Assembly (NCBI RefSeq): GCF_006345805.1
Contig: NW_021831849.1
Location: forward strand, 186,001 to 250,000
DNA: 64,000 bases
Direction: 5' to 3'
Source: Octopus sinensis
Taxonomy: Eukaryota
Under the pieces are notes generated by a model, which was not told the DNA's origin, made no database searches, and saw only the letters and a list, made by a program, of their open reading frames with translations. Shown in pieces: positions 1 through 64,000 of the stretch. Every line of letters begins with the position of its first letter. Within the stretch, counting starts at the first letter, position 1. A program made the position numbers and the translations under genes.

Positions 1-32
1 AACAAAATAAAGATTAGTCAAATTAAAAAAAA

Positions 33-1028
33 TCACCCCAAAATAAGCCCAAGTCCAAAATGATATTTTCCGGCCAAATGTGAAATCAAAGCAGAGAAAA
101 CAAGCGTGAAGGGCATGGGGGTCAGTCTCTTCTCCATAGTGGCTCCCACAGTATATTCCGTGTCGACAAGCCCTGGTCTAATCAGTACAAAAAACCTCTA
201 AAAACACAATCCGATTTTGGATCATCAAGTTGATACACAAAACACGTGCGCGAATCCTTTGATCTTACCGACGACTCATGAGTAAGACTAACAGCCAATT
301 TGTCAGTAAGCTGATTAAAATAGGACAACTGGAATGACCCAATGACAGGACTGAGGATACTGGCACAGTACCACGACGGTCCTTACATAAGAAAAAACAC
401 AAACCAGTATATCTAAGGGCAAATGATGGCATTAGAGAAGGAGCAGTACTGGAGAAAGGATATCGATAGAGCACTTCTACCCCTCCTGCAAGCCCTGCGT
501 ATAGTCTGACCATACATTGCCCAATAAGAGTGCCTCATTGTTAAAAAAGGGGACCAAACCTCTCCCATTGACCACATCCACGTCCCCAGCTGCAAGTGTG
601 AGGGAGTATAAGGGAGACCGATATTCCGCAGAGTATTGACATGTCAACCAACGGTGTTTTTCCACCAAAGCCATGAGACGGAGTCTGATAGAAGGGGTCA
701 ACTGGTGGATTATATTTGCTGTGAGGTCGCCAGAAGGAGACATCTCTCCAACTAATACGGGATATGCCTCGTTAGGTGATATCTGCTGAGTCCCCACATA
801 TGTTGACCCAAATTTATAGCCAGAGGATTTGCCACTGCTGAGGATAAATGAGTGGCTCAGTTGGAAATGACTGCTAAGTCCCTTGTTGGCAATTAATTTA
901 AATCCTTCAAATATATTTGGAGTGATTTCTGAATTAATAGGAAAATTTCAACCTTTATTCCTTCGGTTTATTTCCTCAAATGTACATGGACCGGCACTGA
1001 GATCAAAGTCTGAGTTACCACCTGACAT
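33..1028 (-). CDS. TOMM40: Mitochondrial outer membrane translocase channel Tom40 (4 introns of 23-26 nt)
   Basis: Spliced translation MSGGNSDFDLSAGPCTFEEINRRNK/EITPNIFEGFKLIANKGLSSHFQLSHS...GSTYVGTQQISPNEAYPVLVGEMSPSGDLTANIIHQL...GLVDTEYTVGATMEKRLTPMPFTL...FGLGLILG* matches Tom40 along its length. All introns are GT-AG. Confidence 0.93.
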
Positions 1029-1148
1029 ACACGTGATATTTAATACATTTATTATATATTAATTACATATAAATTATTAATTTTAAAAATAATTAGATAA
1101 TAAAAGACAAAAGTCGCTTTAAGAATGAATGTGAGTTTAGTGACTGTT

Positions 1149-1625
1149 TTACAAGTCCAACGACTCTGCCAGTCTCTGAATGTCATCGACACTCATAGAC
1201 TCAATTCTTCGGTCAATTTCCTTAAATAGCCAAACAGAGGCACCTTCTGAATGGCCGTGAACAGAGATAAATGTTTTTCTCGAGGGAATAAAAGAGGAAG
1301 AACTCGATTCAAATTCATTTCAAACCGATGGCGGGAATCTGGTGGAGTTTTTTCAAATAAAGTCACAATCCCGCCTTCTGTGATCCCCAGGGAATCAACT
1401 GTGGATGTTTCTTGTTGTTATATGACCAGAGAGTGGGAAAACCATGCATTATTGAGCCACGAAAGAGGAGTTTCTGATTTATAGGCGGAATATTGAGATT
1501 TTCTTCAATCCACTGCATTATTTCTCTCACAGAAGTGGACCCTTCTACCTAAGAAGTAGTCCTTGAAGGGTACTCACGTCAGCATCGACTGTGACACCTT
1601 TTACGTGGCGTATTTTGATTTTCAT
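1149..1625 (-). CDS. UBL4A: Ubiquitin-like protein UBL4A/Get5 (GET/BAG6 pathway), 3 tiny introns
   Basis: N-terminal ubiquitin fold (MKIKIRHVKG...SVREIMQWIEENLNIPPINQKLLFRGSIMH). C-terminal IESMSVDDIQRLAESLDL* resembles the UBL4A TUGS motif (LTLDDIERLA). Confidence 0.75.
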
Positions 1626-1771
1626 TGAATAGATAGGCTACAACTAATGGTAACCACATGAACCAACAAGACTTGACGTTTAAAATAAAATTTATTTAAT
1701 TATTTATCAGCAAAATATAATTAATTATTATTTTTAAAATATTAATTTTATTTATTAGAAATTAAAATTGT

Positions 1772-2121
1772 TTAATATTTTTTCCATGTGATTAGGCCAT
1801 ATCGAGGTTCTTTGATTCCGAATTGAGACGATGAAAACCGACCATAATCAATGCTTTCATAAATCCTCTGATTTTTGCTCGAATATGGATTACTACTAAA
1901 TAATTCAATTAGTATATACTATTTAGATTTCGTAAATATTTCATAATTTTTTTTGTTTTCAAAATTCATTCTATTCAGATGATTTCTACGTAGATACCAA
2001 TTTGAATCATTTGTATAAACTTCCCAAGGATATCTCCTCGGCTGTTTTTATTATTGTGATTCAGTACCGCTTTATATTGATAAGATATCAATTGCTCTTT
2101 AGAATATTTTGTCAAGTCCAT
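1772..2121 (-). CDS. Hypothetical ~100-aa basic protein, 2 tiny introns
   Basis: Removing two GT-AG introns (26 and 24 nt) gives a continuous ORF, MDLTKYSKEQLISYQYKAPRRYPWEVYTNDSNWYLRRNHL...GIKEPRYGLITWKKY*. No family recognised. Confidence 0.5.
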
Positions 2122-2282
2122 TTTGAATGTTTAAATAATTTCTATGGCTACTAAATCATCAAATAAAAATATATTTACTTTGATATTTTTAACTAATTTA
2201 TCCACTTTTATAAATAATTTTAAAATTATTTATTCTCATCACATTCAATAAAATATATAATTTCAAAATATTCCAAAGTTTG

Positions 2283-3563
2283 ATGAATAAAAACGAATTT
2301 CATTTCAATCATTTGATTCGCAAATTAAAAGACAGGGCAAAGAATTCATTTGCAATAAAAACACACATCAAGTATATTTATAGATATCATTATCTATTCA
2401 TAGAGATGCCCTGACTAGAATGATAGTACTGGAAAGTAATTATATTCAGGTAGCATAAATAAACAATTTACATTTTTTCAGGAAATGAGAGAAACGCTGA
2501 ATGATTTAAATTCGAAAATAAAAGAACCACAAAACCAGTTTCAATAATTTAAACTATTTTTAGATATTTTTCATTTTATATTGATTTACTTATGAAATCG
2601 ATAGAGGAAGAGTTGGTTTTTAAAGAACAGACAATTCAAATATTCGAAGAAAAACGTCAAAATATTAAAATGTTCCAGAAAAGTGACCAGAAAACTCAAA
2701 ATGGAGTATACAATAATTATATAATAGATTATTTCCTATTTGAGTGAACGACACAAAAAAATTATCAAAACACAAAAAGAAATTGCAGAATTTCCGACCC
2801 AGAATTCAAAATATGCTTCAATATTCAATAAAAATTCAGTAATTTATAAAATTAAAAATTATTTACAGAATTTTGTCACAACAGAAGCAATAAAAGAGAA
2901 CGAATTTTTATTTAAATGCAAAGAATTAAAGTTCGAAATTGATTCGTACAACTTAGAACTATCAAATATGCTAAATGTACTCAAAATATTTATAAATTAG
3001 AATTTTTTGAGACAAGATGAACATATTATAAACCTAGTTTATGAAATTATGGAAAATCAAGTTTGTCTGAGATCAGATATTATGAAAACAAATTCAACAT
3101 ATTTCCAACAAATGTCCACTGTATTGTGCATGTTAATAATAAGTTAATAAACGAACAAATATTAATGGATGGTTATGAAAATCTGATTTACTATGCAAAA
3201 AATGATTATAATTGTATTGCAAATAAAGTAAATTCTCATTCTTTATATTTAAGAAGTTGATATTTAATCCCACTACGATCGACAAGATTAATATGATGAC
3301 TCAAAAATGGATTTCTATCTACAATCAGTCGGCCGATAATTTGCGAAAAAAATCTTCTAATGTAATTTTTTTAGACATTTTTAGGACACATTTTCACCGG
3401 ATTTACACTTGAATAAAGTAAGGTGTTTACTAATATGTAGAATACGATAAACGTCTCAACAAAATTATTGAAATCCATGTCTTTTGATATCCGACATGAT
3501 AATTTAATTCGAGAAATTTTTGAGGATGATTATAAAGAAGAAATAAACTTAATTTATTTTTAA
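2283..3563 (+). CDS. Hypothetical helical/coiled-coil protein (~330 aa, about 9 tiny introns)
   Basis: Successive 22-32 nt GT-AG introns join the short ORFs at 2740-3000 and 3063-3260 into one frame from ATG 2283 to TAA 3561-3563. No family recognised. Confidence 0.5.
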
Positions 3564-3610
3564 ATTAATTTTAAATAAATTATTTAAAAAACTCTTCTTG
3601 TGGGTCAATA

Positions 3611-4813
3611 ATGATAATAGCACTGCATCTAGGTTTCCTATAACCTGACATTGCTAGGAGCTGGTTATTTCAACATCAATAAGATCCCCACCTACCAAAA
3701 AGTGGCCACAGAAGCCTGTCTTGCAGTAAACGTAATCTCTCAGTCAAGGCCATGCAAGATCTGACAAGTGGCTGTACTGCACTGAGTGCTGTAGAAAAGG
3801 CCATTTCTACATTAGAGAACTCCCCTGCCACCAATGCGGGCTATGGCTCGTCCTTGAACAGTGCAGGTGACGTAGAATGTGATGCTTCGATCATGTATTC
3901 CAAAAATCATCACTTTGGCTCTGTTTCCTGTGCTCAAAGTTAGTCTAATATTAACTGGAGACTGTTATAATCCCATTAGACTGGCAACTTCAATTATTAA
4001 GTTCCAGAAATCGAATATTTCATTAGATATTGTTGCCCCAATGTAGGTTTTTTGGTTCATATCAAGCTCCATTGCGGGTAGGGGGACATTTGATTGGGCA
4101 AAAACACAAAACATACCCACAGTACCAAATGCCTCACTAAAGACTGGTTATTTTATTTAAAAATATATTAGAAAAAAGTATATTCAGATTTAATAGAAAT
4201 AAAACTAATAAATACGTTATAATATTATATATATTTAAGACAAAGAATTGTGATCGACCAGAGGACACAGTTGGGGCAGTATGTCTTGACACCTACGGGG
4301 ACGTAGCAGCCGGATGTAGTACTGGTGGCCCAGAGTACAGAGTCCCTGGCCGAGTGAGCCATGCAAGTGTCTTTGGTGCGGGTTCCTGGGCGGAGGAAGG
4401 TCCTCAGGCCACAGTAGCCGTGTCCACTTCCGGGATGGGAGAGCAGTTGCTCACTTGCTCTTTAGCCCGGAAGAATGCTGAGTTCTGTTTTCGGCGAGGA
4501 TTCCGTGATTTTAATGCTGAAGCGGAATCGGAGTTTATTTGCTCGGAATTTATTGGGTCAAAATTTTCAAATTCGTGTCCTTATAAACTTGGCGGGAGTT
4601 TGGTTTTGATGAAAGATAGTGAAGAAAATGACGCGAAAATAGTTTGGGGACATTGTACAAAATCTATGCTGATTGCGTACATTTCGAGTTCTATGGTTGA
4701 ACCGACGGTGGTTTTTTGGTCACATTTATAAGGTTACTCTCTCTGATCTGCCTGATATGGAAATGGAAGGAAAGGGGGTCATTTCGAATGGAATATACGC
4801 GTCTTTGTGTTAA
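3611..4813 (+). CDS. TASP1: Taspase 1 (threonine aspartase, Ntn-hydrolase)
   Basis: MIIALHLGAGY; ENSPATNAGYGSSLNSAGDVECDASIM; autocleavage/nucleophile site ED|TVGAV; PGRVSHASVFGAGSWAE; AVSTSGMGEQL. About 7 introns of 22-25 nt. Confidence 0.92.
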
Positions 4814-4884
4814 ATATATTTTTTGTCATATGAAATGTTTATTAAAATAGAGCATACATAGATTAATTAAGTTAATATTTACGA

Positions 4885-5330
4885 CTCTTTTTCCCTCATT
4901 GTTCATATTATCTTCATATGAATGATTTGTTTTAAGAGGCTACTGGGTGAATTTATGTACTCAACAATCTACTCTCCAGTGTTTTCTTCAACACAACTGA
5001 CTGTATATAAGACAGAGTTCCGTCTTTAATAGCCAACTTTTAAATGTAGTTCTTAAAAAATATGGAAACGAGTCCGTCCCAAGTCAAAACCAGTGGAATT
5101 ATTTTCACTTGAGCGTCGTAGAGAATGGACAACTCCCCTGCCAATAGATCGTATTTATGGCATTTCTCGACCTGCTTCAGGCGGTCCTGGGAAGTTATTC
5201 CCACTTCAATGAGAGTAATTTAATTCTTAATTTTGTTGTACAAAAATATGTCAGGCTTGTTGCAGTGAATATTCGTGTCTAATTATTTGAGAATTGGCTT
5301 GTTTGACTATGCTTTTTCTGAGAAATTTAA
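4885..5330 (-). mobile_element. Degenerate 3' fragment of an RLE-type (R2 superfamily, R4/Dong-like) non-LTR retrotransposon, copy 1
   Basis: Minus-strand translation NKPDIFLYNKIKN*ITLIEVGITSQDRLKQVEKCHKYDLLAGELSILY...IIPLVLTWDG...YIQSVVLKKTLES. Same family as 8622-9494. Contains stops. Confidence 0.8.
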
Positions 5331-5674
5331 GGGGTTTCTTCGTTTGATGCTCCGAAAGTTTCACAATTTATTTATTTAAAAAATTATTCTAACTAAACAA
5401 ACAAAGTATCTTTGTCTTAATTCTATAACAAAAAATGTTTTATAAACACGTGTTTTGTCACAGTAGTCAAGTAAAATTCATTTTTAGGAAATTGTCAACA
5501 TTTCTGGTTTTGCACAAAACCGGGATAAAAACTGTTAAAAGCCAGATAAATCACAATCAATTATCACAACTGTTCTACTTAAAATAGTTCAAAGCTTTCA
5601 AGTGCATGGAATTCTAATATAACTACATCTGTTCTCTCCACTACCATATAAGCAACATATTTAGCAATAATTTA

Positions 5675-6652
5675 ATGTTTTCTGTCATAGCAGCAATAGT
5701 GGCTATAACCGGTGACCAGTATTCCTTTATTGTAGGCCAAAGCGACGTCGTAAATTGGCAATGTCAAAACGACAAGTGTTACTACTACTCAGGAACTCAA
5801 ATGACTTACAAAAACGCACAAAACTTCTGCAGTGCTTTCGGAATGCAAGTCGTCATAATTTCTAGCGAAGAAGAAAACAGTTTTATTCACGGTTTTTTAA
5901 AGTCGCAAATATTAGTAGATAAATATGTGGAAAATAGTAATATAAATGCATGGATAAATTCACAAAATCAGGTTTATTCAAATATTTATACCACAAGACT
6001 TCATATTCCAATTGGCAGTCGAACACCACAGCCGACGGACAGTGCATAGTCATGAACGAATGTGCCAAATGGCTGAAAATTGACTGTAGAAAAACGCGTG
6101 GAGTAGTATGTGAAATTCCAAGTATATAAATATATTTTTGTTTAGGAAATAATATTGCGTGTAATTGTGATAGTAATCAATCAAATTTTTGTTATCTTTA
6201 CTTTGCCACCAAAATCACTCAGAAAGAAGCAATAGAGCAATGCAAAAAAATATCTTCGAGTTTATTGATAGTAAGCGACCAAAAAGAAAACAACTTTGTT
6301 TATAGTAATATACACAAATATTATTTTTAGACAGGTTTTTGGTGGAAACGAGCGATAATGTCATGCTGGGGATCAGTAAAAGAGGGAATTCCTATGTCTC
6401 TTACTTGAATAATAGGAATGTGGTTGTGTAATACTAATTATGGAAGGGATATCTTAATTGGGCACGACATGAACCAAAAAATTTAAATTGTGTTGAAATT
6501 AAGAAATGTGGGTATTGGAGGGCAGTTTTATGCGAAGAAAAAAGAAATTATATTTGCAAAATTCCGGGTTTTTTTCTAAATAATTTACATTTCAGGGACG
6601 GGGACATTATGCGACTAATAAATTTCCAACTAGAAATACTAATAATTATTAA
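5675..6652 (+). CDS. Secreted C-type lectin with two CTL domains
   Basis: Hydrophobic N-terminus. Domain 1: CYYYSGTQMTYKNAQNFC...SEEENSFI...YSNW...CIVM...WLKIDCRKTRGVVCE. Domain 2: CYLYF...EAIEQC...YLNWARHEP...WRAVLCEEKRNYICK. Introns of 24-29 nt. Confidence 0.85.
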
Positions 6653-6696
6653 TAATAATAAAATTTAACACTATTTTTGAAAAAGATAATTCGTTA

Positions 6697-8163
6697 ATGC
6701 TATCACGTGCTGTGAGGTCGGAGAAACCAAAATCTAATAAAACAGTGATTCATATTGTCGGATTTAAACCAAAAACAAAACCCGAAGAAATTATTGATGG
6801 ATTAAGATCATTCGGAGATATCCAAGCCTGTAAAATACATAGAGTACGTGCTTTAATGTCCTAACGCAGGGGACGGAAGCTTTCCTAACCTTCAAAAACA
6901 AAAACAGCGTTGAGAAAATTTTTCAATTCCCTCACGACATTTACTTGAACGGTCGGCTCCTTAAAATTACACGAGCCAAATTCCGTTGTAATGACTCGGA
7001 TTTGAATACTGCCATTTCACTTCCCAAATCACTAAAAACTGTTCAAAACTGTTTAATTAAAACAGGCCGAATCCGAAATGGAGTATATAATAAATCAAAT
7101 TGTGATGAGCACTACAGAGCATGATCAGTGTGTCCACATTATCGAGGTTTTGAGAGAAATTCTCGACCATTCCCGACAGTTGTACGTCTTTGGTTCATTC
7201 GTGACTGGTTTATGCGGTAAGAATTGTGATTTAGACATGACATTGGTTACTTGAATCTAATCAATGTAGATATCCGACGAGGCTGATGTATTTGATGTGT
7301 ACCATAAGGTCATTCTAAAATCAAATCTCGTCAAAAAAGTATTTTTTAAACATAAATCAGACTGTTGCTATCAAGAGGTCTCGTTATCCCATAATCAGTC
7401 TTTGTTTAAAGTCATTTCCGTCGCATAAAATAGACTTGTCTTTTAATAACAGGTAGGGAATGGGTTTTATATAGAGAATGGGCTTATTTAACTCACAACT
7501 GCTCGCTCTGTACGTCAACTACATTCCGAGTTTTAGAGATGCCTCTCTTCTCATTCGACGGTGGTTTAAAAGACCATCCTTGTCCGAGATTCCTATCAAT
7601 TCTTACACAATCAATTTAATGATGCTTATTTCATTATTTCGTGATGATTCCATTCAGTTTGTCCCCTCTCCCGCGGAATTGGAGAATATGACTGGTGGGG
7701 TGTCCCTTTATTGTAGATGAGAGGATTGTTATTGATGATTGGGTGTGTGGACTTCCTTCTCTCGATAAGGTTAGACAGTTGAGAGGAGTTCCTACTCTTT
7801 CTCGAGGTTTTTTGTGTTTTTATATTTAGAATGTGCCTTTTTTACATTTTTCCAGTTTTGGTCAAGACAGGACATGAATAACGTGTTTGTGTCCTTTGAT
7901 GGGTCTATTATTCCGAGACATAAATTTTTGCAAAATTTGACGGACAGATTGGGAGCAGAGTCTGCCGAATCATTTTCCGTTTCCTTGCATAATAACGCAC
8001 ATAGTTATCCCCAATGTGTATTCAGGACCCTTATATACAAACATTTAATGTTTCGCACATGATCAGTGAGGATTACAGGGATAGAATAGTCTATGAGATT
8101 GTGGAGGCTCAGTCTTTGTTGGAAGATTGTCATTTTACATCAATTGCTCAGATTTTTATATGA
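6697..8163 (+). CDS. Non-canonical poly(A)/terminal uridylyl transferase with N-terminal RRM (TUT1/Star-PAP or MTPAP family)
   Basis: RRM (VIHIVGF...LRSFGDIQAC...EAFLTF...IYLNGRLLKITR); catalytic FGSFVTGLCGKNCDLDMTL; DLSFNNRMGLFNSQLL; INSYTINLM; PAP-associated CIQDPYIQTFNVSH. Confidence 0.8.
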
Positions 8164-8621
8164 TTTGTCCACTGGTCTATCAAAATTAATCATTAGAACC
8201 TTCTAGAAGAGTTTTAGTGTTTATATTGGCTGTTTGGAATTTAAGAGAAATACACGTATCTGTTTAAAATTGTCCAAAAATGTGGTTTATTTGTGACAGA
8301 ATGTGTGAACTAAAAATATTTTGTGGATGAATAGAGTAAAGCCAGTACCACTAAACCAAGGTGAGGTAATTTGGGTCGAATTGTGAATTTTCAATTATTA
8401 TTTGATCGGAACCTTAATTTCTGAAACTTACCAAGTTGAAAGAAATGGGTTGGACTGATTCTTCCCAGACCTATTATTGCTTATTTTCAATTTTAATTTT
8501 CTGCTGTGGTATAATTGGGCAAATAGAATCTAAAAACTACGAATTATTTAGAAAATTGTGACTCACCAATATCAATACAGCTTAGCAGATTTAACGGGAC
8601 ATAGAATATTGTACTACTTTA

Positions 8622-9494
8622 TCTGAAGCCATGTTCTTCCTTCTGCAGGACAGGAATATTTTCTTCCGCGAGCTTGGTTCGAAATGCCCACATTGCAAAT
8701 CTTCTAATAAGACAGTCGACCATTTGGCAACTCGATGCAATAGAATGCTTAATTCCGATTATACAAGGCGACATAACGAAATTGTTAAATTCATACACAT
8801 GCACCTATGCAGAAAATTTGGATTCAAAAAATCAAAAAGGTTAAAGACTCACTCTATCCAAAGCGTAATTACCAATGATCGTGCTGAATTACGAGTTGAC
8901 ACTACTATCCCTACCGAATCAAAAATTCAATATAACAAGCCGGACATTTTCCTATACGACAAAAAATTAAACCACATATGGCTAATAGAGATTGGAGTCA
9001 CGTGTGTGGATAATTTAAAAGCAGTTGAAGTTGAAAAACTTCATAAATATGATATCCTGGCAAGTGAATTAGAAATCATTTACAAAGCCAAAGTCAAAAT
9101 ACTTCCGATTGTCATTACCTGGGATGCGATCGCCTCCAAGTATTTTAAAATATACATGGATTTGATTGGCATTAAAGGCAGTGTTCTGGCATACATCCAA
9201 ACGACTGCATTAAAGAAGACGTTGGAAGGAATGTTCGTAGAATATAAACATGGTTTCGAAGACGTAATGACTAAAGCATTGATTCTCAACAAAGATTATG
9301 CAGTGTGGAACACTCACCAAAGGGGAGCTAACTCGATGAAGAGGAGACATGATGAGGTGACAGAAAACGAATACTCTGAGGAAGGACAAAATAATAGCAA
9401 GAGGATCACGAAAGATGATGGTGCTGTTCAGGAAGGCCCAAGACCAGTAAATTGAAAAATTTAATTAATCTAACTTTTAATTCACGCCTTATTT
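8622..9494 (+). mobile_element. 5'-truncated RLE-type non-LTR retrotransposon, copy 2 (zinc knuckle + PD-(D/E)xK endonuclease, open ORF 8631-9455)
   Basis: CPHC...TVDHLATRC zinc knuckle, YTRRHNE, KPDIF...IEIGV...K.HKY RLE motifs. Possible degraded TSD tattgtactacttta (8607-8621) / tatggtactatttta (9495-9509), 13/15 identical. Confidence 0.85.
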
Positions 9495-10042
9495 TATGGT
9501 ACTATTTTAAATGAAACGTCTTAATCTGACGCTTTGTATTCAATCTATAATTAAAAACACCAATTAGCAATAATACCCAAAGCAAGATTGTCGTTCCATC
9601 CAAGACGTGTGATGGTGAGAATATTGTTCTTTGCATAACAGACGTGGCGGATTTCACTATCCTCGTTTCTCATATTTTGGCAAGAGCTCTATTTCTCCAA
9701 ATAACTTGCATTCAATTTGTCTTTTTCTGATCCGCAGAAAATTCCAAGATAATCAAATAATTCTTTTTTGGAATTGACATGATGCATTTTCGTGAATTTT
9801 TTTTAAAAATTAAAAAAACTAACAGTATAATAATTCTCATAGTAAACTAAAATCTATGTCTAATTCATTAATGTTAATTTTAGTACTCTTAGTTAAAATT
9901 CGTGAAAAATATTTTTCTAGAAGATATGGTAGATTTTAATATTTAGGCAAAGAAATCTAATTCTATGACGATTCTAAAGTTTATTTTGATCATAAATTAA
10001 TTAGAAATCAATATATTATTAGGTTAATTTGAGTTATTAATA

Positions 10043-13000
10043 TTAATCATCTAATTGGCAAATCGCGGCAACACTTCGATTAATCCAATGATTGACTGGT
10101 TTATCATCAGAAATCGGAATTTCGAGAAATCTTACAAAATTTGTCGAATGTCCAGTTGTAGATAAGACACCCCTACGACTAGTTGTTTTGTAAATCGGGC
10201 ACGAATATTGAATTCTACTTTCCACGAAATCACTTTTCACCGGTTTCAGCCAAATCTTAAAACATATTTCTCAAATTAATAATACCACTGGCAACTGTTC
10301 ATATAGTACTCTTGGAAGTGATTCAGCCAAGGTCATAGTAGAAGCATCCCATCTAGCACCTTCTAGAAACAACCCCTTGAATAATCTAGAGAAAATTCTC
10401 AAACATTGATCAAAGCTCCGTCCTCGGGCTTGGACAAACATTCTTGACTTTCTGAGGTGAACTGGAACACGTATTTAATCAAATCGATGGATATTCTGTA
10501 TTTTCGGGCATAATTTTGGCTAACTCCTAAACTTGTGAACATGGTAAAGGCATACCTGTGAGGAAGGACTGTGTAAAGTAAAATCCAGACAACCAAAATA
10601 TTGTTGGCGGTCCATTTTCAATCCAATTTTCAAAAAAGTGCAGTCTGAGTGTTAGATAATGTGTCAAACCGATCAAGAAGGTCGTTTATATAACTTCCCA
10701 AAGGTTTCAGTGAAGGATAAGATTTCGATAGCCAGGCTGAAGGGACTTTTCCAATAAGCAGTGAATCAAATATTCCCTCCAATTCTTGAGACATTACAAC
10801 AAATCCTTTGATTGCCTTGCATAAAATTCCAAGAGATGTGGATATAGTCGATGTGAGAGAGTTGTAGCGAATCAGTTCTTGTCGAAGAACAGTGTTCATT
10901 GACTCGTTGTATAGAACTGGATATGTCAATGAGACTCTTCCAATGTTGAACTCATTTGGCAATTTGCTCAAAATATCTGTCGCCAAGTCCATCACAGCCT
11001 CATTGGCGGATTTGTCCTTATTACTAGATTCCCCGGGCTGTGTCGACAAGAATTTCATCAAAAGCTACATATAAGGGTTTAACGACCTTACAGTCTGACT
11101 TTCGTGATAATCTTTGGTAATGTTAGCATTATTATGTAGACCAAATACATCGGTGCTGTATGTTGTCGGAAGGTTTTTGATATATGAGATATAGTTGTCG
11201 TAGTTCCCATCAGCAAGAGTGTGATAATCCCCGCTTGTTGATAGACTGCAGTAATGTATTATATATAAACCAATATTCCTCTGACTCAATCAGTTTGTAG
11301 TTAAAGAAATTGCCTAGTAAAGAAAGTAGTAGTCTTCTGTCTTTATCATCAGTCACTCTCCCTCCATAGTTACACTCCCCTGTAAGGTACACAAGTGCGT
11401 CCAGAGGGACATTATCGTAGTCGTTGATTAGCATCTAAAATAACACTTCTTAATAACCCGCATTTGTCGTGAGCTTATCACAAGGTCTGAATCGTTAAAT
11501 TCGTAAGGAATGTTCCATCCAAGCGAGCCAAATTGTTTTCTTTCTTGAACAACAGTGTGAAAAAAGCACAACCCGAATAACATCCGATGGAATTTATCAG
11601 GCTAAATTATACTCAAATAGTTGAACTTTGTCACAATCGTTATAAAATCCGGCTTCGTTGAAGGGACTACTTAAATATGATCTGAGGAGATTAGAACGAA
11701 GTCCGCTGGGAGGTTCGTTTGTGATTTTAATTCCATTTTGTAAGATGCTTACGGGAAAGTGCTCTGAAGGATAACTTGTCAGCCACAGTCGGAAATCAGG
11801 GTGAATTTGTCCGGGAATCATGACCTTAAATTATATTAGAGCTGAGAATGGATTACTTCCTGGCATATTCTATCTAAATTTGGCATCCAGCTGGTAGCCA
11901 AGTGACAATTTTGGAGTATAACCCAATCCCCCACTTTAATGGCTTCGTCAATCATTTTGGCTGCAATAACTCCCTAAAAATAAATCATTTAAATATATAA
12001 ACTTGTCCCTGTCCAAGTGAAATGCTATGTATATTTGTCGACTGTTTATATCCAAGTTCCATTCCAAATTTGAGAAGGGAGTGCAGAGGGTCTGCTCCAG
12101 GCGACAATATAAATATGAGCGGAGTTGTGGATGCAGAATCGGCAAAAATTGACTTCAAATCAAACGTTCCGGACTCAATAAATTTATTTCCAAGGTTATT
12201 GATTATAAATTTTTGGATGGCGGGAATCAACTTGTCCCCACGGAGACATCGAAGAATAACAAGAAATTCCAGTTCAGTGCAATCTTTGTATGGCTCTGGC
12301 AGTGGACTGTTTTGAGGATCTTGCAGTTCATAAAATGATTTCCATTTTTCTCCCTCTTGGCGAATAGCTACAAATGTAATTTATTTAATCAATACAGTCA
12401 GGAAACTGACTTAGTTGATCAATATCTCCCGCTCGTACAATTTCTCCCCATGACTTATCTGAAAGCCAACCCTTTTCAGGATTCTCTTGTAAGTTATCAA
12501 GTGCGACTCCTCCAGTCAGGAAAAATCTCCACAAAGTGTCGTCAATTTTATTTCTTGGATAAATTATAATATTATACCGTCCTTTGAGGATTCCAATGCA
12601 GAGCATAAAAGAGAAAAGCAATTTATCTTTCTCAAACAGAGATCGGCACACATTAGCATATATTGACTCTGTGAAATGAGAAGTAATCAGCTCGATTCGT
12701 TTGTCGATGAAATCCGACTTTTTGCTGGTCTCAATAGCCTGGAAATACATTTTTAAAAACAACTTGAATATAAAAATTTATGAACCAATGAAGGGAATAT
12801 TGGTACATAGGATCTATAAAGGCCAAATCAGAAATGCAGAAGAAGAGGACTGTTGAATGCTTAGATACTGGAACATAGAGATTCCTTGTTTTATCAATTT
12901 CATCTTCTGTTTTTGAAGCAATTTCTTGTTTTGCTGCAATTTCTTCAGATAAAATTTTTGAGGACGAGAGTATTTCAATTGCAGTTTCATCCTCGAGAAT

Positions 13001-16000
13001 ATTGGCCTTAAAATATCAAACAAAAAATTTACTTTCGAAGTTGTCAAAACCTGTAAAATTTTATCCTCTATTTCCTTGAGCTGCTTTTTATTTTCAGCTC
13101 CCTCAATGATTAAACTGTTCTTTTTTTCTTCAAATTCAGGTTTTTCTTTGGCAGCGACAATTCCCAATAACTGATCCTCTAATCCTTGCTCGGTGATCAT
13201 AAAGTTGATGAGACAAATCTTGACTGATACTTCCGGCAAATAGTGAGGGTTTCTGAGGTTGGTCGTAATGTACAGACGGAAATCCTGATTGTATTCTATT
13301 GACTTGTCCCCCAGCTTAATATAGTCCACTCCTTGTTGTCTGAATATTTGCTTCATCAGAATTGGGTCCAGCAAAGGATCGAGTTCTTCGCCAACATTTT
13401 CAATTAAAATCGGCTTTCCGAATTGAATACAATTTTCCATATGTTGAAGGTATTTTTTGTCAGTTAATTTGACGACACAAAGACCATTGTCTTTCTCGAA
13501 ATTTTTGATCCATTTATTGGCCTGCCCTAAAAAATGTTATTTTTTCAAACCCAACCTTGAGGGTCGATTATTAATGGCCAACGTAGAGAATTTTTAATTA
13601 TAATTCCATTATCAGTACTGAAAGTGTCCACTGGGAGTCCGCATATTTGCCATCTACGAATAAGGACATTATCTCCAAGTATGTTAGTCATTGAAAAATT
13701 TTGTGAACAAGGAATCTGTTTGTCAAGACACAGACTGTGCCAATCGTTTATAACAGTCTAAAATTTTTAATATATTGTTACCTTTCTGTAATAAGTAGAG
13801 AACGCCCCCAAATAAGAAATGACCCCAGCAGAGACCAAAACATCTCCAGGCACGTCATTATAAAGATTTTTTAATGTTTTCACCATATCTTGCCATCTTT
13901 CCCTTTCTCCTCCTAATCCCCCAATCAGCTTCCCTGCTCTTGTCAGCTTTTTGGAACATTGATCAATGTTTTCAATAAGGTTTTCCTTTTTGATAGTCAT
14001 CTCTTCAAGCTGGTCGTTTAATTTCTGTAATTTATCCTCGACCTAATCAATAAGTGGGTTAGATAAGACTGTTTTTAGTTGCAGTTCTTTTTCCTGCAAT
14101 GTTTTGATCTGGACAGCAAGTTTAGCCTCAGCAATGGCTAATTTTTCTTTTTTGGGGGCCACGACTTTTGAGACTCGATCATAAGAATCCATTGCTCTGA
14201 CCCAGGCACAAAGACCTTCACATGCAGTTGAGGCTTGTTTGACAATGCCAGGGACAAATTGTGGATCGGGGATATATTTTTCTCTTATTTTTCGAATACT
14301 GTTGGGATTTATGTCGTCCTTGTCAAAAGATTTTAGCCGATCGATGAATTTCATGTCGTTAAGAACTTTTTGTGATGAACTCCAATAGTCGTCAATCATT
14401 CTTCCACTACCACTGGGGTCTGGCTTTCTTTCCGGCTTGACGTTGAGCATCACACATATGGCCTCCATTACAACTTTTATAATCAGAGGTGGATTCTAAA
14501 TATAACTTTTAAATGAATTTTTCCTTCATCGATTTAACGTTTGTAATATCAGATGGCTTTAAGGTATCCAAAGCCGCCAAGGCAGCTTCAAGTTGAGGAA
14601 GAGCCTCAGCCAAATCTGTCTCGCATTCATCTTTGATGGCTTTTGATGCCATTGCTGCCTCATTTGCAATAGCCTTATCAGAGGAAACAATCTGCACTTT
14701 AGGAAAATGATCAAAACTTGTCTTTTGGCATCAACTTCTACAGTATCCTCCTCAATCCTGACAATAAGTAATTCGGTTTCTTTCGAGGTTTCTATAAGCT
14801 GAGGTTGCATTTCAGTCAATTCTTGCTGCATTTGAACAACCTGAAATTATGACGACAAGCAATACTTGTAATGAAGCATCACTTAATTTTTCTAAACCAG
14901 TCATGTAACGGTTTTTGAGGGTTTCAATCTCTTTACGTTTGAATTTTAGTAAAGATTTGAATGTAGATACTAACTCTAGATAGGACGTGGGGGTAACATA
15001 GTAGTGTCTTTTCATTTCATTAAAATATCTAGTTTATTATTTTATTCGCTCTACCTGGCTGATAAGGTTATGATATCACTGTGGAACTGCTTACAAGTTG
15101 TAACAATTCCATGTCTATAACTTTCGTCTAAATTAATGTCCTCAAAAAATTTATTCGCCACCATTTCTAATGCATCGTCAGGCCAAGTCTAGAAATAACT
15201 TTTTGGAAAAATAAACCTGAAACCAGTCAATAGTGCAACAATTTATAAGAGATGGAAACATTCTTAATCGATTTCGGAAGGAGGCACCAATTGGACTCAT
15301 TGCCAGAACTATATGAAGATTTTTCTTCACTCTATCAATAAAACAGTTGTATAAAATTAATGGAGTGGGGTCATTTTTCCGATTCTAAATTTTAGAGAAG
15401 TCAAGGTACCTCCGCTTTGAAAATTGATTGCATTTTTTCTAAAATTTCGGCTTTTTCGTCAGGTTGGAATAGATTTGGAAGATCGCCTGAATTGAGTATC
15501 ATTCCAATATCTTCCATAAAGCTCTCTTCTTTAATTTCAATGTCACTGAACAAAAATACGATTGGTTTTCCATCGATTCCAGCTTTAAACAAGAGCTAAA
15601 AATGTTGTCACATAGAAACTTTTTTCATATCTTCGCGCCAATCTGTTATTGAATAAAATCGCGTCATTTCGACTTGGAAAATAGAATAGTCTGCAATATA
15701 GGCGGCCATTTTAGCAACAGACTTTCTCCCACTGCCACCAACTCCTAAATGTATTCAAAAAACTAGAAACTAACCAACTAATAGACAATGACCGTTGTCA
15801 ATATTTAATACGCGAGATACTCTTGAAATGTGTTCGATTGCAAATTTAAACATGACAAGATTCATAGGATTTTTGCTCATTTGATTATATTCCAGCAAAT
15901 GACTACAATTTAATCAGATATGACACTTTTCCATCATTCTAGTAAGTTCTGTTAAATCTGACATTTCATTATAAGAACCCTCTTCATCCATTTTTTTAAA

Positions 16001-19000
16001 ATTACCAAAAATCAAATTTCTAACATGTTGATCTTTCACACGACCGTCAGCAGAAAAATGTCCAAGAAGCTTATCAACATTTGTCTTGAAGTGTGATTGA
16101 CAGCTTTTACGGACTATTCCAAAAAAATTATCCCTATCAGGCTAAACACTAGTCACTCTACCGATCCTCGTCGTCAATTAGCCTGTCATAGAAAACCCGA
16201 TATATTTCATGTATCCACAACTTTAACAGTTTTTCTGAACAGTCCAAATTTTTAGAGGGTAGGAGTAAGACTCCTGACATTACTCGAGCAAAGTCTCTTA
16301 AGTTAAACACGTAGTGACTTTTTTTCGGCGTTGGCAAAAAATTTTGTATGCAAAAATCATATACCTCCATGGTAGCCAGCACTAAAGTCTGAAAAATAAT
16401 CAAAGTTTTCAGACCTTTCCCATTTTTGAATAAATTTTATCAAATGAACTTTCGAAATGAAAATCGGAAATGGTAGTAAAAATTTTTTGTAGCGTATTTT
16501 TTGCAAACGAATCAATTCCGATAACATTGAAATGTCTCATCATTCGGGGACTAATGTCGTTCCGTCCTCCACCAGGGGGCGCCATTGCAGCGACCAAGTT
16601 CTATTTTATTAAAAAAATAGTTAACAATGTCCGTTAAATTGATGACAGAAGTGTCACGTCTATCATACCAGTGCTGATGGTCGATCCACTGGCGAATCAA
16701 CTCTATCGGTGATTGGGCTCCATATTTTTCTTTAGAAGGCATATTTAAATCGTCGATGAATACGACACATTTTTTCCCCATTGGTGGGCCGTAGAGACCT
16801 TTCCGACGTCTGTTATAAATAATTAGAATTTAAAAACCTTTCTAGTTTAGACATTATCATGTCCTGAGTCTGATTTACTGAAGTTCTGGCAGAAAAATTA
16901 ATAATATTTTGTGTATATTTGTCACTCGAGAGATGACTGATGTAGTCTATAGTTATTGCTGATTTTCCAGTCCCAGTTGGTCCAATAAACAGCACTGGAA
17001 TATTATGTTTTAAAAAAGTGTTCAAAAAAAAGTTTTGCCGAACAGTTTCAACGGTGATAATAATTGCGTCGTTAATCTAGTTGAATTAGTATGTCTTACT
17101 TTTGTTTTGGGGTCTAATATTTGGTTTCGTGGAACCAAAGATTCCCATTCGACCCAATTGCCACTTGCCTTTTTCTCAAAATAATAATCATAGATCATTC
17201 CCGATATTGGAAAAGTGTTATTCTGTCTTTAAATACAGTAGACTAACCTTGGTAAGCTTACTGCTCTTAGGTTTTGGATGTTGAGAGTTCGTTCCAGATA
17301 TTAGTTGTCGAAAGTAAGCGTCGAATTTTATTTTACTTTCGCTTTCAATTATACTTCCAATAACCCAAACAAAAGAAAATAAAAATATTCCTTGAATCCA
17401 AAGTGTAATCTACAAATTATCATTCAAGTTATTAGCCTGTTGTTTTGTTAAACTTTCTTCAATGTCGTCATTTATTTCGTCCATCATCGATAATATCAGA
17501 CGTTGTAAAGTGGACACAAGGTGCATTTCAGAAAAATGAAAGACCAGTTTACAATTCTTTTTTATAAAAAGTAGGCATGGATCGATCAGCCATTCGAACA
17601 TGTCTTGAAGCATTTCTTTAATTTCAACAGTCACTGATTTAGGTAGGTAATAGCATATCCAACTTTTCTAGGCATATAATCCATTTCAGAGACAAAACCA
17701 AAAGTGGCCGCCACCCCAACAAGACAGGTTCAATATATATCATTCCACAACGGGAAACGGTGGCAGGAGAAGCTTGCTCAAGGTCAGCAGGTTCAAAAAT
17801 AATATTCATCATGTTATTCATTTGAATAATTTCCCCACTCATTAAACAAAGCTAAAAATTAGAATACGCTAGCTAATAACTTTTTTGTTATCGTCGAGTA
17901 CTGTGTTCATATTCTCAATCCAAACTGCGTCTACAGGCCCGTCGAATATTATCCATTTTCTTTCATTCGTTCTCGAAGATGCATATTCTCTAAATTTGTT
18001 TGCCAAGACGCCTATAAATCATAGTTTAAACGCCACCATCGTTCCATTCTCGCGAAACTGGGTCAAATTGACCATATAGTTCGCCCATCGTAAGTGCCTT
18101 TGGGTTTATAATTGTATATATCGTCTTGAATTCATCCATTATACCAGATGAGCTTAAATTTGACAGAGTCGAAGCCAATATTTGATATGCCTGAGTCTTG
18201 CCTCCCATTGGCTCACCAATGATCATCAGTCCGTGACGAACGAGAATCATTTCATAGATCTGTGTCCTTAAAAAATATTTTTACCTGCATTATTTTTTTG
18301 ATAAAAGAGTCGGTAGGCTGTAGTTTTTTGATTTCTATATTTTCTATTAAAGCCTGTTGGAGATTTGGATATGACATTTGAGGACATTCGATTCCTGGGA
18401 ATAAATCTGACATGATTCCTTCAAAAAGTGGAATATCCTAAAATGATTTAAATTTGACAACCTGCTTTAAGAATTTGGGCATATTCACGTTTTCAATTGC
18501 CTTAAAAACCAACAAAGCTTCGTCGTCTTCTGGGTATTTCATTTTTAAACTGGAAGCAGATGTCAACACAGACTTGACTGCTCTCATTCCATAGTCGTAG
18601 TGGTGTTGGGATGAGAGCTGTTCAGAACAAAGTTGGTAGACTGCCACAATTTTTGTAGCGAGTCTATAAAATTGCCAAATAAATCTTACTCTCTGGCTCT
18701 AACGAACCCCATCGAATATAAACTGATTTCCGCAATAAGAGCATAGTCAGGCACCATCATTGCTACAGTTCTGAACAAGACCTATAACAGAATAATATTT
18801 TTACTATAACTTTAAGGTTGTCTGGAAGTTCCTGTCTTCCTGCGTACCCAGGATTCATTGTAATAAACATGTTGCATGTACGGTCAAGATGCAATTCGGT
18901 CCCTTCGAATATAAATATGCTTTGATCAGCGGCAATCGCCAACTGAATGCACATTATTTGTTGAGCCACTACAGACAACACCTGTTGGATAAAAAATGGT

Positions 19001-22000
19001 TAATACCTCAATTTCAATCCTATTAAATTCGTCAAAACACGCCCATGCTCCTGATTGAGCAAGTCCTTTAAAAAATTTTCCCATTGCTTTGTAATCAAGC
19101 CCATCAGAACAGTTGAACACAACGCACTACATTTATTCGTATATATATACTTGCTTAGCAACAGCCTTAGCCAAATCTTTACATGTTTCTGTCTTACCAG
19201 TCCCTGCTGGGCCCTCGGGAGCACCGCCAAGATTGAGTTTTAGAGCTCCCATTAAAGTCCTGCGAAACTAAGGTCACTTTAAACCTGTAACATCGGTCAG
19301 TCAAAGGCGTGATCACAAGACGGGGACTATTTCCAAGGTACTCATAACCATAGTTTATATCAGTCGTAATTTGCGATACTAAGACATTATCTTCCTTCCA
19401 ATAATAGCGGAGTTGAGCCAGCCATTGAAAATCTGATATAGATGACACTTTTTCTCTAACAAATTGATCAACAATGTCACGTCCTTTTTATATTAAAATA
19501 AATTCTTGCCATGTACGTCGAGGACTATTAGGGCTCCTAATGCTATTCTTGCAGCCCCGCTTATGTTTCCACGTACCAAAGTAACAATCTCTTCAATTTG
19601 TGCGTTATTTAGTTCAAGAAATTCCTGAAATGATTCGAAAATGTACTTTCATTTGGTTCTCTTTTATTGCTTCTACAACTCCAAGCCCCCAATAAATTTG
19701 ACTCACAGCCAAAATGACTTGCCCAGGCCACGAAACGACCCAATTTATTCTCGATGTCGACAGATAGGCCTTTAGAGAGCAAATTATTGAATTTCGAACG
19801 CTGCGAATCATTTCATCTTCTAACTGAAGGAGCCATTTTTCAACCATCCCCTAACATTGTAGTTTGTTTCAAAACTTTTGCTTTTGCGGGTTGTATTTTT
19901 CGTGTAAGTAAAATTTTTTCATTTTCGCTAGAAAGTATGGAAAGTATTTCATTCTCAGAATTGAATTCCAGTTTGTTAATGCCTTCGAAACATTTTTTTA
20001 AATGTGGTTCAACGCGTGTAGGGTCTTTGGTTTCCGACAAAATCTCCAGCAATTCGTCATTTGACAAGAAAAAAAATCTATTTTCTCAATTTAAATCATA
20101 CCTGGGAAAGGACAGCCGTTTCTTTTCCAAATAAGCATTTAGGCCGTGGTGAATTTCATCAAGCAAATTGTTTGACTCCTTGAGTTTATCGAGCATGCCT
20201 TCTTGATCTGTGGAGGCGAGACAGTGAACATCTTTCACGGCTTCTCTCATAATTTGACGCCAATTTGTATCAACGATAGAAAATTTTTGACTTTCATTAG
20301 GCATCTGGGCCATTATGTCCTCGGAGCTAAAAATAGGTTCAAGATAAAGCCAGGTCGCTTGACACTGTGAGGTATAATTAAACAAAATCAAACTTTGGTC
20401 CATTCATCAATAATATCCTGCATTGAAATGAGTTTAGTTTCCCAATTTTTGGCTTCTGTTTGAATTGGCTTTATATATGACGATCCCATCATTGTCTGGG
20501 CCTTCATAATATGGTCGTCTAGTAATGACTGAACATCGTCGAAGCCTCCTAGTATGCTGATGCCCTATACATTGCTTTCATGTTCATAATCAACCGAATC
20601 TCTATATGGGATAAAGTTGAAGACCACGTCGTTCCATTCAGACTTCATTTTTTCGAGACTTTTGACTAGAGAGTGTTCTTTGGTGGCAATTCCACTTATT
20701 TCCTCCAATGTGGTTATGTGTTTCATTAAATCATTTTCCAGCATTAAGGCTAGTGAGGAACCTTCTTTTGGAGATAAATATGTACCAACAACATCACTAA
20801 GCTATTTAAAATATCTTTGCAAGATTATGAAACTTGATTCCAATGTCTTTCTTGGAGACCTGGATTGCAAATTACGTGCATTAGTGGCAAAATATTCTTG
20901 AATTTCTCAATTTTAGATTTAATGCTTTCTGTAACACGAAGAGGTCCTTTCATTTCGGCAAATACTTTAGTCAATTTGTGAACGCTACGCCACATTTCGT
21001 CAACCTGTTCTTCCACGTCTTCCGAATTTAGTCCAACGAAAGAATCTGCATGACTCCAAATGAAATCCATACCGTACATCCACGAATTGCTCTTTGTGTT
21101 AAAATTGGAGACAATATTCCATAAAATATTAAATGGCTCGAGAGTTTTTTCTGCCTCGGTGAGAACTTCGAATGTAGTAGGTTCGAAATCCAGGCAGATC
21201 TCTTCCTGGTTTAGTTCTTCCATTTCTTTGTTAGCGAGATTCAATCTTTCTTTCAAAGAGATCAGTTTCTCGACATTATTTTTTATTTCTTCAAAACTCA
21301 TGATCTTAATTGTTATCTGAAGAAAAAAGTAAAACTTCTTTTTTTCTAAATTTTGCAATTTCTGACAACAATCCTCGCAATTTCAGTTGGAATTCCTTAA
21401 TTTTTACGAGTAAATCTTCTTCGGCTTTTTTACGAGCGGCACTTAATCGTGTTGCCGAAATATCAAATAAAAGTGAAATTCGGTCAAGCCATCCAAAAAC
21501 AGTATTAGTCAATTTAATATCCTCCCCTTTTAAACATTTAAAGCAAGTTTAAACTTTGTAATATAGCAAAATCCAGCAGGAATTTTAATCTTTCTGCAGC
21601 CTCTTGAATCTCACGTTTAATGTCAAATAATAACGATTCTTGTGCCTGGACATTATTTAATTTAGTAAACCTCTGTATGAAAGTTGATTTGTTCAATCAA
21701 TTCGTTTTTGTTTTGGGGATTTTGTGATAATCTCTCAGCAATGTTGTCAAATTGACGACATATTCTGTTTCATATATTAGAATTGATATATACGATCTGT
21801 TATGCACTCTATTTTTCTCGAGTTGAAAGTTTATCAGAATTTGACACAAATTTAAAGAAGAGTCGTGCATGGATTCATTCATTTTAGATGCGTCGAGGAA
21901 AAACATGTTTAGAGGAGCCGTTATTCTCATCAGCGATATCGAATCACAAATATCTTTATATTTGTTGTATTTCTTAACATTTAAACAATTTTTATTTACC

Positions 22001-23990
22001 AAAGTGAAGGTCTCAATAGAATGCTTCCCTTCAATAAACAAGTTTGCCTCTGCTTCCATAGTTCCATCAATAAGACTACCCAGCTCGTTGTAAATAACTA
22101 AATAACTGAGGAATATGATTTATTTGAGCTTAACTTTTTTAGACCAGGAAGATTTTTTTCAAAAATACACATGCAATCGTCGACATAACCAAGGACTTGT
22201 TCATCATTTACGTTTACTGGTTTTAAAAACATGGGACACGATTCAAGTTGAGAAAAAAGCTGAGTCTCCACCTTAAATATGAATTTGAAAAAAACAAATA
22301 CTCTCTTAACATTTCGACTACGTTCCACAATTTCATTAATACAGTTCAAAATACATTCCCTAGTCTGGTCGAGAGATGGTTGAAATTGTACTTGATTCTG
22401 TTCAAGAATCAAGTCAATCTTTATTATTGAATTTTGAGTATACATAATCTCATCAAAGTCCCCAATATAGTTGTTTCCGTTCTATAATTTTGAATGACGT
22501 AAAAATAACTTTAAACTCGTCAAGGACATTTCTGAAATCTGACAGCGTTTCAATGACCATTTCTCGCAATTGGAAGGACATTGTCGCTTCTACGCAATTA
22601 AAAAATAGTTGGATCAATGAAATGGGTCGAGTTTTGCTATATTTTGATACAAGACATTTCCAAGTATTTTTTAGATCGGTGACTATCTTAGCACAGTCCA
22701 AAACCCATCTGAGCAAGTATTTTCTATCAATTATTACTTTTCGTTTAAAAGATTCCAAGTAGTATTACATTTCTCTTTCACTAAGGCTACAAACTCTAAC
22801 GGCGACGGTTTAACTTTGAGAGAATTAAATTCTGAAATATCCACAAATCTCAATTTCTTGTATCTAAGAGATTGCTATGGAAATGGAAACTCTTTATGCC
22901 ATAAATTTTTTATCTCTAAAATGACTGGATGGGAAGTGAATATTTCGGCGGTACAAGTTTCTTTATTTATTCGATAACTGTCGTGCCAAGGAATTGGAGC
23001 TCTAATGATTCTAAACGAACGTAGAATGATTTATTCTTGCTTTAAATCGTAGCTTTCTATCGTTCCACTTATGCAAAGTCTTGTCCGTTCTTGGTTATCC
23101 ATAAGAATATAGTCAACTAAAATAAAACATATTTTCCTTAGAACCAATCGATTTTTTCAATCCAGAATAATAAGATTCAACTACTTCTTCCCATATCTCA
23201 TCAAATCCCCTTTTTAATAGTTTTGCTGGGATTAGTTTGATGATTTTGCTTTTAGTAGTCTCCGTGATATCAGTCAGGATTACATCACTGATTCCATTTG
23301 TGATGTAATAATTGTATCTCTTGTTGATTAAGAGTCAAATATAATACTTCCAAATTCTTTTCTTCATTTATTTGATCAGTCTGGTGTGTCCTTACGATAC
23401 TCTTCAACTGAGAGAGTGGAGACCTTGGAAGACAGAGTTCTTGTCTTCTAAATGATATTAATGACGTTATAACTTTTTTTTATTTGAAACATTTTTTTCT
23501 TTATTTTTGAGTTTTGCTATTTGGGAATTTATCAAAAATAAGTATACGAAGTCTGGATGGTCTTATTACCGCACGTTTAAGTCTTTTTACAGTCAAATCA
23601 GAAGCTTGGAGTGAAAAATTATTTCCAATTGTTTCACTGGGAGTTTTGCAGTATTTTTCCTCTTTCTGTGGTGCCGCCTTTGTCCAACACGTGTTCCGAA
23701 ATATTGGAGGATGTTGAATGTTTTTCAGAACAGACTATTAAATATTATAAATGAGAATAACTAGATATAGTTCAGAAAATTTTGTCTCTTTTTCTGGTAG
23801 TGGGGGAGCTCCTGGCAGTTTTTTTATTAGTTGTTTGATTTCTTCTAAATTTGGAACCTGTGTAGCATCGAAGTTACGTAATTAAATTACCTCGACAAAT
23901 TTTAAAGAACTTTGTTCAATTGGCATGTTTTGAATTTTATCATCTAAATTTAAAAGTTGAAAATAAACTTTCATTATTGCCAATTTCCAT
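10043..23990 (-). CDS. DNAH3: Axonemal inner-arm dynein heavy chain, DNAH3 orthologue (~4,000 aa, about 68 introns of 22-33 nt)
   Basis: The whole gene was walked exon by exon. P1 [18 protein letters not shown]2 [11 protein letters not shown]3 [11 protein letters not shown]4 GVGGSGRKS, stalk/MTBD, C-terminal STTGHSTNF...[16 protein letters not shown]-terminal [17 protein letters not shown]...[15 protein letters not shown] and IRAPIPW are DNAH3-type motifs. Confidence 0.95.
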
Positions 23991-24367
23991 TTTAGAGTTG
24001 CTATGTTACAAATGGTTTATTAGATTTTGGTTAAACATCATTAAAATCGACAATTCGAAAAAAATCGACAATTTTCTTAATTTACAAATGTTTTAAAACC
24101 CTCATTTGTGTAACCTTACTAATCAAAGCCTTGATTGCTTATATTTTCAATTTCACTTTTAGAATAAAGCTAGTCATTTAGGCTTTCAGAAATTTTTATT
24201 TTTGCTTTGTGGCTATTTGAGACAGTGTCCCGGGAATAATTTTGAGATTATTTAATTCATTTTAAAAACTTTTTAGAGACCATTTTGATGTTAATTTTAG
24301 TGATCTACATGAAGAATCTACTACTATCAGTTGAGACACATTATATTAACGACACTGATGCCACTCT

Positions 24368-24432
24368 GTCTGTCGACGTGGGTCACCTTCTCGCGGTGGC
24401 AGATGATAGTTTTATACTACGAAAAGACCCAC
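24368..24432 (+). ncRNA. HDV-like self-cleaving ribozyme (nested double pseudoknot)
   Basis: P1 gtctgtc (24368-74) / ggcagat (24398-404) with G1.U wobble; P2 gtgggtc (24378-84) / gacccac (24426-32); P3 acc/ggt; L3 ttctcgc; P1.1 UC/GA; P4 tagt-tttat-acta; catalytic C at 24420 in J4/2 cgaaaa. Confidence 0.9.
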
Positions 24433-24519
24433 AACTACTCCCATGTCGGATCGGATCAATTCCGCAACGTCGGTGGCAGCAGAGCAGGCGCGAAGCCGTT
24501 GCTCCCAAGGACCTCTTTG

Positions 24520-24573
24520 CTTATCAAACTCGCCGTTCTTCTTTCCGGAGACATTGAACCAAATCCTGGCCCC
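24520..24573 (+). other. 2A-like StopGo ribosomal skipping peptide
   Basis: LLIKLAVLLSGDIEPNPG|P fits the D(V/I)ExNPGP consensus (24550-24573), in frame and directly before the APE domain. Confidence 0.88.
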
Positions 24574-26992
24574 AGCAAGAAGAACCTATTTCGTATCTTG
24601 CAGATCAACATCAATGGGGTTGCTCAGAAGACTGCTGAACTTTATTCCTTCTTGGAGAAGCACGACGTAGACATTGCTTTGGTGCAAGAAACGAAGCTCT
24701 CGACCAAAAATCGCTTGCCAGACCAGGCTCTGTAAATAGGGGTGGCCTACTAACTCTTATCAAAAAATCCATCCTGTTCACTAACTGTACCTCCCAAGCT
24801 TACTCGCTAATTGACAACAATCCAGTGATTGAAATGACAGCTATAACTGTTTCTACAGGGTCATCAACCAGGAGATATATACATACCTCCTCACTCGTTA
24901 TGTCCTCATGGATGGACCTCTTCTATTCAAAATTTCCAGTCCCTCAACAATGTCATTGATATGAACGCAAAGAGCCCGATATGGCTAAAAAATCAATCGC
25001 TTAACTCAAGAGGATCTCTACTATTCGACCAATTTGATGGGTTAGTTATCCTCAACAACCCCTCATCTTACACCAGAACACCGTCAAGGAAAGGCGACGC
25101 AATTTCTTCTCCTGACATCTCGCTGTGTACTCCAATTCTGGCCCCTGTTACTTTTTGGAAGGTCATTTACGACATAAATTTTAATCACAATCCGATTATT
25201 ATTGAGAATGCCCTAAAATCCAACATCGACATTCAACTGCGTTGTTATACAAATTACAAAGGAGCTTCCTGGGACGACTACCGTCTCGCTCTAGAAAAAT
25301 AATTGAATGATTTCGACATTATCAACTTTCGTTCGACTGACGCAGCAGTCAATTATCTCAATGTCATTTCCACCTCCAAAAAATTCATTCCTCAAGGAAT
25401 TATACAAAATTTCTCCCAAAGTTACAGCCACGTTTCGATCGATGTCTCAAAGGCGTCCCTCGGTGTGGACTCATCAACAAAATTTTAAAGACAGACCTAA
25501 ACTCAAACCTCAAATCCTTGCAAACTTCTTATCGGGTCGAATGAGATACGTCTCTCTTATGGACCACTGTTCAAAACAACGATATCTTCCAAATGGAGTA
25601 CCACAGGGTTCTGTGTTGTCTTCTTTCCTGTTCAACTTATAATTACATGACTTTCCGGTTAATGATCCAAACAACTTGACATTATCTTACGCAGATTACA
25701 TATCAGGCTCTCTCAACATCCAGCAACAATTATACTCCGTTGAGAATTGGTTCATTGAAAACAGACTTGAGGCTTTGCCCTCGAAATCATTACGCCCTTT
25801 ATTAAGTTATGCGAGTCCAAGCTGGGCGCCCTGCCTATCCACAAACTCGACAATGGCACTTCAATCAGTACAAAACAAGGCCATGCGCACAATATCTGGG
25901 TGTCTGAAATCAACCCCAATTGATAACCTCCACTGTGAAACAAACCTTTTGCCAATTTATGATCATCTAAATATGAGAGGAACGCAATTTTTATTTGCAT
26001 CTCGAATTCCCTATCATCCATGTTCTGCTCTAAATGTGCTAAACGGAAATTCTCGTTCAATGAAGAACACGCCGGCGAATCTATATTCCCGGATCCTTGC
26101 CAAAATGGACATTCGATCTCCCCCTTTTGTCCCATTTGCGAGCACACAACTGCCCATCTATTCCGCTGTTCTGGTCTTCTTTCGCTCCGTAAAAATTTGT
26201 CATTCACTCCCCGGAGGTCCAATAGGAGCAACCTGGGAGGGCGCTGTTGTTTCTGCAAGCTGCTGGTCTCATAACTTAATGTGAGATCGGGGTTATGGAA
26301 CAACAACAACTCTATGGTATTTTATCTACTAGGTATTTGTTGAATTTTGACACTGTATTAAAAATATCGATTATAGATTGATATTAAAAATGGAATACAC
26401 CAAGCTATACTGTATAGATGGGGACAAGGCTAATAACTTCTATAAATAAAGTTGAGTTTACTGGAGCATAAAATATCGTACTTGACAGTCAAGTACAGAA
26501 CAGCTTGACATCTAATTATTTTACTTTGATGAAAACAATTAAAAAATTGAATTTTATATATTGATCTAGATCACAGAGAACAATCACCCGATTCCCTTAT
26601 CAGTTAGATGTCGAACTACATTTAGATTTATTTAATCAACAACAAATATTAATAATATTTACCAAGTTCAGGTAGTACCCTGTAAAACTGAAATCACCCT
26701 ATGAGAATTAACGAGTGATAACCTGGGAACAAAATACTCTGAGCTTAAGCAAATCACACTCGACGTGAGTGAAAAATTTGAAATAAGCAACAGAAACCAC
26801 GTTTGTAATTAAGTGCCCATAATATCATTGTGTGCTAGAGCAGACTAATCATTTACTATCAGACAAGTGCGCCATTATAATAGTTTAATAGACTAGAATC
26901 GTAAATCATTAATGTCATTAGTCTGCGCAGATAGACGTCGAAACAATCGAATATTATAATTTTTCACTGTAATTTAGTGGAATTATCGTTGG

Positions 26993-28505
26993 ATGCTGTT
27001 TGTTTTTGTGTTCTGCTCATTTTTTGTTAAATCTGATGACCAATGTGAATCTGTGAGGATCCCAATTTGCAAATCAATCGGATTTAACTTGACTTATCTT
27101 CCAAACAGTTTTGGACAATCGACACAAGAGGAGATTATGGACAGAATTGCAACAATTTCTGATCTTTTGCAGTCAAATTGTTCTCCTTTTACAATTGAAT
27201 TTGTATGCTCTACATTTGCGCCAATTTGTAGCAAACAAGTATACTTTCTTAAAATATTTCTAGCACGGAAAGATCTTTATTCTCTATCCATGCCAGTCTT
27301 TGTGTCATAAAGTATATTCTGATTGTACTACAACTATTTCCCGTCTAAATTTTGACTGGGACAAATATTTTAGCTGTGAAAAGTTCAAAACACAAAACGA
27401 AGCACTTTGTATTCATAATGATCATCTAACTTCAACAAAAAAAATTTCCGAACCACCAAATCTAAGCAATTGCCCCAATACTACAATACAAGTCCAGACA
27501 GAGTGGGGATTGAAGTGTCTCAATCCATGTCCTGCATCTTTAAAAAATTATTATTTTGATATTTCTAGAAGAGTTTTGCTTGGATTCTCGTTTTGTTGTT
27601 TTATTCTTTGCCTTTTCTCTCTGATTGGACTCTACATTAAACAAAACCGACTTGAATATCCAGAAAAGCCGATGATATTCGTTATCTCCTCTTCAATGCT
27701 ATATTCTTTATTTTTTTCTATTATATTGTCCATGGCAAACAGATTCCTGTTCTGCAGATTAAACGAAAAAGGACTTTACTATGATTCCTTAAGCAGTACT
27801 CAGTGCATCGTAATTTATGGTGTTCAGCAGTTTTTTGCAGCTGCTTCCCACATGTGGATTCTGGTACTAGCAGTGTCTTGGTTCCTGTCATGTTCGCAGA
27901 AATGGGGACAGGAAAGCATAAGCAAATGGACAAATTTATTTCATTTTTCTGGTTGGTTTATTCCGGCTATTCACGCCGGGACTGGGGCTTCCACAAAAAT
28001 GTTGTCTACAAATTCTCTATCGGGGATGTGTCAAGTTGATGAAGGTACTCAAGTCGGATTTTTGTATGCTTGTCTTCCCTATTTTATGATTTCCTTTGCA
28101 ACTGTGCTCCTTCTATCTTTGGGAAATAGAGATTTAAAAAAAACTAAAAAGCAACTACTTGGAAGTGGTTTAAATATTAACAATTTGTCGAGAATTCTTG
28201 TGAAATTTACAATGTTTACCTTTTTTTATGCAACCATGTCTGCATTTGCGATTATTTTGAAAATAATTTACTTTTTCCCAAAAACTATTTTTGGAAGTGA
28301 TTCCGATCAGTTGGAAGAAAGGTCATTTTATTTTTTGATCCCTTGTATTGAGATTTTGATTAATTTTGTCATCGGAATTGTCTCCTCGCTTTGGCTATGC
28401 AGTCCTCTTTGTCTCGTAACTATATACTATAAAATCAGAATTTACATGGCTAAAAAATCTCGTCCGTCTTTATACTTTTACTCTAATTCTCACAGAAGCA
28501 TCTGA
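26993..28505 (+). CDS. FZD: Divergent Frizzled-family receptor (CRD + 7TM), one 25-nt intron
   Basis: Signal peptide; CRD CESVRIPICKSIGFNLTYLPN...FVCSTFAPIC...PCQSLCHKVYSDC; YPEKPMIF; WILVLAVSWFL...KWGQESI; FHFSGWFIP; SLSGMC. Confidence 0.88.
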
Positions 28506-29055
28506 ATTATATTTTAATAAAAATGTTTAATCATAATCTAAAATATTGTAGATTGAGTTTTTTTAGATTAGTAGTTGCCTCTAACATTGGCTTTTTAAAA
28601 CATAATTTTTTACATAAATGTTCAATAATTTTTTACATAAACACTTAATAGATGACAGAAAAAAAAGGAGTAAGTTTTATGGCAGCGGTCAAGACGCAGT
28701 GTACTTTGCCGCAAACGATGGCCAGGCCGATGCGCTGGCAAACCAGTAACACTCTCATACTTACTAGACATGTGAAATAATTGATATTCCTTTTACTTAT
28801 TGATATTGTCAATTAGAATTATCGAGTATTTAAAGCTATTTTACTATTCCCTCTCATGTAACGGAATTGAACAGTTTGCACGACATCCCAAACTAAACTA
28901 GATCATCAGTTGCTTTTTCCGAAATGCTAGATTCCACTCTCAACTGGAACCTAGGGGGGACGGCCGACGACCCGATGGGATGATGACTTTTCCTTTTACA
29001 GAAAAAAGTGTATAGTCTAAGACTTCATGTGCGTAAACTACTGTTCCGTCCAGAA

Positions 29056-29782
29056 CAGGCCTGGCCAACCCAAATCGCATCGCGGGCCACTTTGTCCAAA
29101 TGAATCCTTTCCGCGGGCCGCATATACATGTACATACTAAGGATAGATATCAAAACAACACAGATAAGATTTTATTTAGTAAAATAGCATTCAGTCCAAT
29201 TATACGTATCAATGAGAAATCTGTTTTTCTTTATCTTCACTTAATTTTTTCAAATCAACTTCACAATTACTAGTTGCACATCTTAATTGGTTTTCTAAGT
29301 TTTTATCTGTTAAAGAAGATCTATATCTACTTTTACTAAACTTTAATTTCGAAAAGAATGATTCACATACGTAAGTAGATCCAAAGGAGCTTACAACTCT
29401 TTGTGCAAAAATTCTTAAGTTGGGATATTTTTCTGCAGTCACATATTTGTTATAAAAGTCAATTTTGGATATAGTAGGATAAACAAGTCTTAGTTCACTG
29501 TTGCACTGTAGGTCAATTATTTCCGTCTGCAAAGTATTTGAAACAATAGAAACGTCAACATGAAATGGAGAAGAAAATGTTTCAAACATTTTCTCATATT
29601 TTTTTAGTTCCGAGAACAGCTACAAAAATAGATAAACTTTAAAATTTATTAAACTTATAAAATTTATCTTTATTTATTAAACTTAAGAAAAATTTATCTT
29701 GAATGTATTTATAGGTTAACTACATACAAAATTTCTCTCGCGGGCCGCATGCGGCCCGCGGGCCTTGGGTTGGCCAGCCCTG
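29056..29782 (-). mobile_element. Internally deleted non-autonomous hAT transposon (Buster/SPIN/Charlie type)
   Basis: 16-bp TIRs caggcctggccaaccc / gggttggccagccctg (15/16); perfect 8-bp TSD gtccagaa (29048-55, 29783-90); subterminal gcgggccgcatgcggcccgc palindrome; transposase C-terminus YPNL...FGSTYVCESFFS...KQISH* (29209-29589). Confidence 0.95.
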
Positions 29783-30027
29783 GTCCAGAACATAAAATAT
29801 TGATCGAACATTTTGGAGTTCAATCTAAACGGGCCAAAGGAACGAAACGAGAGAATCATGTTGATTAGAAAATGGCAAACTGTTTGTCTCCCTGGCTGTC
29901 GAATCGTCAGGAAAACGTGTCCTTTTACTCAGGACATGCTTTGGCGGATTGGCTCATTTATTGAAGAGAGTTACCGATGGCGTAGTTTTTAAATCAGCTC
30001 ACATTTCAAAAATTATTACAGACCTAT

Positions 30028-30482
30028 TAAATTTTCCTTATTAAACCAATAATAAATTAATAGTTAATCAGAAACTAAGCAGATCTCACTCCAGCTCGCT
30101 GATATCCACTCTCCTTCTCTTGGAAGAAGAGTCTACTTCCAGCTGCCTCTTACTCCCCACTACCACATCTGATTCAACCATTGCATCTTCTTTAGCATTC
30201 ATTGGGTCGTCTTCATTTTTGCATGCCATCTCCACATACCGGTTGGAAGCAGAAGCGTATTCTTCACCAGATACCTTCATTCCGTGCTTGTGTTCGATCA
30301 TCATACTCTCGAGCGTTCCTTTCAGTACAACGGATTGGATGTATGTCCTCGTTCCTGCTTCAATAGATAGTTTCTTCATATAATTTTTGAAGCATTTCGA
30401 GACAACTCCATCCCATGTCATAACCACAGGAATTATTTTTACTTGACAGCTATGCAGAAGCGAAAGCTCACTTGCCAATAAG
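30028..30482 (-). mobile_element. 5'-truncated RLE-type non-LTR retrotransposon, copy 3
   Basis: ORF starts mid-domain (LLASELSLLHSCQVKIIPVVMTWDG...YIQSVVLKGTLESMMIEHKHG). Perfect 12-bp TSD ttacagacctat at 30016-30027 and 30483-30494. Confidence 0.88.
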
Positions 30483-31299
30483 TTACAGACCTATAAAAGT
30501 TAAATTAAATTATTAGAAGCATTAGTTCTACAAATTAGTTTTTTTCCCCTTAGAAAGATCAAGAAACCGAGATTGGATACTTTTGAAATTAAATCCTATG
30601 CAAAAAACATGTTGCGATTTCGCAGTAAATGAATCCTTTCTCCTGTTGAAGGAGAGTTATTACTCACCATACTAGAGTCGGCAACATTTTCACAAATTTT
30701 ATTAGAAACTGATGGATAATAGGCTATCTAGTTTAACTTATTCAGTTTTTTGTGGCTAGATTTAATAACAATTAAAGTGAATTTTTATCGAAATACATTC
30801 TAAAATTCAAAAGACGGATTTTGATGACCGATACCTACCCGCTGAAAGTGTGGCCAAACAATGTGCCTATACAATTCTTGCATCGATTTTTTTACAATTT
30901 TGGATTTATAACGAATTTTAGCCAGTTTTGTGAAAATTATTAAAACTTTCCTGTTTAGTAGTACATTTCTAAGTCAGTTAGTTAAATAAATCGTATCAAA
31001 AGGTTGTGATATATTCATTTCGAGCACCTCTAAGTACTCATTGTAGTTTTTGCATAATCAATTTTTTCATCTGTGCATCTAAATCATGTCACCAGTTAAA
31101 ATTTCAATTTGGAATAAGCTTTGTTTTGATAAAAGGAAATTATCTTACTAATACCCAATGAAAAATCATTTTCAATAATTACAGGAAGATCTAGTACTTA
31201 ATTACTTCAGCTGAATTTTTGCCGTCTATATGTTTTGCAATGCAGTAAAGTTTATCAAATCCGCCAAATTCTTGAAACGTCCAGAGTGGAATCCAGTAC

Positions 31300-32000
31300 A
31301 CGATTAAAAAACAAACCAAAAATTTCCATTTTAAAGTTCGAGAAATAAGAGAGGAAATGTGTTAAATAGCTTAAGATCTTACATTTCTCGTAAAGAATAT
31401 TTGAAGTTTAGTGAAATCGATAATGATACGATTTCTTGGATTAATTCAGTGGATGCTAAAGGAGCCATTTTGAACGATGAAATCATTACCGAGAAAGTCA
31501 AAATATTTCTATTACAAAAAAAATTAAATACAAAAAATTAAACTTAAAAGATGCAATATTATTCACGCATTATGAAAGGGACAAGATTTATAGTTCCTTA
31601 ATATTCAAATGCTTCAAGCATGCAAAATGGATTCAAAACATTGAAAGTATAAATTATGAAAACGCTGTCATTGAAAATTTTGAATATATTTTAGAAAAAA
31701 TAAACATAAGTAATCCTTTAGAAGAAAGACTTTACATCGAAATTGACTACAATGAAAATAAAGAATTTGATTTGAATGATTCCGAGACAATAGAACAAGA
31801 AATTGATAGTGAAAAAACCCATAGAGGAAAGTCAGAAAGGTGTAACTTTTAACGAGGCTTTTCAAGATTTAAATAAATTAAAAGAATTCTATAATCAAGA
31901 AGAATTCTTTGATGTCGAAAATCTTCAAAAGCTTGGATCTTCAATGATCCGAACTTCAAAAAAACAAATCAAAAATAACTGATTTTGTTGTTATAAATAA
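31300..32000 (+). mobile_element. Highly degenerate pogo/Tigger transposase fragment
   Basis: CENP-B-like HTH remnant YLKFSEIDNDTISWINSVDAKGAILNDEIITEKVK and Tigger-like C-terminal KKQIKITDF. Many stops, no TIRs found. Confidence 0.45.
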
Positions 32001-32912
32001 TTTTTTGCTTTAAATTATTAATGGGTGAAAAATCTCTCGAATTCACTAAATTCTCAAATCCCCCAGATTTCGCCGATCCCTGACATAGGCAGTTTTGAAG
32101 ACTTTGTTATATTTCCAATTTGTGGCCGTATTTTTGTGTCATTAGAAATTTTTGGAAACTTACTAGACAATATATTTTTTTGGTTTGCTGATGTCTTTGC
32201 TGTAAAAGCTGCTCTTTTATCGATATCTAACTTTCTCCCAGGCAGTTTTTTTTACATATTTCTTTGGTTTTAATTCATGGTCTAGAAATTTTGCGTAATT
32301 TATTCCCTAGTACAAACATAATAGACAGCTGGTTTTGCTAAAGTACTTTAATAATTGTAACAAACAGTTGATACATTTGTCTATCATTTTTGTATTTTAC
32401 TTGTCTAATATGATCAAATTTTTTTCATTGATAGTGAATTTTTCAGAATGAAGCAAACGACATATATTTGAGCCTATTTTAGAGTTTCTTTAATTTTATC
32501 TGGTTTGATATTATCTCTGATTTTAATTTTCCTGTTTTAGTATTCCAGCCCATAACGATTTCATAAAAATAATCCAATCTGTGTATTATAGACACTTATG
32601 AAGTTTGAGTAAAATTTATCAAGTTCTTTTGTGTTCGTGGATGCCTGGAGTGTAACGACTGTAATCAGTGTGGTTGGTTTGTTTATTTTATTACTAAGGC
32701 AACCACAAAGTTGACAAAAAATCAAAAATAGAAGCTTTTTTGATAGGAATGTCAGTGGACTCAATTTCACAAAGGACATTAACAAGTGGAGAACATTGAT
32801 TCCATATTTCTTTTAAATAATCAACAAGTCCTTCATTTTTATTGATTCCTTTCGTTTCCGAATCAATCTGAGTTCCAGGCAGTACTTGGTTGCTCGGAGG
32901 CAGTTTCTCCAT
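32000..32912 (-). CDS. Possible hypothetical spliced gene
   Basis: Overlapping minus-strand ORFs (32694-32912, 32561-32785) and downstream open stretches. I could not resolve the exon structure cleanly. Confidence 0.3.
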
Positions 32913-34388
32913 CTAGTAACAATAGATTCTGAAAGTAGTCATTAAATAGTTGACTTACACTTGTTTTTGAAAAACGTTTATTTATGAAGACAATTTAGAA
33001 TGTAGTTTTACCCTTAAAGCGAAATTGCAAATCAACAGTGCAATACATAATACGTGGAACAGGTTAGGATACAACTTTTTAGAACTTATTACCATTACTA
33101 TAATTCTTTATTAAATAGTCCAACATCGTGATATATTAATTTATATTTTTTATAAATTGTAAATTCAAGTCCTTAGTTACGGAATTTTGATTTATGCAAT
33201 GTTTTTAAATTTATTATATGCACTCTTCTACAAGAGAGATTGAATTCCATTAATATCTTTCTTTTTTATTTTAATGGACTTGTACCAACGTTTTATTATA
33301 CTTATTAAGTACTTAGCAACAAATAGTTCCCCAACAACCACAATTCTTTGATTTGTTTCATAATTTTCAATGCAATAAATAAAGTCTTAGTTATTTAATC
33401 TTATAATTGAATTACATTGGGTCACTTCCACTTGGAAAAATCAAGAAACGCATTTTATAGAGTTCTGAAATAAATTAATGCCATATGTCGTAAAATTTTG
33501 TATATTTCCGCAAGAAAAGATACAAATTTGTGAATTTTCATAATTTAAATATTCTTGCGGCTACGAAAACAATTTTAATAGGAAATTCTTGTTCAAAAAT
33601 TCTTTCGCGTTGTAATATTTTTTCAGTTTATGAAAAAGTCGTCATAGACCACATTTTTAATTTTTTTTCTTTAAATTAGTTATTTTCATTCATATAAATG
33701 CATTAGAAATCATTTTTGAAATATTTTAAAATGGGAAAAATGCAAATTCAATGTATTTGACAGATTCGATTTAACATCATCTCATTCATGGTGATTAATT
33801 TTGATTTGAGTCGATAATAATTGATTCTTTTATTGTTTAATACTTGAAAAATGGCATGCCTAGACAAATGTATTTTAATTAATTTGTCATTTGCTGCTTT
33901 ATTTTAAGAATTTGAGTAATAAAACAAACAGTTTTGCTTAGCTCTTGTAAAAAAGAAACGAACTAGCTATATTAAATTAAAGAAAATAAACAATTATGAC
34001 ATTAAATGGATAATAAATCAGCAATTAAACCTGACCGAGTGACTGAAATTACTAAAGATGGAAATTTAATAAATAGAAATAACCACCAAATTGTTACCAT
34101 GGAATAATCAATCTCAATGTAAAACATTCATATGGAAACTGTTTGCTACGACGACCAACATTTCGTTGACAACGCCAATTTTGAGCTCAAAAACGTGGAA
34201 ATAAAAAGAATTTTGTATAAAAACAGAGAAAAATATTCATGAAAGTTTAATAAAATCTGTAAAAATATTCGCTAAAACCATTAAACTGATTTATTAATTA
34301 TTGAAAAAATGCGTAGTCATGGGGCTATTGGCTAGGCAACGCGATTTTATGAGTGTTTAAATTGCAGTTCTAACGTGAAAGTAGAAAA

Positions 34389-35843
<1,455 letters not shown>

Positions 35844-36772
35844 TTCAAACTTAATTAAACTAATCTTTACTGGTTTCTGGTTTCATCAATAATATTTGTT
35901 CAATTTCTCTATGGTTACTTAGCAGATTTTGGTTTTGGAAAATCAATTTTTTCCATAGTTTTAATTAGTTTCTGTACCTAAATCTAAAAAATTGGATAAA
36001 AAATCATGAATTTTAGATCATTCTCAGTCGCACTTTTTAAATTAGATAATCGGTCCCTTTTAAGGTAGGGAACTGAATGATATTAACTATTGCATATAAA
36101 GCTGTTCTTCAATTTTCTTCTGTTGGTGATTCAAATTAATGTAATCCCGTAACCAATGGTGATTAGAGTTGTTGAGCGTTAATTATTTTGAAAATCGTTT
36201 GTAGGATATACACCATCAATATAGATTTGTAGTCATCCGTCGTTTAGAAAGCCTAGAACTTCACAAAAGTTGTTTGATTCTCCAGTTCAATTCGCTAATG
36301 AATTACCCATAAAATTGAAACCGTTCGTAATTTCCATTTTATTGAGAACATTTTGATTTAGAAAATAGACGTACCATCTTATAGCTTATTTTTCAGACAA
36401 TATTTTTTAATTGACGTCAATTTTGTTGCAAAATTAAAGACGGCGTGGAAATGTGACTCAATCATAATTGGTAATTCTACAACCTCAACATGTATTTTTT
36501 GGCGTTTAGATCTTCAATAATAATAAAAGGTGAATGTAATCATTTTTGTGTCCACGTATATTCCCACGTATTCGTTAGTAATTACAGATTATACAAAATC
36601 GGTTTTTTAAAGCTTTTTTTGACTTTTATTGTCTACAGAAGTGCAATGATTGTAAATTATTCACTTTTCGGTCAAAAAATACGGTCTTGACTAAGGACAG
36701 CATTTCCTCATGGACTACCTCTTAAAGGTCTCAATAAGAATTAATTTGGATTATTTATTCAAAATTAGTTAT

Positions 36773-37525
36773 TTAGCTTTGTTGAGGCATTGAACTCACG
36801 TAAAATAAGGGATTCCTTTGTAGATCAACCAAATACTTGGGTTTAGGCAAAGTGTACGTCATGTATGCCCCCGGACCCGGAGTGGTCTATAAGAAATTGA
36901 CTATCTAATCATTACCTGTTTAGATTTTTTGAAACGAGCAGTTTTTGACAAAAAGGGGGATCGGATTATGTTGGAATGATTCAACTCCACTGTCTTATAC
37001 TGTCCTGGGTCAGGATTATCTTTCTAAAACACATGTTTATTAACATTGACCAACCAAATTATAAAGTTCGGGGTCAATCCTCGGTAGTTTTGACACAAAA
37101 GCAGCACTGCTATGAATAATTCAACATCAAAGCCAAACCTTTTATCCCTTTTCTCACATTTGATAGAATAATATTCTCCAGCGTTGTAGGAGTTGGCGGC
37201 CACGTGAGATATTTCTCTTCCATATTCCATACTACGGGGAGCTCGAGAAAGGGAGTAGTTCTTAGTAGAAAATACATTGCTTTAATAAACGCGGAAAATG
37301 TACAGTTTTGGATTGTATGTGGCAGGTGGAGGAGCACAAGAATTAACTTTGACGGGAAATGTTCTTGGAGTAGATTTTGATCCATAAGTATTAGGTTTGC
37401 GAAATAAAATATCAAGAAATGATTCAATTTCATATGTCCCGGGAGGTATTTTTTGCTAAAATTTTAATAAAACCACTCACAAGATGATCTTTGGTAAATC
37501 CGTAAGGATTTCTATTTTGCGACAT
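36773..37525 (-). CDS. Ciliary/sperm-tail PG-rich (SHIPPO/STPG) repeat protein, LEXM/CIMAP-like
   Basis: Repeats IPPGTY, PPPATY, AANSY, PDPGQY, TPGPGAY. QKIPPGTYEIESFLDILFRKP resembles LEXM [21 protein letters not shown] (from memory). Introns of 25-29 nt. Confidence 0.7.
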
Positions 37526-37817
37526 TTAGTTTGAATGAATTTATTAACTTTATATAAAATATTATTTGACGAATATTACAATTTATGACGTTCAATCGGG
37601 GTCAAATCTTTTGTTAACACACTTTAATAACAATTAAAGAATTATAAGTTCATTAAAATGTTTTTAAAAGTAAAATTCACCATAATTAATTATCAACTTT
37701 CAAGTTGACTTTTCTTATTCAAATGTTGACATTTATTCATAAAATACAATTTTTTTGCCAATAAAAAATTTAGCAACCAAAGAATAAAAATAATAATTTA
37801 GAAAAGAGCAAGTCAAA

Positions 37818-38303
37818 TTAAACAGAGCCATGTCTAAGGGAGAGATGTGACTGCATATCTCTGAGGGACAAGTAAGACATGCAGCAATGAGACGAGACAG
37901 TGCAGACATAGAGAGATCGGAAAGGATAAACTTTATATTCTAACGACTTTCGACATCTAAAGTGGAATATAAAATATACTTAGGACACGACCGTCGGGAA
38001 TTGACAGCCTTATTAGCACAGGAAAGACAAAATGTGTGTCGACATGACTATAAATAGAAATGACAGGACGAACAAATCTGGCCATAAATAAAAGGGGTAG
38101 CTGACAGAGGATACACGTTATCATAGCATTGCCAGCCTTGGCTACGTTTTTTACTTCATAATTCCAATCCAAGTCGTTGATCTGTTTTGAAATGAATTCC
38201 ATTTTAGATTGAGAAACTCGGGCAGAATCATTGTCTGTGATCTTAATATAATTGAGGTACCTTGGAATTTTATGCTAATCCTACTAGAGCTAGGATCGTC
38301 CAT
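37818..38303 (-). CDS. CBLL1: Hakai E3 ligase, minimal RING/HYB-domain form (m6A writer accessory subunit)
   Basis: Spliced: WNYEVK...CILCQLPLLFMARF-SCRHTFCLSCA...CPKC...SLYVCTVSSHCCMSYLSLRDMQSHLSLRH*. Parallels Hakai CDKCGLP...PCKHVFCYDCA...CPGC...SLFMC...YLSQRDLQAHINHRH. Confidence 0.82.
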
Positions 38304-38538
38304 TAAAATCTATTGTTCATATATAAAATAAATAACAATAAAATTAAATATATATTTATTTTTTGTTGCTTAAATAAATAAAAAATACTTCAATAACCAA
38401 TGTGTACTAAAACATTTTTTAATTAAATTAAAAAACTAAGAGACTAAAAAATTAGTTTTTTATTAAAAATATAAATAAATTATATTAAATATACTAAATA
38501 TTATTTATTTAATAACGTGTTGCCTCTTGTGGTAATTA
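38304..38538. promoter_or_regulatory. Putative AT-rich bidirectional promoter (CBLL1 / DDX49)
   Basis: 235-bp, extremely AT-rich spacer between divergent start codons. Confidence 0.5.
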
Positions 38539-39959
38539 ATGAATAAACAAAAATCATTCAAAAAACTGGGAATTTGTGAATGGATTGTAAATCACTGTGA
38601 TTCAATTGGAGTTCGTAAACCCAGCCCAGTTCAATCAGCCTGCATTCCAGAAATCCTCTCAGGCAAAGACGTTCTTGCCTGTGCCAAGACTGGAAGCGGA
38701 AAAACAGCAGCATTTGCACTCCCAATAATCCAAATCCTCGAAAAAGACCCCTATGGAATATTCGCCCTCGTCCTTACCGCCTCACGTGAGCTGGCTTCCC
38801 AAATATGTGACCAATTTTGTCTAATCGGTCGACCAATCCATCTCAAGACTGTCTGTGTGACCGGAGGAAGAGGTATATATCCATATTAAAAGGCCTATAG
38901 ACTATGTCGAACAACTGACTGCCCTTTCTGAGCTCCCCCATGTGGTTGTAGCCACCCCAGGCAGACTATCCGATCTTTTGGAGTACAAAAGTGGGGATTT
39001 GGCCCAATCTTTGTCTCAATTACGTTTTCTGGTGTTGGATGAGGCAGATCGTCTATTGGAAGGAGACTTTGAGACACAACTGAGCTCAATAATTTCATTT
39101 CTCCCCACCAAAAACCGACAGACGTTGATGTTCAGTGCCACGGACAGTCCAATCCTCAACAAACTGACTGAATCCTCCAATCCCTTTAAATACAAAGAGG
39201 AGACGACCACAGTCGATTTGTTGGACCAACGTTTTGTTTTGATGGAAGCCGATAAGAAGGATTCGTACCTGCTTGTTCTTTTAGACGCCTTTCTCCGTGA
39301 AAATCCATCAAGTTCAATCATAGTATTCACAAATCAGTGCAAGTAGACAATTATGTGATAGTTTTATAGGTATTGTCAGGTTTTGGGTATGCTTTGTGAA
39401 AAATTGGGTATTTCTGTGCAGGTCCTTCACTCTTTTTTGCCACAAAGGAAACGTCTTGCTTCTTTAAATACATTTCGGTCTACAAATTGTCGTGTTTTGG
39501 TGGCTACTGATGTGGCGGCGAGGGGATTGGATATGCCTTCTGTGGATTTGTGTATTTGTCATAATGTCCCCAATGCTGCACGGACGTATGTGCACAGAGT
39601 GGGGAGGACAGCCAGAGCAGGTCGAACTGGAATGGCTGTCTCGATGGTTACTCAGTTCGATGTGTCACTCCTGAAGGCAATTGAGTCACATACTGGTTGT
39701 TGTTTTATGTGAGGTGGTAGGTGTTAAAATGAGGGAGTATTCTATTGAGGGGGAGGAGGTGGCTCGTGTCCATGCCGAAGTGTTGTTTTATAAGTTGCAG
39801 GCTGAGAGGGTTGGTGTTACTGATTTATGTAGATTTTGCTTGAGAGGAGTTTTGGTGCTCAGAAGGAGTGGTATAAGAAGAAGAGACTGCTTTTTGAGGT
39901 TTTGTTTTTTTTATTTGTATTAGAATGATGTGTCTTGCAATAAACGTGGTGCAGTTTGA
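38539..39959 (+). CDS. DDX49: DEAD-box RNA helicase DDX49/Dbp8
   Basis: Q-motif PSPVQ; AKTGSGKT; [11 protein letters not shown]; TPGR; DEAD; SAT; [10 protein letters not shown]; [13 protein letters not shown]49-like C-terminus. 5 introns of 23-28 nt. Confidence 0.92.
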
Positions 39960-40160
39960 TTTTATTTTGTAATAAATTTTTATTGATTTTTACAAAATGG
40001 ATTTTTGAAATACATTTACTTTTAGTACTTGCAATTAAGTTTATATTTTTATAGAAAAAATTATGAAGTAACGCTGTGATTTTTATAGAAATAAAAGTAA
40101 AATAATGGGTGGAATAATCTTCTTTTTTGAGATTGAGTGATCCTTATAAATACATACTTT

Positions 40161-40390
40161 ATAACGCTCATTGAAGTTGTGATTACTTTTTAACAATCTT
40201 TAAACCATATGGAGGTAAAGAAATTATATGTTCTCTGGGAAAGCGAATTAAAGCTAATTCAAAAGTGAACGTCGTTCTCACATGGGATGGAAAAGTACCT
40301 AAATTTTACAAGCACTACATTAATCGGTAAAAGTTGAAGATTCAACTCAATTAGTGACTAAATTGAGGAAATAGCATTATTATTAAATAT
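40161..40390 (+). mobile_element. Highly degenerate RLE-type retrotransposon fragment, copy 4
   Basis: ITLIEVVITF*QSLNHMEVKKLYVLWESEL... then a frameshift to NVVLTWDGKVPKFYKHYINR; homologous to copies 1-3. Confidence 0.6.
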
Positions 40391-41901
40391 TTCATTCGAA
40401 TGATTTTGTCACTGGGAAGACAGTTGAGTGACTGGTCAGGGAAAAAACTGACTTGGAAAATAGTTGAGAGTAAGGCACGAGCAAAACGTGCTTATGAAAA
40501 CGCTTAAGTGTCATTAACTAACTTAACTATCCATAAAAATATATTATATAATGAAAAATTGACTCTTATCAAAAACTGCTCCTAAAAGCGGGGGTCTTCG
40601 AAACCGGTGCTTTACTGATATTTTGATATTGAGTAAAATTGTTTTTAACAAGGAAAAGAAAATATTAAACAAAGTAGCTAATAACTACAGCATTATAGTG
40701 AAGATTGTGGTTCGTGTATCTGGTCCTGTTGTTTTGCGATTTGATTTGTTGATCTCCACTTTCTTGTACTGCTTTTTAATTAAAAATCATTTTAGTGTGA
40801 AGAGTTATTGTAGCACAATTATTTGTTGTAGTGTTTAGTGTATTAGGTCAAAATACAACATTCGACTGGTTCCAAGAGAAGCTATAAAAAGTAATCAAAT
40901 TTGGAGAACAACAACCCATCGATAGCAATCTTGTGAGGTAACTTGCTTGCTTTACGCGGTGCGGCCACTGGCGAATCCTAATTTCCAATATTAGTGTTGA
41001 CAAATTATTATGTTATGGCATTTTACAACCCAAATTGATTTGGTAGATAATTAGTCCCAATATCAGTTCGAAAATGATAAAAGACTTGGGGGGTATGGTT
41101 GATCTAACATATAAATACAATAATTAGCAGCCTGAAAAAGAAAAAATTAATTGGATATTCATAATATGTATCAAACGTGATTTGAGTTTCTGGGAATTGT
41201 TTTTATTTTCAGAATCATTCTTAAAATATGTTATAATCATTAATACACTTATTTGTCATGTTGAGAGACATTGTACTTCTTGATCTAAACTAATTATCTA
41301 TTTTAAAATACAGCACTGTTAGTTGGGAATATTTCGGTGATCATGTCTGTGAAATAGCTGTCGGTATATAAAAACTATTTATCTTCGAACATTTGCCACC
41401 CAGTCAGTAGCCTTGTGAAATTCTATTGGGAGTGAGAATGTGCTCCCAGAGTAGCTGTAAATGAATACAAATGACAATACTTCTTCACTATTTATTTCAA
41501 TCCATTTGAATACTCCTTTCACTTCAATGACTCTTGTACAGACTATTCTTTTGACATTTGTCTGGGTTGGGTCAAAAATAACAAATGTGATTTGATAAAT
41601 ATGATTTTACTTTTAACTGCAGATATAAGGTCATGTTGCATTAAATTTTTGCATTCTTCGAAAGAGCATGATTTCTTTTAGAATTACAAACCTGTCTGAA
41701 AGTTTTGCGAGAAGTCTGTCGCTCACATATCTATGCTAATTTATTATTATTGTTCAGTTACTTGAAAAGATAAAACTCAATTTGATACTAAATTTGGTAT
41801 CACCGGTTCTTTTTTACAAGAAAGCGATGCTTATGATTATTCTCAAGATTGTATGGATACATTCAAACGATTTCAACTGCAAAAGTGACGTTAATCTAGA
41901 C

Positions 41902-44330
41902 CAGCGTTTCCCAACCTTTTTAATAGGGAACCCCAAAGTGCTTTAAAAAAATTTTAGGGACCCCCTAGTATGCATTTTGTCTTAATCAAGAATTAAATCA
42001 AATCTTATTAATACAATTTTATAATGTAATTAAACTGCCTAATGGGACTTTTGTTCTTGTATTTTAGAGATTAAAATATCAATGTTCGGCTTTGTCTCAA
42101 ATAGGGCAATACGCAAGACGATTTCGATACTTTGACTTTAAATATGAAGATGTGACATTTCCGTTTCACACAGATATGTTGTGTGAAATGGAATTAACTT
42201 CTCTATGAACTGAGTAATGGAAATACAGTTCTTAGTTCACACCAGAATTCCATTAATGTACTGTTTTTAAACGATATCAAAGCACTTTGGGAACTTTTTA
42301 ATTCAATGAGGGATTTTTGAATTTTGAGATCGTCATCTACATTCATTGAAGAAAGGAAGGGATTTACTATCCAATCAGGAACAGAATTTTGTGCAGGAAA
42401 ATAGTTTTCAAATTTCTCAACAAGATTTGCAAGATGTTCATCAATAATTTTCAATAACGAACTATCGGGATCTGTATTTCAATGAAAAGTTTCAAAAGAG
42501 GAAACATTGATATATTTAATTTCAAAAGTTAATTTCTCTACAAATATAATTTATTTTTGACTGCAATGATTTTTTTCATTTAATTCAATTGAAGACATAT
42601 ATTTGAACACACTTGAACTCACTCAGAAGGAAGATTATGCTCCACACTGACACCTCAGTTGGCAGCCTTGCTTCCGAGGAGGCGACGCAGAAGAATGGAC
42701 AGGGTTTCCCACGTTTCTGCAAGGAAGTGGGAACCCACTCAAGGAAAAGGTGGCCCATGCAGAGGAATTTCGGTCGGTTATAAAGAAATGCACTCCAATT
42801 GAGTTCCTCTGCAGAAGGAAGAGAAGGCGTTTCCGGATCACGGTCGGGCCATCAGAAGATCATGCAAGGACAGTACGGCTGTTGTTGGAGGCAGGGATCA
42901 CCTAATTAGTTAGTTCTGACCTATCTTTCTCGGTGATCTTGGAGTTAATAAACCATGTCCATTCTTCTTCAGCCCCCTTGGCTGAAGACTAAGCTATGGA
43001 TAATGGATTTGGACAGTCGTGAGTTCGATTCCGAAGGAGGCAGTTTTCATCCTGGGGCCAATTCTCGTTATCGTTCCCCTGCCCGTGAGGCAACGAGTAC
43101 TTCTGGCACAACACAGTTGGAAATGGGGATCTCTTACCTTCCTTCCGGTCTTAGCGTGGCGTTATGGGGTCCACCATGTCAGTTGGAAAATTCCATTCGG
43201 ATATGGCAACGCTCAGGAGGCACTTAATGCCTACCGAAAAAGGACTTCTAGATCTCAGACCCTGGGACATCGTCGTCTCAGTACGTTCATTGTGGGCAGG
43301 ATCGAACCTTTCAGAAGGATCTCCCTCGCATGAATCGGGGGATCACGGGGGATTATAATTAACTGGCTTACCCTGGTCCTTTGGTCAATAAAAAGTGTTT
43401 AAGTGGAGTTAATAAATAAATAAATAATAAATAAGACATATATTTGCTTAAAAATTCATAATTATAGTTAACCTTGCAAAGATAAATTAAAATCATTCAA
43501 AATAGAAAAAATGTCAGCAAGATAAAATAATTTTTATTGAATTTAATGGATTCCATCAATTCAAATAAATCAAAATGATTATTATCTTTCAAAAACATTG
43601 AAATAACATCAGATAACTCAACAACTCTCGTCAAAGCCTTTCCCCGGGAAAGCCATCTAAATTCTGAATGATATAACAAAATTGAATGTTCTGATCCAAA
43701 TTCTTCTGACAATTTTTGAAAAATTCTATGATTAACTGCTCTTGAACGAATAATATTAATTATTTTTATTATTTGATCGAGGACAATCTTCATCTCTGAT
43801 GGTAAAGTTTTTGATTCAAGAGGATATTTGTGTATTGTACAATGGAAATTTGGATTCTTTTTTTACATGTGCAATAAATTTTGACCAAGCATTGAAAGAG
43901 CTCCGTCAGTGCAAATTGATCCGACTTTATTCCAGTCAATAGAATTAAGTTCCACAAATTCGTAAACAACAGCAAAAAATATCATGACTTTCCATTAAGT
44001 TCGATACAAAAAGAAAATCCTCAACAATCTTGTTTGCCTCGAAAAAACGTAAAAAAGAAACTAACTGATAATCGAAGTTATATCTGTTGATTCATCGAAT
44101 TGGATGCTTATGGGAAAGAACTGCAGTTTATAAACTCGTGAAATAATATATCAAATTACGTCGACTAATTGGGATCTGGATACTCATTTTAACTTGAAGG
44201 TTGTATAAACTCGTCGCTAACATTGATGACGCCTCCTTTATTAATTTAAATTTACTTAAATCTGGTCACTAAAAATACACTCTGGAATTTTATTGCAAGC
44301 TTAAATGTAATCATTACATGTTTGCAGGTA
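41902..44330 (-). mobile_element. Degenerate hAT (Buster/ZBED5-like) transposase, interrupted by a retroposed insert
   Basis: Terminus cagcgtttcccaacc at 41902 preceded by atctagac (NTCTAGAN-type target). Motifs QFDESTD, ICTDGA, RWLSRGK, YLADIF, FW, TTYLCET. Opposite TIR not found. Confidence 0.85.
42606..43432 (+). mobile_element. GC-rich retroposed insert of unknown origin with A-rich tail and 14-bp TSD
   Basis: TSD aagacatatatttg at 42592-42605 and 43433-43446; aataaa at ~43387; (taaa/aat)n tail. Removing the insert restores the hAT transposase sequence. Confidence 0.8.
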
Positions 44331-44599
44331 GGCATATTTTTGACGTTCTATTTATCCACTAATTCTAACTCACGAGATTCAACAACAATCATCTGAACAT
44401 TATTTCCTCGTCTCTAATATTTTATTTGTTCATCAATATCATTTTACGCTACCAAGTCCCTATTTTTACTCTCAATTTATCAAAGGCCATGAGAGTCAAC
44501 TGTGTCAAATCGGCTGTACAAATTACTCATAATAATTAAGGATCAAATAAATCATTCGACAACAAAAAACAGTAAAAATGTGAAAAAGAAGTATCAAAA

Positions 44600-46489
44600 C
44601 TAATTAAAAGCCTGAATCTGTGAAATAAGATGTTTTGTGTACGAAATGTAGTCGAGACTATCAACAGAAAAAATCGTCGATTTGAGTCTACTCTCGTAAT
44701 TGAAGACCTCCATCTTTGACCTCATTCTGAAGACATAGGAATTAAACATAATCTGCTGAATAACATCTTCTATGTCCCGTGTCCCACTCCCCGTGGGATC
44801 ATTGGGGTCAATAATCTCTTCCATCTTACAACCCAACATCTTTTCGGCCATACTATGGAAACATGTCACCCACTGACTATCCGTGTGATCCGCCAGATGA
44901 ATCTGCAGCATAAACCGACGCTTGTATTTGGGCCAATCCTTCTGACACTTTTCACATCGATACACCCCATTGCCCTGCTCTACCAATTTCTTGTTACAAT
45001 CCTCAGACGGACAAGCCAAATAAACACACGTTTCCTTCCGCAAGAACACAACCGATGCCTTGACTGTGTAATACTCCGCTGTATTCCCATCCACACTTTC
45101 CCCTCCACATTCCCCAAATGTCTTCCAATTCACAGTACGCGGTGCAATTTGGTCTTCTTTTCCTGCCAGATTCGAAAACTCAATTTCTGATCCTCCACGT
45201 AAATACCACCCCGCCAGCTTATATGCATCCCGACGCTCCGGGTGAAAGATAACCGTACTATTCGTGCTAGTATTGAGCGAACAGCCATTAAAATTGGACA
45301 GTCGGGCACCTTTTATAGCCACTGTGGGGTGTGGGGCCTCCTCGGTGACCACAAACCTCTCAGCCTGTTCCCCCCAAAGAGTAACAGTCACCACAGAACC
45401 TGCCTATTCATACTAAACACCCACCTGAGTCATCCACCAACTGAATATTCCGTTTTTTTAATTCACGATTGTTCTGTTTTGAGATTATTTCCGTGATCGG
45501 ACTCGACGTGTGGACCACTCCCAACACATCCACCATTCTATTCACAGCCATCTCCCCCAGTTTGCTTATCCTGACGAAATTAAAGTCAATTTCTGGTATA
45601 TTCACGTCAGTTTCTGCACATAAAGTGAACTATGAGAGTAATTTCCAACCAAACCTGAGTTTCCCGTGTAAATGTCATCTCATAGTCATTCGGAAGTGAA
45701 GAATATTGTTTATTGGCCACTTTTAGACTAGCCTTTGATATAAAATAAATCTGCCCTGTCTCACAAAGGGGGAAAATACTGAAATAATAAAAATAGAGGA
45801 AACCGATCACATTCATCGTTGAATGCCGTGGCTCTGATCTCCCCAGATTCGTCTGTGAGTGTCATTGAGAATAATTTTCCTTCCCCTCTCGAATTAGACC
45901 ACGTTTTGATGTCACTTTTTTGAGTTACTCTCGCTCGGATCATCCATTTGGTTTGATATGGGTTGAGACTGTTGATTGAATGGACTTTACTCTCCACCAC
46001 TGTGGGGGATTGGGGGAAACATGGTCTTTTTGTGGGTGGATTTGATTTTTGAGGGGAAGGGACTGTTGGTTGTCGTTTTTGGTGGATATCTGATATTTTA
46101 AAGGGGGTTGGGTCCCCGATTCTCTGCAGGACTTGGTCTTGTGGACTTAGAATGGCAAGTTCGAATAGAATTAGAATATGTTTGTCTGTTCCGACACTTG
46201 TTAGTTGATAGTTCTCGACTTTTATTATAGAATTTGGGGAAAGTCTGTTTTCGGTGATGAGGTGGCTTTGTTGAGTGCTTAGCATTACTGATGAAAAGTG
46301 GTTCACTCCGTCGGATATTAACAGACGGTAACGTTCGGCTGAGTTAGATTCCGTTGATATAATTTTTTTGTGTCCAAATACCTTTTTTAATTAAGATTTT
46401 ATAGGTTTAGTTACCTGTAAGATTGGATTCTGGACTTTCTCGCCTCTGAATATTTTTTCTATGGCACCACTAGACAGAGAATACGACAT
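44600..46489 (-). CDS. RPA1: Replication protein A 70-kDa subunit
   Basis: MSYSLSSGAI...RYRLLISDG; SLNPYQTKWMIRARVTQKSDIKTWSNSRGEGKLFS; VTLWGEQA; zinc finger YLACPSEDCNKK...YRCEKC. 4 tiny introns. Confidence 0.95.
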
Positions 46490-47164
46490 TTTCAAATATA
46501 TGCGGTCTGCTATTTATTTAACTATTTGGTATCTTTTTACTATATTTGATAAAAACAACATTTAAAAAAACTAATATAAAATTAATTGTTTATTTAAAAA
46601 ATTACTTTTTAATATGGAGGAAGATTGTCCATTAACTTTTTAAAATTGCCAAAATCAAAAAAAATGTTATTTAAAATGACCCAAACAAACAAATCTAAAA
46701 CTTCTACTAAATGTATAGAATGCCTACTGCTATTAGTGCTCCTATACTACTTTCCACTGAAATCAGTTAAGAAAATTCTTATTGGCCTTGTAGAATATCG
46801 AATAAATACGAATCCGTCCTTTTTCTCACCACTCAATAATTAATAAAATAAATCCGATTACGCTAAAACTTTTAAGGGTGCCTGAAAGAATTGAGTATGT
46901 GAAAAGTATTTTTGAAAAAATATAAATCATGAGAAATAAAAATCTCACACAATTTTATAAAATGTAATTTAAAATCACATAAACATAAGTGATCATCAAA
47001 AAATGAAAAAAATCAAGCAACATCAAGGACATTATTTGGAGTGAATTGTCCTTTTCAACTTAAAATTAATTTTTTGATAAATAAAGTAGCTACTTGTTGA
47101 CCCGTATTGATAGCTTATCCCTGCATGTGGTTCATCAGATAAATAGAGATATTAATACTATTGA

Positions 47165-47515
47165 TTTAAGTCAAAAAACGCTGTGAGAAAAGTAATAAAA
47201 TAACTTTCGACGACAGAATTTGTTAATTTCATAATGATAAAATATCAAAAATTTGAAAACGAAACAAATAAAGTATGTTTATGAATACTAATTATCATTA
47301 AGGAAAACATTATACCTATTTTCATACTCTCAAAAAAAGTTCAAAATGAGCTGAATAAAGTGATAAAATATACAACGTGTCCTCTTTGCCATCACAGTGT
47401 TGTTGTGGACGATCGTACAAGAATGGTTGTTTGCTGGTTCTGCAAACACCGATTTTGCAGATTTTGTTATTCTGGCAATCATTTCTACCGTACAGTGATC
47501 AAATGTCATTCGTAA
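47165..47515 (+). CDS. 3' part of a gene with an IBR-like Cys/His zinc-binding domain
   Basis: Exon TTCPLCHHSVVVDDRTRMVVCWFCKHRFCRFCYSGNHF, joined by 25- and 30-nt GT-AG introns. 5' end not resolved. Confidence 0.45.
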
Positions 47516-48500
47516 TATTATGGAGTTGAGCCTATATTATGTTATATTTGCAAATTTAAAGTAAAATAAATTATTCTGTCGTGATTTAAATTTACATTAA
47601 AAATTTTAAAAATGGGATCAGTCAGTAAAAAATTTGATTTTATGATCCATCTTTGTTATTTCTGTTTATTTAAGATTTTAGAATTCTAGAAAAATTTGCA
47701 TTTCGTTAAACATGAAAAGATGGGTCAACTCTATTCGCTTTCAAGAATACAAAAACATTTAAAAACTTACAAAGTTTTAATTTGTGTCTAATTTTATAAA
47801 TTTCTTATAAGCCACGGAAACAATATTTCAATAGTTTTTGAGAATGATTCAAAAATACAGTCACATTATATAAAACGGCAAATACGACGAAAACTGATAA
47901 TTTCATTTTGGATAGACACAAATTAACAATAACCCCGAATTTATTAACAAAGGGTATTGGAATAATTATATTTATCTGATAATTACCCTGTAGGTCACAA
48001 ATGATACTTTTCCCGAACAGCAAAGCAAAAAAAACAATATGATTTTACCCCACTAACTCAATTTTGAACGATTATCAAAAATCTTTTAAAAATATGGGAT
48101 GAATGATTTTTTATTCACTTGCTATACCCCAAGATTCCACATACCTCAAGCCTCATAAAATGGCAAGACATGAAAAGTATTGAAATGCGACATGCGCGTT
48201 TTCCATTGATTTTTTAAAAATATTAGGACATTTAAACAGCCATAAAAATGATTCTAAGTAAATCGGTGTTTAAAATATACTTTTTCACGAAAAGGCCAAT
48301 CTCATTGATTCTTCATCTTGACTTTTTCGAAATTCCTTTCTACCTTAAACTTCTCTTGTGGTCTTTTCGGGAAATTTTCGATGATTCATAAAAATTTCTT
48401 AAATATTTCATTCTCAAGTTATATGACTTAAAATAGGATACAATGGAATTGCACTGTGACTAACAATAAGATTTCCATCCCGATTTAAAATATAAAATTA

Positions 48501-50349
48501 CAGTCAACCCTCTCTATAGTGAACCCTCTCTATAGTGAACAGGCCATATTAATGCAATCTACAATAACAAATATTAGTAATTCTCATTAATATATTATTA
48601 TAAAATGAATACCACGTTTAAAAATGTATAATATCATTTATTAAATATTTTGTGTTCACTATTAAAGAATAGTGAACGTCAAATTTTGTGAACATAAAAA
48701 TATTAAATTTAATATTTTACATATATATTTAAAATTCTTTAAAACGAATAAACTACACGTTCTACAGTTGTTAGCATGGTGGAAAATCGAAAACGCCTGT
48801 CATTTTTTCAAAAGAAGGAAATAATCGAATTTTATCATAAAAATAGACATTACACACAGCGCGATTTATCCCTTTATTTCAATGTTTCTCTGGGCTGCAT
48901 AAAAAAAATTTTGAAAAATTCTGAAGGAATACTTAATGTTCAAGATGACCAAAAAAAGAAGAAAATTACTTGCCCAAGTCTCAACCATTCGACAGAGATC
49001 TATTTGAATGGTTCGTTAAAAAACGATCATTTGGATTTACAATCAATGAATATCTTTTGAAGTCCATGTCTCTAAAAATGGCGAAAGTTTGTAATATTCA
49101 AGAATTTCAAGCAGCAAATGGATGGCTTGGAAATGTAAAAAATCGATATTGCATTGCTTTCCGTGCTTTATGTGGAGAAAATCAATTTGTTGAAACCTCT
49201 GTGATTGAAAATTTTACAGAAAGCCTCAATAGAAAATTAGAACAATATTGTTCAAAAAATATTTTTAATTTGGACGAAACTGGATTGTTTTTTAAACTTT
49301 TGTCGAACAGAACATTAGCTGTTGACTCGGACAAAAATCTGTCTAATAAACCGATAAAAGAAAGAGTAACTGTTATGTTTTGCGTTAGTATGATGGGAGA
49401 AAAACTTGACCCATTTGTTATTGGAAAAGCCAAAAATCCACGCTGCTTTAAAGGAAGAAGAAATTTAATTAATAATTTACAAGTGGAATACAAATCAAAT
49501 AAAAAAGCATGGATGACATATGGTTATTTCTCAGAATGGCTCATAGAATTGAACAAAAAAATGATTTTGCAAAAAAGAAAAATTCTAATTCTACTTGATA
49601 ATGCGACTGTACACTCACGTGATTTAGAGTTCAGTAACATCGAACTCTTTTTTTCCCTCCAAATACAACATCGAAGTTACAACCCCTTGATCAAGGAATA
49701 ATAAAATCAAGACAGGTATAGACAACTCCTATGTGCACACTTGATTGAATTTTATACTAATGATGACAATGTAGATCACGAAAAAGTTACGGAAAAGTTG
49801 AAGAAATTCACTCTATTGAATTGTTTGATATTCATAAATCAAGCTTGGTTAGAAGTGTCGGAATTAACAATTACAAATTGTTTCAAGAAAGCATTTGAAA
49901 ATGCGTTAATACAGAACCTGACAGAAATAGAAGAAATAGATGATGAAAATTTGTTGATTTATGAAAATGATCAAATTGACGACGAAAACTTTATACAAAA
50001 CTTTGCGAGAAAACTAAAACAGCAAGACCAAGTTGAAGAGGAAGATGAAAAAATTTATGTTCCGACACTATATGAAGCTAGTGAATATGCGAAGGCGCTT
50101 GAATTATGGTTTCTTGAGAATGATTATGAACAAAGAGGAAAAGTATACGAAATACAAAAAATTTTAAGAAATTATCAAACTAATCATTCTCAAAAAATCA
50201 CCGATTACATGATTAAAATCTCTAAATAATCTTTGTAATTATACTTTAATATTGTTTATTGTTATTTTGATTCCTTTTGTTCACTATAGACAATAGTGAA
50301 CATGATGTTTTGACGTGGACATTTTGTTCATTATAGAGAGGGTTGACTG
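48501..50349 (+). mobile_element. Near full-length pogo/Tigger DNA transposon with frameshifted transposase
   Basis: 24-bp TIRs cagtcaaccctctctata(g/a)tgaac (23/24); TA duplication on both sides; HTH domains; NLDETGLF; LLDNATVH; frameshifted FFPPNTTSKLQPLDQGII. Confidence 0.95.
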
Positions 50350-50674
50350 TATTATATTTCACTAATTTAGGCCTTAGTGTATACAACTTACTATTAAAAA
50401 ACTCGTGCCTTCGGAGTGAAAATAATTACCATATCTTCCTAGATAGGCAAGTAAGTATATTCCAGAACAAAAATGTTTTATTTACTTATTCAGCTTAAAA
50501 TAGCCCACTAATGTACTAAGGAACCAATTAGTAAACACACTGGTTTAACATTTAAACCATGTACTCGTCTCTGAAGTATATTTAGACTGTTTTATAACTG
50601 ACTAATGACATTATAAGCTGTATTACTGACAACAGTTCCCTACTGGTGTGTACATTACTCAAAAATAGACAAAT

Positions 50675-52276
50675 TCATGCATTCCACAACCTAACAAGTC
50701 CAAATGTACAATATGTGGCAATTATGTTAAGAAGAGGGTGATGACACAAACCAAGTACTTCTCCATCGTGAATCTACAACTCAGATATGAAATCAACCGC
50801 TATCGTCCTCTCCAACTTGCCCGTCTTCATTACAAAACAGTAAAGCATCTTGTCCTCCCCCACCGCGTATATAAACTCACTGCGAGGGGACACAACAGCA
50901 GACACAAGCAAGACTCCCTTCTTCCCAGAATTGAACGTTTTGACGACTTGTCCACTCATATCCATCACAAACAATGTACAGGAATGATTACACACCCCAA
51001 ACTGCCCTCCTGAAAGAGGACATAACGACAGCACAGGTGAATCCCCAGACAAACAAAACGTCTTTAAACATTCACAACTGTGGATATTCCATATTTTGAC
51101 AGTACTGTCCGAGGATGCACTGACTATGCAGTCCGAGAAGTACATTGCACAGTTCACATAGGAAGAGTGACCCAACATTTCCTTTAGCAATGTCCCTGAC
51201 TTGAGACCGTGGATTCGGATTGATTTATCGTTAGAACTACTCAGCAAATGTCCCCCATCCTTAGAAAATTCCATGGACGTGACTGATTGACTGTGGGCAT
51301 TTTCCAACCGTCGAATACACTGCCCTGTAGAAACCCGCCAAATCCCGATTTGCCCCGTCAAACTTCCGGTGGCCAGAAAATGAGAATCTCGGGAAAATGA
51401 AAGAGATATAACAGCGTCTTTCATCATTATGAACTCCTCTTTGTCTTGGTAGGGCAAATCCTTCCTCAGCTTCCCAGTAGTGAAATTCCACACCTCCACA
51501 AACCCATCGACTGTCCCCGTCACCAAATATTCTCCATTTGGTGAGAAAACAGCAGTTTTTACATGTGCTTTCTGTCCGAACTAGAAATTACAGCAAAATC
51601 ATCACTTTGATAGTTTTCCCGCTCTGTGTGGGAATAATGTCCTCCCCCTGAGCGTAGACCACAGCCTTAGCTCTGAAGATATCAATATTATTGCCAGGGG
51701 GGAGCAGTCCCGTCTGTCTCTGCCATTTCAAAGCTTGCCCAATCAGAGACAGCAAACGAGAAGAGGGGACAATTTCTACTTCCTTGGATAAAGAATGAGC
51801 GATTAAAGTCCTTTTTTTATCCTTACTCTCTCCGTATACTCGGGGATCGAATTTAGGATGGGCCAACATTTCTTCCAGGCGAATGTACCTCTCGATTGCT
51901 CTTTCTTTTAGGAGTAGTAGAGGATCGGACTGTCGAAGGAGAGATCGAACAGCCCCAAATTCTCTCTGTTCGATAAGCTCGATGGTGATTTGTTCGTAGA
52001 GGTCCATAAGTTTGTTTTCGGGTAGTTTAAGAGTTTGGACAGTCATGAGTACTTTGTCCCAGTGTCCGTTTATAACATCTGAGGTGAAGGACTCTATGGA
52101 GTCTACAGTGTTTAAATAGACTCCTGACTCTTCCTAAAATGCCATTATGTGATTACTCTGAGGGTTTCGAGAGATTTTAGTAAGTTATTTTCCTTCAAAT
52201 ATTGTTCTATCAATCTGATCACACTATTTCTCTATGAAAAAAGTACTCACTCGGTAGACTCCACCTCGACAGCCAT
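50675..52276 (-). CDS. SMU1: Spliceosomal B-complex WD40 protein SMU1
   Basis: MAVEVESTDVIRLIEQYLKENNL...LNTVDSIESF...GHWDKVL (LisH/CTLH); VPSSRLLSLIGQALKWQ; seven WD40 repeats. 4 introns of 23-27 nt. Confidence 0.95.
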
Positions 52277-52515
52277 TGTTGGTCCTTTATTATTTTTTAA
52301 AATTTTATTTAAAAATTAATTGTAAAATCATTAATTAAATTTAATTTCAAAAAATTTAAATCTATTATTTCATCAGAAAGTCATGTTTCATGAATAGAAT
52401 GTTAGGGAATGTAGAATACTTAGGATTACCTTTTAAAAAAATTCCATCAAATAGTTTTAAATTATGTTAAAAAATAAATGTTAATAAATTATAAACAATT
52501 ATTATAAAATATTTA
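52277..52515. promoter_or_regulatory. Putative AT-rich bidirectional promoter (SMU1 / HSD17B10-like)
   Basis: 239-bp AT-rich spacer between divergent start codons. Confidence 0.5.
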
Positions 52516-53364
52516 ATGTCTTTTTTCAAATCTTTAGTGGTAACATTGTGTAATCTCGATATTAGGGTAAAAAAGCCCTAATTGTAGGAGATGTAGCAAC
52601 TATTGGACTGACAACTGCTCAATTAATGCTCAACAATGAATGCCGTGTAATTCTTGCAGATTCTCATGAAAAAATTTCTTCCCTACCTGACCAGTATCGT
52701 CTCCCAAATTGCCTATACCACCCACTAAACGTGTTTTATTTCACTTAAATGTAGATTTCCTGTCCACAACAAATTGATAATTTATTTGAAAAAATAAAAA
52801 ACGATATCGGCCCTTTGAATTATTTAATAAATTATTCAAATGTAAAAATCATCAAAACTATCCAACAGAATCAAAGTCCGATCGATTTTACCGCAGACTA
52901 TATAGTATTACGTAATAATCATACAGAACAACATAACTAGTTCTTATTCATTCATGTCCTCCTTTGCTCGGTCTGCCAAGGATTCAGAGGCAGACTACGA
53001 CGGGGAACATGGAGTAATTGTCAATGGAGTGTCCAAGTTTGGAATGAAGGACAGTCTTTCCTTCCAGTGCCTTAGCAGTGCTGTGAGAGGAATGACTTTG
53101 ACATTGGCTAGGGAAATGGCACCAATGGCTATCCGAGTTGTCACTGTTGTGTTGGGTTTAGTCGTCAAATATTCTGTAGGGGATTTAGTGACGGATTCTG
53201 AGACTGATTATCTGTTAAGAGCAGTCGATTCTGTCGTGTCTAATGTGTCTTTTCTACAGAACAAAGTGCACTACGAAGATGTTGCTAATTGCATTAATTC
53301 TATCTTGACTAACAGTATGATTAATGCTACTGAAATTACACTTGAAAATGTTAATAATGCTTAA
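52516..53364 (+). CDS. HSD17B10/SDR5C1-like short-chain dehydrogenase fold, catalytic motifs degenerate
   Basis: Spliced: GKKALIVGDVATIGLTTAQ...EADYDGEHGVIVN...GMTLTLAREMAPMAIRVVTV...INATEITLE. Parallels HSD17B10 EPDQGGQRGVIIN...[20 protein letters not shown]. 4 introns of 22-26 nt. Confidence 0.75.
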
Positions 53365-53889
53365 ATAAACGTTTTTGATATTCCAATGGTGTTTGTAGAA
53401 TTTATTAGCGATTTTTGTGAATAAGTTTTAGTTTCAAACTTATAAAATGAAAATGAATGTACAATTTTTGGATAAGGGTGTGACTTTATTTTGACTTTTG
53501 CGGTTTTTTGAATGCGGAAATCAGTTTTTTATTTTAAACTATAAACTCGGTTTTTCATTTAGTTGAAAAATGTTTTATCGTCTTTTTTTGGATTTTTCAG
53601 ATGAATATTTCGCTATATAAAAATATTAATTGAAACAGAACCAAAATTAACATTTTAAATGAAAAATTAAATCCTTAATTAATCTTGTTAATCCCTGTTA
53701 TTTTTCTTTTTAGATATTTTGGTTTTTTTAATCCCTTCTTGTAAATGTTGGAGTATTTTATCCGATGATTCCATTTCTCGACAAGTTTCATTTTCTATAA
53801 ATATAAAGAACTTATTACAACCACTCAAATCTGAAGAATACACACGACTGTCCAAATTTGACTGCTCCTAATAAATTTAAATAAATTTC

Positions 53890-54781
53890 TTATACGGGAA
53901 ACTCACTGAGTCCTTTTCGTAGACCCTCTGAGTAAGCATCGTCCCATAGTTTAAAAAATTCCTCATTCCGGCCAAACTGGGGATGCATGTCCCAAGGCTT
54001 GGAAGGACCAATAAAGTGGACGACTCTCACCAAACTCCGATTTCTAATATTTGAGATATTTTGATTCGACTGTCTGAGAGCGGGTGAATAGCTGTAAATA
54101 GAAAGAGCGGGAGTATTGTAGACGAAGGGGATCCTTCGACTATTTGAAAGGGACCAATCTGCGAAAAACGCGTTGAGTAATCCTTGGTCGGCTCCTAAAA
54201 TTAATTTTTGATAAAAAACCGTCAAAGCTTCCAAATTCGTTAGCAAAAGACACAAGATTGTGAAATGTTTCCAAAGAGGGTTGAAAAACAAAGACTCCGC
54301 TGTTGAAGTAATCAGGCCACCCCACATCTGGACACGCACTGAGTTCGTCATATTCGAATAAATCGTCAATATTTTTCAAAATCTATTTTTGCGGTTTATA
54401 ACGTGTAAAAACCAAAGTATCTGCATCCATGAACACACATTTTTTGAATTCGGTCAATTTCCAACAAAATATTTTTGAAAATGTGACTCCGAGTTCAGGT
54501 CTATTAAGTAATCCCAGGTTTTGCTCATCTCCGCTATTGAATTCTTCGATTATGACAATTTTATCAAACAGTATTTTGAGTTTGTTACTATTTTTTAATA
54601 CTTTAGGGATTACGTCATATTTTCAGTTACGTTGTTAGAAATCATTGCGACTATTTGTTTCTGAGTCTGAACGTTTCTGAGAGATTGAGCGAGGGCTATG
54701 CATCCCTTCGCATATGAATCATTGGTGGCGAGGGTAACAAAGGCTTCTAAAATTTTAACTGCGCATGCAATAAAAACCCAT
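53890..54781 (-). CDS. GYG1: Glycogenin (GT8)
   Basis: [16 protein letters not shown]; [11 protein letters not shown]; CVFMDADTL; [19 protein letters not shown]; [11 protein letters not shown]; IYSYSPA; [11 protein letters not shown]. Confidence 0.93.
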
Positions 54782-56803
54782 TTAATATTTGTAGATTATT
54801 ATGAATATATTAATTGAATCATATTTGATTTAAAAAATTTAAAAAATAATATTTATTTCAAATATATAAATATTTTAAAATTGGTTTTAATAATCTATTT
54901 TCTAGGGTTATTTCTTAATGGTACTTTTTGTTTCACTTGATTATTAAATTGATTGTCCAAGCATATCAGAATTGATCGAAATTCGATACCATCTTCGAAT
55001 CATTATATATTTATATGGATTATTAGTCTTAATTTTTTACTCATCAATGCCCTAAAACTGTGATATCTTATAAACTTAAGTGAATTTAATTGTATTTAAA
55101 ATTCATTTGTTAACCTTGAACTTTAATTAATTTTAATCCTACGCTTAATTTATTGATCTTTAAAAAATATCGCTGCTTTCTCATTTTTGGAAAAAACATT
55201 GAACCTTCTTGTTTTAATTGCAAAACATTTTTGAAATTCAATACTTGCAACCATAAATTTTTCTGACCTAAATTTCCATATTTTTATGCCGTCATGCGGA
55301 ACTAGATTGTCCATTCCGGACACACAAACAAGAAAAAGAATAACAACTAAAGAACCTCCTCTGGCCCTACCTACGATTAGCCAAAAATAAAAAATCTTTA
55401 TTTAAAATAAAATGTGTGTCCCTGCCTGTGTGGAGTCATAAAATACTACGGCTCTGCGGAAAGTGCGGGTTTTTTATAATGTATCTATCAACAATCGAAA
55501 GTTATAATGGTTACAATCAGTATAAAAATCTAATTAGAGAAATTTATCATAAAATTTGCTCACTAAAGAAAAATTTTTATTCTATTTTTAATTATGAAAA
55601 TTTTCTTGATAAACATAGCCAAAATTAAAAATTGATTTTTAACCTAAGAATTCAGTTAATAAATTTATTAAATAATTTTTATTACTTAAAGAAACACAAT
55701 CTTTAACATTGAAAAGTTAATTTCTCTAAACCCTTTCATAGCCAAATAGTTCCCTTTCATAATCACCACTAAGTCGGGCTGTCCAATTACTGGATAAAAG
55801 ATCCAATCAAGTAATTTGCCCTAACGGAAAATCAAACATCAATTTTTAGGATTGAAATTATTTGTGTTTTCTATTTAATGTCTTTTGTAAAATTTTAACC
55901 AAAATTGCTTTGGCAGCACTATTCAATCAAAATTTTAATTTTTTAAGCGACCCGGTCTGTAGATTCAAAAAATTGTTTATATTAAACCAACTAAAAAATC
56001 AATGTATAAATTATTTAGCTAAAATTCAGGGAATTATAAAAGAACATTATCTTTTTTAGTATACAAGTTTAAATTCAGGCTCTATATTTCTATTGGAGAA
56101 GTTGGAAGTTTCCTCATTTTAGGTTAATATTTAAAATCTATTTTTAATAGAATAATAAACTTATCAATAAATAACAACATTTATCATTTTTCTACATGTT
56201 TTATTTCATAAGCTCATAATTCTGTCGAATACTTGATATTTAAAATACATTTCAATTAAATAACCTAAACAAATTTCCTAAAATCGTTTGGATAATTGTC
56301 CAGTTTAATTACTTCCTGAAATCTACAGCAAGTGGATTATATCTAAAGACCATTACCATTATTCCTTTCAACTAGTAATCGTCAATTACTTGATAGTCAA
56401 CACATATAAGTTGAGTTGAAACACTCAAAAATAAATTATCGTAAATTTGACAATCACCAGTAGGTCATGTGGCCTATTAATTTCGAGAATGTCCCCATAA
56501 ATCAAAAAAAGATGACCCGAATGTTGGAGATGGAATTTTCATAAATTCCATCTGAGACATTAACCAAAACAATAATTATTTGAAAACAGAATGGTAATTA
56601 AAATTGTCAAAGTCAGCAATAAAGATTATTAGTTTGCAGTGAAGTGGGGGGACTACAAAGGAAATGTCTCGGAAAACAATATAACTGCCATTATGGATCC
56701 TTGAGAACTAATCTAACTTGAATCTTGACATTATTCTGCGCTTAATGTGCGCGAGTTGAAAATACGTTTTAAGAATCTAACGACTATTTACTTCAAATCA
56801 AAT

Positions 56804-58112
56804 ATGAATTCAAGAATAAACGCTGCTTCTCAATATGACAGTGGATTCTATTGTCAGGGTATCAACTTGTCTGACAAGTTTAGAATACGAACAAAATTAT
56901 TACATTCCTGACAACATCCTCAACTCTTTTTATAGTTTTATTCGTTTTTATGACATTTCATATGGTTTCTCGCTGAATATAACTGCTTAGATCCTCTCAA
57001 TTGGAATTCTAGAGATGTAGTATGTTGGTTATCGTGGATTTGCCAAGAACTAGGAATAGAAAATATAGATTTCGAAAATTTCAAATTTGACGGGAAAACT
57101 CTGATCAGACTTAGCAAAGAACAACTTAATTTGATGGTCAATTACCAAGGAATCGAAGCAATCTGGGAATATTTTAGACTGCTAAAAAGCAGTATCCGTT
57201 TTTGTCACTCATTTAGTTGTTATTCAAATCAATCCTTCTAAATTTATTCCCAAAATGGGTTCTCCCGTTGTCCATTGTTGTGTGTCATATTTAAAATACT
57301 TAGATTATTCTACAAATAGTAGTGATCCTTCCGAAAAATACAATTATATTGACCCCAATTCTTCGAGTTTGTATTCTGAGAAACTGAATTTATTTTCAAC
57401 AGTCGACTCCGAAACCAACAGCTCATACTACCAACAGTTTCACACAAAAACGAATAAACTAAAAAATGTAAGTATTCCTCAATAAGTATATGTCTAGTAT
57501 GACCAGTTTTCAACTCAAATTCAAGCATCAAATCCGTCAAGATTCCAGACATCAATTCGTCTTGGAATGGTTGGTTTATTGACATAATAAAACATCATTA
57601 CATAAATTATATATGTAATGCATGACATATCAATCGACTTGAGAGTAAAACTCAATTAAAGAGTATTTAAAGTGACCGATGCGCTTTAATCTGCTCTTTT
57701 ATTTTATTGATATGTTTTTTAACAATTTTATGAGATATTTTATAGGCTGTGGACCAATTCAACTGTGGCAGTTTATTCTGGAGTTGTTGGTGGATAATAA
57801 TTATCATAATTATATTTCCTGGACCGGAGTTGAGTGGGAATTCAAAATGTTAGAACCAAATCGAGTTGCCAAATTTTGGGGAATTCGGAAAAATAAACCA
57901 AAAATGAATTACGGAAAATTAAGCAGGGGATTAAGGTATTACTATGACAAAAATATCTTGGTGAAGACATACGGTAAATACAATATACCTAAATATGCAT
58001 AGGTAGAAGATATGTATATCGATTTATTTTTGATTTATCTCCAATTTTAGGCTGCGGTCATACAGAAATATACCAAGTTTATGGAATCCTACCGCTTTCA
58101 TTGAGAGAATAA
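56804..58112 (+). CDS. ETS1: ETS1/2 (Pointed) transcription factor with PNT and ETS domains; start and middle exons uncertain
   Basis: PNT: [22 protein letters not shown]...[11 protein letters not shown]: [13 protein letters not shown]...ISWTG..WEFK...[36 protein letters not shown]. Confidence 0.88.
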
Positions 58113-58599
58113 TATCTTTTTAATTTTATAAAATTTTATGACGATTTTATAAATAATCATTTACTTTAAATCTTAATCCTCAGTATAAAAATTGAATTCT
58201 CTTTTAAAAATTAATTATTTAAGTCTTGCTTTCCTTTTTATGTTCAATATCGTCAAACATGTCGGATCCCAATCTAACCCGCTTTTGAAATTTTTTTGCT
58301 TAGAGTTAAGAATTCTTTTTTTATTATTTAACCCAAGAATCACCAACAGTTAATTAGAGTACTTAATTAGGTGATTTCAACAATCCTGAAGAGCTTTTTC
58401 AGCTTTTCCCGATGTTGGACTCTAAAACTAACGCAAGTGCGGGACGGGTGGGGAACAGTTTTTGTGAGGAATTGAATCTGGGTGATTCTAAAAAAACAAA
58501 TGGGAATTGAATTTTTGTTTAAAAAATTGTGGAACAGACGAGGAACGTAAGGAATTGAATCGGGGTGATGTTTTTCTGGTTGCTAATTGACATATGATG

Positions 58600-58965
58600 A
58601 TTTTTTGACAGTTGGTCTTATTGAATGGCTAAGAAGCCCTTTTCATCTTTCTTAATTAGGTGGTCAAGCGGACTTGGAATAATATTGTTCAAATTGGAAA
58701 TTTGCATTATGCTAGCCGCAGCTCGGTATAGTGTAGTCAATTTTAAGACGGTTCGACCATGAGAGATTAATTCCCCATGCAGCGCTGGCATAGCCAATTG
58801 TCGGTTCGATGAATTGTTTGTAGAGAACGGTTTCTTTAGTCCGCTAAATGTCGTTTTGATTAGTCCAATCTTTCTCTGACTGGATCCGATGGCCTTCTCT
58901 AAATGGGCAGTAAAACACATGTGGGTGTCAAAAGTGACCCCCAGAATTTTGGGGGAGAAGCTTTA
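58600..58965 (-). mobile_element. Fragment of ingi/Vingi-like LINE reverse transcriptase
   Basis: PKILGVTFDTHMCFTAHLEKA... RT thumb region, homologous to 61835-62023. Confidence 0.65.
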
Positions 58966-59046
58966 AAGAAAAAATTCGTTAATTAATAAGATAAAATAGA
59001 AAAAATATATTTTATTGTTCGTCATGAATACTTTCAATTATGCTTT

Positions 59047-60903
59047 TCAGCCGAGGAGATTGAATCTGTTCCTGAGAATCAACTGGAAAAATTCTATCAA
59101 TAAATTAAATACAGACCCTTTATAAAGACAGTGACTGACAATTTTCATAAAAATCTTTGGATATGACATGCTTTCAGCATCTGTGATGTAACTCGAGAAA
59201 GATTTAGCTAAAGGACAACACAAATTTTTTAAAAATTTTGCAGAAAAGTTGCGACTTTCCAACGTAAATCGTAACTGCCTGTTTCTTAATATTAACAAAA
59301 AACAAGTTTGGAGTATGAAAATCATTTGAAATATTACAAAGCGAAAACATCACTTCAATGAAATGAATGTAAATCTTCAACAAATCCAGTTCGCCTAAAT
59401 AATTTTAAAAAATAGAAAACTGCATGTTATTCTATTCAGGATGCAATAACGGGAACTGCAAGGGATATCTTATTAATGAAAACCTTGGATTTTCTTCGTA
59501 TATGTTAAAAACATCTCGAATCCAGCAATGGAGAATTTCCCTTCTTAGGAAGAGCAATTTATTTAACTCGGTTTCATGCAGATTTTGTTTCGTGAGATTA
59601 TTTTTAAATGACAATTTAAAAATTTGTCGAGAAATTTTATACTTTGTTTTTAATTCAACCAAATGAGACGTTTTCTTATCAAACGTGTCGACCAGAACTT
59701 TCAATGTTGTTAGATCTTGGATGGTATAACAAGAAAACCATTTTTCAATAATTCTCGGTTTAAACTGATCCGATTTTTGAGAATATTAATTTTGTTTTGA
59801 CATTTAAAACTTTCTTTTATTTTTTGTGAATTTTTGTTGTTAAAGTTATTTTCTAATCTATTTAAATATGATTATATATGCAACTCTGTTAATATCGCAT
59901 TTCTTTTCATTCGGTTATAAAAATAAGACTTAAAAGAATCGGAAAAACTAAAATATGAACGATATGCTACCTTGACGATTGGTTATTAGAATTACAAAAA
60001 TTTCCAGTGGAAAAACATTTTTTACAATAAAATATTTGACTAAATCTTCCACAAAACTTACACTCAAGTTCGTCGTCAATAACATTTATGAAGGATTCGT
60101 CCATTGATAGGTAATTTTATCTTTTAGTTAGAATGAACTACAAAATATCAACTTGTGTTGTAATCAACCAATAATAAAATTTATTATTTATTTTAAATTA
60201 GTCAATACAAAAATAAATATTAAAAAAATTCCACAATAGAGACTAGTTACTATTGCCTGAAAGAAACTTTGATAATCAATGATTAAAAATATTTCGAAAT
60301 ATAAATAACCAAAAAAAGAGATTCAATTTTTTAGATAACAATAAACTCAGTCCAACGAATTGAGATGCACTTAAACAATATTTTTAATAAGAAATAAAGT
60401 AATTTTTCTACTTTAAAGACGTTTTTGCAGTAAAATTTTAATAGACAAGTTTTAGATAAGTAATTTTTTATTTTAATGTAAGTGGTTGTTAAGTTTCCAT
60501 GAATAACACTTTACCTGTAAATATTTTAATATAAACCATACTTCATTGCACAACTGAGATATTTTTGACTCGGCTATGCTCAAACGGTTTAAAAGATCTA
60601 ATTGTGTTTGAAAATTAAAAGATCGCTCATCTTCTTCGGTCTTAAATTAATTGTTTTTTATTTAAACCTTATTTTTCAAACATAAATTTTCATATAAGAC
60701 ACGTTCTAGTATATTTTCGATTATTTTAATATACTTTTTTTACCACGGCACTGGACCAAAGATTGTTTTAGTGCATCAATCATTTTGTCTTGGTCATCTA
60801 TAATCTCTAAAAGATGTCGGTTGTCAAAATTTTGATTATCCGCTTTACATATACGATGATATGGAAAATATGGATCTTCACTTGGCATTATATGGTGGCC
60901 CAT
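59047..60903 (-). CDS. Hypothetical multi-exon coiled-coil protein (5' end uncertain)
   Basis: ORFs 59047-59325 and 59432-59704 join through 23-28 nt GT-AG introns into one frame. ORF 60721-60903 is a probable upstream exon. Confidence 0.42.
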
Positions 60904-61499
60904 TTCCTGAAATATAATCTTTTAAAGTAAAACGTATTTTGTGATTTGTTTTAATTTGTCGTTTTTTCTTCTCAAATTTTTTAATTTTATGGCCATGAGA
61001 TCAGCTTCTGAAAACATATTACGCTATTAGTCAAAAACAATCTTTATATTTTGCGCAAGCCACTGTAGTGCAAAAATATCAATAAAGTCAACAATTTATT
61101 TTAGAGGACAAATATTTAAAATGACGTGGTCATTGAAATTATCAATTAAAAATGAAATTATTTCATATAGTGATGAACTAAATAAGTTTTTAATTATGGT
61201 TATGTTATTCAAGTTATTAAATTGGTTCTAGTTCGTTAAATTATTGTTTATTTTGATATTGATTATAAAAGGAATCGTCATTCAAACAATCTGCGTCAGA
61301 ATTATTTTGAAACAAACTAATAAATCTGATCGTTGTATTTGCTCTTATTTTGGCGAACTCATTAGCCAAAACAGATTGACCTGAATAAGCTTTGAGCCTT
61401 TTGATTTTTTTGATTCCAAAATTTCTGGCTAAGTACAGTTTGGCATCTTTATTGTTTCTTATTCCCCAAATGGAACACAATAAAAGGAACAAATAAAAA

Positions 61500-62575
61500 C
61501 ACTGATTCCGACAAGCTTCAAGAGGGTCCTCATCTTTTCCCGATTTTCCTCACGTGAACCCATGCAAGTGGGTCTTGGACGTGTAGCCTGGTCTCCGTGA
61601 TTGCATTCTATCTTTTTGTATATAAGTGCAAGAGAGTTTCCATGTTGGTAGGAGCTGAGAACTTTTCTTAGCGCTTCGTGAGTGTGAAGGCTTTTTTCAG
61701 GCTCATCTCGATCTTCATTTTGTTGGTCAAAAATTTGATTTATCTCATACGAACAACAAGCACGGTGTGCAGGTTGTATAAACACCAAAGAACTGGGTGT
61801 TTTTCAAACTTCTAAAGGCCGGAAAGACTTTAGTCTACTTCTCACATTTCGTTAAGACATTGTTCAAGTGGGAAGAGAAGCACATGTAAGTATCAAACGT
61901 AATTCCTAAGATTTTCTGAGTCCGGCAAAATAAAAATTCGTTGTTGTCCAGTTTGGGATTCACTGACTTTTCCAAAATCTTTTTTCCGAGGTGAAGAGAG
62001 AGGTCTCCAACTTTTCTGGACAAGTTGATAGGTGGTTAGCAGTGATCTAGTTGTTTAATATATTCAAATATCGTTGTAGCTTTGATGAAGGAGCCAGGAT
62101 GTCTCGATCTTAGTAAGCAATAACGATTATCTTGGCGTAGGAAATCAGGATGTCTTTTTCATTATTCAGTAGATGGAGATCAGCAATGAAGAGGTTAAAC
62201 AGTGCGGGCGAGAGAGGGGAACCTTGCGGAACTCCGTTTGGGAGAAAGCTTGACCTTGTAGTGGATTGTCTTATACAAACACGTCCTCTTCGACCACTGA
62301 GAAAGTCTGATAGCCACAACTTGAGATTGGAAGGAATTTTTGATATGAATATTTTTTAAATGAGGAGTTTTCCTGATACTAAAAATTTTTTAAGTCAATA
62401 GTACAGAGTATGATTTTTTGATGGCCGGTTTTCATGAGAATCCAAGTTGATAAAGTTAGTCAAAGTGAGTAATTGTTTCAGAATAAATCTATTTTCTTCA
62501 GAGTAAACCTATTTTCTTTAAACCGTGTTGGAAGGACTTTTCGAGGAGATGGCCCTTGATCTTTCAGATTCTTTA
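61500..62575 (-). mobile_element. Degenerate ingi/Vingi-like LINE RT fragment
   Basis: LLTLTNFINLGFHENRP, WLSDFLSGRR...LPNGVPQGSPLSPALFNLFIAD...ISYA, KILGITFD. Many frameshifts. Confidence 0.78.
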
Positions 62576-63353
62576 GTAGAATCATTGAGATTTTGTCATG
62601 TCAGTTTGAAAGTATGATTTGATTAGTTAAATAGAGCAACATTTATTGACTTAAAAAAATAAAAATTGCCCTTAAAAAGTCAATGTAATTGACCTTAAAA
62701 TTTTAAAATTGACCAAATAATTGACCGTAAAAATACTACTTTATTTTCATATATAAACTACGTTTATGAAAATTTAAAGTATTTTATCATCGTTTTTATC
62801 GAGTTATTTACAATTAAGTAATATTTTACATTATCCACTTTAAATTCCTATCCTTGGTTATTTTGGATATCTTTTGTGTGTGCTAAAATTTCTACCATAT
62901 TGCGGAAAGTAACTCTGAAGGAAGTGGATGCCCGATACTTCCAAATAAGTTGATAATTGCTCGATTTCTCAATTTATAGAGCGAATGTTTGCGGATACAA
63001 ATGCTTCTGTTACGTCTGTTGCAAAATTTCTGAAGACATAATTTGGAGGAACAATATTCATTGTTTTTTTTTTATTGTGGATATATTATTTGTTCGGGAA
63101 GAGTGTTTCTGTGTTTCCCTGTGTTTGTTCACAAAAAATGCTTCTTGCATGTCACATGTAACTCACATAATTTACAAAAAAGCATTCCATTTGGTGTAAA
63201 AGTAAATTCTTTAGGATATTTTTCACAATATTTTAGCTTTTTTAAAATCCGAAGGTTTATTTTTAGGCATAAGTACACTATAATTTAGTTTAAAATTGTT
63301 ACAATAAGAGACAAATGTCACTGCGACTATTTTAATTATTTTGATGCTTAAAT

Positions 63354-64000
63354 CAGTGGTTCTCAACCTTTTATTTTGTATCGCCCCCTTGGAATTTTTT
63401 TCGCCCCTCCAATTTTTATATCGCCCCTTATTTCATAGTAAAAAATTTTATTTAAAAATAGAGTTTTAATGAGATCCTTGTGGTTGACAAGTTTTTCAAA
63501 ATTTGTACTTCTTTTCGAAGTGTAATTCTAATGTCGCCTCTTTCTTCTCATATTTAGTTTGTTTCTTTTTTTCCGATCATACTATTCAGAGTGGCTGAAT
63601 CTCTCTCTACGCAGTATGACGTAGGAAAACATAATATTATTGGCATCATTTTTTCCCATAATTTCGGGAATTTCATTTTTATAGATTTTTCTCCCCAGAA
63701 TTTTTTTTTTAAATAACGAAAACAACAAAAAAAAACTAGCTATTATGAACTGGCTCGCAGGATTGAAAGACAATTCCCCAGAATTGTGTCAGGTTTTCAT
63801 TTTTAAATTTTATTTTCAGTTCTTCGTCGTTTTTTAGTTCTATTAATTCTTCTTGACATTCATCATCAGAATCATAATGAATGGGCAACCAAGGATTAAT
63901 CACAATCAGAAAAGTTTAAATTATTAAATCTTCAAATTTTCAACTTTATATCTCTGCAACTTTATATGAATAAGATAATCCAGAGACATTTTGAGATATA
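63354..64000 (-). mobile_element. One end of a hAT transposon with degenerate transposase C-terminus (runs off the window)
   Basis: Terminus cagtggttctcaacctt at 63354; subterminal tcgcccc x3; minus-strand QEELIELKNDEELK...FW and FPTSYCVER...KKRNKL. Confidence 0.8.

Follow-up and report, generated by a model that had tools for sequence, protein, structure and literature searches.

A candidate 28-nt GA-AG micro-intron in an inner-arm dynein heavy chain gene from a very likely dicyemid genome

Results

The window, which denotes here the whole stretch of 64,000 nucleotides that was analysed, carries a gene for an inner-arm axonemal dynein heavy chain on its minus strand, together with other conserved genes and a number of transposon remnants (Table 1). 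Among the remnants, the Tc5/pogo-type DDE_1 transposase is split between two ORFs and a hAT dimerisation domain can be recognised; the presence of such remnants around genes is consistent with a genome that is repeat-rich but gene-compact. Three ORF fragments, at 5043-5219 (-), 30089-30490 (-) and 40175-40327 (+), share the peptide ..(V/L)(L/M)TWDG.V...FK.Y... and probably represent the remains of a single family of repeated elements; the fragment at 30089-30490 has no Pfam match. Long overlapping ORFs occupy both strands immediately upstream of the dynein gene, and the two that were scanned likewise gave no Pfam match. A search of the window against Rfam returned no snRNA or other RNA family.

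Table 1. Coordinates of the features discussed, counted from the first nucleotide of the window.
Feature	Coordinates	Strand	Remarks
Eukaryotic porin	1-950	-	Extends past the left edge of the window
Inner-arm axonemal dynein heavy chain (DNAH3/7-like)	10043..24016	-	Conserved part 21337..10046, 49 anchored introns; N-terminal tail and start codon approximate
Intron after the downstream exon	14069..14043	-	Anchored junction set
Downstream exon, microtubule-binding domain region	14070..14495	-	HMM match 2636-2779, 208 bits
Focal micro-intron	14496..14523	-	Sequence reading; best excision in dinucleotide-blind scan; length and composition typical
Upstream exon, stalk coiled-coil CC1, ends ...DITNVKSMK (AAG)	14524..14691	-	HMM match 2578-2636; gapless DNAH3 alignment
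Nearest upstream GT, possible cryptic donor	14537..14538	-	43-nt intron, in-frame VKSMK loss; 23.7 bits worse
GT-AG intron upstream of the CC1 exon	14717..14692	-	Anchored junction set
Probable GC-AG intron, 27 nt	17410..17436	-	Junction 17: best AG-ending excision; removes in-frame TAG
GC-AG intron, 26 nt, catg/GCAAGAATTT...AAAAAG/gacg	19484..19509	-	Junction 6: no GT-AG possible; GC-AG ties best
Transposon remnants	24400-26320	both	Tc5/pogo-type DDE_1, hAT (all three remnant rows together)
Transposon remnants	29212-29619	-	
Transposon remnants	48752-50226	+	
Frizzled-family receptor	26978-28502	+	
Beta-tubulin, complete	34390..35842	+	4 introns, 32, 29, 27, 29 nt, all GT-AG
DDX47-like helicase	38536-39800	+	3 anchored introns, all GT-AG
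RPA1	44603-46414	-	5 anchored introns, all GT-AG
SMU1	50777-52156	-	3 anchored introns, all GT-AG
Glycogenin	intron 54070..54044	-	4 anchored introns, all GT-AG
Ets-domain factor	56954-57999	+	Preceding exon resembles pointed/SAM-like by eye

The GC content of the window is about 34% overall (about 28-40% per 2 kb), and its exons use the standard genetic code, long exons being free of in-frame TAA and TAG. The presence of an axonemal dynein points to a ciliated organism. This dynein has its best matches, flatworm sequences among them, at 55-65% identity, and the protein database contained no near-identical protein, its best match being 65% identical. Among animals, comparably short introns have been reported for myxobolid myxozoans and Dicyema japonicum only (PMC13644364), those of Dicyema measuring 26.2 +/- 1.9 nt (PMC2222250), and the genome of D. 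japonicum, a ciliated animal, has 36.7% GC and 49% repeats (PMC6736024). The splice-site logos of D. japonicum are reduced to GTa at the 5' end and AG at the 3' end (PMC13644364), with which the position matrix derived from the window agrees. Taken together, the intron size of about 26 nt, the GC content, the standard code and the combination of animal and ciliary genes make a dicyemid very likely as the source of the window.

The dynein gene was modelled on a profile built from nine full-length dynein homologues, on which 50 exon segments of the minus strand fall in collinear order (profile positions 643-3963, window 21337..10046). With 49 introns removed, 3,330 codons (3,330 aa) remain, free of internal stops and ending at the stop codon 10045..10043. 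The spliced product matches as a single HMM domain (profile positions 653-3963, 5,040 bits) and is 51% identical to its best full-length homologue. The full motor domain is present, with its AAA P-loops, stalk and microtubule-binding domain, and the P-loops of AAA1 and AAA3 are kept as GPAGTGKT and GPTGTGKS. For the unconserved N-terminal tail (about 24016..21337), GT-AG introns alone suffice to connect the exons. The open frame, the single domain, the P-loops and the joinable tail all argue against a decaying pseudogene, and by the evidence of its sequence this is an intact, functional inner-arm dynein gene. The initial annotation had named it DNAH3, which agrees with our assignment to the DNAH3/7/12 group of inner-arm axonemal heavy chains, DNAH3 being the best solved relative.

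To place the introns, all in-frame, stop-free excisions of 10-150 nt were scored at each of the 49 junctions against the local sub-profile, with terminal dinucleotides ignored. At 40 junctions a GT-AG excision of 22-32 nt equals the best score or comes within about 1 bit of it, while at junctions 5, 18, 24 and 40 the GT-AG solution lies 2-5.4 bits under biologically implausible solutions of 13-22 nt or without a terminal AG. The final set of 49 anchored junctions contains 46 GT-AG, 2 GC-AG and 1 GA-AG introns. Their lengths range from 22 to 32 nt (mean 26.6, SD 2.4), and no intron of the tail model exceeds 33 nt.

The two GC-AG introns suggest that some variation at +2 is tolerated in this gene. 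The donor at 19509 has a strong neighbourhood, ATG/GCAAGA. At junction 17 the best GT-AG option would be 63 nt long and scores 19.4 bits below the best excision; this region is variable, which makes the assignment less secure. The unconserved tail may hold a third GC-AG intron, at 23040..23011 (-), and the introns at 19509 and 23040 share the 5' start GCAAGAAT. The proportion of GC-AG introns, 2/49, is above the animal average of roughly 1%, in numbers too small for significance. A naive longest-ORF splice model yields four extra non-GT donors (23502, 21697, 19503, 17424): 19503 and 17424 both prove to be GC-AG; 21697 disappears in the correct frame, which contains two GT-AG introns and shows a weak HMM match and an I.ERL..P...EL motif; and 23502 falls in the unconserved tail, for which a GT-AG-only path is available.

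Junction 32 is the single case among the 49 with neither GT nor GC near the best score. Re-reading the minus strand from 14523 to 14496 gives GAAAAATTCATTTAAAAGTTATATTTAG, flanked by ...TCG ATG AAG on the 5' side and AAT CCA CCT on the 3' side; across the site the strand reads acgttaaatcgatgaag/gaaaaattcatttaaaagttatatttag/aatccacct, the middle piece being 28 nt long. Without splicing the frame continues as AAG GAA AAA TTC ATT TAA and ends there in a stop. The sequence, the boundaries and the stop are as the initial annotation had described them, and its proposal that a 28-nt GA-AG excision restores a conserved VKSMKNPP motif is also confirmed. This excision joins ...ATGAAG to AATCCACC (spliced junction ...TCGATGAAG/AATCCACCT) and, at 150.8 bits, is the best of 1,472 in-frame excisions. 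The resulting peptide aligns gaplessly across the junction with human DNAH3 (8j07_g3, residues 2734-2933, E=1.1e-75; DISLVKSMQNPPGPVKLVME), and equally with 9fqr_Xx and DNAH7. The site is located in the stalk helix CC1, immediately ahead of the microtubule-binding domain.

The same mRNA would be produced from three registers (AG..TT, GG..TA and GA..AG), of which GA..AG alone combines a 5' G with a 3' AG. The genomic termini of the intron are then GA (14523-14522) and AG, and its donor is neither GT nor GC. It is a phase-0 intron of 86% A+T with a TTTAG 3' end; its removal restores frame and homology, and in its length (within 22-32 nt), its A+T richness and its 3' YAG it resembles the U2-type ultra-short class.

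Two in-frame, stop-free GT-AG excisions exist near the site and no others, one of 43 nt (14538..14496) and one of 76 nt. Compared with the 28-nt excision, the best GT-AG candidate, at 127.1 bits, loses 23.7 bits and the best GC-AG candidate 49.1 bits. The product of the 43-nt excision would read ...ACAAAC/AATCCACCT and lack VKSMK, in which 4-5 of the 5 residues match the homologues. The initial annotation had objected that this upstream GT, 15 nt from the focal donor, would create an intron longer than any other in the gene and delete VKSMK. Both objections are upheld by the lengths of the 49 anchored introns and of those in the tail model, the 43-nt intron being 6.8 SD over the mean of the gene. 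To yield a dynein with an intact stalk, the pre-mRNA would have to be cut between AAG and GAAAAA and rejoined at TTTAG/AAT, that is, to lose a non-canonical GA-AG intron. The homology comparison shows the 28-nt segment to be an intron whose GA-AG excision is needed for a predicted functional product.

Five other genes of the window contribute 19 anchored introns, each of them GT-AG, which brings the homology-anchored introns of the window to 68, with 65 GT, 2 GC and 1 GA donors. The weakest entries in this tally are the helicase junctions, which were judged by eye against what we take to be the motifs of DDX47. One RPA1 intron was set at 25 nt, not 19, which removes a 2-residue insertion. The beta-tubulin gene makes a handy internal standard for the intron class. 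In glycogenin, a 27-nt GT-AG intron (54044-54070, -) is in frame and stop-free; an ORF-based model retains it as coding sequence and so gains 9 residues that are spurious by comparison with human glycogenin-1. Introns of this kind will go unseen when the genes of this genome are called naively. The conserved window genes that were examined contained neither frameshifts nor premature stops, which argues against a sloppy assembly and for good local base accuracy.

A position matrix was calculated from the 60 other introns and contains little information beyond G+1, T+2 (94%), A/T+3, A-2 (67%), G-1 (52%) and a T-rich run before [TC]AG. Scored without positions +1 and +2, the focal donor context GAAG/G.AAAATTC reaches 4.27 bits, above 55 of the 60 others, and the focal acceptor context is above 43 of them; the A+T content is 86%, against 73 +/- 8% in the other introns. 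The donor reads AAG/GAAAAA and so carries an AG/GAA signature. AG/G.A recurs in ten of the 60 other introns and AAG/G.AA in one. The initial annotation had suggested that the AAG at the exon end could compensate for U1 pairing. The above-average context (AAG, with A at +3 and +4) is in keeping with this, and the pairing with U1 itself we infer; the neighbourhoods of both the GA donor and the GC donor at 19509 would fit compensation of this kind.

The position of the intron is not universal among animals. In an animal contig of 342 kb from an ENA metagenome assembly (L003, 601-987), the orthologous exon runs uninterrupted through gtgaaagcaatgaagaacccaccatca (VKAMKNPP), bounded by ..ttag/ and /gtaat and adjoined by an intron of about 60 nt. 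Three sequences grouped with it (L001, L002 and L004) also contain the orthologous dynein exon with no intron at VK(A/S)MK/NPP, and the exon-like ORFs P0043, P0052, P0056, P0057 and P0064 imply the same. As the position is absent from the orthologue of at least one other animal, it offers no cross-species evidence on the donor. An exact-protein look-up with the ORF of the downstream exon gave no match, and neither did two metagenome scans, one with the genomic donor carrying N at +2 and one with the spliced junction.

Discussion

We consider the site to be a genuine, functional U2-type GA-AG micro-intron in an intact inner-arm dynein gene, with a probability of about 0.6 on the sequence evidence. 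The 5' splice site of this lineage would carry little information past G+1, U+2 and A/U+3, and the focal site would retain A-2, G-1, G+1, A+3 and A+4 for pairing with U1. Being of ideal length, rich in A+T and terminated by TTTAG, the intron could then be defined by a normal spliceosome despite the mismatch at +2. The clean local assembly, together with an AG/GAA context that is found at about one sixth of the donors here and is typical of genuine GA-AG introns, favours a GA donor that is real and used. The RNA-supported GA-AG introns of Eurytemora affinis and Oikopleura dioica bear this same AG/GAA signature (PMC7072748).

It is unlikely, though simple to envisage, that the A at 14522 arose as an error of base calling or consensus, or represents a minor allele that the assembler picked, in what would truly be an ordinary GT-AG micro-intron. 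One T-to-A change at this position turns a canonical GTAAAA donor into the observed one, the rest of the intron is normal, and GT-AG is found in 65 of the 68 anchored introns; for the sole GA donor among them, a single error or variant is an equally simple explanation. The low local error rate implied by conserved genes free of frameshifts and premature stops makes a strike on one given base improbable a priori, whereas the fact that the intron was picked as an oddity pulls in the opposite direction, such selection enriching rare errors. The context also speaks against an error, AG/GAA being that of genuine GA-AG introns (PMC7072748) and common to 10/60 other donors of the window.

We give still less weight to the possibility that the A is real in the sequenced haplotype but impairs splicing, making the allele hypomorphic or null. 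The intron would then be retained, with its TAA stop, or the GT at 14538 would be used, and a second allele or copy would be functional. GA donors are generally poor splicing substrates, and in model systems splicing from a GA 5' splice site usually arrests once the first catalytic step is complete. Combined with the single occurrence and the selection of the site as an oddity, this favours either an error or a defective allele. A fallback product does exist, the 43-nt GT-AG alternative being in frame, but it would take 5 residues from CC1 and would presumably shift the heptad register beside the microtubule-binding domain, and a 43-nt intron is far beyond the 22-32 nt range. Dicyemid samples appear, from the sampling in PMC6736024, to be clonal populations or pools, from which a deleterious heterozygous variant can find its way into an assembly; the dynein gene, however, shows no signs of decay elsewhere, and on a splice-impaired reading the favourable AAG/GAA context would be a coincidence.

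The remaining readings, in which the segment is a U12-type intron, a site of translational bypass or frameshifting, or a germline sequence eliminated as in ciliates, are very improbable and effectively refuted by the sequence context: the eliminated sequences and introns of Paramecium are likewise typically 26-30 nt long, but there is no TA...TA pair at the required spacing, the exons follow the standard code, the window holds animal genes (Frizzled, Ets, SMU1) and sixty similar GT/GC-AG micro-introns around the focal one, no take-off and landing codons match, and neither the U12-type 5' box /[AG]TATCCTT (ATCCTT) nor the branch box TCCTTAAC occurs in GAAAAATTCATTTAAAAGTTATATTTAG. A nested, stwintron-like arrangement was also rejected, as its inner piece is non-canonical and its outer intron would be merely 11 nt long.

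The initial annotation had gone further and inferred a tolerance of GA donors in this spliceosome. Taken as a general property, such tolerance is not upheld, since the GA donor belongs to one of 68 anchored introns and the remaining departures from GT-AG are two GC-AG introns of the ordinary kind. In animal annotations the averages are 98.33% GT-AG, 0.98% GC-AG, 0.11% AT-AC and 0.58% others (PMC7072748, Table 1), and in long, exon-rich genes one non-canonical junction is frequent (PMC7072748). With about 65 exons in the gene, a lone non-canonical site is statistically unremarkable, and a set of 68 introns with one GA donor and two GC donors is compatible with an ordinary animal genome and does not establish lineage-wide tolerance of GA. 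We regard as doubtful the idea that dicyemids, with a 5' signal shrunk to about three bases, have relaxed position +2 (G[U/C/A]) and carry GA-AG micro-introns, and extra GC-AG ones, genome-wide; such a hidden class finds no support in this window. TopHat and AUGUSTUS are assumed to accept GT-AG, GC-AG and AT-AC junctions only, a matter on which PMC6736024 is silent, and an aligner and gene-finder limited in this way would presumably miss a GA-AG class systematically. GA donors are neither reported nor excluded by the D. japonicum pipeline that used these programs (PMC6736024) or by the published logos (PMC13644364).

If the GA donor is real and used, a spliceosome operating on introns of roughly 26 nt and a minimal 5' signal is able to pick the right phosphodiester bond without the near-invariant U at +2. 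Annotation confined to GT/GC-AG would then mis-model such genes, in this case giving a dynein minus five stalk residues, or a truncated one. A relaxed +2, if true, would add a third independent lineage to the animals that splice GA-AG introns routinely, and this lineage would be the first to combine such splicing with introns of <30 nt. Should the site prove to be an error or a defective allele, its value would be that of an assembly quality flag only.

Among known systems, GC-AG introns (about 1% of animal introns, PMC7072748) resemble the focal intron in combining a substitution at +2 with a good neighbouring match. They differ in that C at +2 is well tolerated, whereas A at +2 is much rarer and usually makes a poor substrate. 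The human FGFR GA 5' splice site, as cited in PMC7072748 (its reference 75), is likewise a GA donor in an otherwise GT-AG genome; at the focal donor the nearest upstream GT is 15 nt away. With the ultra-short introns of dicyemids and myxobolids (PMC2222250, PMC13644364, PMC6736024) the focal intron shares the 22-32 nt class, the A+T richness and the weak consensus, and with the dicyemid genome the window shares a GC content of about 34-37%, an abundance of transposon remnants, and animal and ciliary genes. The descriptions of dicyemid and myxobolid introns in these papers have a GT donor, in contrast to the focal site, and report no GA donor.

One copepod and Oikopleura have GA-AG introns in abundance, with sporadic cases in other organisms (PMC7072748), in agreement with what the initial annotation had said of their rarity and of their occurrence in these two groups. 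The GA-AG introns of E. affinis and O. dioica (PMC7072748; for larvacean splicing, PMC13326754) are alike to the focal intron in their 5' GA and 3' AG, the AG at the exon end and the A at +3, as well as in the precise interruption of conserved coding sequence and, presumably, in removal by the major spliceosome. In those species GA-AG introns make up several percent of all introns and are backed by RNA-seq, whereas here there is one in 68, predicted from the genomic sequence. The focal intron, at 28 nt, is also far shorter, and it belongs to the lineage of a spiralian parasite rather than to that of a copepod or tunicate. GA-AG introns as such are already known; if the present one is confirmed, the new setting would be a sub-30-nt intron in a spiralian parasite.

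Follow-up and report, generated by a model that had tools for sequence, protein, structure and literature searches.

We found that the first 65 nt of a LINE from Octopus sinensis encode an HDV-like double-pseudoknot fold, and that a 2A motif follows in frame. Full-length insertions of this LINE begin at the first base of the fold, and the fold recurs in divergent relatives. Taken as a whole, these features are probably best explained by a self-cleaving ribozyme, followed by a 2A peptide that releases a leader, in active copies of the element; that the RNA cleaves itself, that ribosomes skip at the 2A and which start codon is used are predictions made from sequence. All coordinates below refer to the window, which is the whole stretch of 64,000 nucleotides that was analysed.

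The element in the window extends from 24368 to about 26308 and is a dead, internally deleted copy, with about 880, 245 and 210 bp missing when compared by blastn with a longer copy of subfamily 1. Downstream of the leader, and at its two ends, the copy contains the following features.
24363..24367, no strand: 5' TSD copy ACTCT, matching the ACTCT after the tail
24574..25302, + strand: APE endonuclease remnant, frameshifted, with weak Pfam matches to Exo_endo_phos and Exo_endo_phos_2 on fragments
25303..26284, + strand: RT and C-terminal remnants, with a Pfam RVT_1 fragment and large internal deletions
26285..26308, + strand: 3' end and (AAC)n tail; the end, ...GGGGTTATG-(CAA)n, is common to other copies
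26309..26313, no strand: 3' TSD copy ACTCT, directly after the (AAC)n tail
The first two bases of ACTCT are ambiguous with the tail. The family itself is a roughly 3.35-kb single-ORF LINE, which contains a leader, the 2A, an APE, an RT and a Cys/His-rich C-terminus. Exo_endo_phos and Exo_endo_phos_2 are clear in Pfam on the near-intact copy L034, where the APE covers residues 85-298 and the RT residues 584-800. On the near-intact ORF (887 + 225 aa), Pfam matches APE and RT but no RNase H; the more distant relatives P0009 and P0010 do have RNase H. There are about 40 genomic matches to the 5' end of the family, about 20 of them with the full ribozyme, and the two octopus subfamilies are 79% identical overall. 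The initial annotation placed the element in a metazoan parasite, which is wrong, as Octopus sinensis is a free-living cephalopod. The host was identified from RPA70 exons; the Frizzled ORF had no homologue match.

The first 65 nt of the element form a complete HDV-like nested double pseudoknot, which we checked by hand against the sequence. The parts of the fold are as follows.
24368..24432, + strand: HDV-like ribozyme fold, with predicted cleavage 5' of G24368 and a score of 96.8 bits with our own covariance model R1
24368..24374 and 24398..24404, + strand: P1, 5' strand GUCUGUC paired with 3' strand GGCAGAU
24375-77: J1/2, 3 nt
24378..24384 and 24426..24432, + strand: P2, 5' strand GUGGGUC paired with 3' strand GACCCAC, 7/7 Watson-Crick
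24385..24397, + strand: P3, ACC/GGU (24385-87/24395-97), 3 bp, enclosing L3
24388-24394, + strand: L3, UUCUCGC, with the conserved G24393 at L3 position 6
U24389-A24406 and C24390-G24405, + strand: P1.1, 2 bp
24405..24406, + strand: J1/4, GA, the 3' side of P1.1
24407..24419, + strand: P4 hairpin UAGU-UUUAU-ACUA, a weak pairing of 24407-10 with 24416-19
24420..24425, + strand: J4/2, CGAAAA, headed by C24420, the putative catalytic base, which immediately follows P4
The seven pairs of P1 are G.U, U-A, C-G, U-A, G-C, U.G and C-G, and the wobble G24368.U24404 (G1.U) is located at the predicted cleavage site. P4 of subfamily 1 is very weak (-0.3 kcal/mol). The helices follow the order P1-P2-P3-P3'-P1'-P1.1-P4-P4'-P2', as in the definition of the HDV-like nested double pseudoknot given in PMC4908430 and PMC3774820. 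Helix lengths also agree with the ranges in these two papers, including a P1 of 6-7 bp from the cleavage-site nucleotide, a short J1/2, a P2 no shorter than 5 bp (about 7 bp) and a P3 of 3 bp. The L3 G and the C directly after P4, described as important for HDV-like ribozymes in PMC3774820, are both present in the window and conserved in all lineages compared. This coordinate check bore out the five helices proposed in the initial annotation, including the U-A pair in P1.1, the G1.U wobble and C24420.

To assess the specificity of the fold, we used descriptors, covariance models and folding energies. A loose HDV descriptor matched 3 loci in the window, versus a mean of 1.3 per shuffled 64-kb window in 30 dinucleotide shuffles, and the two further matches are AU-rich. 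In the relatives it gave 16 forward versus 40 reverse matches, and it was not used as evidence because it is unspecific. The region does not stand out by its MFE (z -0.37), with nested folding favouring an alternative inner hairpin; this z-score is uninformative for a pseudoknot, in the ribozyme and in the leader alike. The loose matches and the unremarkable z-score would fit a permissive motif that AT-rich DNA happens to match by chance, but we give this explanation a negligible probability. A strict descriptor, composed only after the site had been seen, found 24368-24432 as its sole match in the window and had 0 matches in 300 shuffled windows. It demands a 7-bp P1 that includes the G.U, a P2 of at least 7 bp, a 7-nt L3 (with U1 and G6), a Watson-Crick P1.1 on L3 positions 2-3, the C after P4, and AA in J4/2. 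The match lies on the sense strand and begins with the element's first nucleotide, and a pattern search of the genome matched this LINE family alone (15 hits, 0 in the control). The fold is kept in about 20 genomic copies and, with covarying pairs, reappears in distant relatives (see below), and these conservation data already contradict a chance match. The initial annotation had also suggested a search with HDV-like covariance models, in which the Rfam families, including the HDV-like ones, detected nothing. There was no match in the window at the gathering threshold, and at E<=10 there was no HDV-type match on 24250-24650 or on the ribozymes of six relatives. The HDV-type models of Rfam represent particular lineages and do not encode pseudoknots.

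Related elements provide a comparison over larger distances. A metagenome scan seeded with the 2A and APE protein region returned 80 relatives, and related metagenome LINEs with an APE 28-38% identical to that of the octopus family share the fold and have a 2A in frame downstream of it. The fold is located 118-235 nt 5' of an in-frame NPGP in L061, L062, L071, L083/L099, L042 and, partially, L044 (the last two taken from ENA contigs). The P1, P2, P4 and P1.1 sequences of the relatives differ from those of octopus, while the pairing is kept; P2 of L061, L062 and L099 has a wholly different sequence and is still paired. Canonical pairs account for 89 of the 90 pairs across five lineages, versus 35-54% with the 3' partner slid, and these counts lean towards the model because the helix segments of the relatives were assigned by hand. 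Most P1 and P2 positions have 2-4 pair types, and P1.1 covaries (UC/GA vs GC/GC), with a switch from U-A to G-C. Within octopus, P1 of subfamily 2 has a compensatory change from C3-G35 to U3-A35, and its L4 has a 9-nt insertion that keeps the leader frame. The core [A/G]CC-U[U/G]CNCGN-GGU, which covers P3 and L3, is kept in octopus, L042, L044, L061, L062, L083 and L099; L071 departs from it by one L3 base. A regular expression for this core gave 4 forward and 0 reverse matches in 258 kb. The P4 hairpins of the relatives are 18-51 nt in length and unrelated in sequence, and all lineages have the C and then an A-rich J4/2 (CGAAAA, CCAAAA, CGAAAG, CAAAG, CAAUG, CAAAUC, CAAAGC and CCGAAAU). In L042, P2 is bulged and P4 has a G-G at its base. 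L044 has no P1 5' strand and is probably 5'-truncated inside another LINE, because no partner was found within 340 nt. No recognisable ribozyme was found in L043, and inspection by eye gave no convincing ribozyme in the 2A-bearing L063, L064, L066-68, L073, L075, L076, L085, L092 and L129, some of which are on short contigs. Single-sequence MFE folding recovers P1 of the window, and P1 is found in 6/7 lineages. These folds were used instead of RNAalifold, which recovered P3 alone from a MAFFT alignment of the 5' halves and lost the other helices because MAFFT misregistered the P1 strands.

The predicted cleavage site coincides with the 5' boundary of the element beside the short TSD, as originally proposed: ACTCT adjoins G24368. 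TSDs of 5-12 bp abut G1 in the window copy, L034, L035 and L039, which are independent insertions. A boundary at G1 fits a +1 transcription start equally well as cleavage, and the conserved fold may then be a structured 5' UTR or coding start that does not cleave and provides an internal promoter, a signal for protein binding or packaging, or a platform resembling an IRES. In L1Tc, Pr77 doubles as promoter and ribozyme (PMC3383444, PMC5814959), and Rfam HDV models give no score to the octopus fold. One further feature bears on this explanation.
24467..24516, + strand: 50-nt leader block, identical between the two subfamilies
This block, which includes CGGTGGCAG (24471-79), a repeat of 24394-24402, has no significant predicted fold, and its invariance hints at a signal at the DNA level. 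We nevertheless consider a non-cleaving structure improbable. The set conserved across lineages (the C after P4, the L3 G, a paired +1 G, P1.1 and the A-rich J4/2) is the catalytic set of HDV-like ribozymes, and the helix sequences drift with compensation, whereas a mere promoter would keep the DNA sequence and not the pairing.

Downstream of and partly inside the fold are the leader and the 2A, with the following features.
24376..24378, + strand: ACG in the window, an in-frame AUG (+9) in most other copies
24403..24570, + strand: leader ORF of 56 codons, beginning with an AUG within P1/P1.1 and ending with the NPG↓P Gly codon
24443..24670, + strand: out-of-frame ORF of 75 codons, not a feature of the family
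24547..24573, + strand: 2A/StopGo core GDIEPNPG↓P, with the predicted skip between Gly 24568-70 and Pro 24571-73
The AUG at 24403-05 covers the last two bases of P1 and the first base of P1.1 and is in frame with GDIEPNPG↓P, which confirms on the sequence the 56-codon leader ending in DIEPNPG↓P that was first annotated. It was also described as the only in-frame AUG, which holds for the window copy; most other copies read GATG where the window has GACG (24375-78), and at +9 the consensus carries a further AUG in frame. The overlapping 75-codon ORF from AUG 24443 is present and out of frame as described, but its AUG arises from a C-to-A change unique to the window copy (the others read CCCCTG), and we rejected it as a feature of the element, since the mutation is private to this one, dead copy. 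Counting in frame, the first AUG is found at +9/+36 in octopus, +11 in L061, +65 in L071, +76 in L099, +128 in L062 and +135 in L042. Initiation inside P1/P1.1, proposed as part of the architecture from the AUG of the window copy, is thus not a conserved feature, because the first in-frame AUG of the relatives lies anywhere from +11 to +135.

In the 2A motif, DIEPNPGP at 24550-24573 fits the C-terminal octapeptide D(V/I)ExNPG↓P (PMC3708506, PMC12846837), and it is preceded by the Leu-rich LLIKLAVLLS. The upstream hexapeptides AVLLSG (subfamily 1), ALLLSG (subfamily 2) and LLLLSG (P0001) fit the 'LLLLSG-like' class, which has been shown to be functional (PMC12846837). Odon et al. 2013 (PMC3708506) give the signature -GD(V/I)ExNPGP- and, for active LINE 2As, a range of 40-80 aa; the octopus 2A fits this signature and is within this range, at 56 aa from the AUG inside one continuous ORF, and the segment LLSGDIEPNPG↓P stands 7 residues ahead of the endonuclease domain. 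The motif is kept in subfamily 2 (GDIEQNPGP) and in the relatives P0001-P0003.

In the proposed mechanism, RNA of an active copy would cut itself 5' of G1. This would free the element from any upstream co-transcript and leave the ribozyme as a structured 5'-OH end, which would be copied at each retrotransposition. The ORF would pass through the ribozyme or begin inside it, and at the 2A, about 55-65 codons downstream, the ribosome would skip the Gly-Pro bond. Skipping would release a short leader peptide, the sequence of which may be dictated largely by RNA constraints, and would leave an APE-RT protein starting at Pro, 7 residues ahead of the endonuclease fold.

A further step is to regard ribozyme and 2A as one ancient functional module. 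Initiation would then take place on self-cleaved RNA that has no cap, either in the ribozyme or immediately downstream of it, and the 2A would shed the RNA-dictated N-terminal peptide and define the endonuclease's N-terminus. Such a module would be older than the split of trypanosome L1Tc/ingi from an unclassified RNase H-less I-superfamily lineage of cephalopods and other marine eukaryotes; we put this forward tentatively, as a rather unlikely reading. Both features may instead be real but independent, with the ribozyme only trimming co-transcripts, ordinary scanning to the first suitable AUG, and the 2A tuning the amount of the ORF2-like protein or mimicking a lost ORF1/ORF2 separation instead of removing a leader that the ribozyme encodes. 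We regard independence as quite possible, if short of likely. It fits the unconserved position of the first in-frame AUG among lineages (+9 to +135), the 2As known in many LINE clades with no reported ribozyme (PMC3708506, PMC13405545), and the lower protein abundance caused by many LINE 2A-like peptides (PMC13405545). The shared layout points towards a module, in comparisons that are statistically weak: at least seven lineages, and L1Tc as well, combine ribozyme and 2A at a similar distance; six of the seven lineages tested, and also L071, have the 2A frame open from their first three bases onward; and the reading frame of the P3/L3 core is common to four lineages.

Should cleavage and skipping both take place, the layout of L1Tc would be no oddity of trypanosomes but recurrent and probably ancient, and single-ORF LINEs would gain defined starts for both their RNA (5' end) and their protein (N-terminus) with neither a promoter-defined cap site nor an ORF1. 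The octopus subfamilies 1 and 2, L042, L061, L062, L071 and L083/L099 combine one catalytic core with unrelated helices and different AUG positions. This set of lineages is ready for testing cap-independent initiation by HDV-like ribozymes, a claim that rests mainly on one 2011 study. The activity of octopus LINEs is under debate. Our analysis adds a small family to the octopus transposon annotation, which may correspond to an unclassified I-superfamily clade. The initial annotation was aware of no description of such an element in this lineage. In the papers that we searched, no HDV-like ribozyme was tied to octopus or molluscs, or to a 2A outside trypanosomes; 2As of metazoan LINEs, including a mollusc Ingi element, are already published (PMC3708506). 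The octopus element is predicted to add to the known L1Tc-like layout of ribozyme and 2A.

Several known elements resemble the octopus family in part. Vingi elements likewise consist of one long ORF that lacks RNase H (Kojima 2011, as cited in PMC3708506), but unlike in the octopus family, no 2A was found in Vingi by Odon et al. (PMC3708506). Sixteen O. sinensis LINEs have been placed in an unclassified I-superfamily subclade ('unknown I clade', PMC10294476), and membership of our family in Vingi or in this clade is a lead. Ingi-1_AC of Aplysia californica, likened here by the motif and position of its 2A, is a single-ORF mollusc LINE with -GD(V/I)ExNPGP- at 40-80 aa from the N-terminus; the Aplysia 2A is >97% active in vitro, and the term ribozyme has 0 occurrences in that paper (Odon et al. 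2013, PMC3708506).

R2 ribozymes belong to the same double-pseudoknot class, with a P1 of 6-7 bp, a P2 of at least 5 bp, a variable P4, the catalytic C and few invariant bases (2011 study, as cited in PMC3774820, PMC4908430 and PMC13725137). R2-type ribozymes are proposed to process co-transcripts at the 5' end and possibly to help initiate translation, and HDV-like ribozymes are said to promote LINE translation (Ruminski 2011, as cited in PMC13725137 and PMC4908430). In contrast to the octopus family, which has dispersed insertion sites and a ribozyme coupled to a 2A, R2 is site-specific for rDNA, has a different endonuclease and lacks a 2A.

The closest layout is that of L1Tc, in which a ribozyme cleaving at +1 is followed by a 2A (PMC3185411, PMC5814959). 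The initial annotation had named the octopus architecture after L1Tc/ingi; the ribozyme fold at the 5' end and the in-frame 2A before the APE support this name, while RNase H and poly(A) are absent, and the label covers architecture only and not clade membership. L1Tc/ingi elements have the domain order APE-RT-RNase H-nucleic acid chaperone (PMC5814959), from which the octopus family departs by lacking RNase H. It also differs from L1Tc by its tail, which is (AAC)n and not poly(A), by its mollusc host and by a P1.1 of 2 bp instead of 1 bp. As in L1Tc/ingi (Pr77/L1TcRz and L1Tc2A), the HDV-like fold spans the initial 65-77 nt and is predicted to cleave at +1, and as in L1Tc, an in-frame 2A follows shortly after the ribozyme and just before the APE in a single ORF, and the ribozyme would travel with the RNA.

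Checked against the sequence, the 5' end of the LINE copy, 24368-24432 (+), fits an HDV-like nested double pseudoknot at every base. This confirms the complete fold proposed in the initial annotation, including its G1.U wobble, the U-A pair in P1.1 and C24420 after P4, and all coordinates given there are correct. G1 is G24368, directly 3' of the predicted cleavage site, and +n is counted from it. The parts of the fold are as follows.

24368-74 with 24398-404 (+), P1, GUCUGUC paired with GGCAGAU, first pair a G.U wobble
Between P1 and P2 (+), J1/2, 3 nt
24378-84 with 24426-32 (+), P2, GUGGGUC paired with GACCCAC
Within the fold (+), P3, ACC/GGU enclosing the 7-nt L3 UUCUCGC
G24405-C24390 and A24406-U24389 (+), P1.1, its 3' side the two bases after P1 and its partners in L3
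24407-19 (+), P4, a short hairpin
From C24420 (+), A-rich J4/2, whose first base C24420 is immediately 3' of P4

Thermodynamics says nothing about the ribozyme fold here, as the nested MFE of the region is ordinary (z = -0.37). The search with HDV-like covariance models suggested earlier gave no support: no Rfam model, HDV-type families included, matched even at E = 10. A permissive HDV descriptor was unspecific: it matched three loci in the window, and shuffled windows averaged 1.3. Its other two loci, 49232-49291 (+) and 47202-47265 (-), are AU-rich, fail a strict descriptor and are most likely chance matches, with a frequency as in shuffled sequence. The strict descriptor combines a 7-bp P1 with G.U, a P2 of at least 7 bp, C after P4, AA in J4/2, a 7-nt L3 with U1 and G6, and a Watson-Crick P1.1 on L3 positions 2-3. 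Its sole match in the window is 24368-24432, with none in 300 dinucleotide shuffles on both strands, and it was built on usual HDV-like constraints but after the site was seen, so that it is not fully independent. Position and conservation are stronger evidence than descriptor counts.

The first 233 nt of the element have 41 genomic matches, about 20 with the whole ribozyme; the remaining ones show the 5' truncation typical of LINEs. L034, a near-intact copy, spans ~3.35 kb and holds a single ORF of ~1112 codons with one interrupting stop, in which Pfam places APE at residues 85-298 and RT at 584-800 and finds no RNase H. Its C-terminus is Cys- and His-rich, and the element ends in ...GGGGTTATG(CAA)n. 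Both ends are kept in the window copy (24368 to ~26308), which has lost ~880, 245 and 210 bp internally, is frameshifted and is dead. Its host, initially taken for a metazoan parasite, is the cephalopod Octopus sinensis, as a window-encoded RPA70 and an NCBI protein of Octopus sinensis are 100% identical. Other features of the window are listed below.

8595-9455 (+) and 30086-30490 (-), ORFs with a similar motif (…ILPIVITWDAIASKYF… / …IIPVVMTWDGVVSKCF…) plus a Cys/His patch, probably remnants of another retroelement family
12814-13536 (-), long ORF resembling a dynein heavy chain exon, by eye
26978-27310 and 27264-28505 (+), Frizzled-like gene ~700 bp downstream of the LINE, with Fz domain and Frizzled 7TM region by Pfam; its 413-aa ORF had no homologue at E<=1e-3 in a word-based search, which is odd for Frizzled
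35241-35843 (+), long ORF resembling a beta-tubulin exon, by eye
44600-46390 (-), long ORF, the RPA70 exon, identified as Octopus sinensis
48949-49701 (+), long ORF resembling a pogo/Tigger-like transposase, by eye
50774-51580 (-), long ORF resembling a WD40 SMU1-like protein, by eye

Independent insertions all start at the G of GTCTGTCG or GTTTGTCG, except that L004 and its duplicates are short by 1-3 bases at the 5' end. Among copies with both ends readable, target-site duplications adjoin G1 in the window (ACTCT), L034 (AGCAATGGTTT), L035 (CTCCCCATAG) and L039 (AGAAATTA, with a 3-nt microhomology). The predicted cleavage site does coincide with the 5' boundary beside a short duplication, as initially described, in the window and in other insertions. 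Since insertions begin at G1, the reverse-transcribed RNA starts at the predicted cleavage site. This start fits self-cleavage and equally a promoter starting at +1; L1Tc is reported both to self-cleave and to act as a promoter from +1 (PMC5814959).

The two octopus subfamilies, sf1 (which includes the window copy) and sf2, are 79% identical overall. Their ribozymes differ by a compensatory change in P1 (C3-G35 to U3-A35), single-base differences, one in L3 and one in J4/2, and 9 nt inserted in the P4 loop without loss of the reading frame. Despite the overall divergence, 50 nt of leader (24467-24516) are identical in both; by itself this segment forms no significant fold (z +0.7). Its nucleotides 24471-79, CGGTGGCAG, repeat the P3'/P1' strand 24394-24402 exactly and could be an alternative partner for P1 and P3.

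The closest database proteins (P0001-P0003) have 35-42% identity, come from ENA metagenome contigs and carry GDIEQNPGP, GDVEMNPGP or GIEQNPGP near the N-terminus. In L042, the contig of P0001, a homologous fold occupies 120-189, its P2 and P4 being imperfect. L044, the contig of P0003, has the core, a long P4 and a P2 that is wholly different in sequence yet still paired, but it lacks the P1 5' strand. Scanning metagenome contigs with the 2A+APE alignment gave 80 loci, and among the closest many have in-frame NPGP upstream of APE. The same fold lies upstream of the 2A in L061 (100-180), L062 (18-94), L099 (1186-1284), its relative L083 (960-1058) and L071 (270-337, one U.U in P2); the flanks of L083 and L099 diverge exactly at G1. 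No recognisable ribozyme was found in ~8 other 2A-bearing contigs, some of them short. In L062, the 17 nt preceding G1 (CTCAAGTCAAAGACTCA, 1-17) are identical to part of its own P4 (56-72), which may come from misassembly or from a duplication, tandem or partial.

Of the 90 pairs proposed across sf1, sf2, L061, L062 and L099, 89 are canonical; sliding the 3' partner by 1-3 nt lowers the share to 35-54%. The helices of the relatives were assigned by hand, which biases the counts towards the model. At most positions of P1 and P2 this set has 2-4 pair types, and P1.1 switches from U-A (L3 'UC' with 'GA') to G-C (L3 'GC' with 'GC'). A search of 258 kb for the core motif gave four forward-strand hits and no reverse-strand hit, and single-sequence MFE forms P1 from nucleotide 1 in 6/7 lineages. 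The constant parts are P3 [A/G]CC/GGU, L3 U[U/G]CNCGN (UUGCCGU in L071), the C after P4 and the A-rich J4/2, which are those that make up the active site in HDV-like ribozymes. The conserved fold might instead have a non-catalytic structural or promoter role, but it is the catalytic bases that are conserved, which makes this less likely.

A canonical 2A, GDIEPNPG|P, lies at 24547-73 in frame with AUG 24403-05, and the APE domain begins 7 residues after it; the earlier placement of the 2A after the ribozyme and upstream of APE is right in coordinates and frame. Both GDIEPNPGP (sf1) and GDIEQNPGP (sf2) fit the published probe -GD(V/I)ExNPGP-. The motif lies 56 aa from the AUG, inside the 40-80 aa range of LINE 2As reported by Odon et al., who found the 2A of Aplysia 'Ingi-1_AC' >97% active (PMC3708506). 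The hexapeptide before the octapeptide (AVLLSG or ALLLSG; LLLLSG in P0001) is of the 'LLLLSG-like' class, which is among the four main upstream classes that StopGo was shown to require (PMC12846837). From these motifs, ribosome skipping may be expected at the octopus 2A. In the relative L067, two 2A motifs, GDIEPNPGP and GDINPNPGP, lie at 201 and 471, in the same frame, 90 codons apart and both upstream of APE. In L061, L062 and L099, the 2A is GD(I/V)H(S/P)NPGP, with His replacing the usual Glu, and a PHD-like Cys-rich segment, shared with P0001-P0003, separates 2A from APE; the octopus element lacks this segment, and its 2A has the canonical Glu.

A leader of 56 codons starts at AUG 24403-05, which straddles the junction of P1 and P1.1. 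Described initially as the only in-frame AUG, this codon (+36) is so in the window copy but not in most other sf1 copies or any sf2 copy, which have an additional in-frame AUG at +9 (GATG; GACG in the window). The first in-frame AUG is at +11 in L061 (inside P2), +65 in L071, +76 in L099 (inside P4), +128 in L062 and +135 in L042. A 75-codon overlapping ORF from AUG 24443 was rejected as a feature, as it arises from a C-to-A change private to the window copy. Among near-identical sf2 copies (L014, L015, L017, L018, L020), a poly-C run just 3' of the ribozyme varies by +/-2 nt and shifts the choice of in-frame AUG, bringing the P4-loop AUG into frame in L015; this variation may be homopolymer error of long-read assembly. 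In 6/7 lineages examined, plus L071, the 2A frame is already open at the first three bases, and the P3/L3 core is read in a common frame in octopus, L061, L071 and L099 (T-F-S-R-W and similar). These weak statistics suggest that an ORF overlapping the ribozyme is the rule, and they give no sign that initiation in P1/P1.1 is conserved.

The observation of the initial annotation is confirmed and its interpretation partly supported; the analysis establishes the fold and its covariation, its placement on nucleotide 1, a 2A in frame and the order of the domains. In the mechanism we propose, the RNA would self-cleave 5' of G1, and the ribozyme would remain as a structured 5'-OH end. Translation would start within or just after the ribozyme; HDV-like ribozymes can promote LINE translation, according to Ruminski 2011 as cited in PMC13725137 and PMC4908430. 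The 2A would release a short leader, with a sequence presumably constrained by RNA and not by protein function, and the APE-RT protein would begin at the Pro after the skip. The main rival is that ribozyme and 2A act independently, with ordinary scanning and with the 2A tuning how much protein is made, a role suggested in PMC13405545 for many LINE 2A-like peptides.

A literature search outside the key 2009 and 2011 ribozyme surveys found no paper pairing an HDV-like ribozyme with a 2A outside trypanosomes and no report of an HDV-like ribozyme in a mollusc. Taken singly, both features are well known, HDV-like ribozymes from the 5' ends of LINEs and 2As from metazoan LINEs. The octopus element shares the layout of L1Tc, in which a ribozyme in the first 77 nt, with cleavage at +1, precedes a 2A that shares the APE frame (PMC3185411, PMC5814959), but it differs from L1Tc/ingi in having no RNase H and an (AAC)n tail. 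The L1Tc/ingi architecture initially proposed holds for the layout and does not establish clade membership. As a lead only, the family may be the unclassified I-superfamily subclade that contains 16 O. sinensis LINEs (PMC10294476). The element adds a new host lineage, and probably a LINE clade other than that of the known systems, to a known kind of system, and with the comparative set of relatives the proposed link between ribozyme, initiation and 2A can be tested directly.
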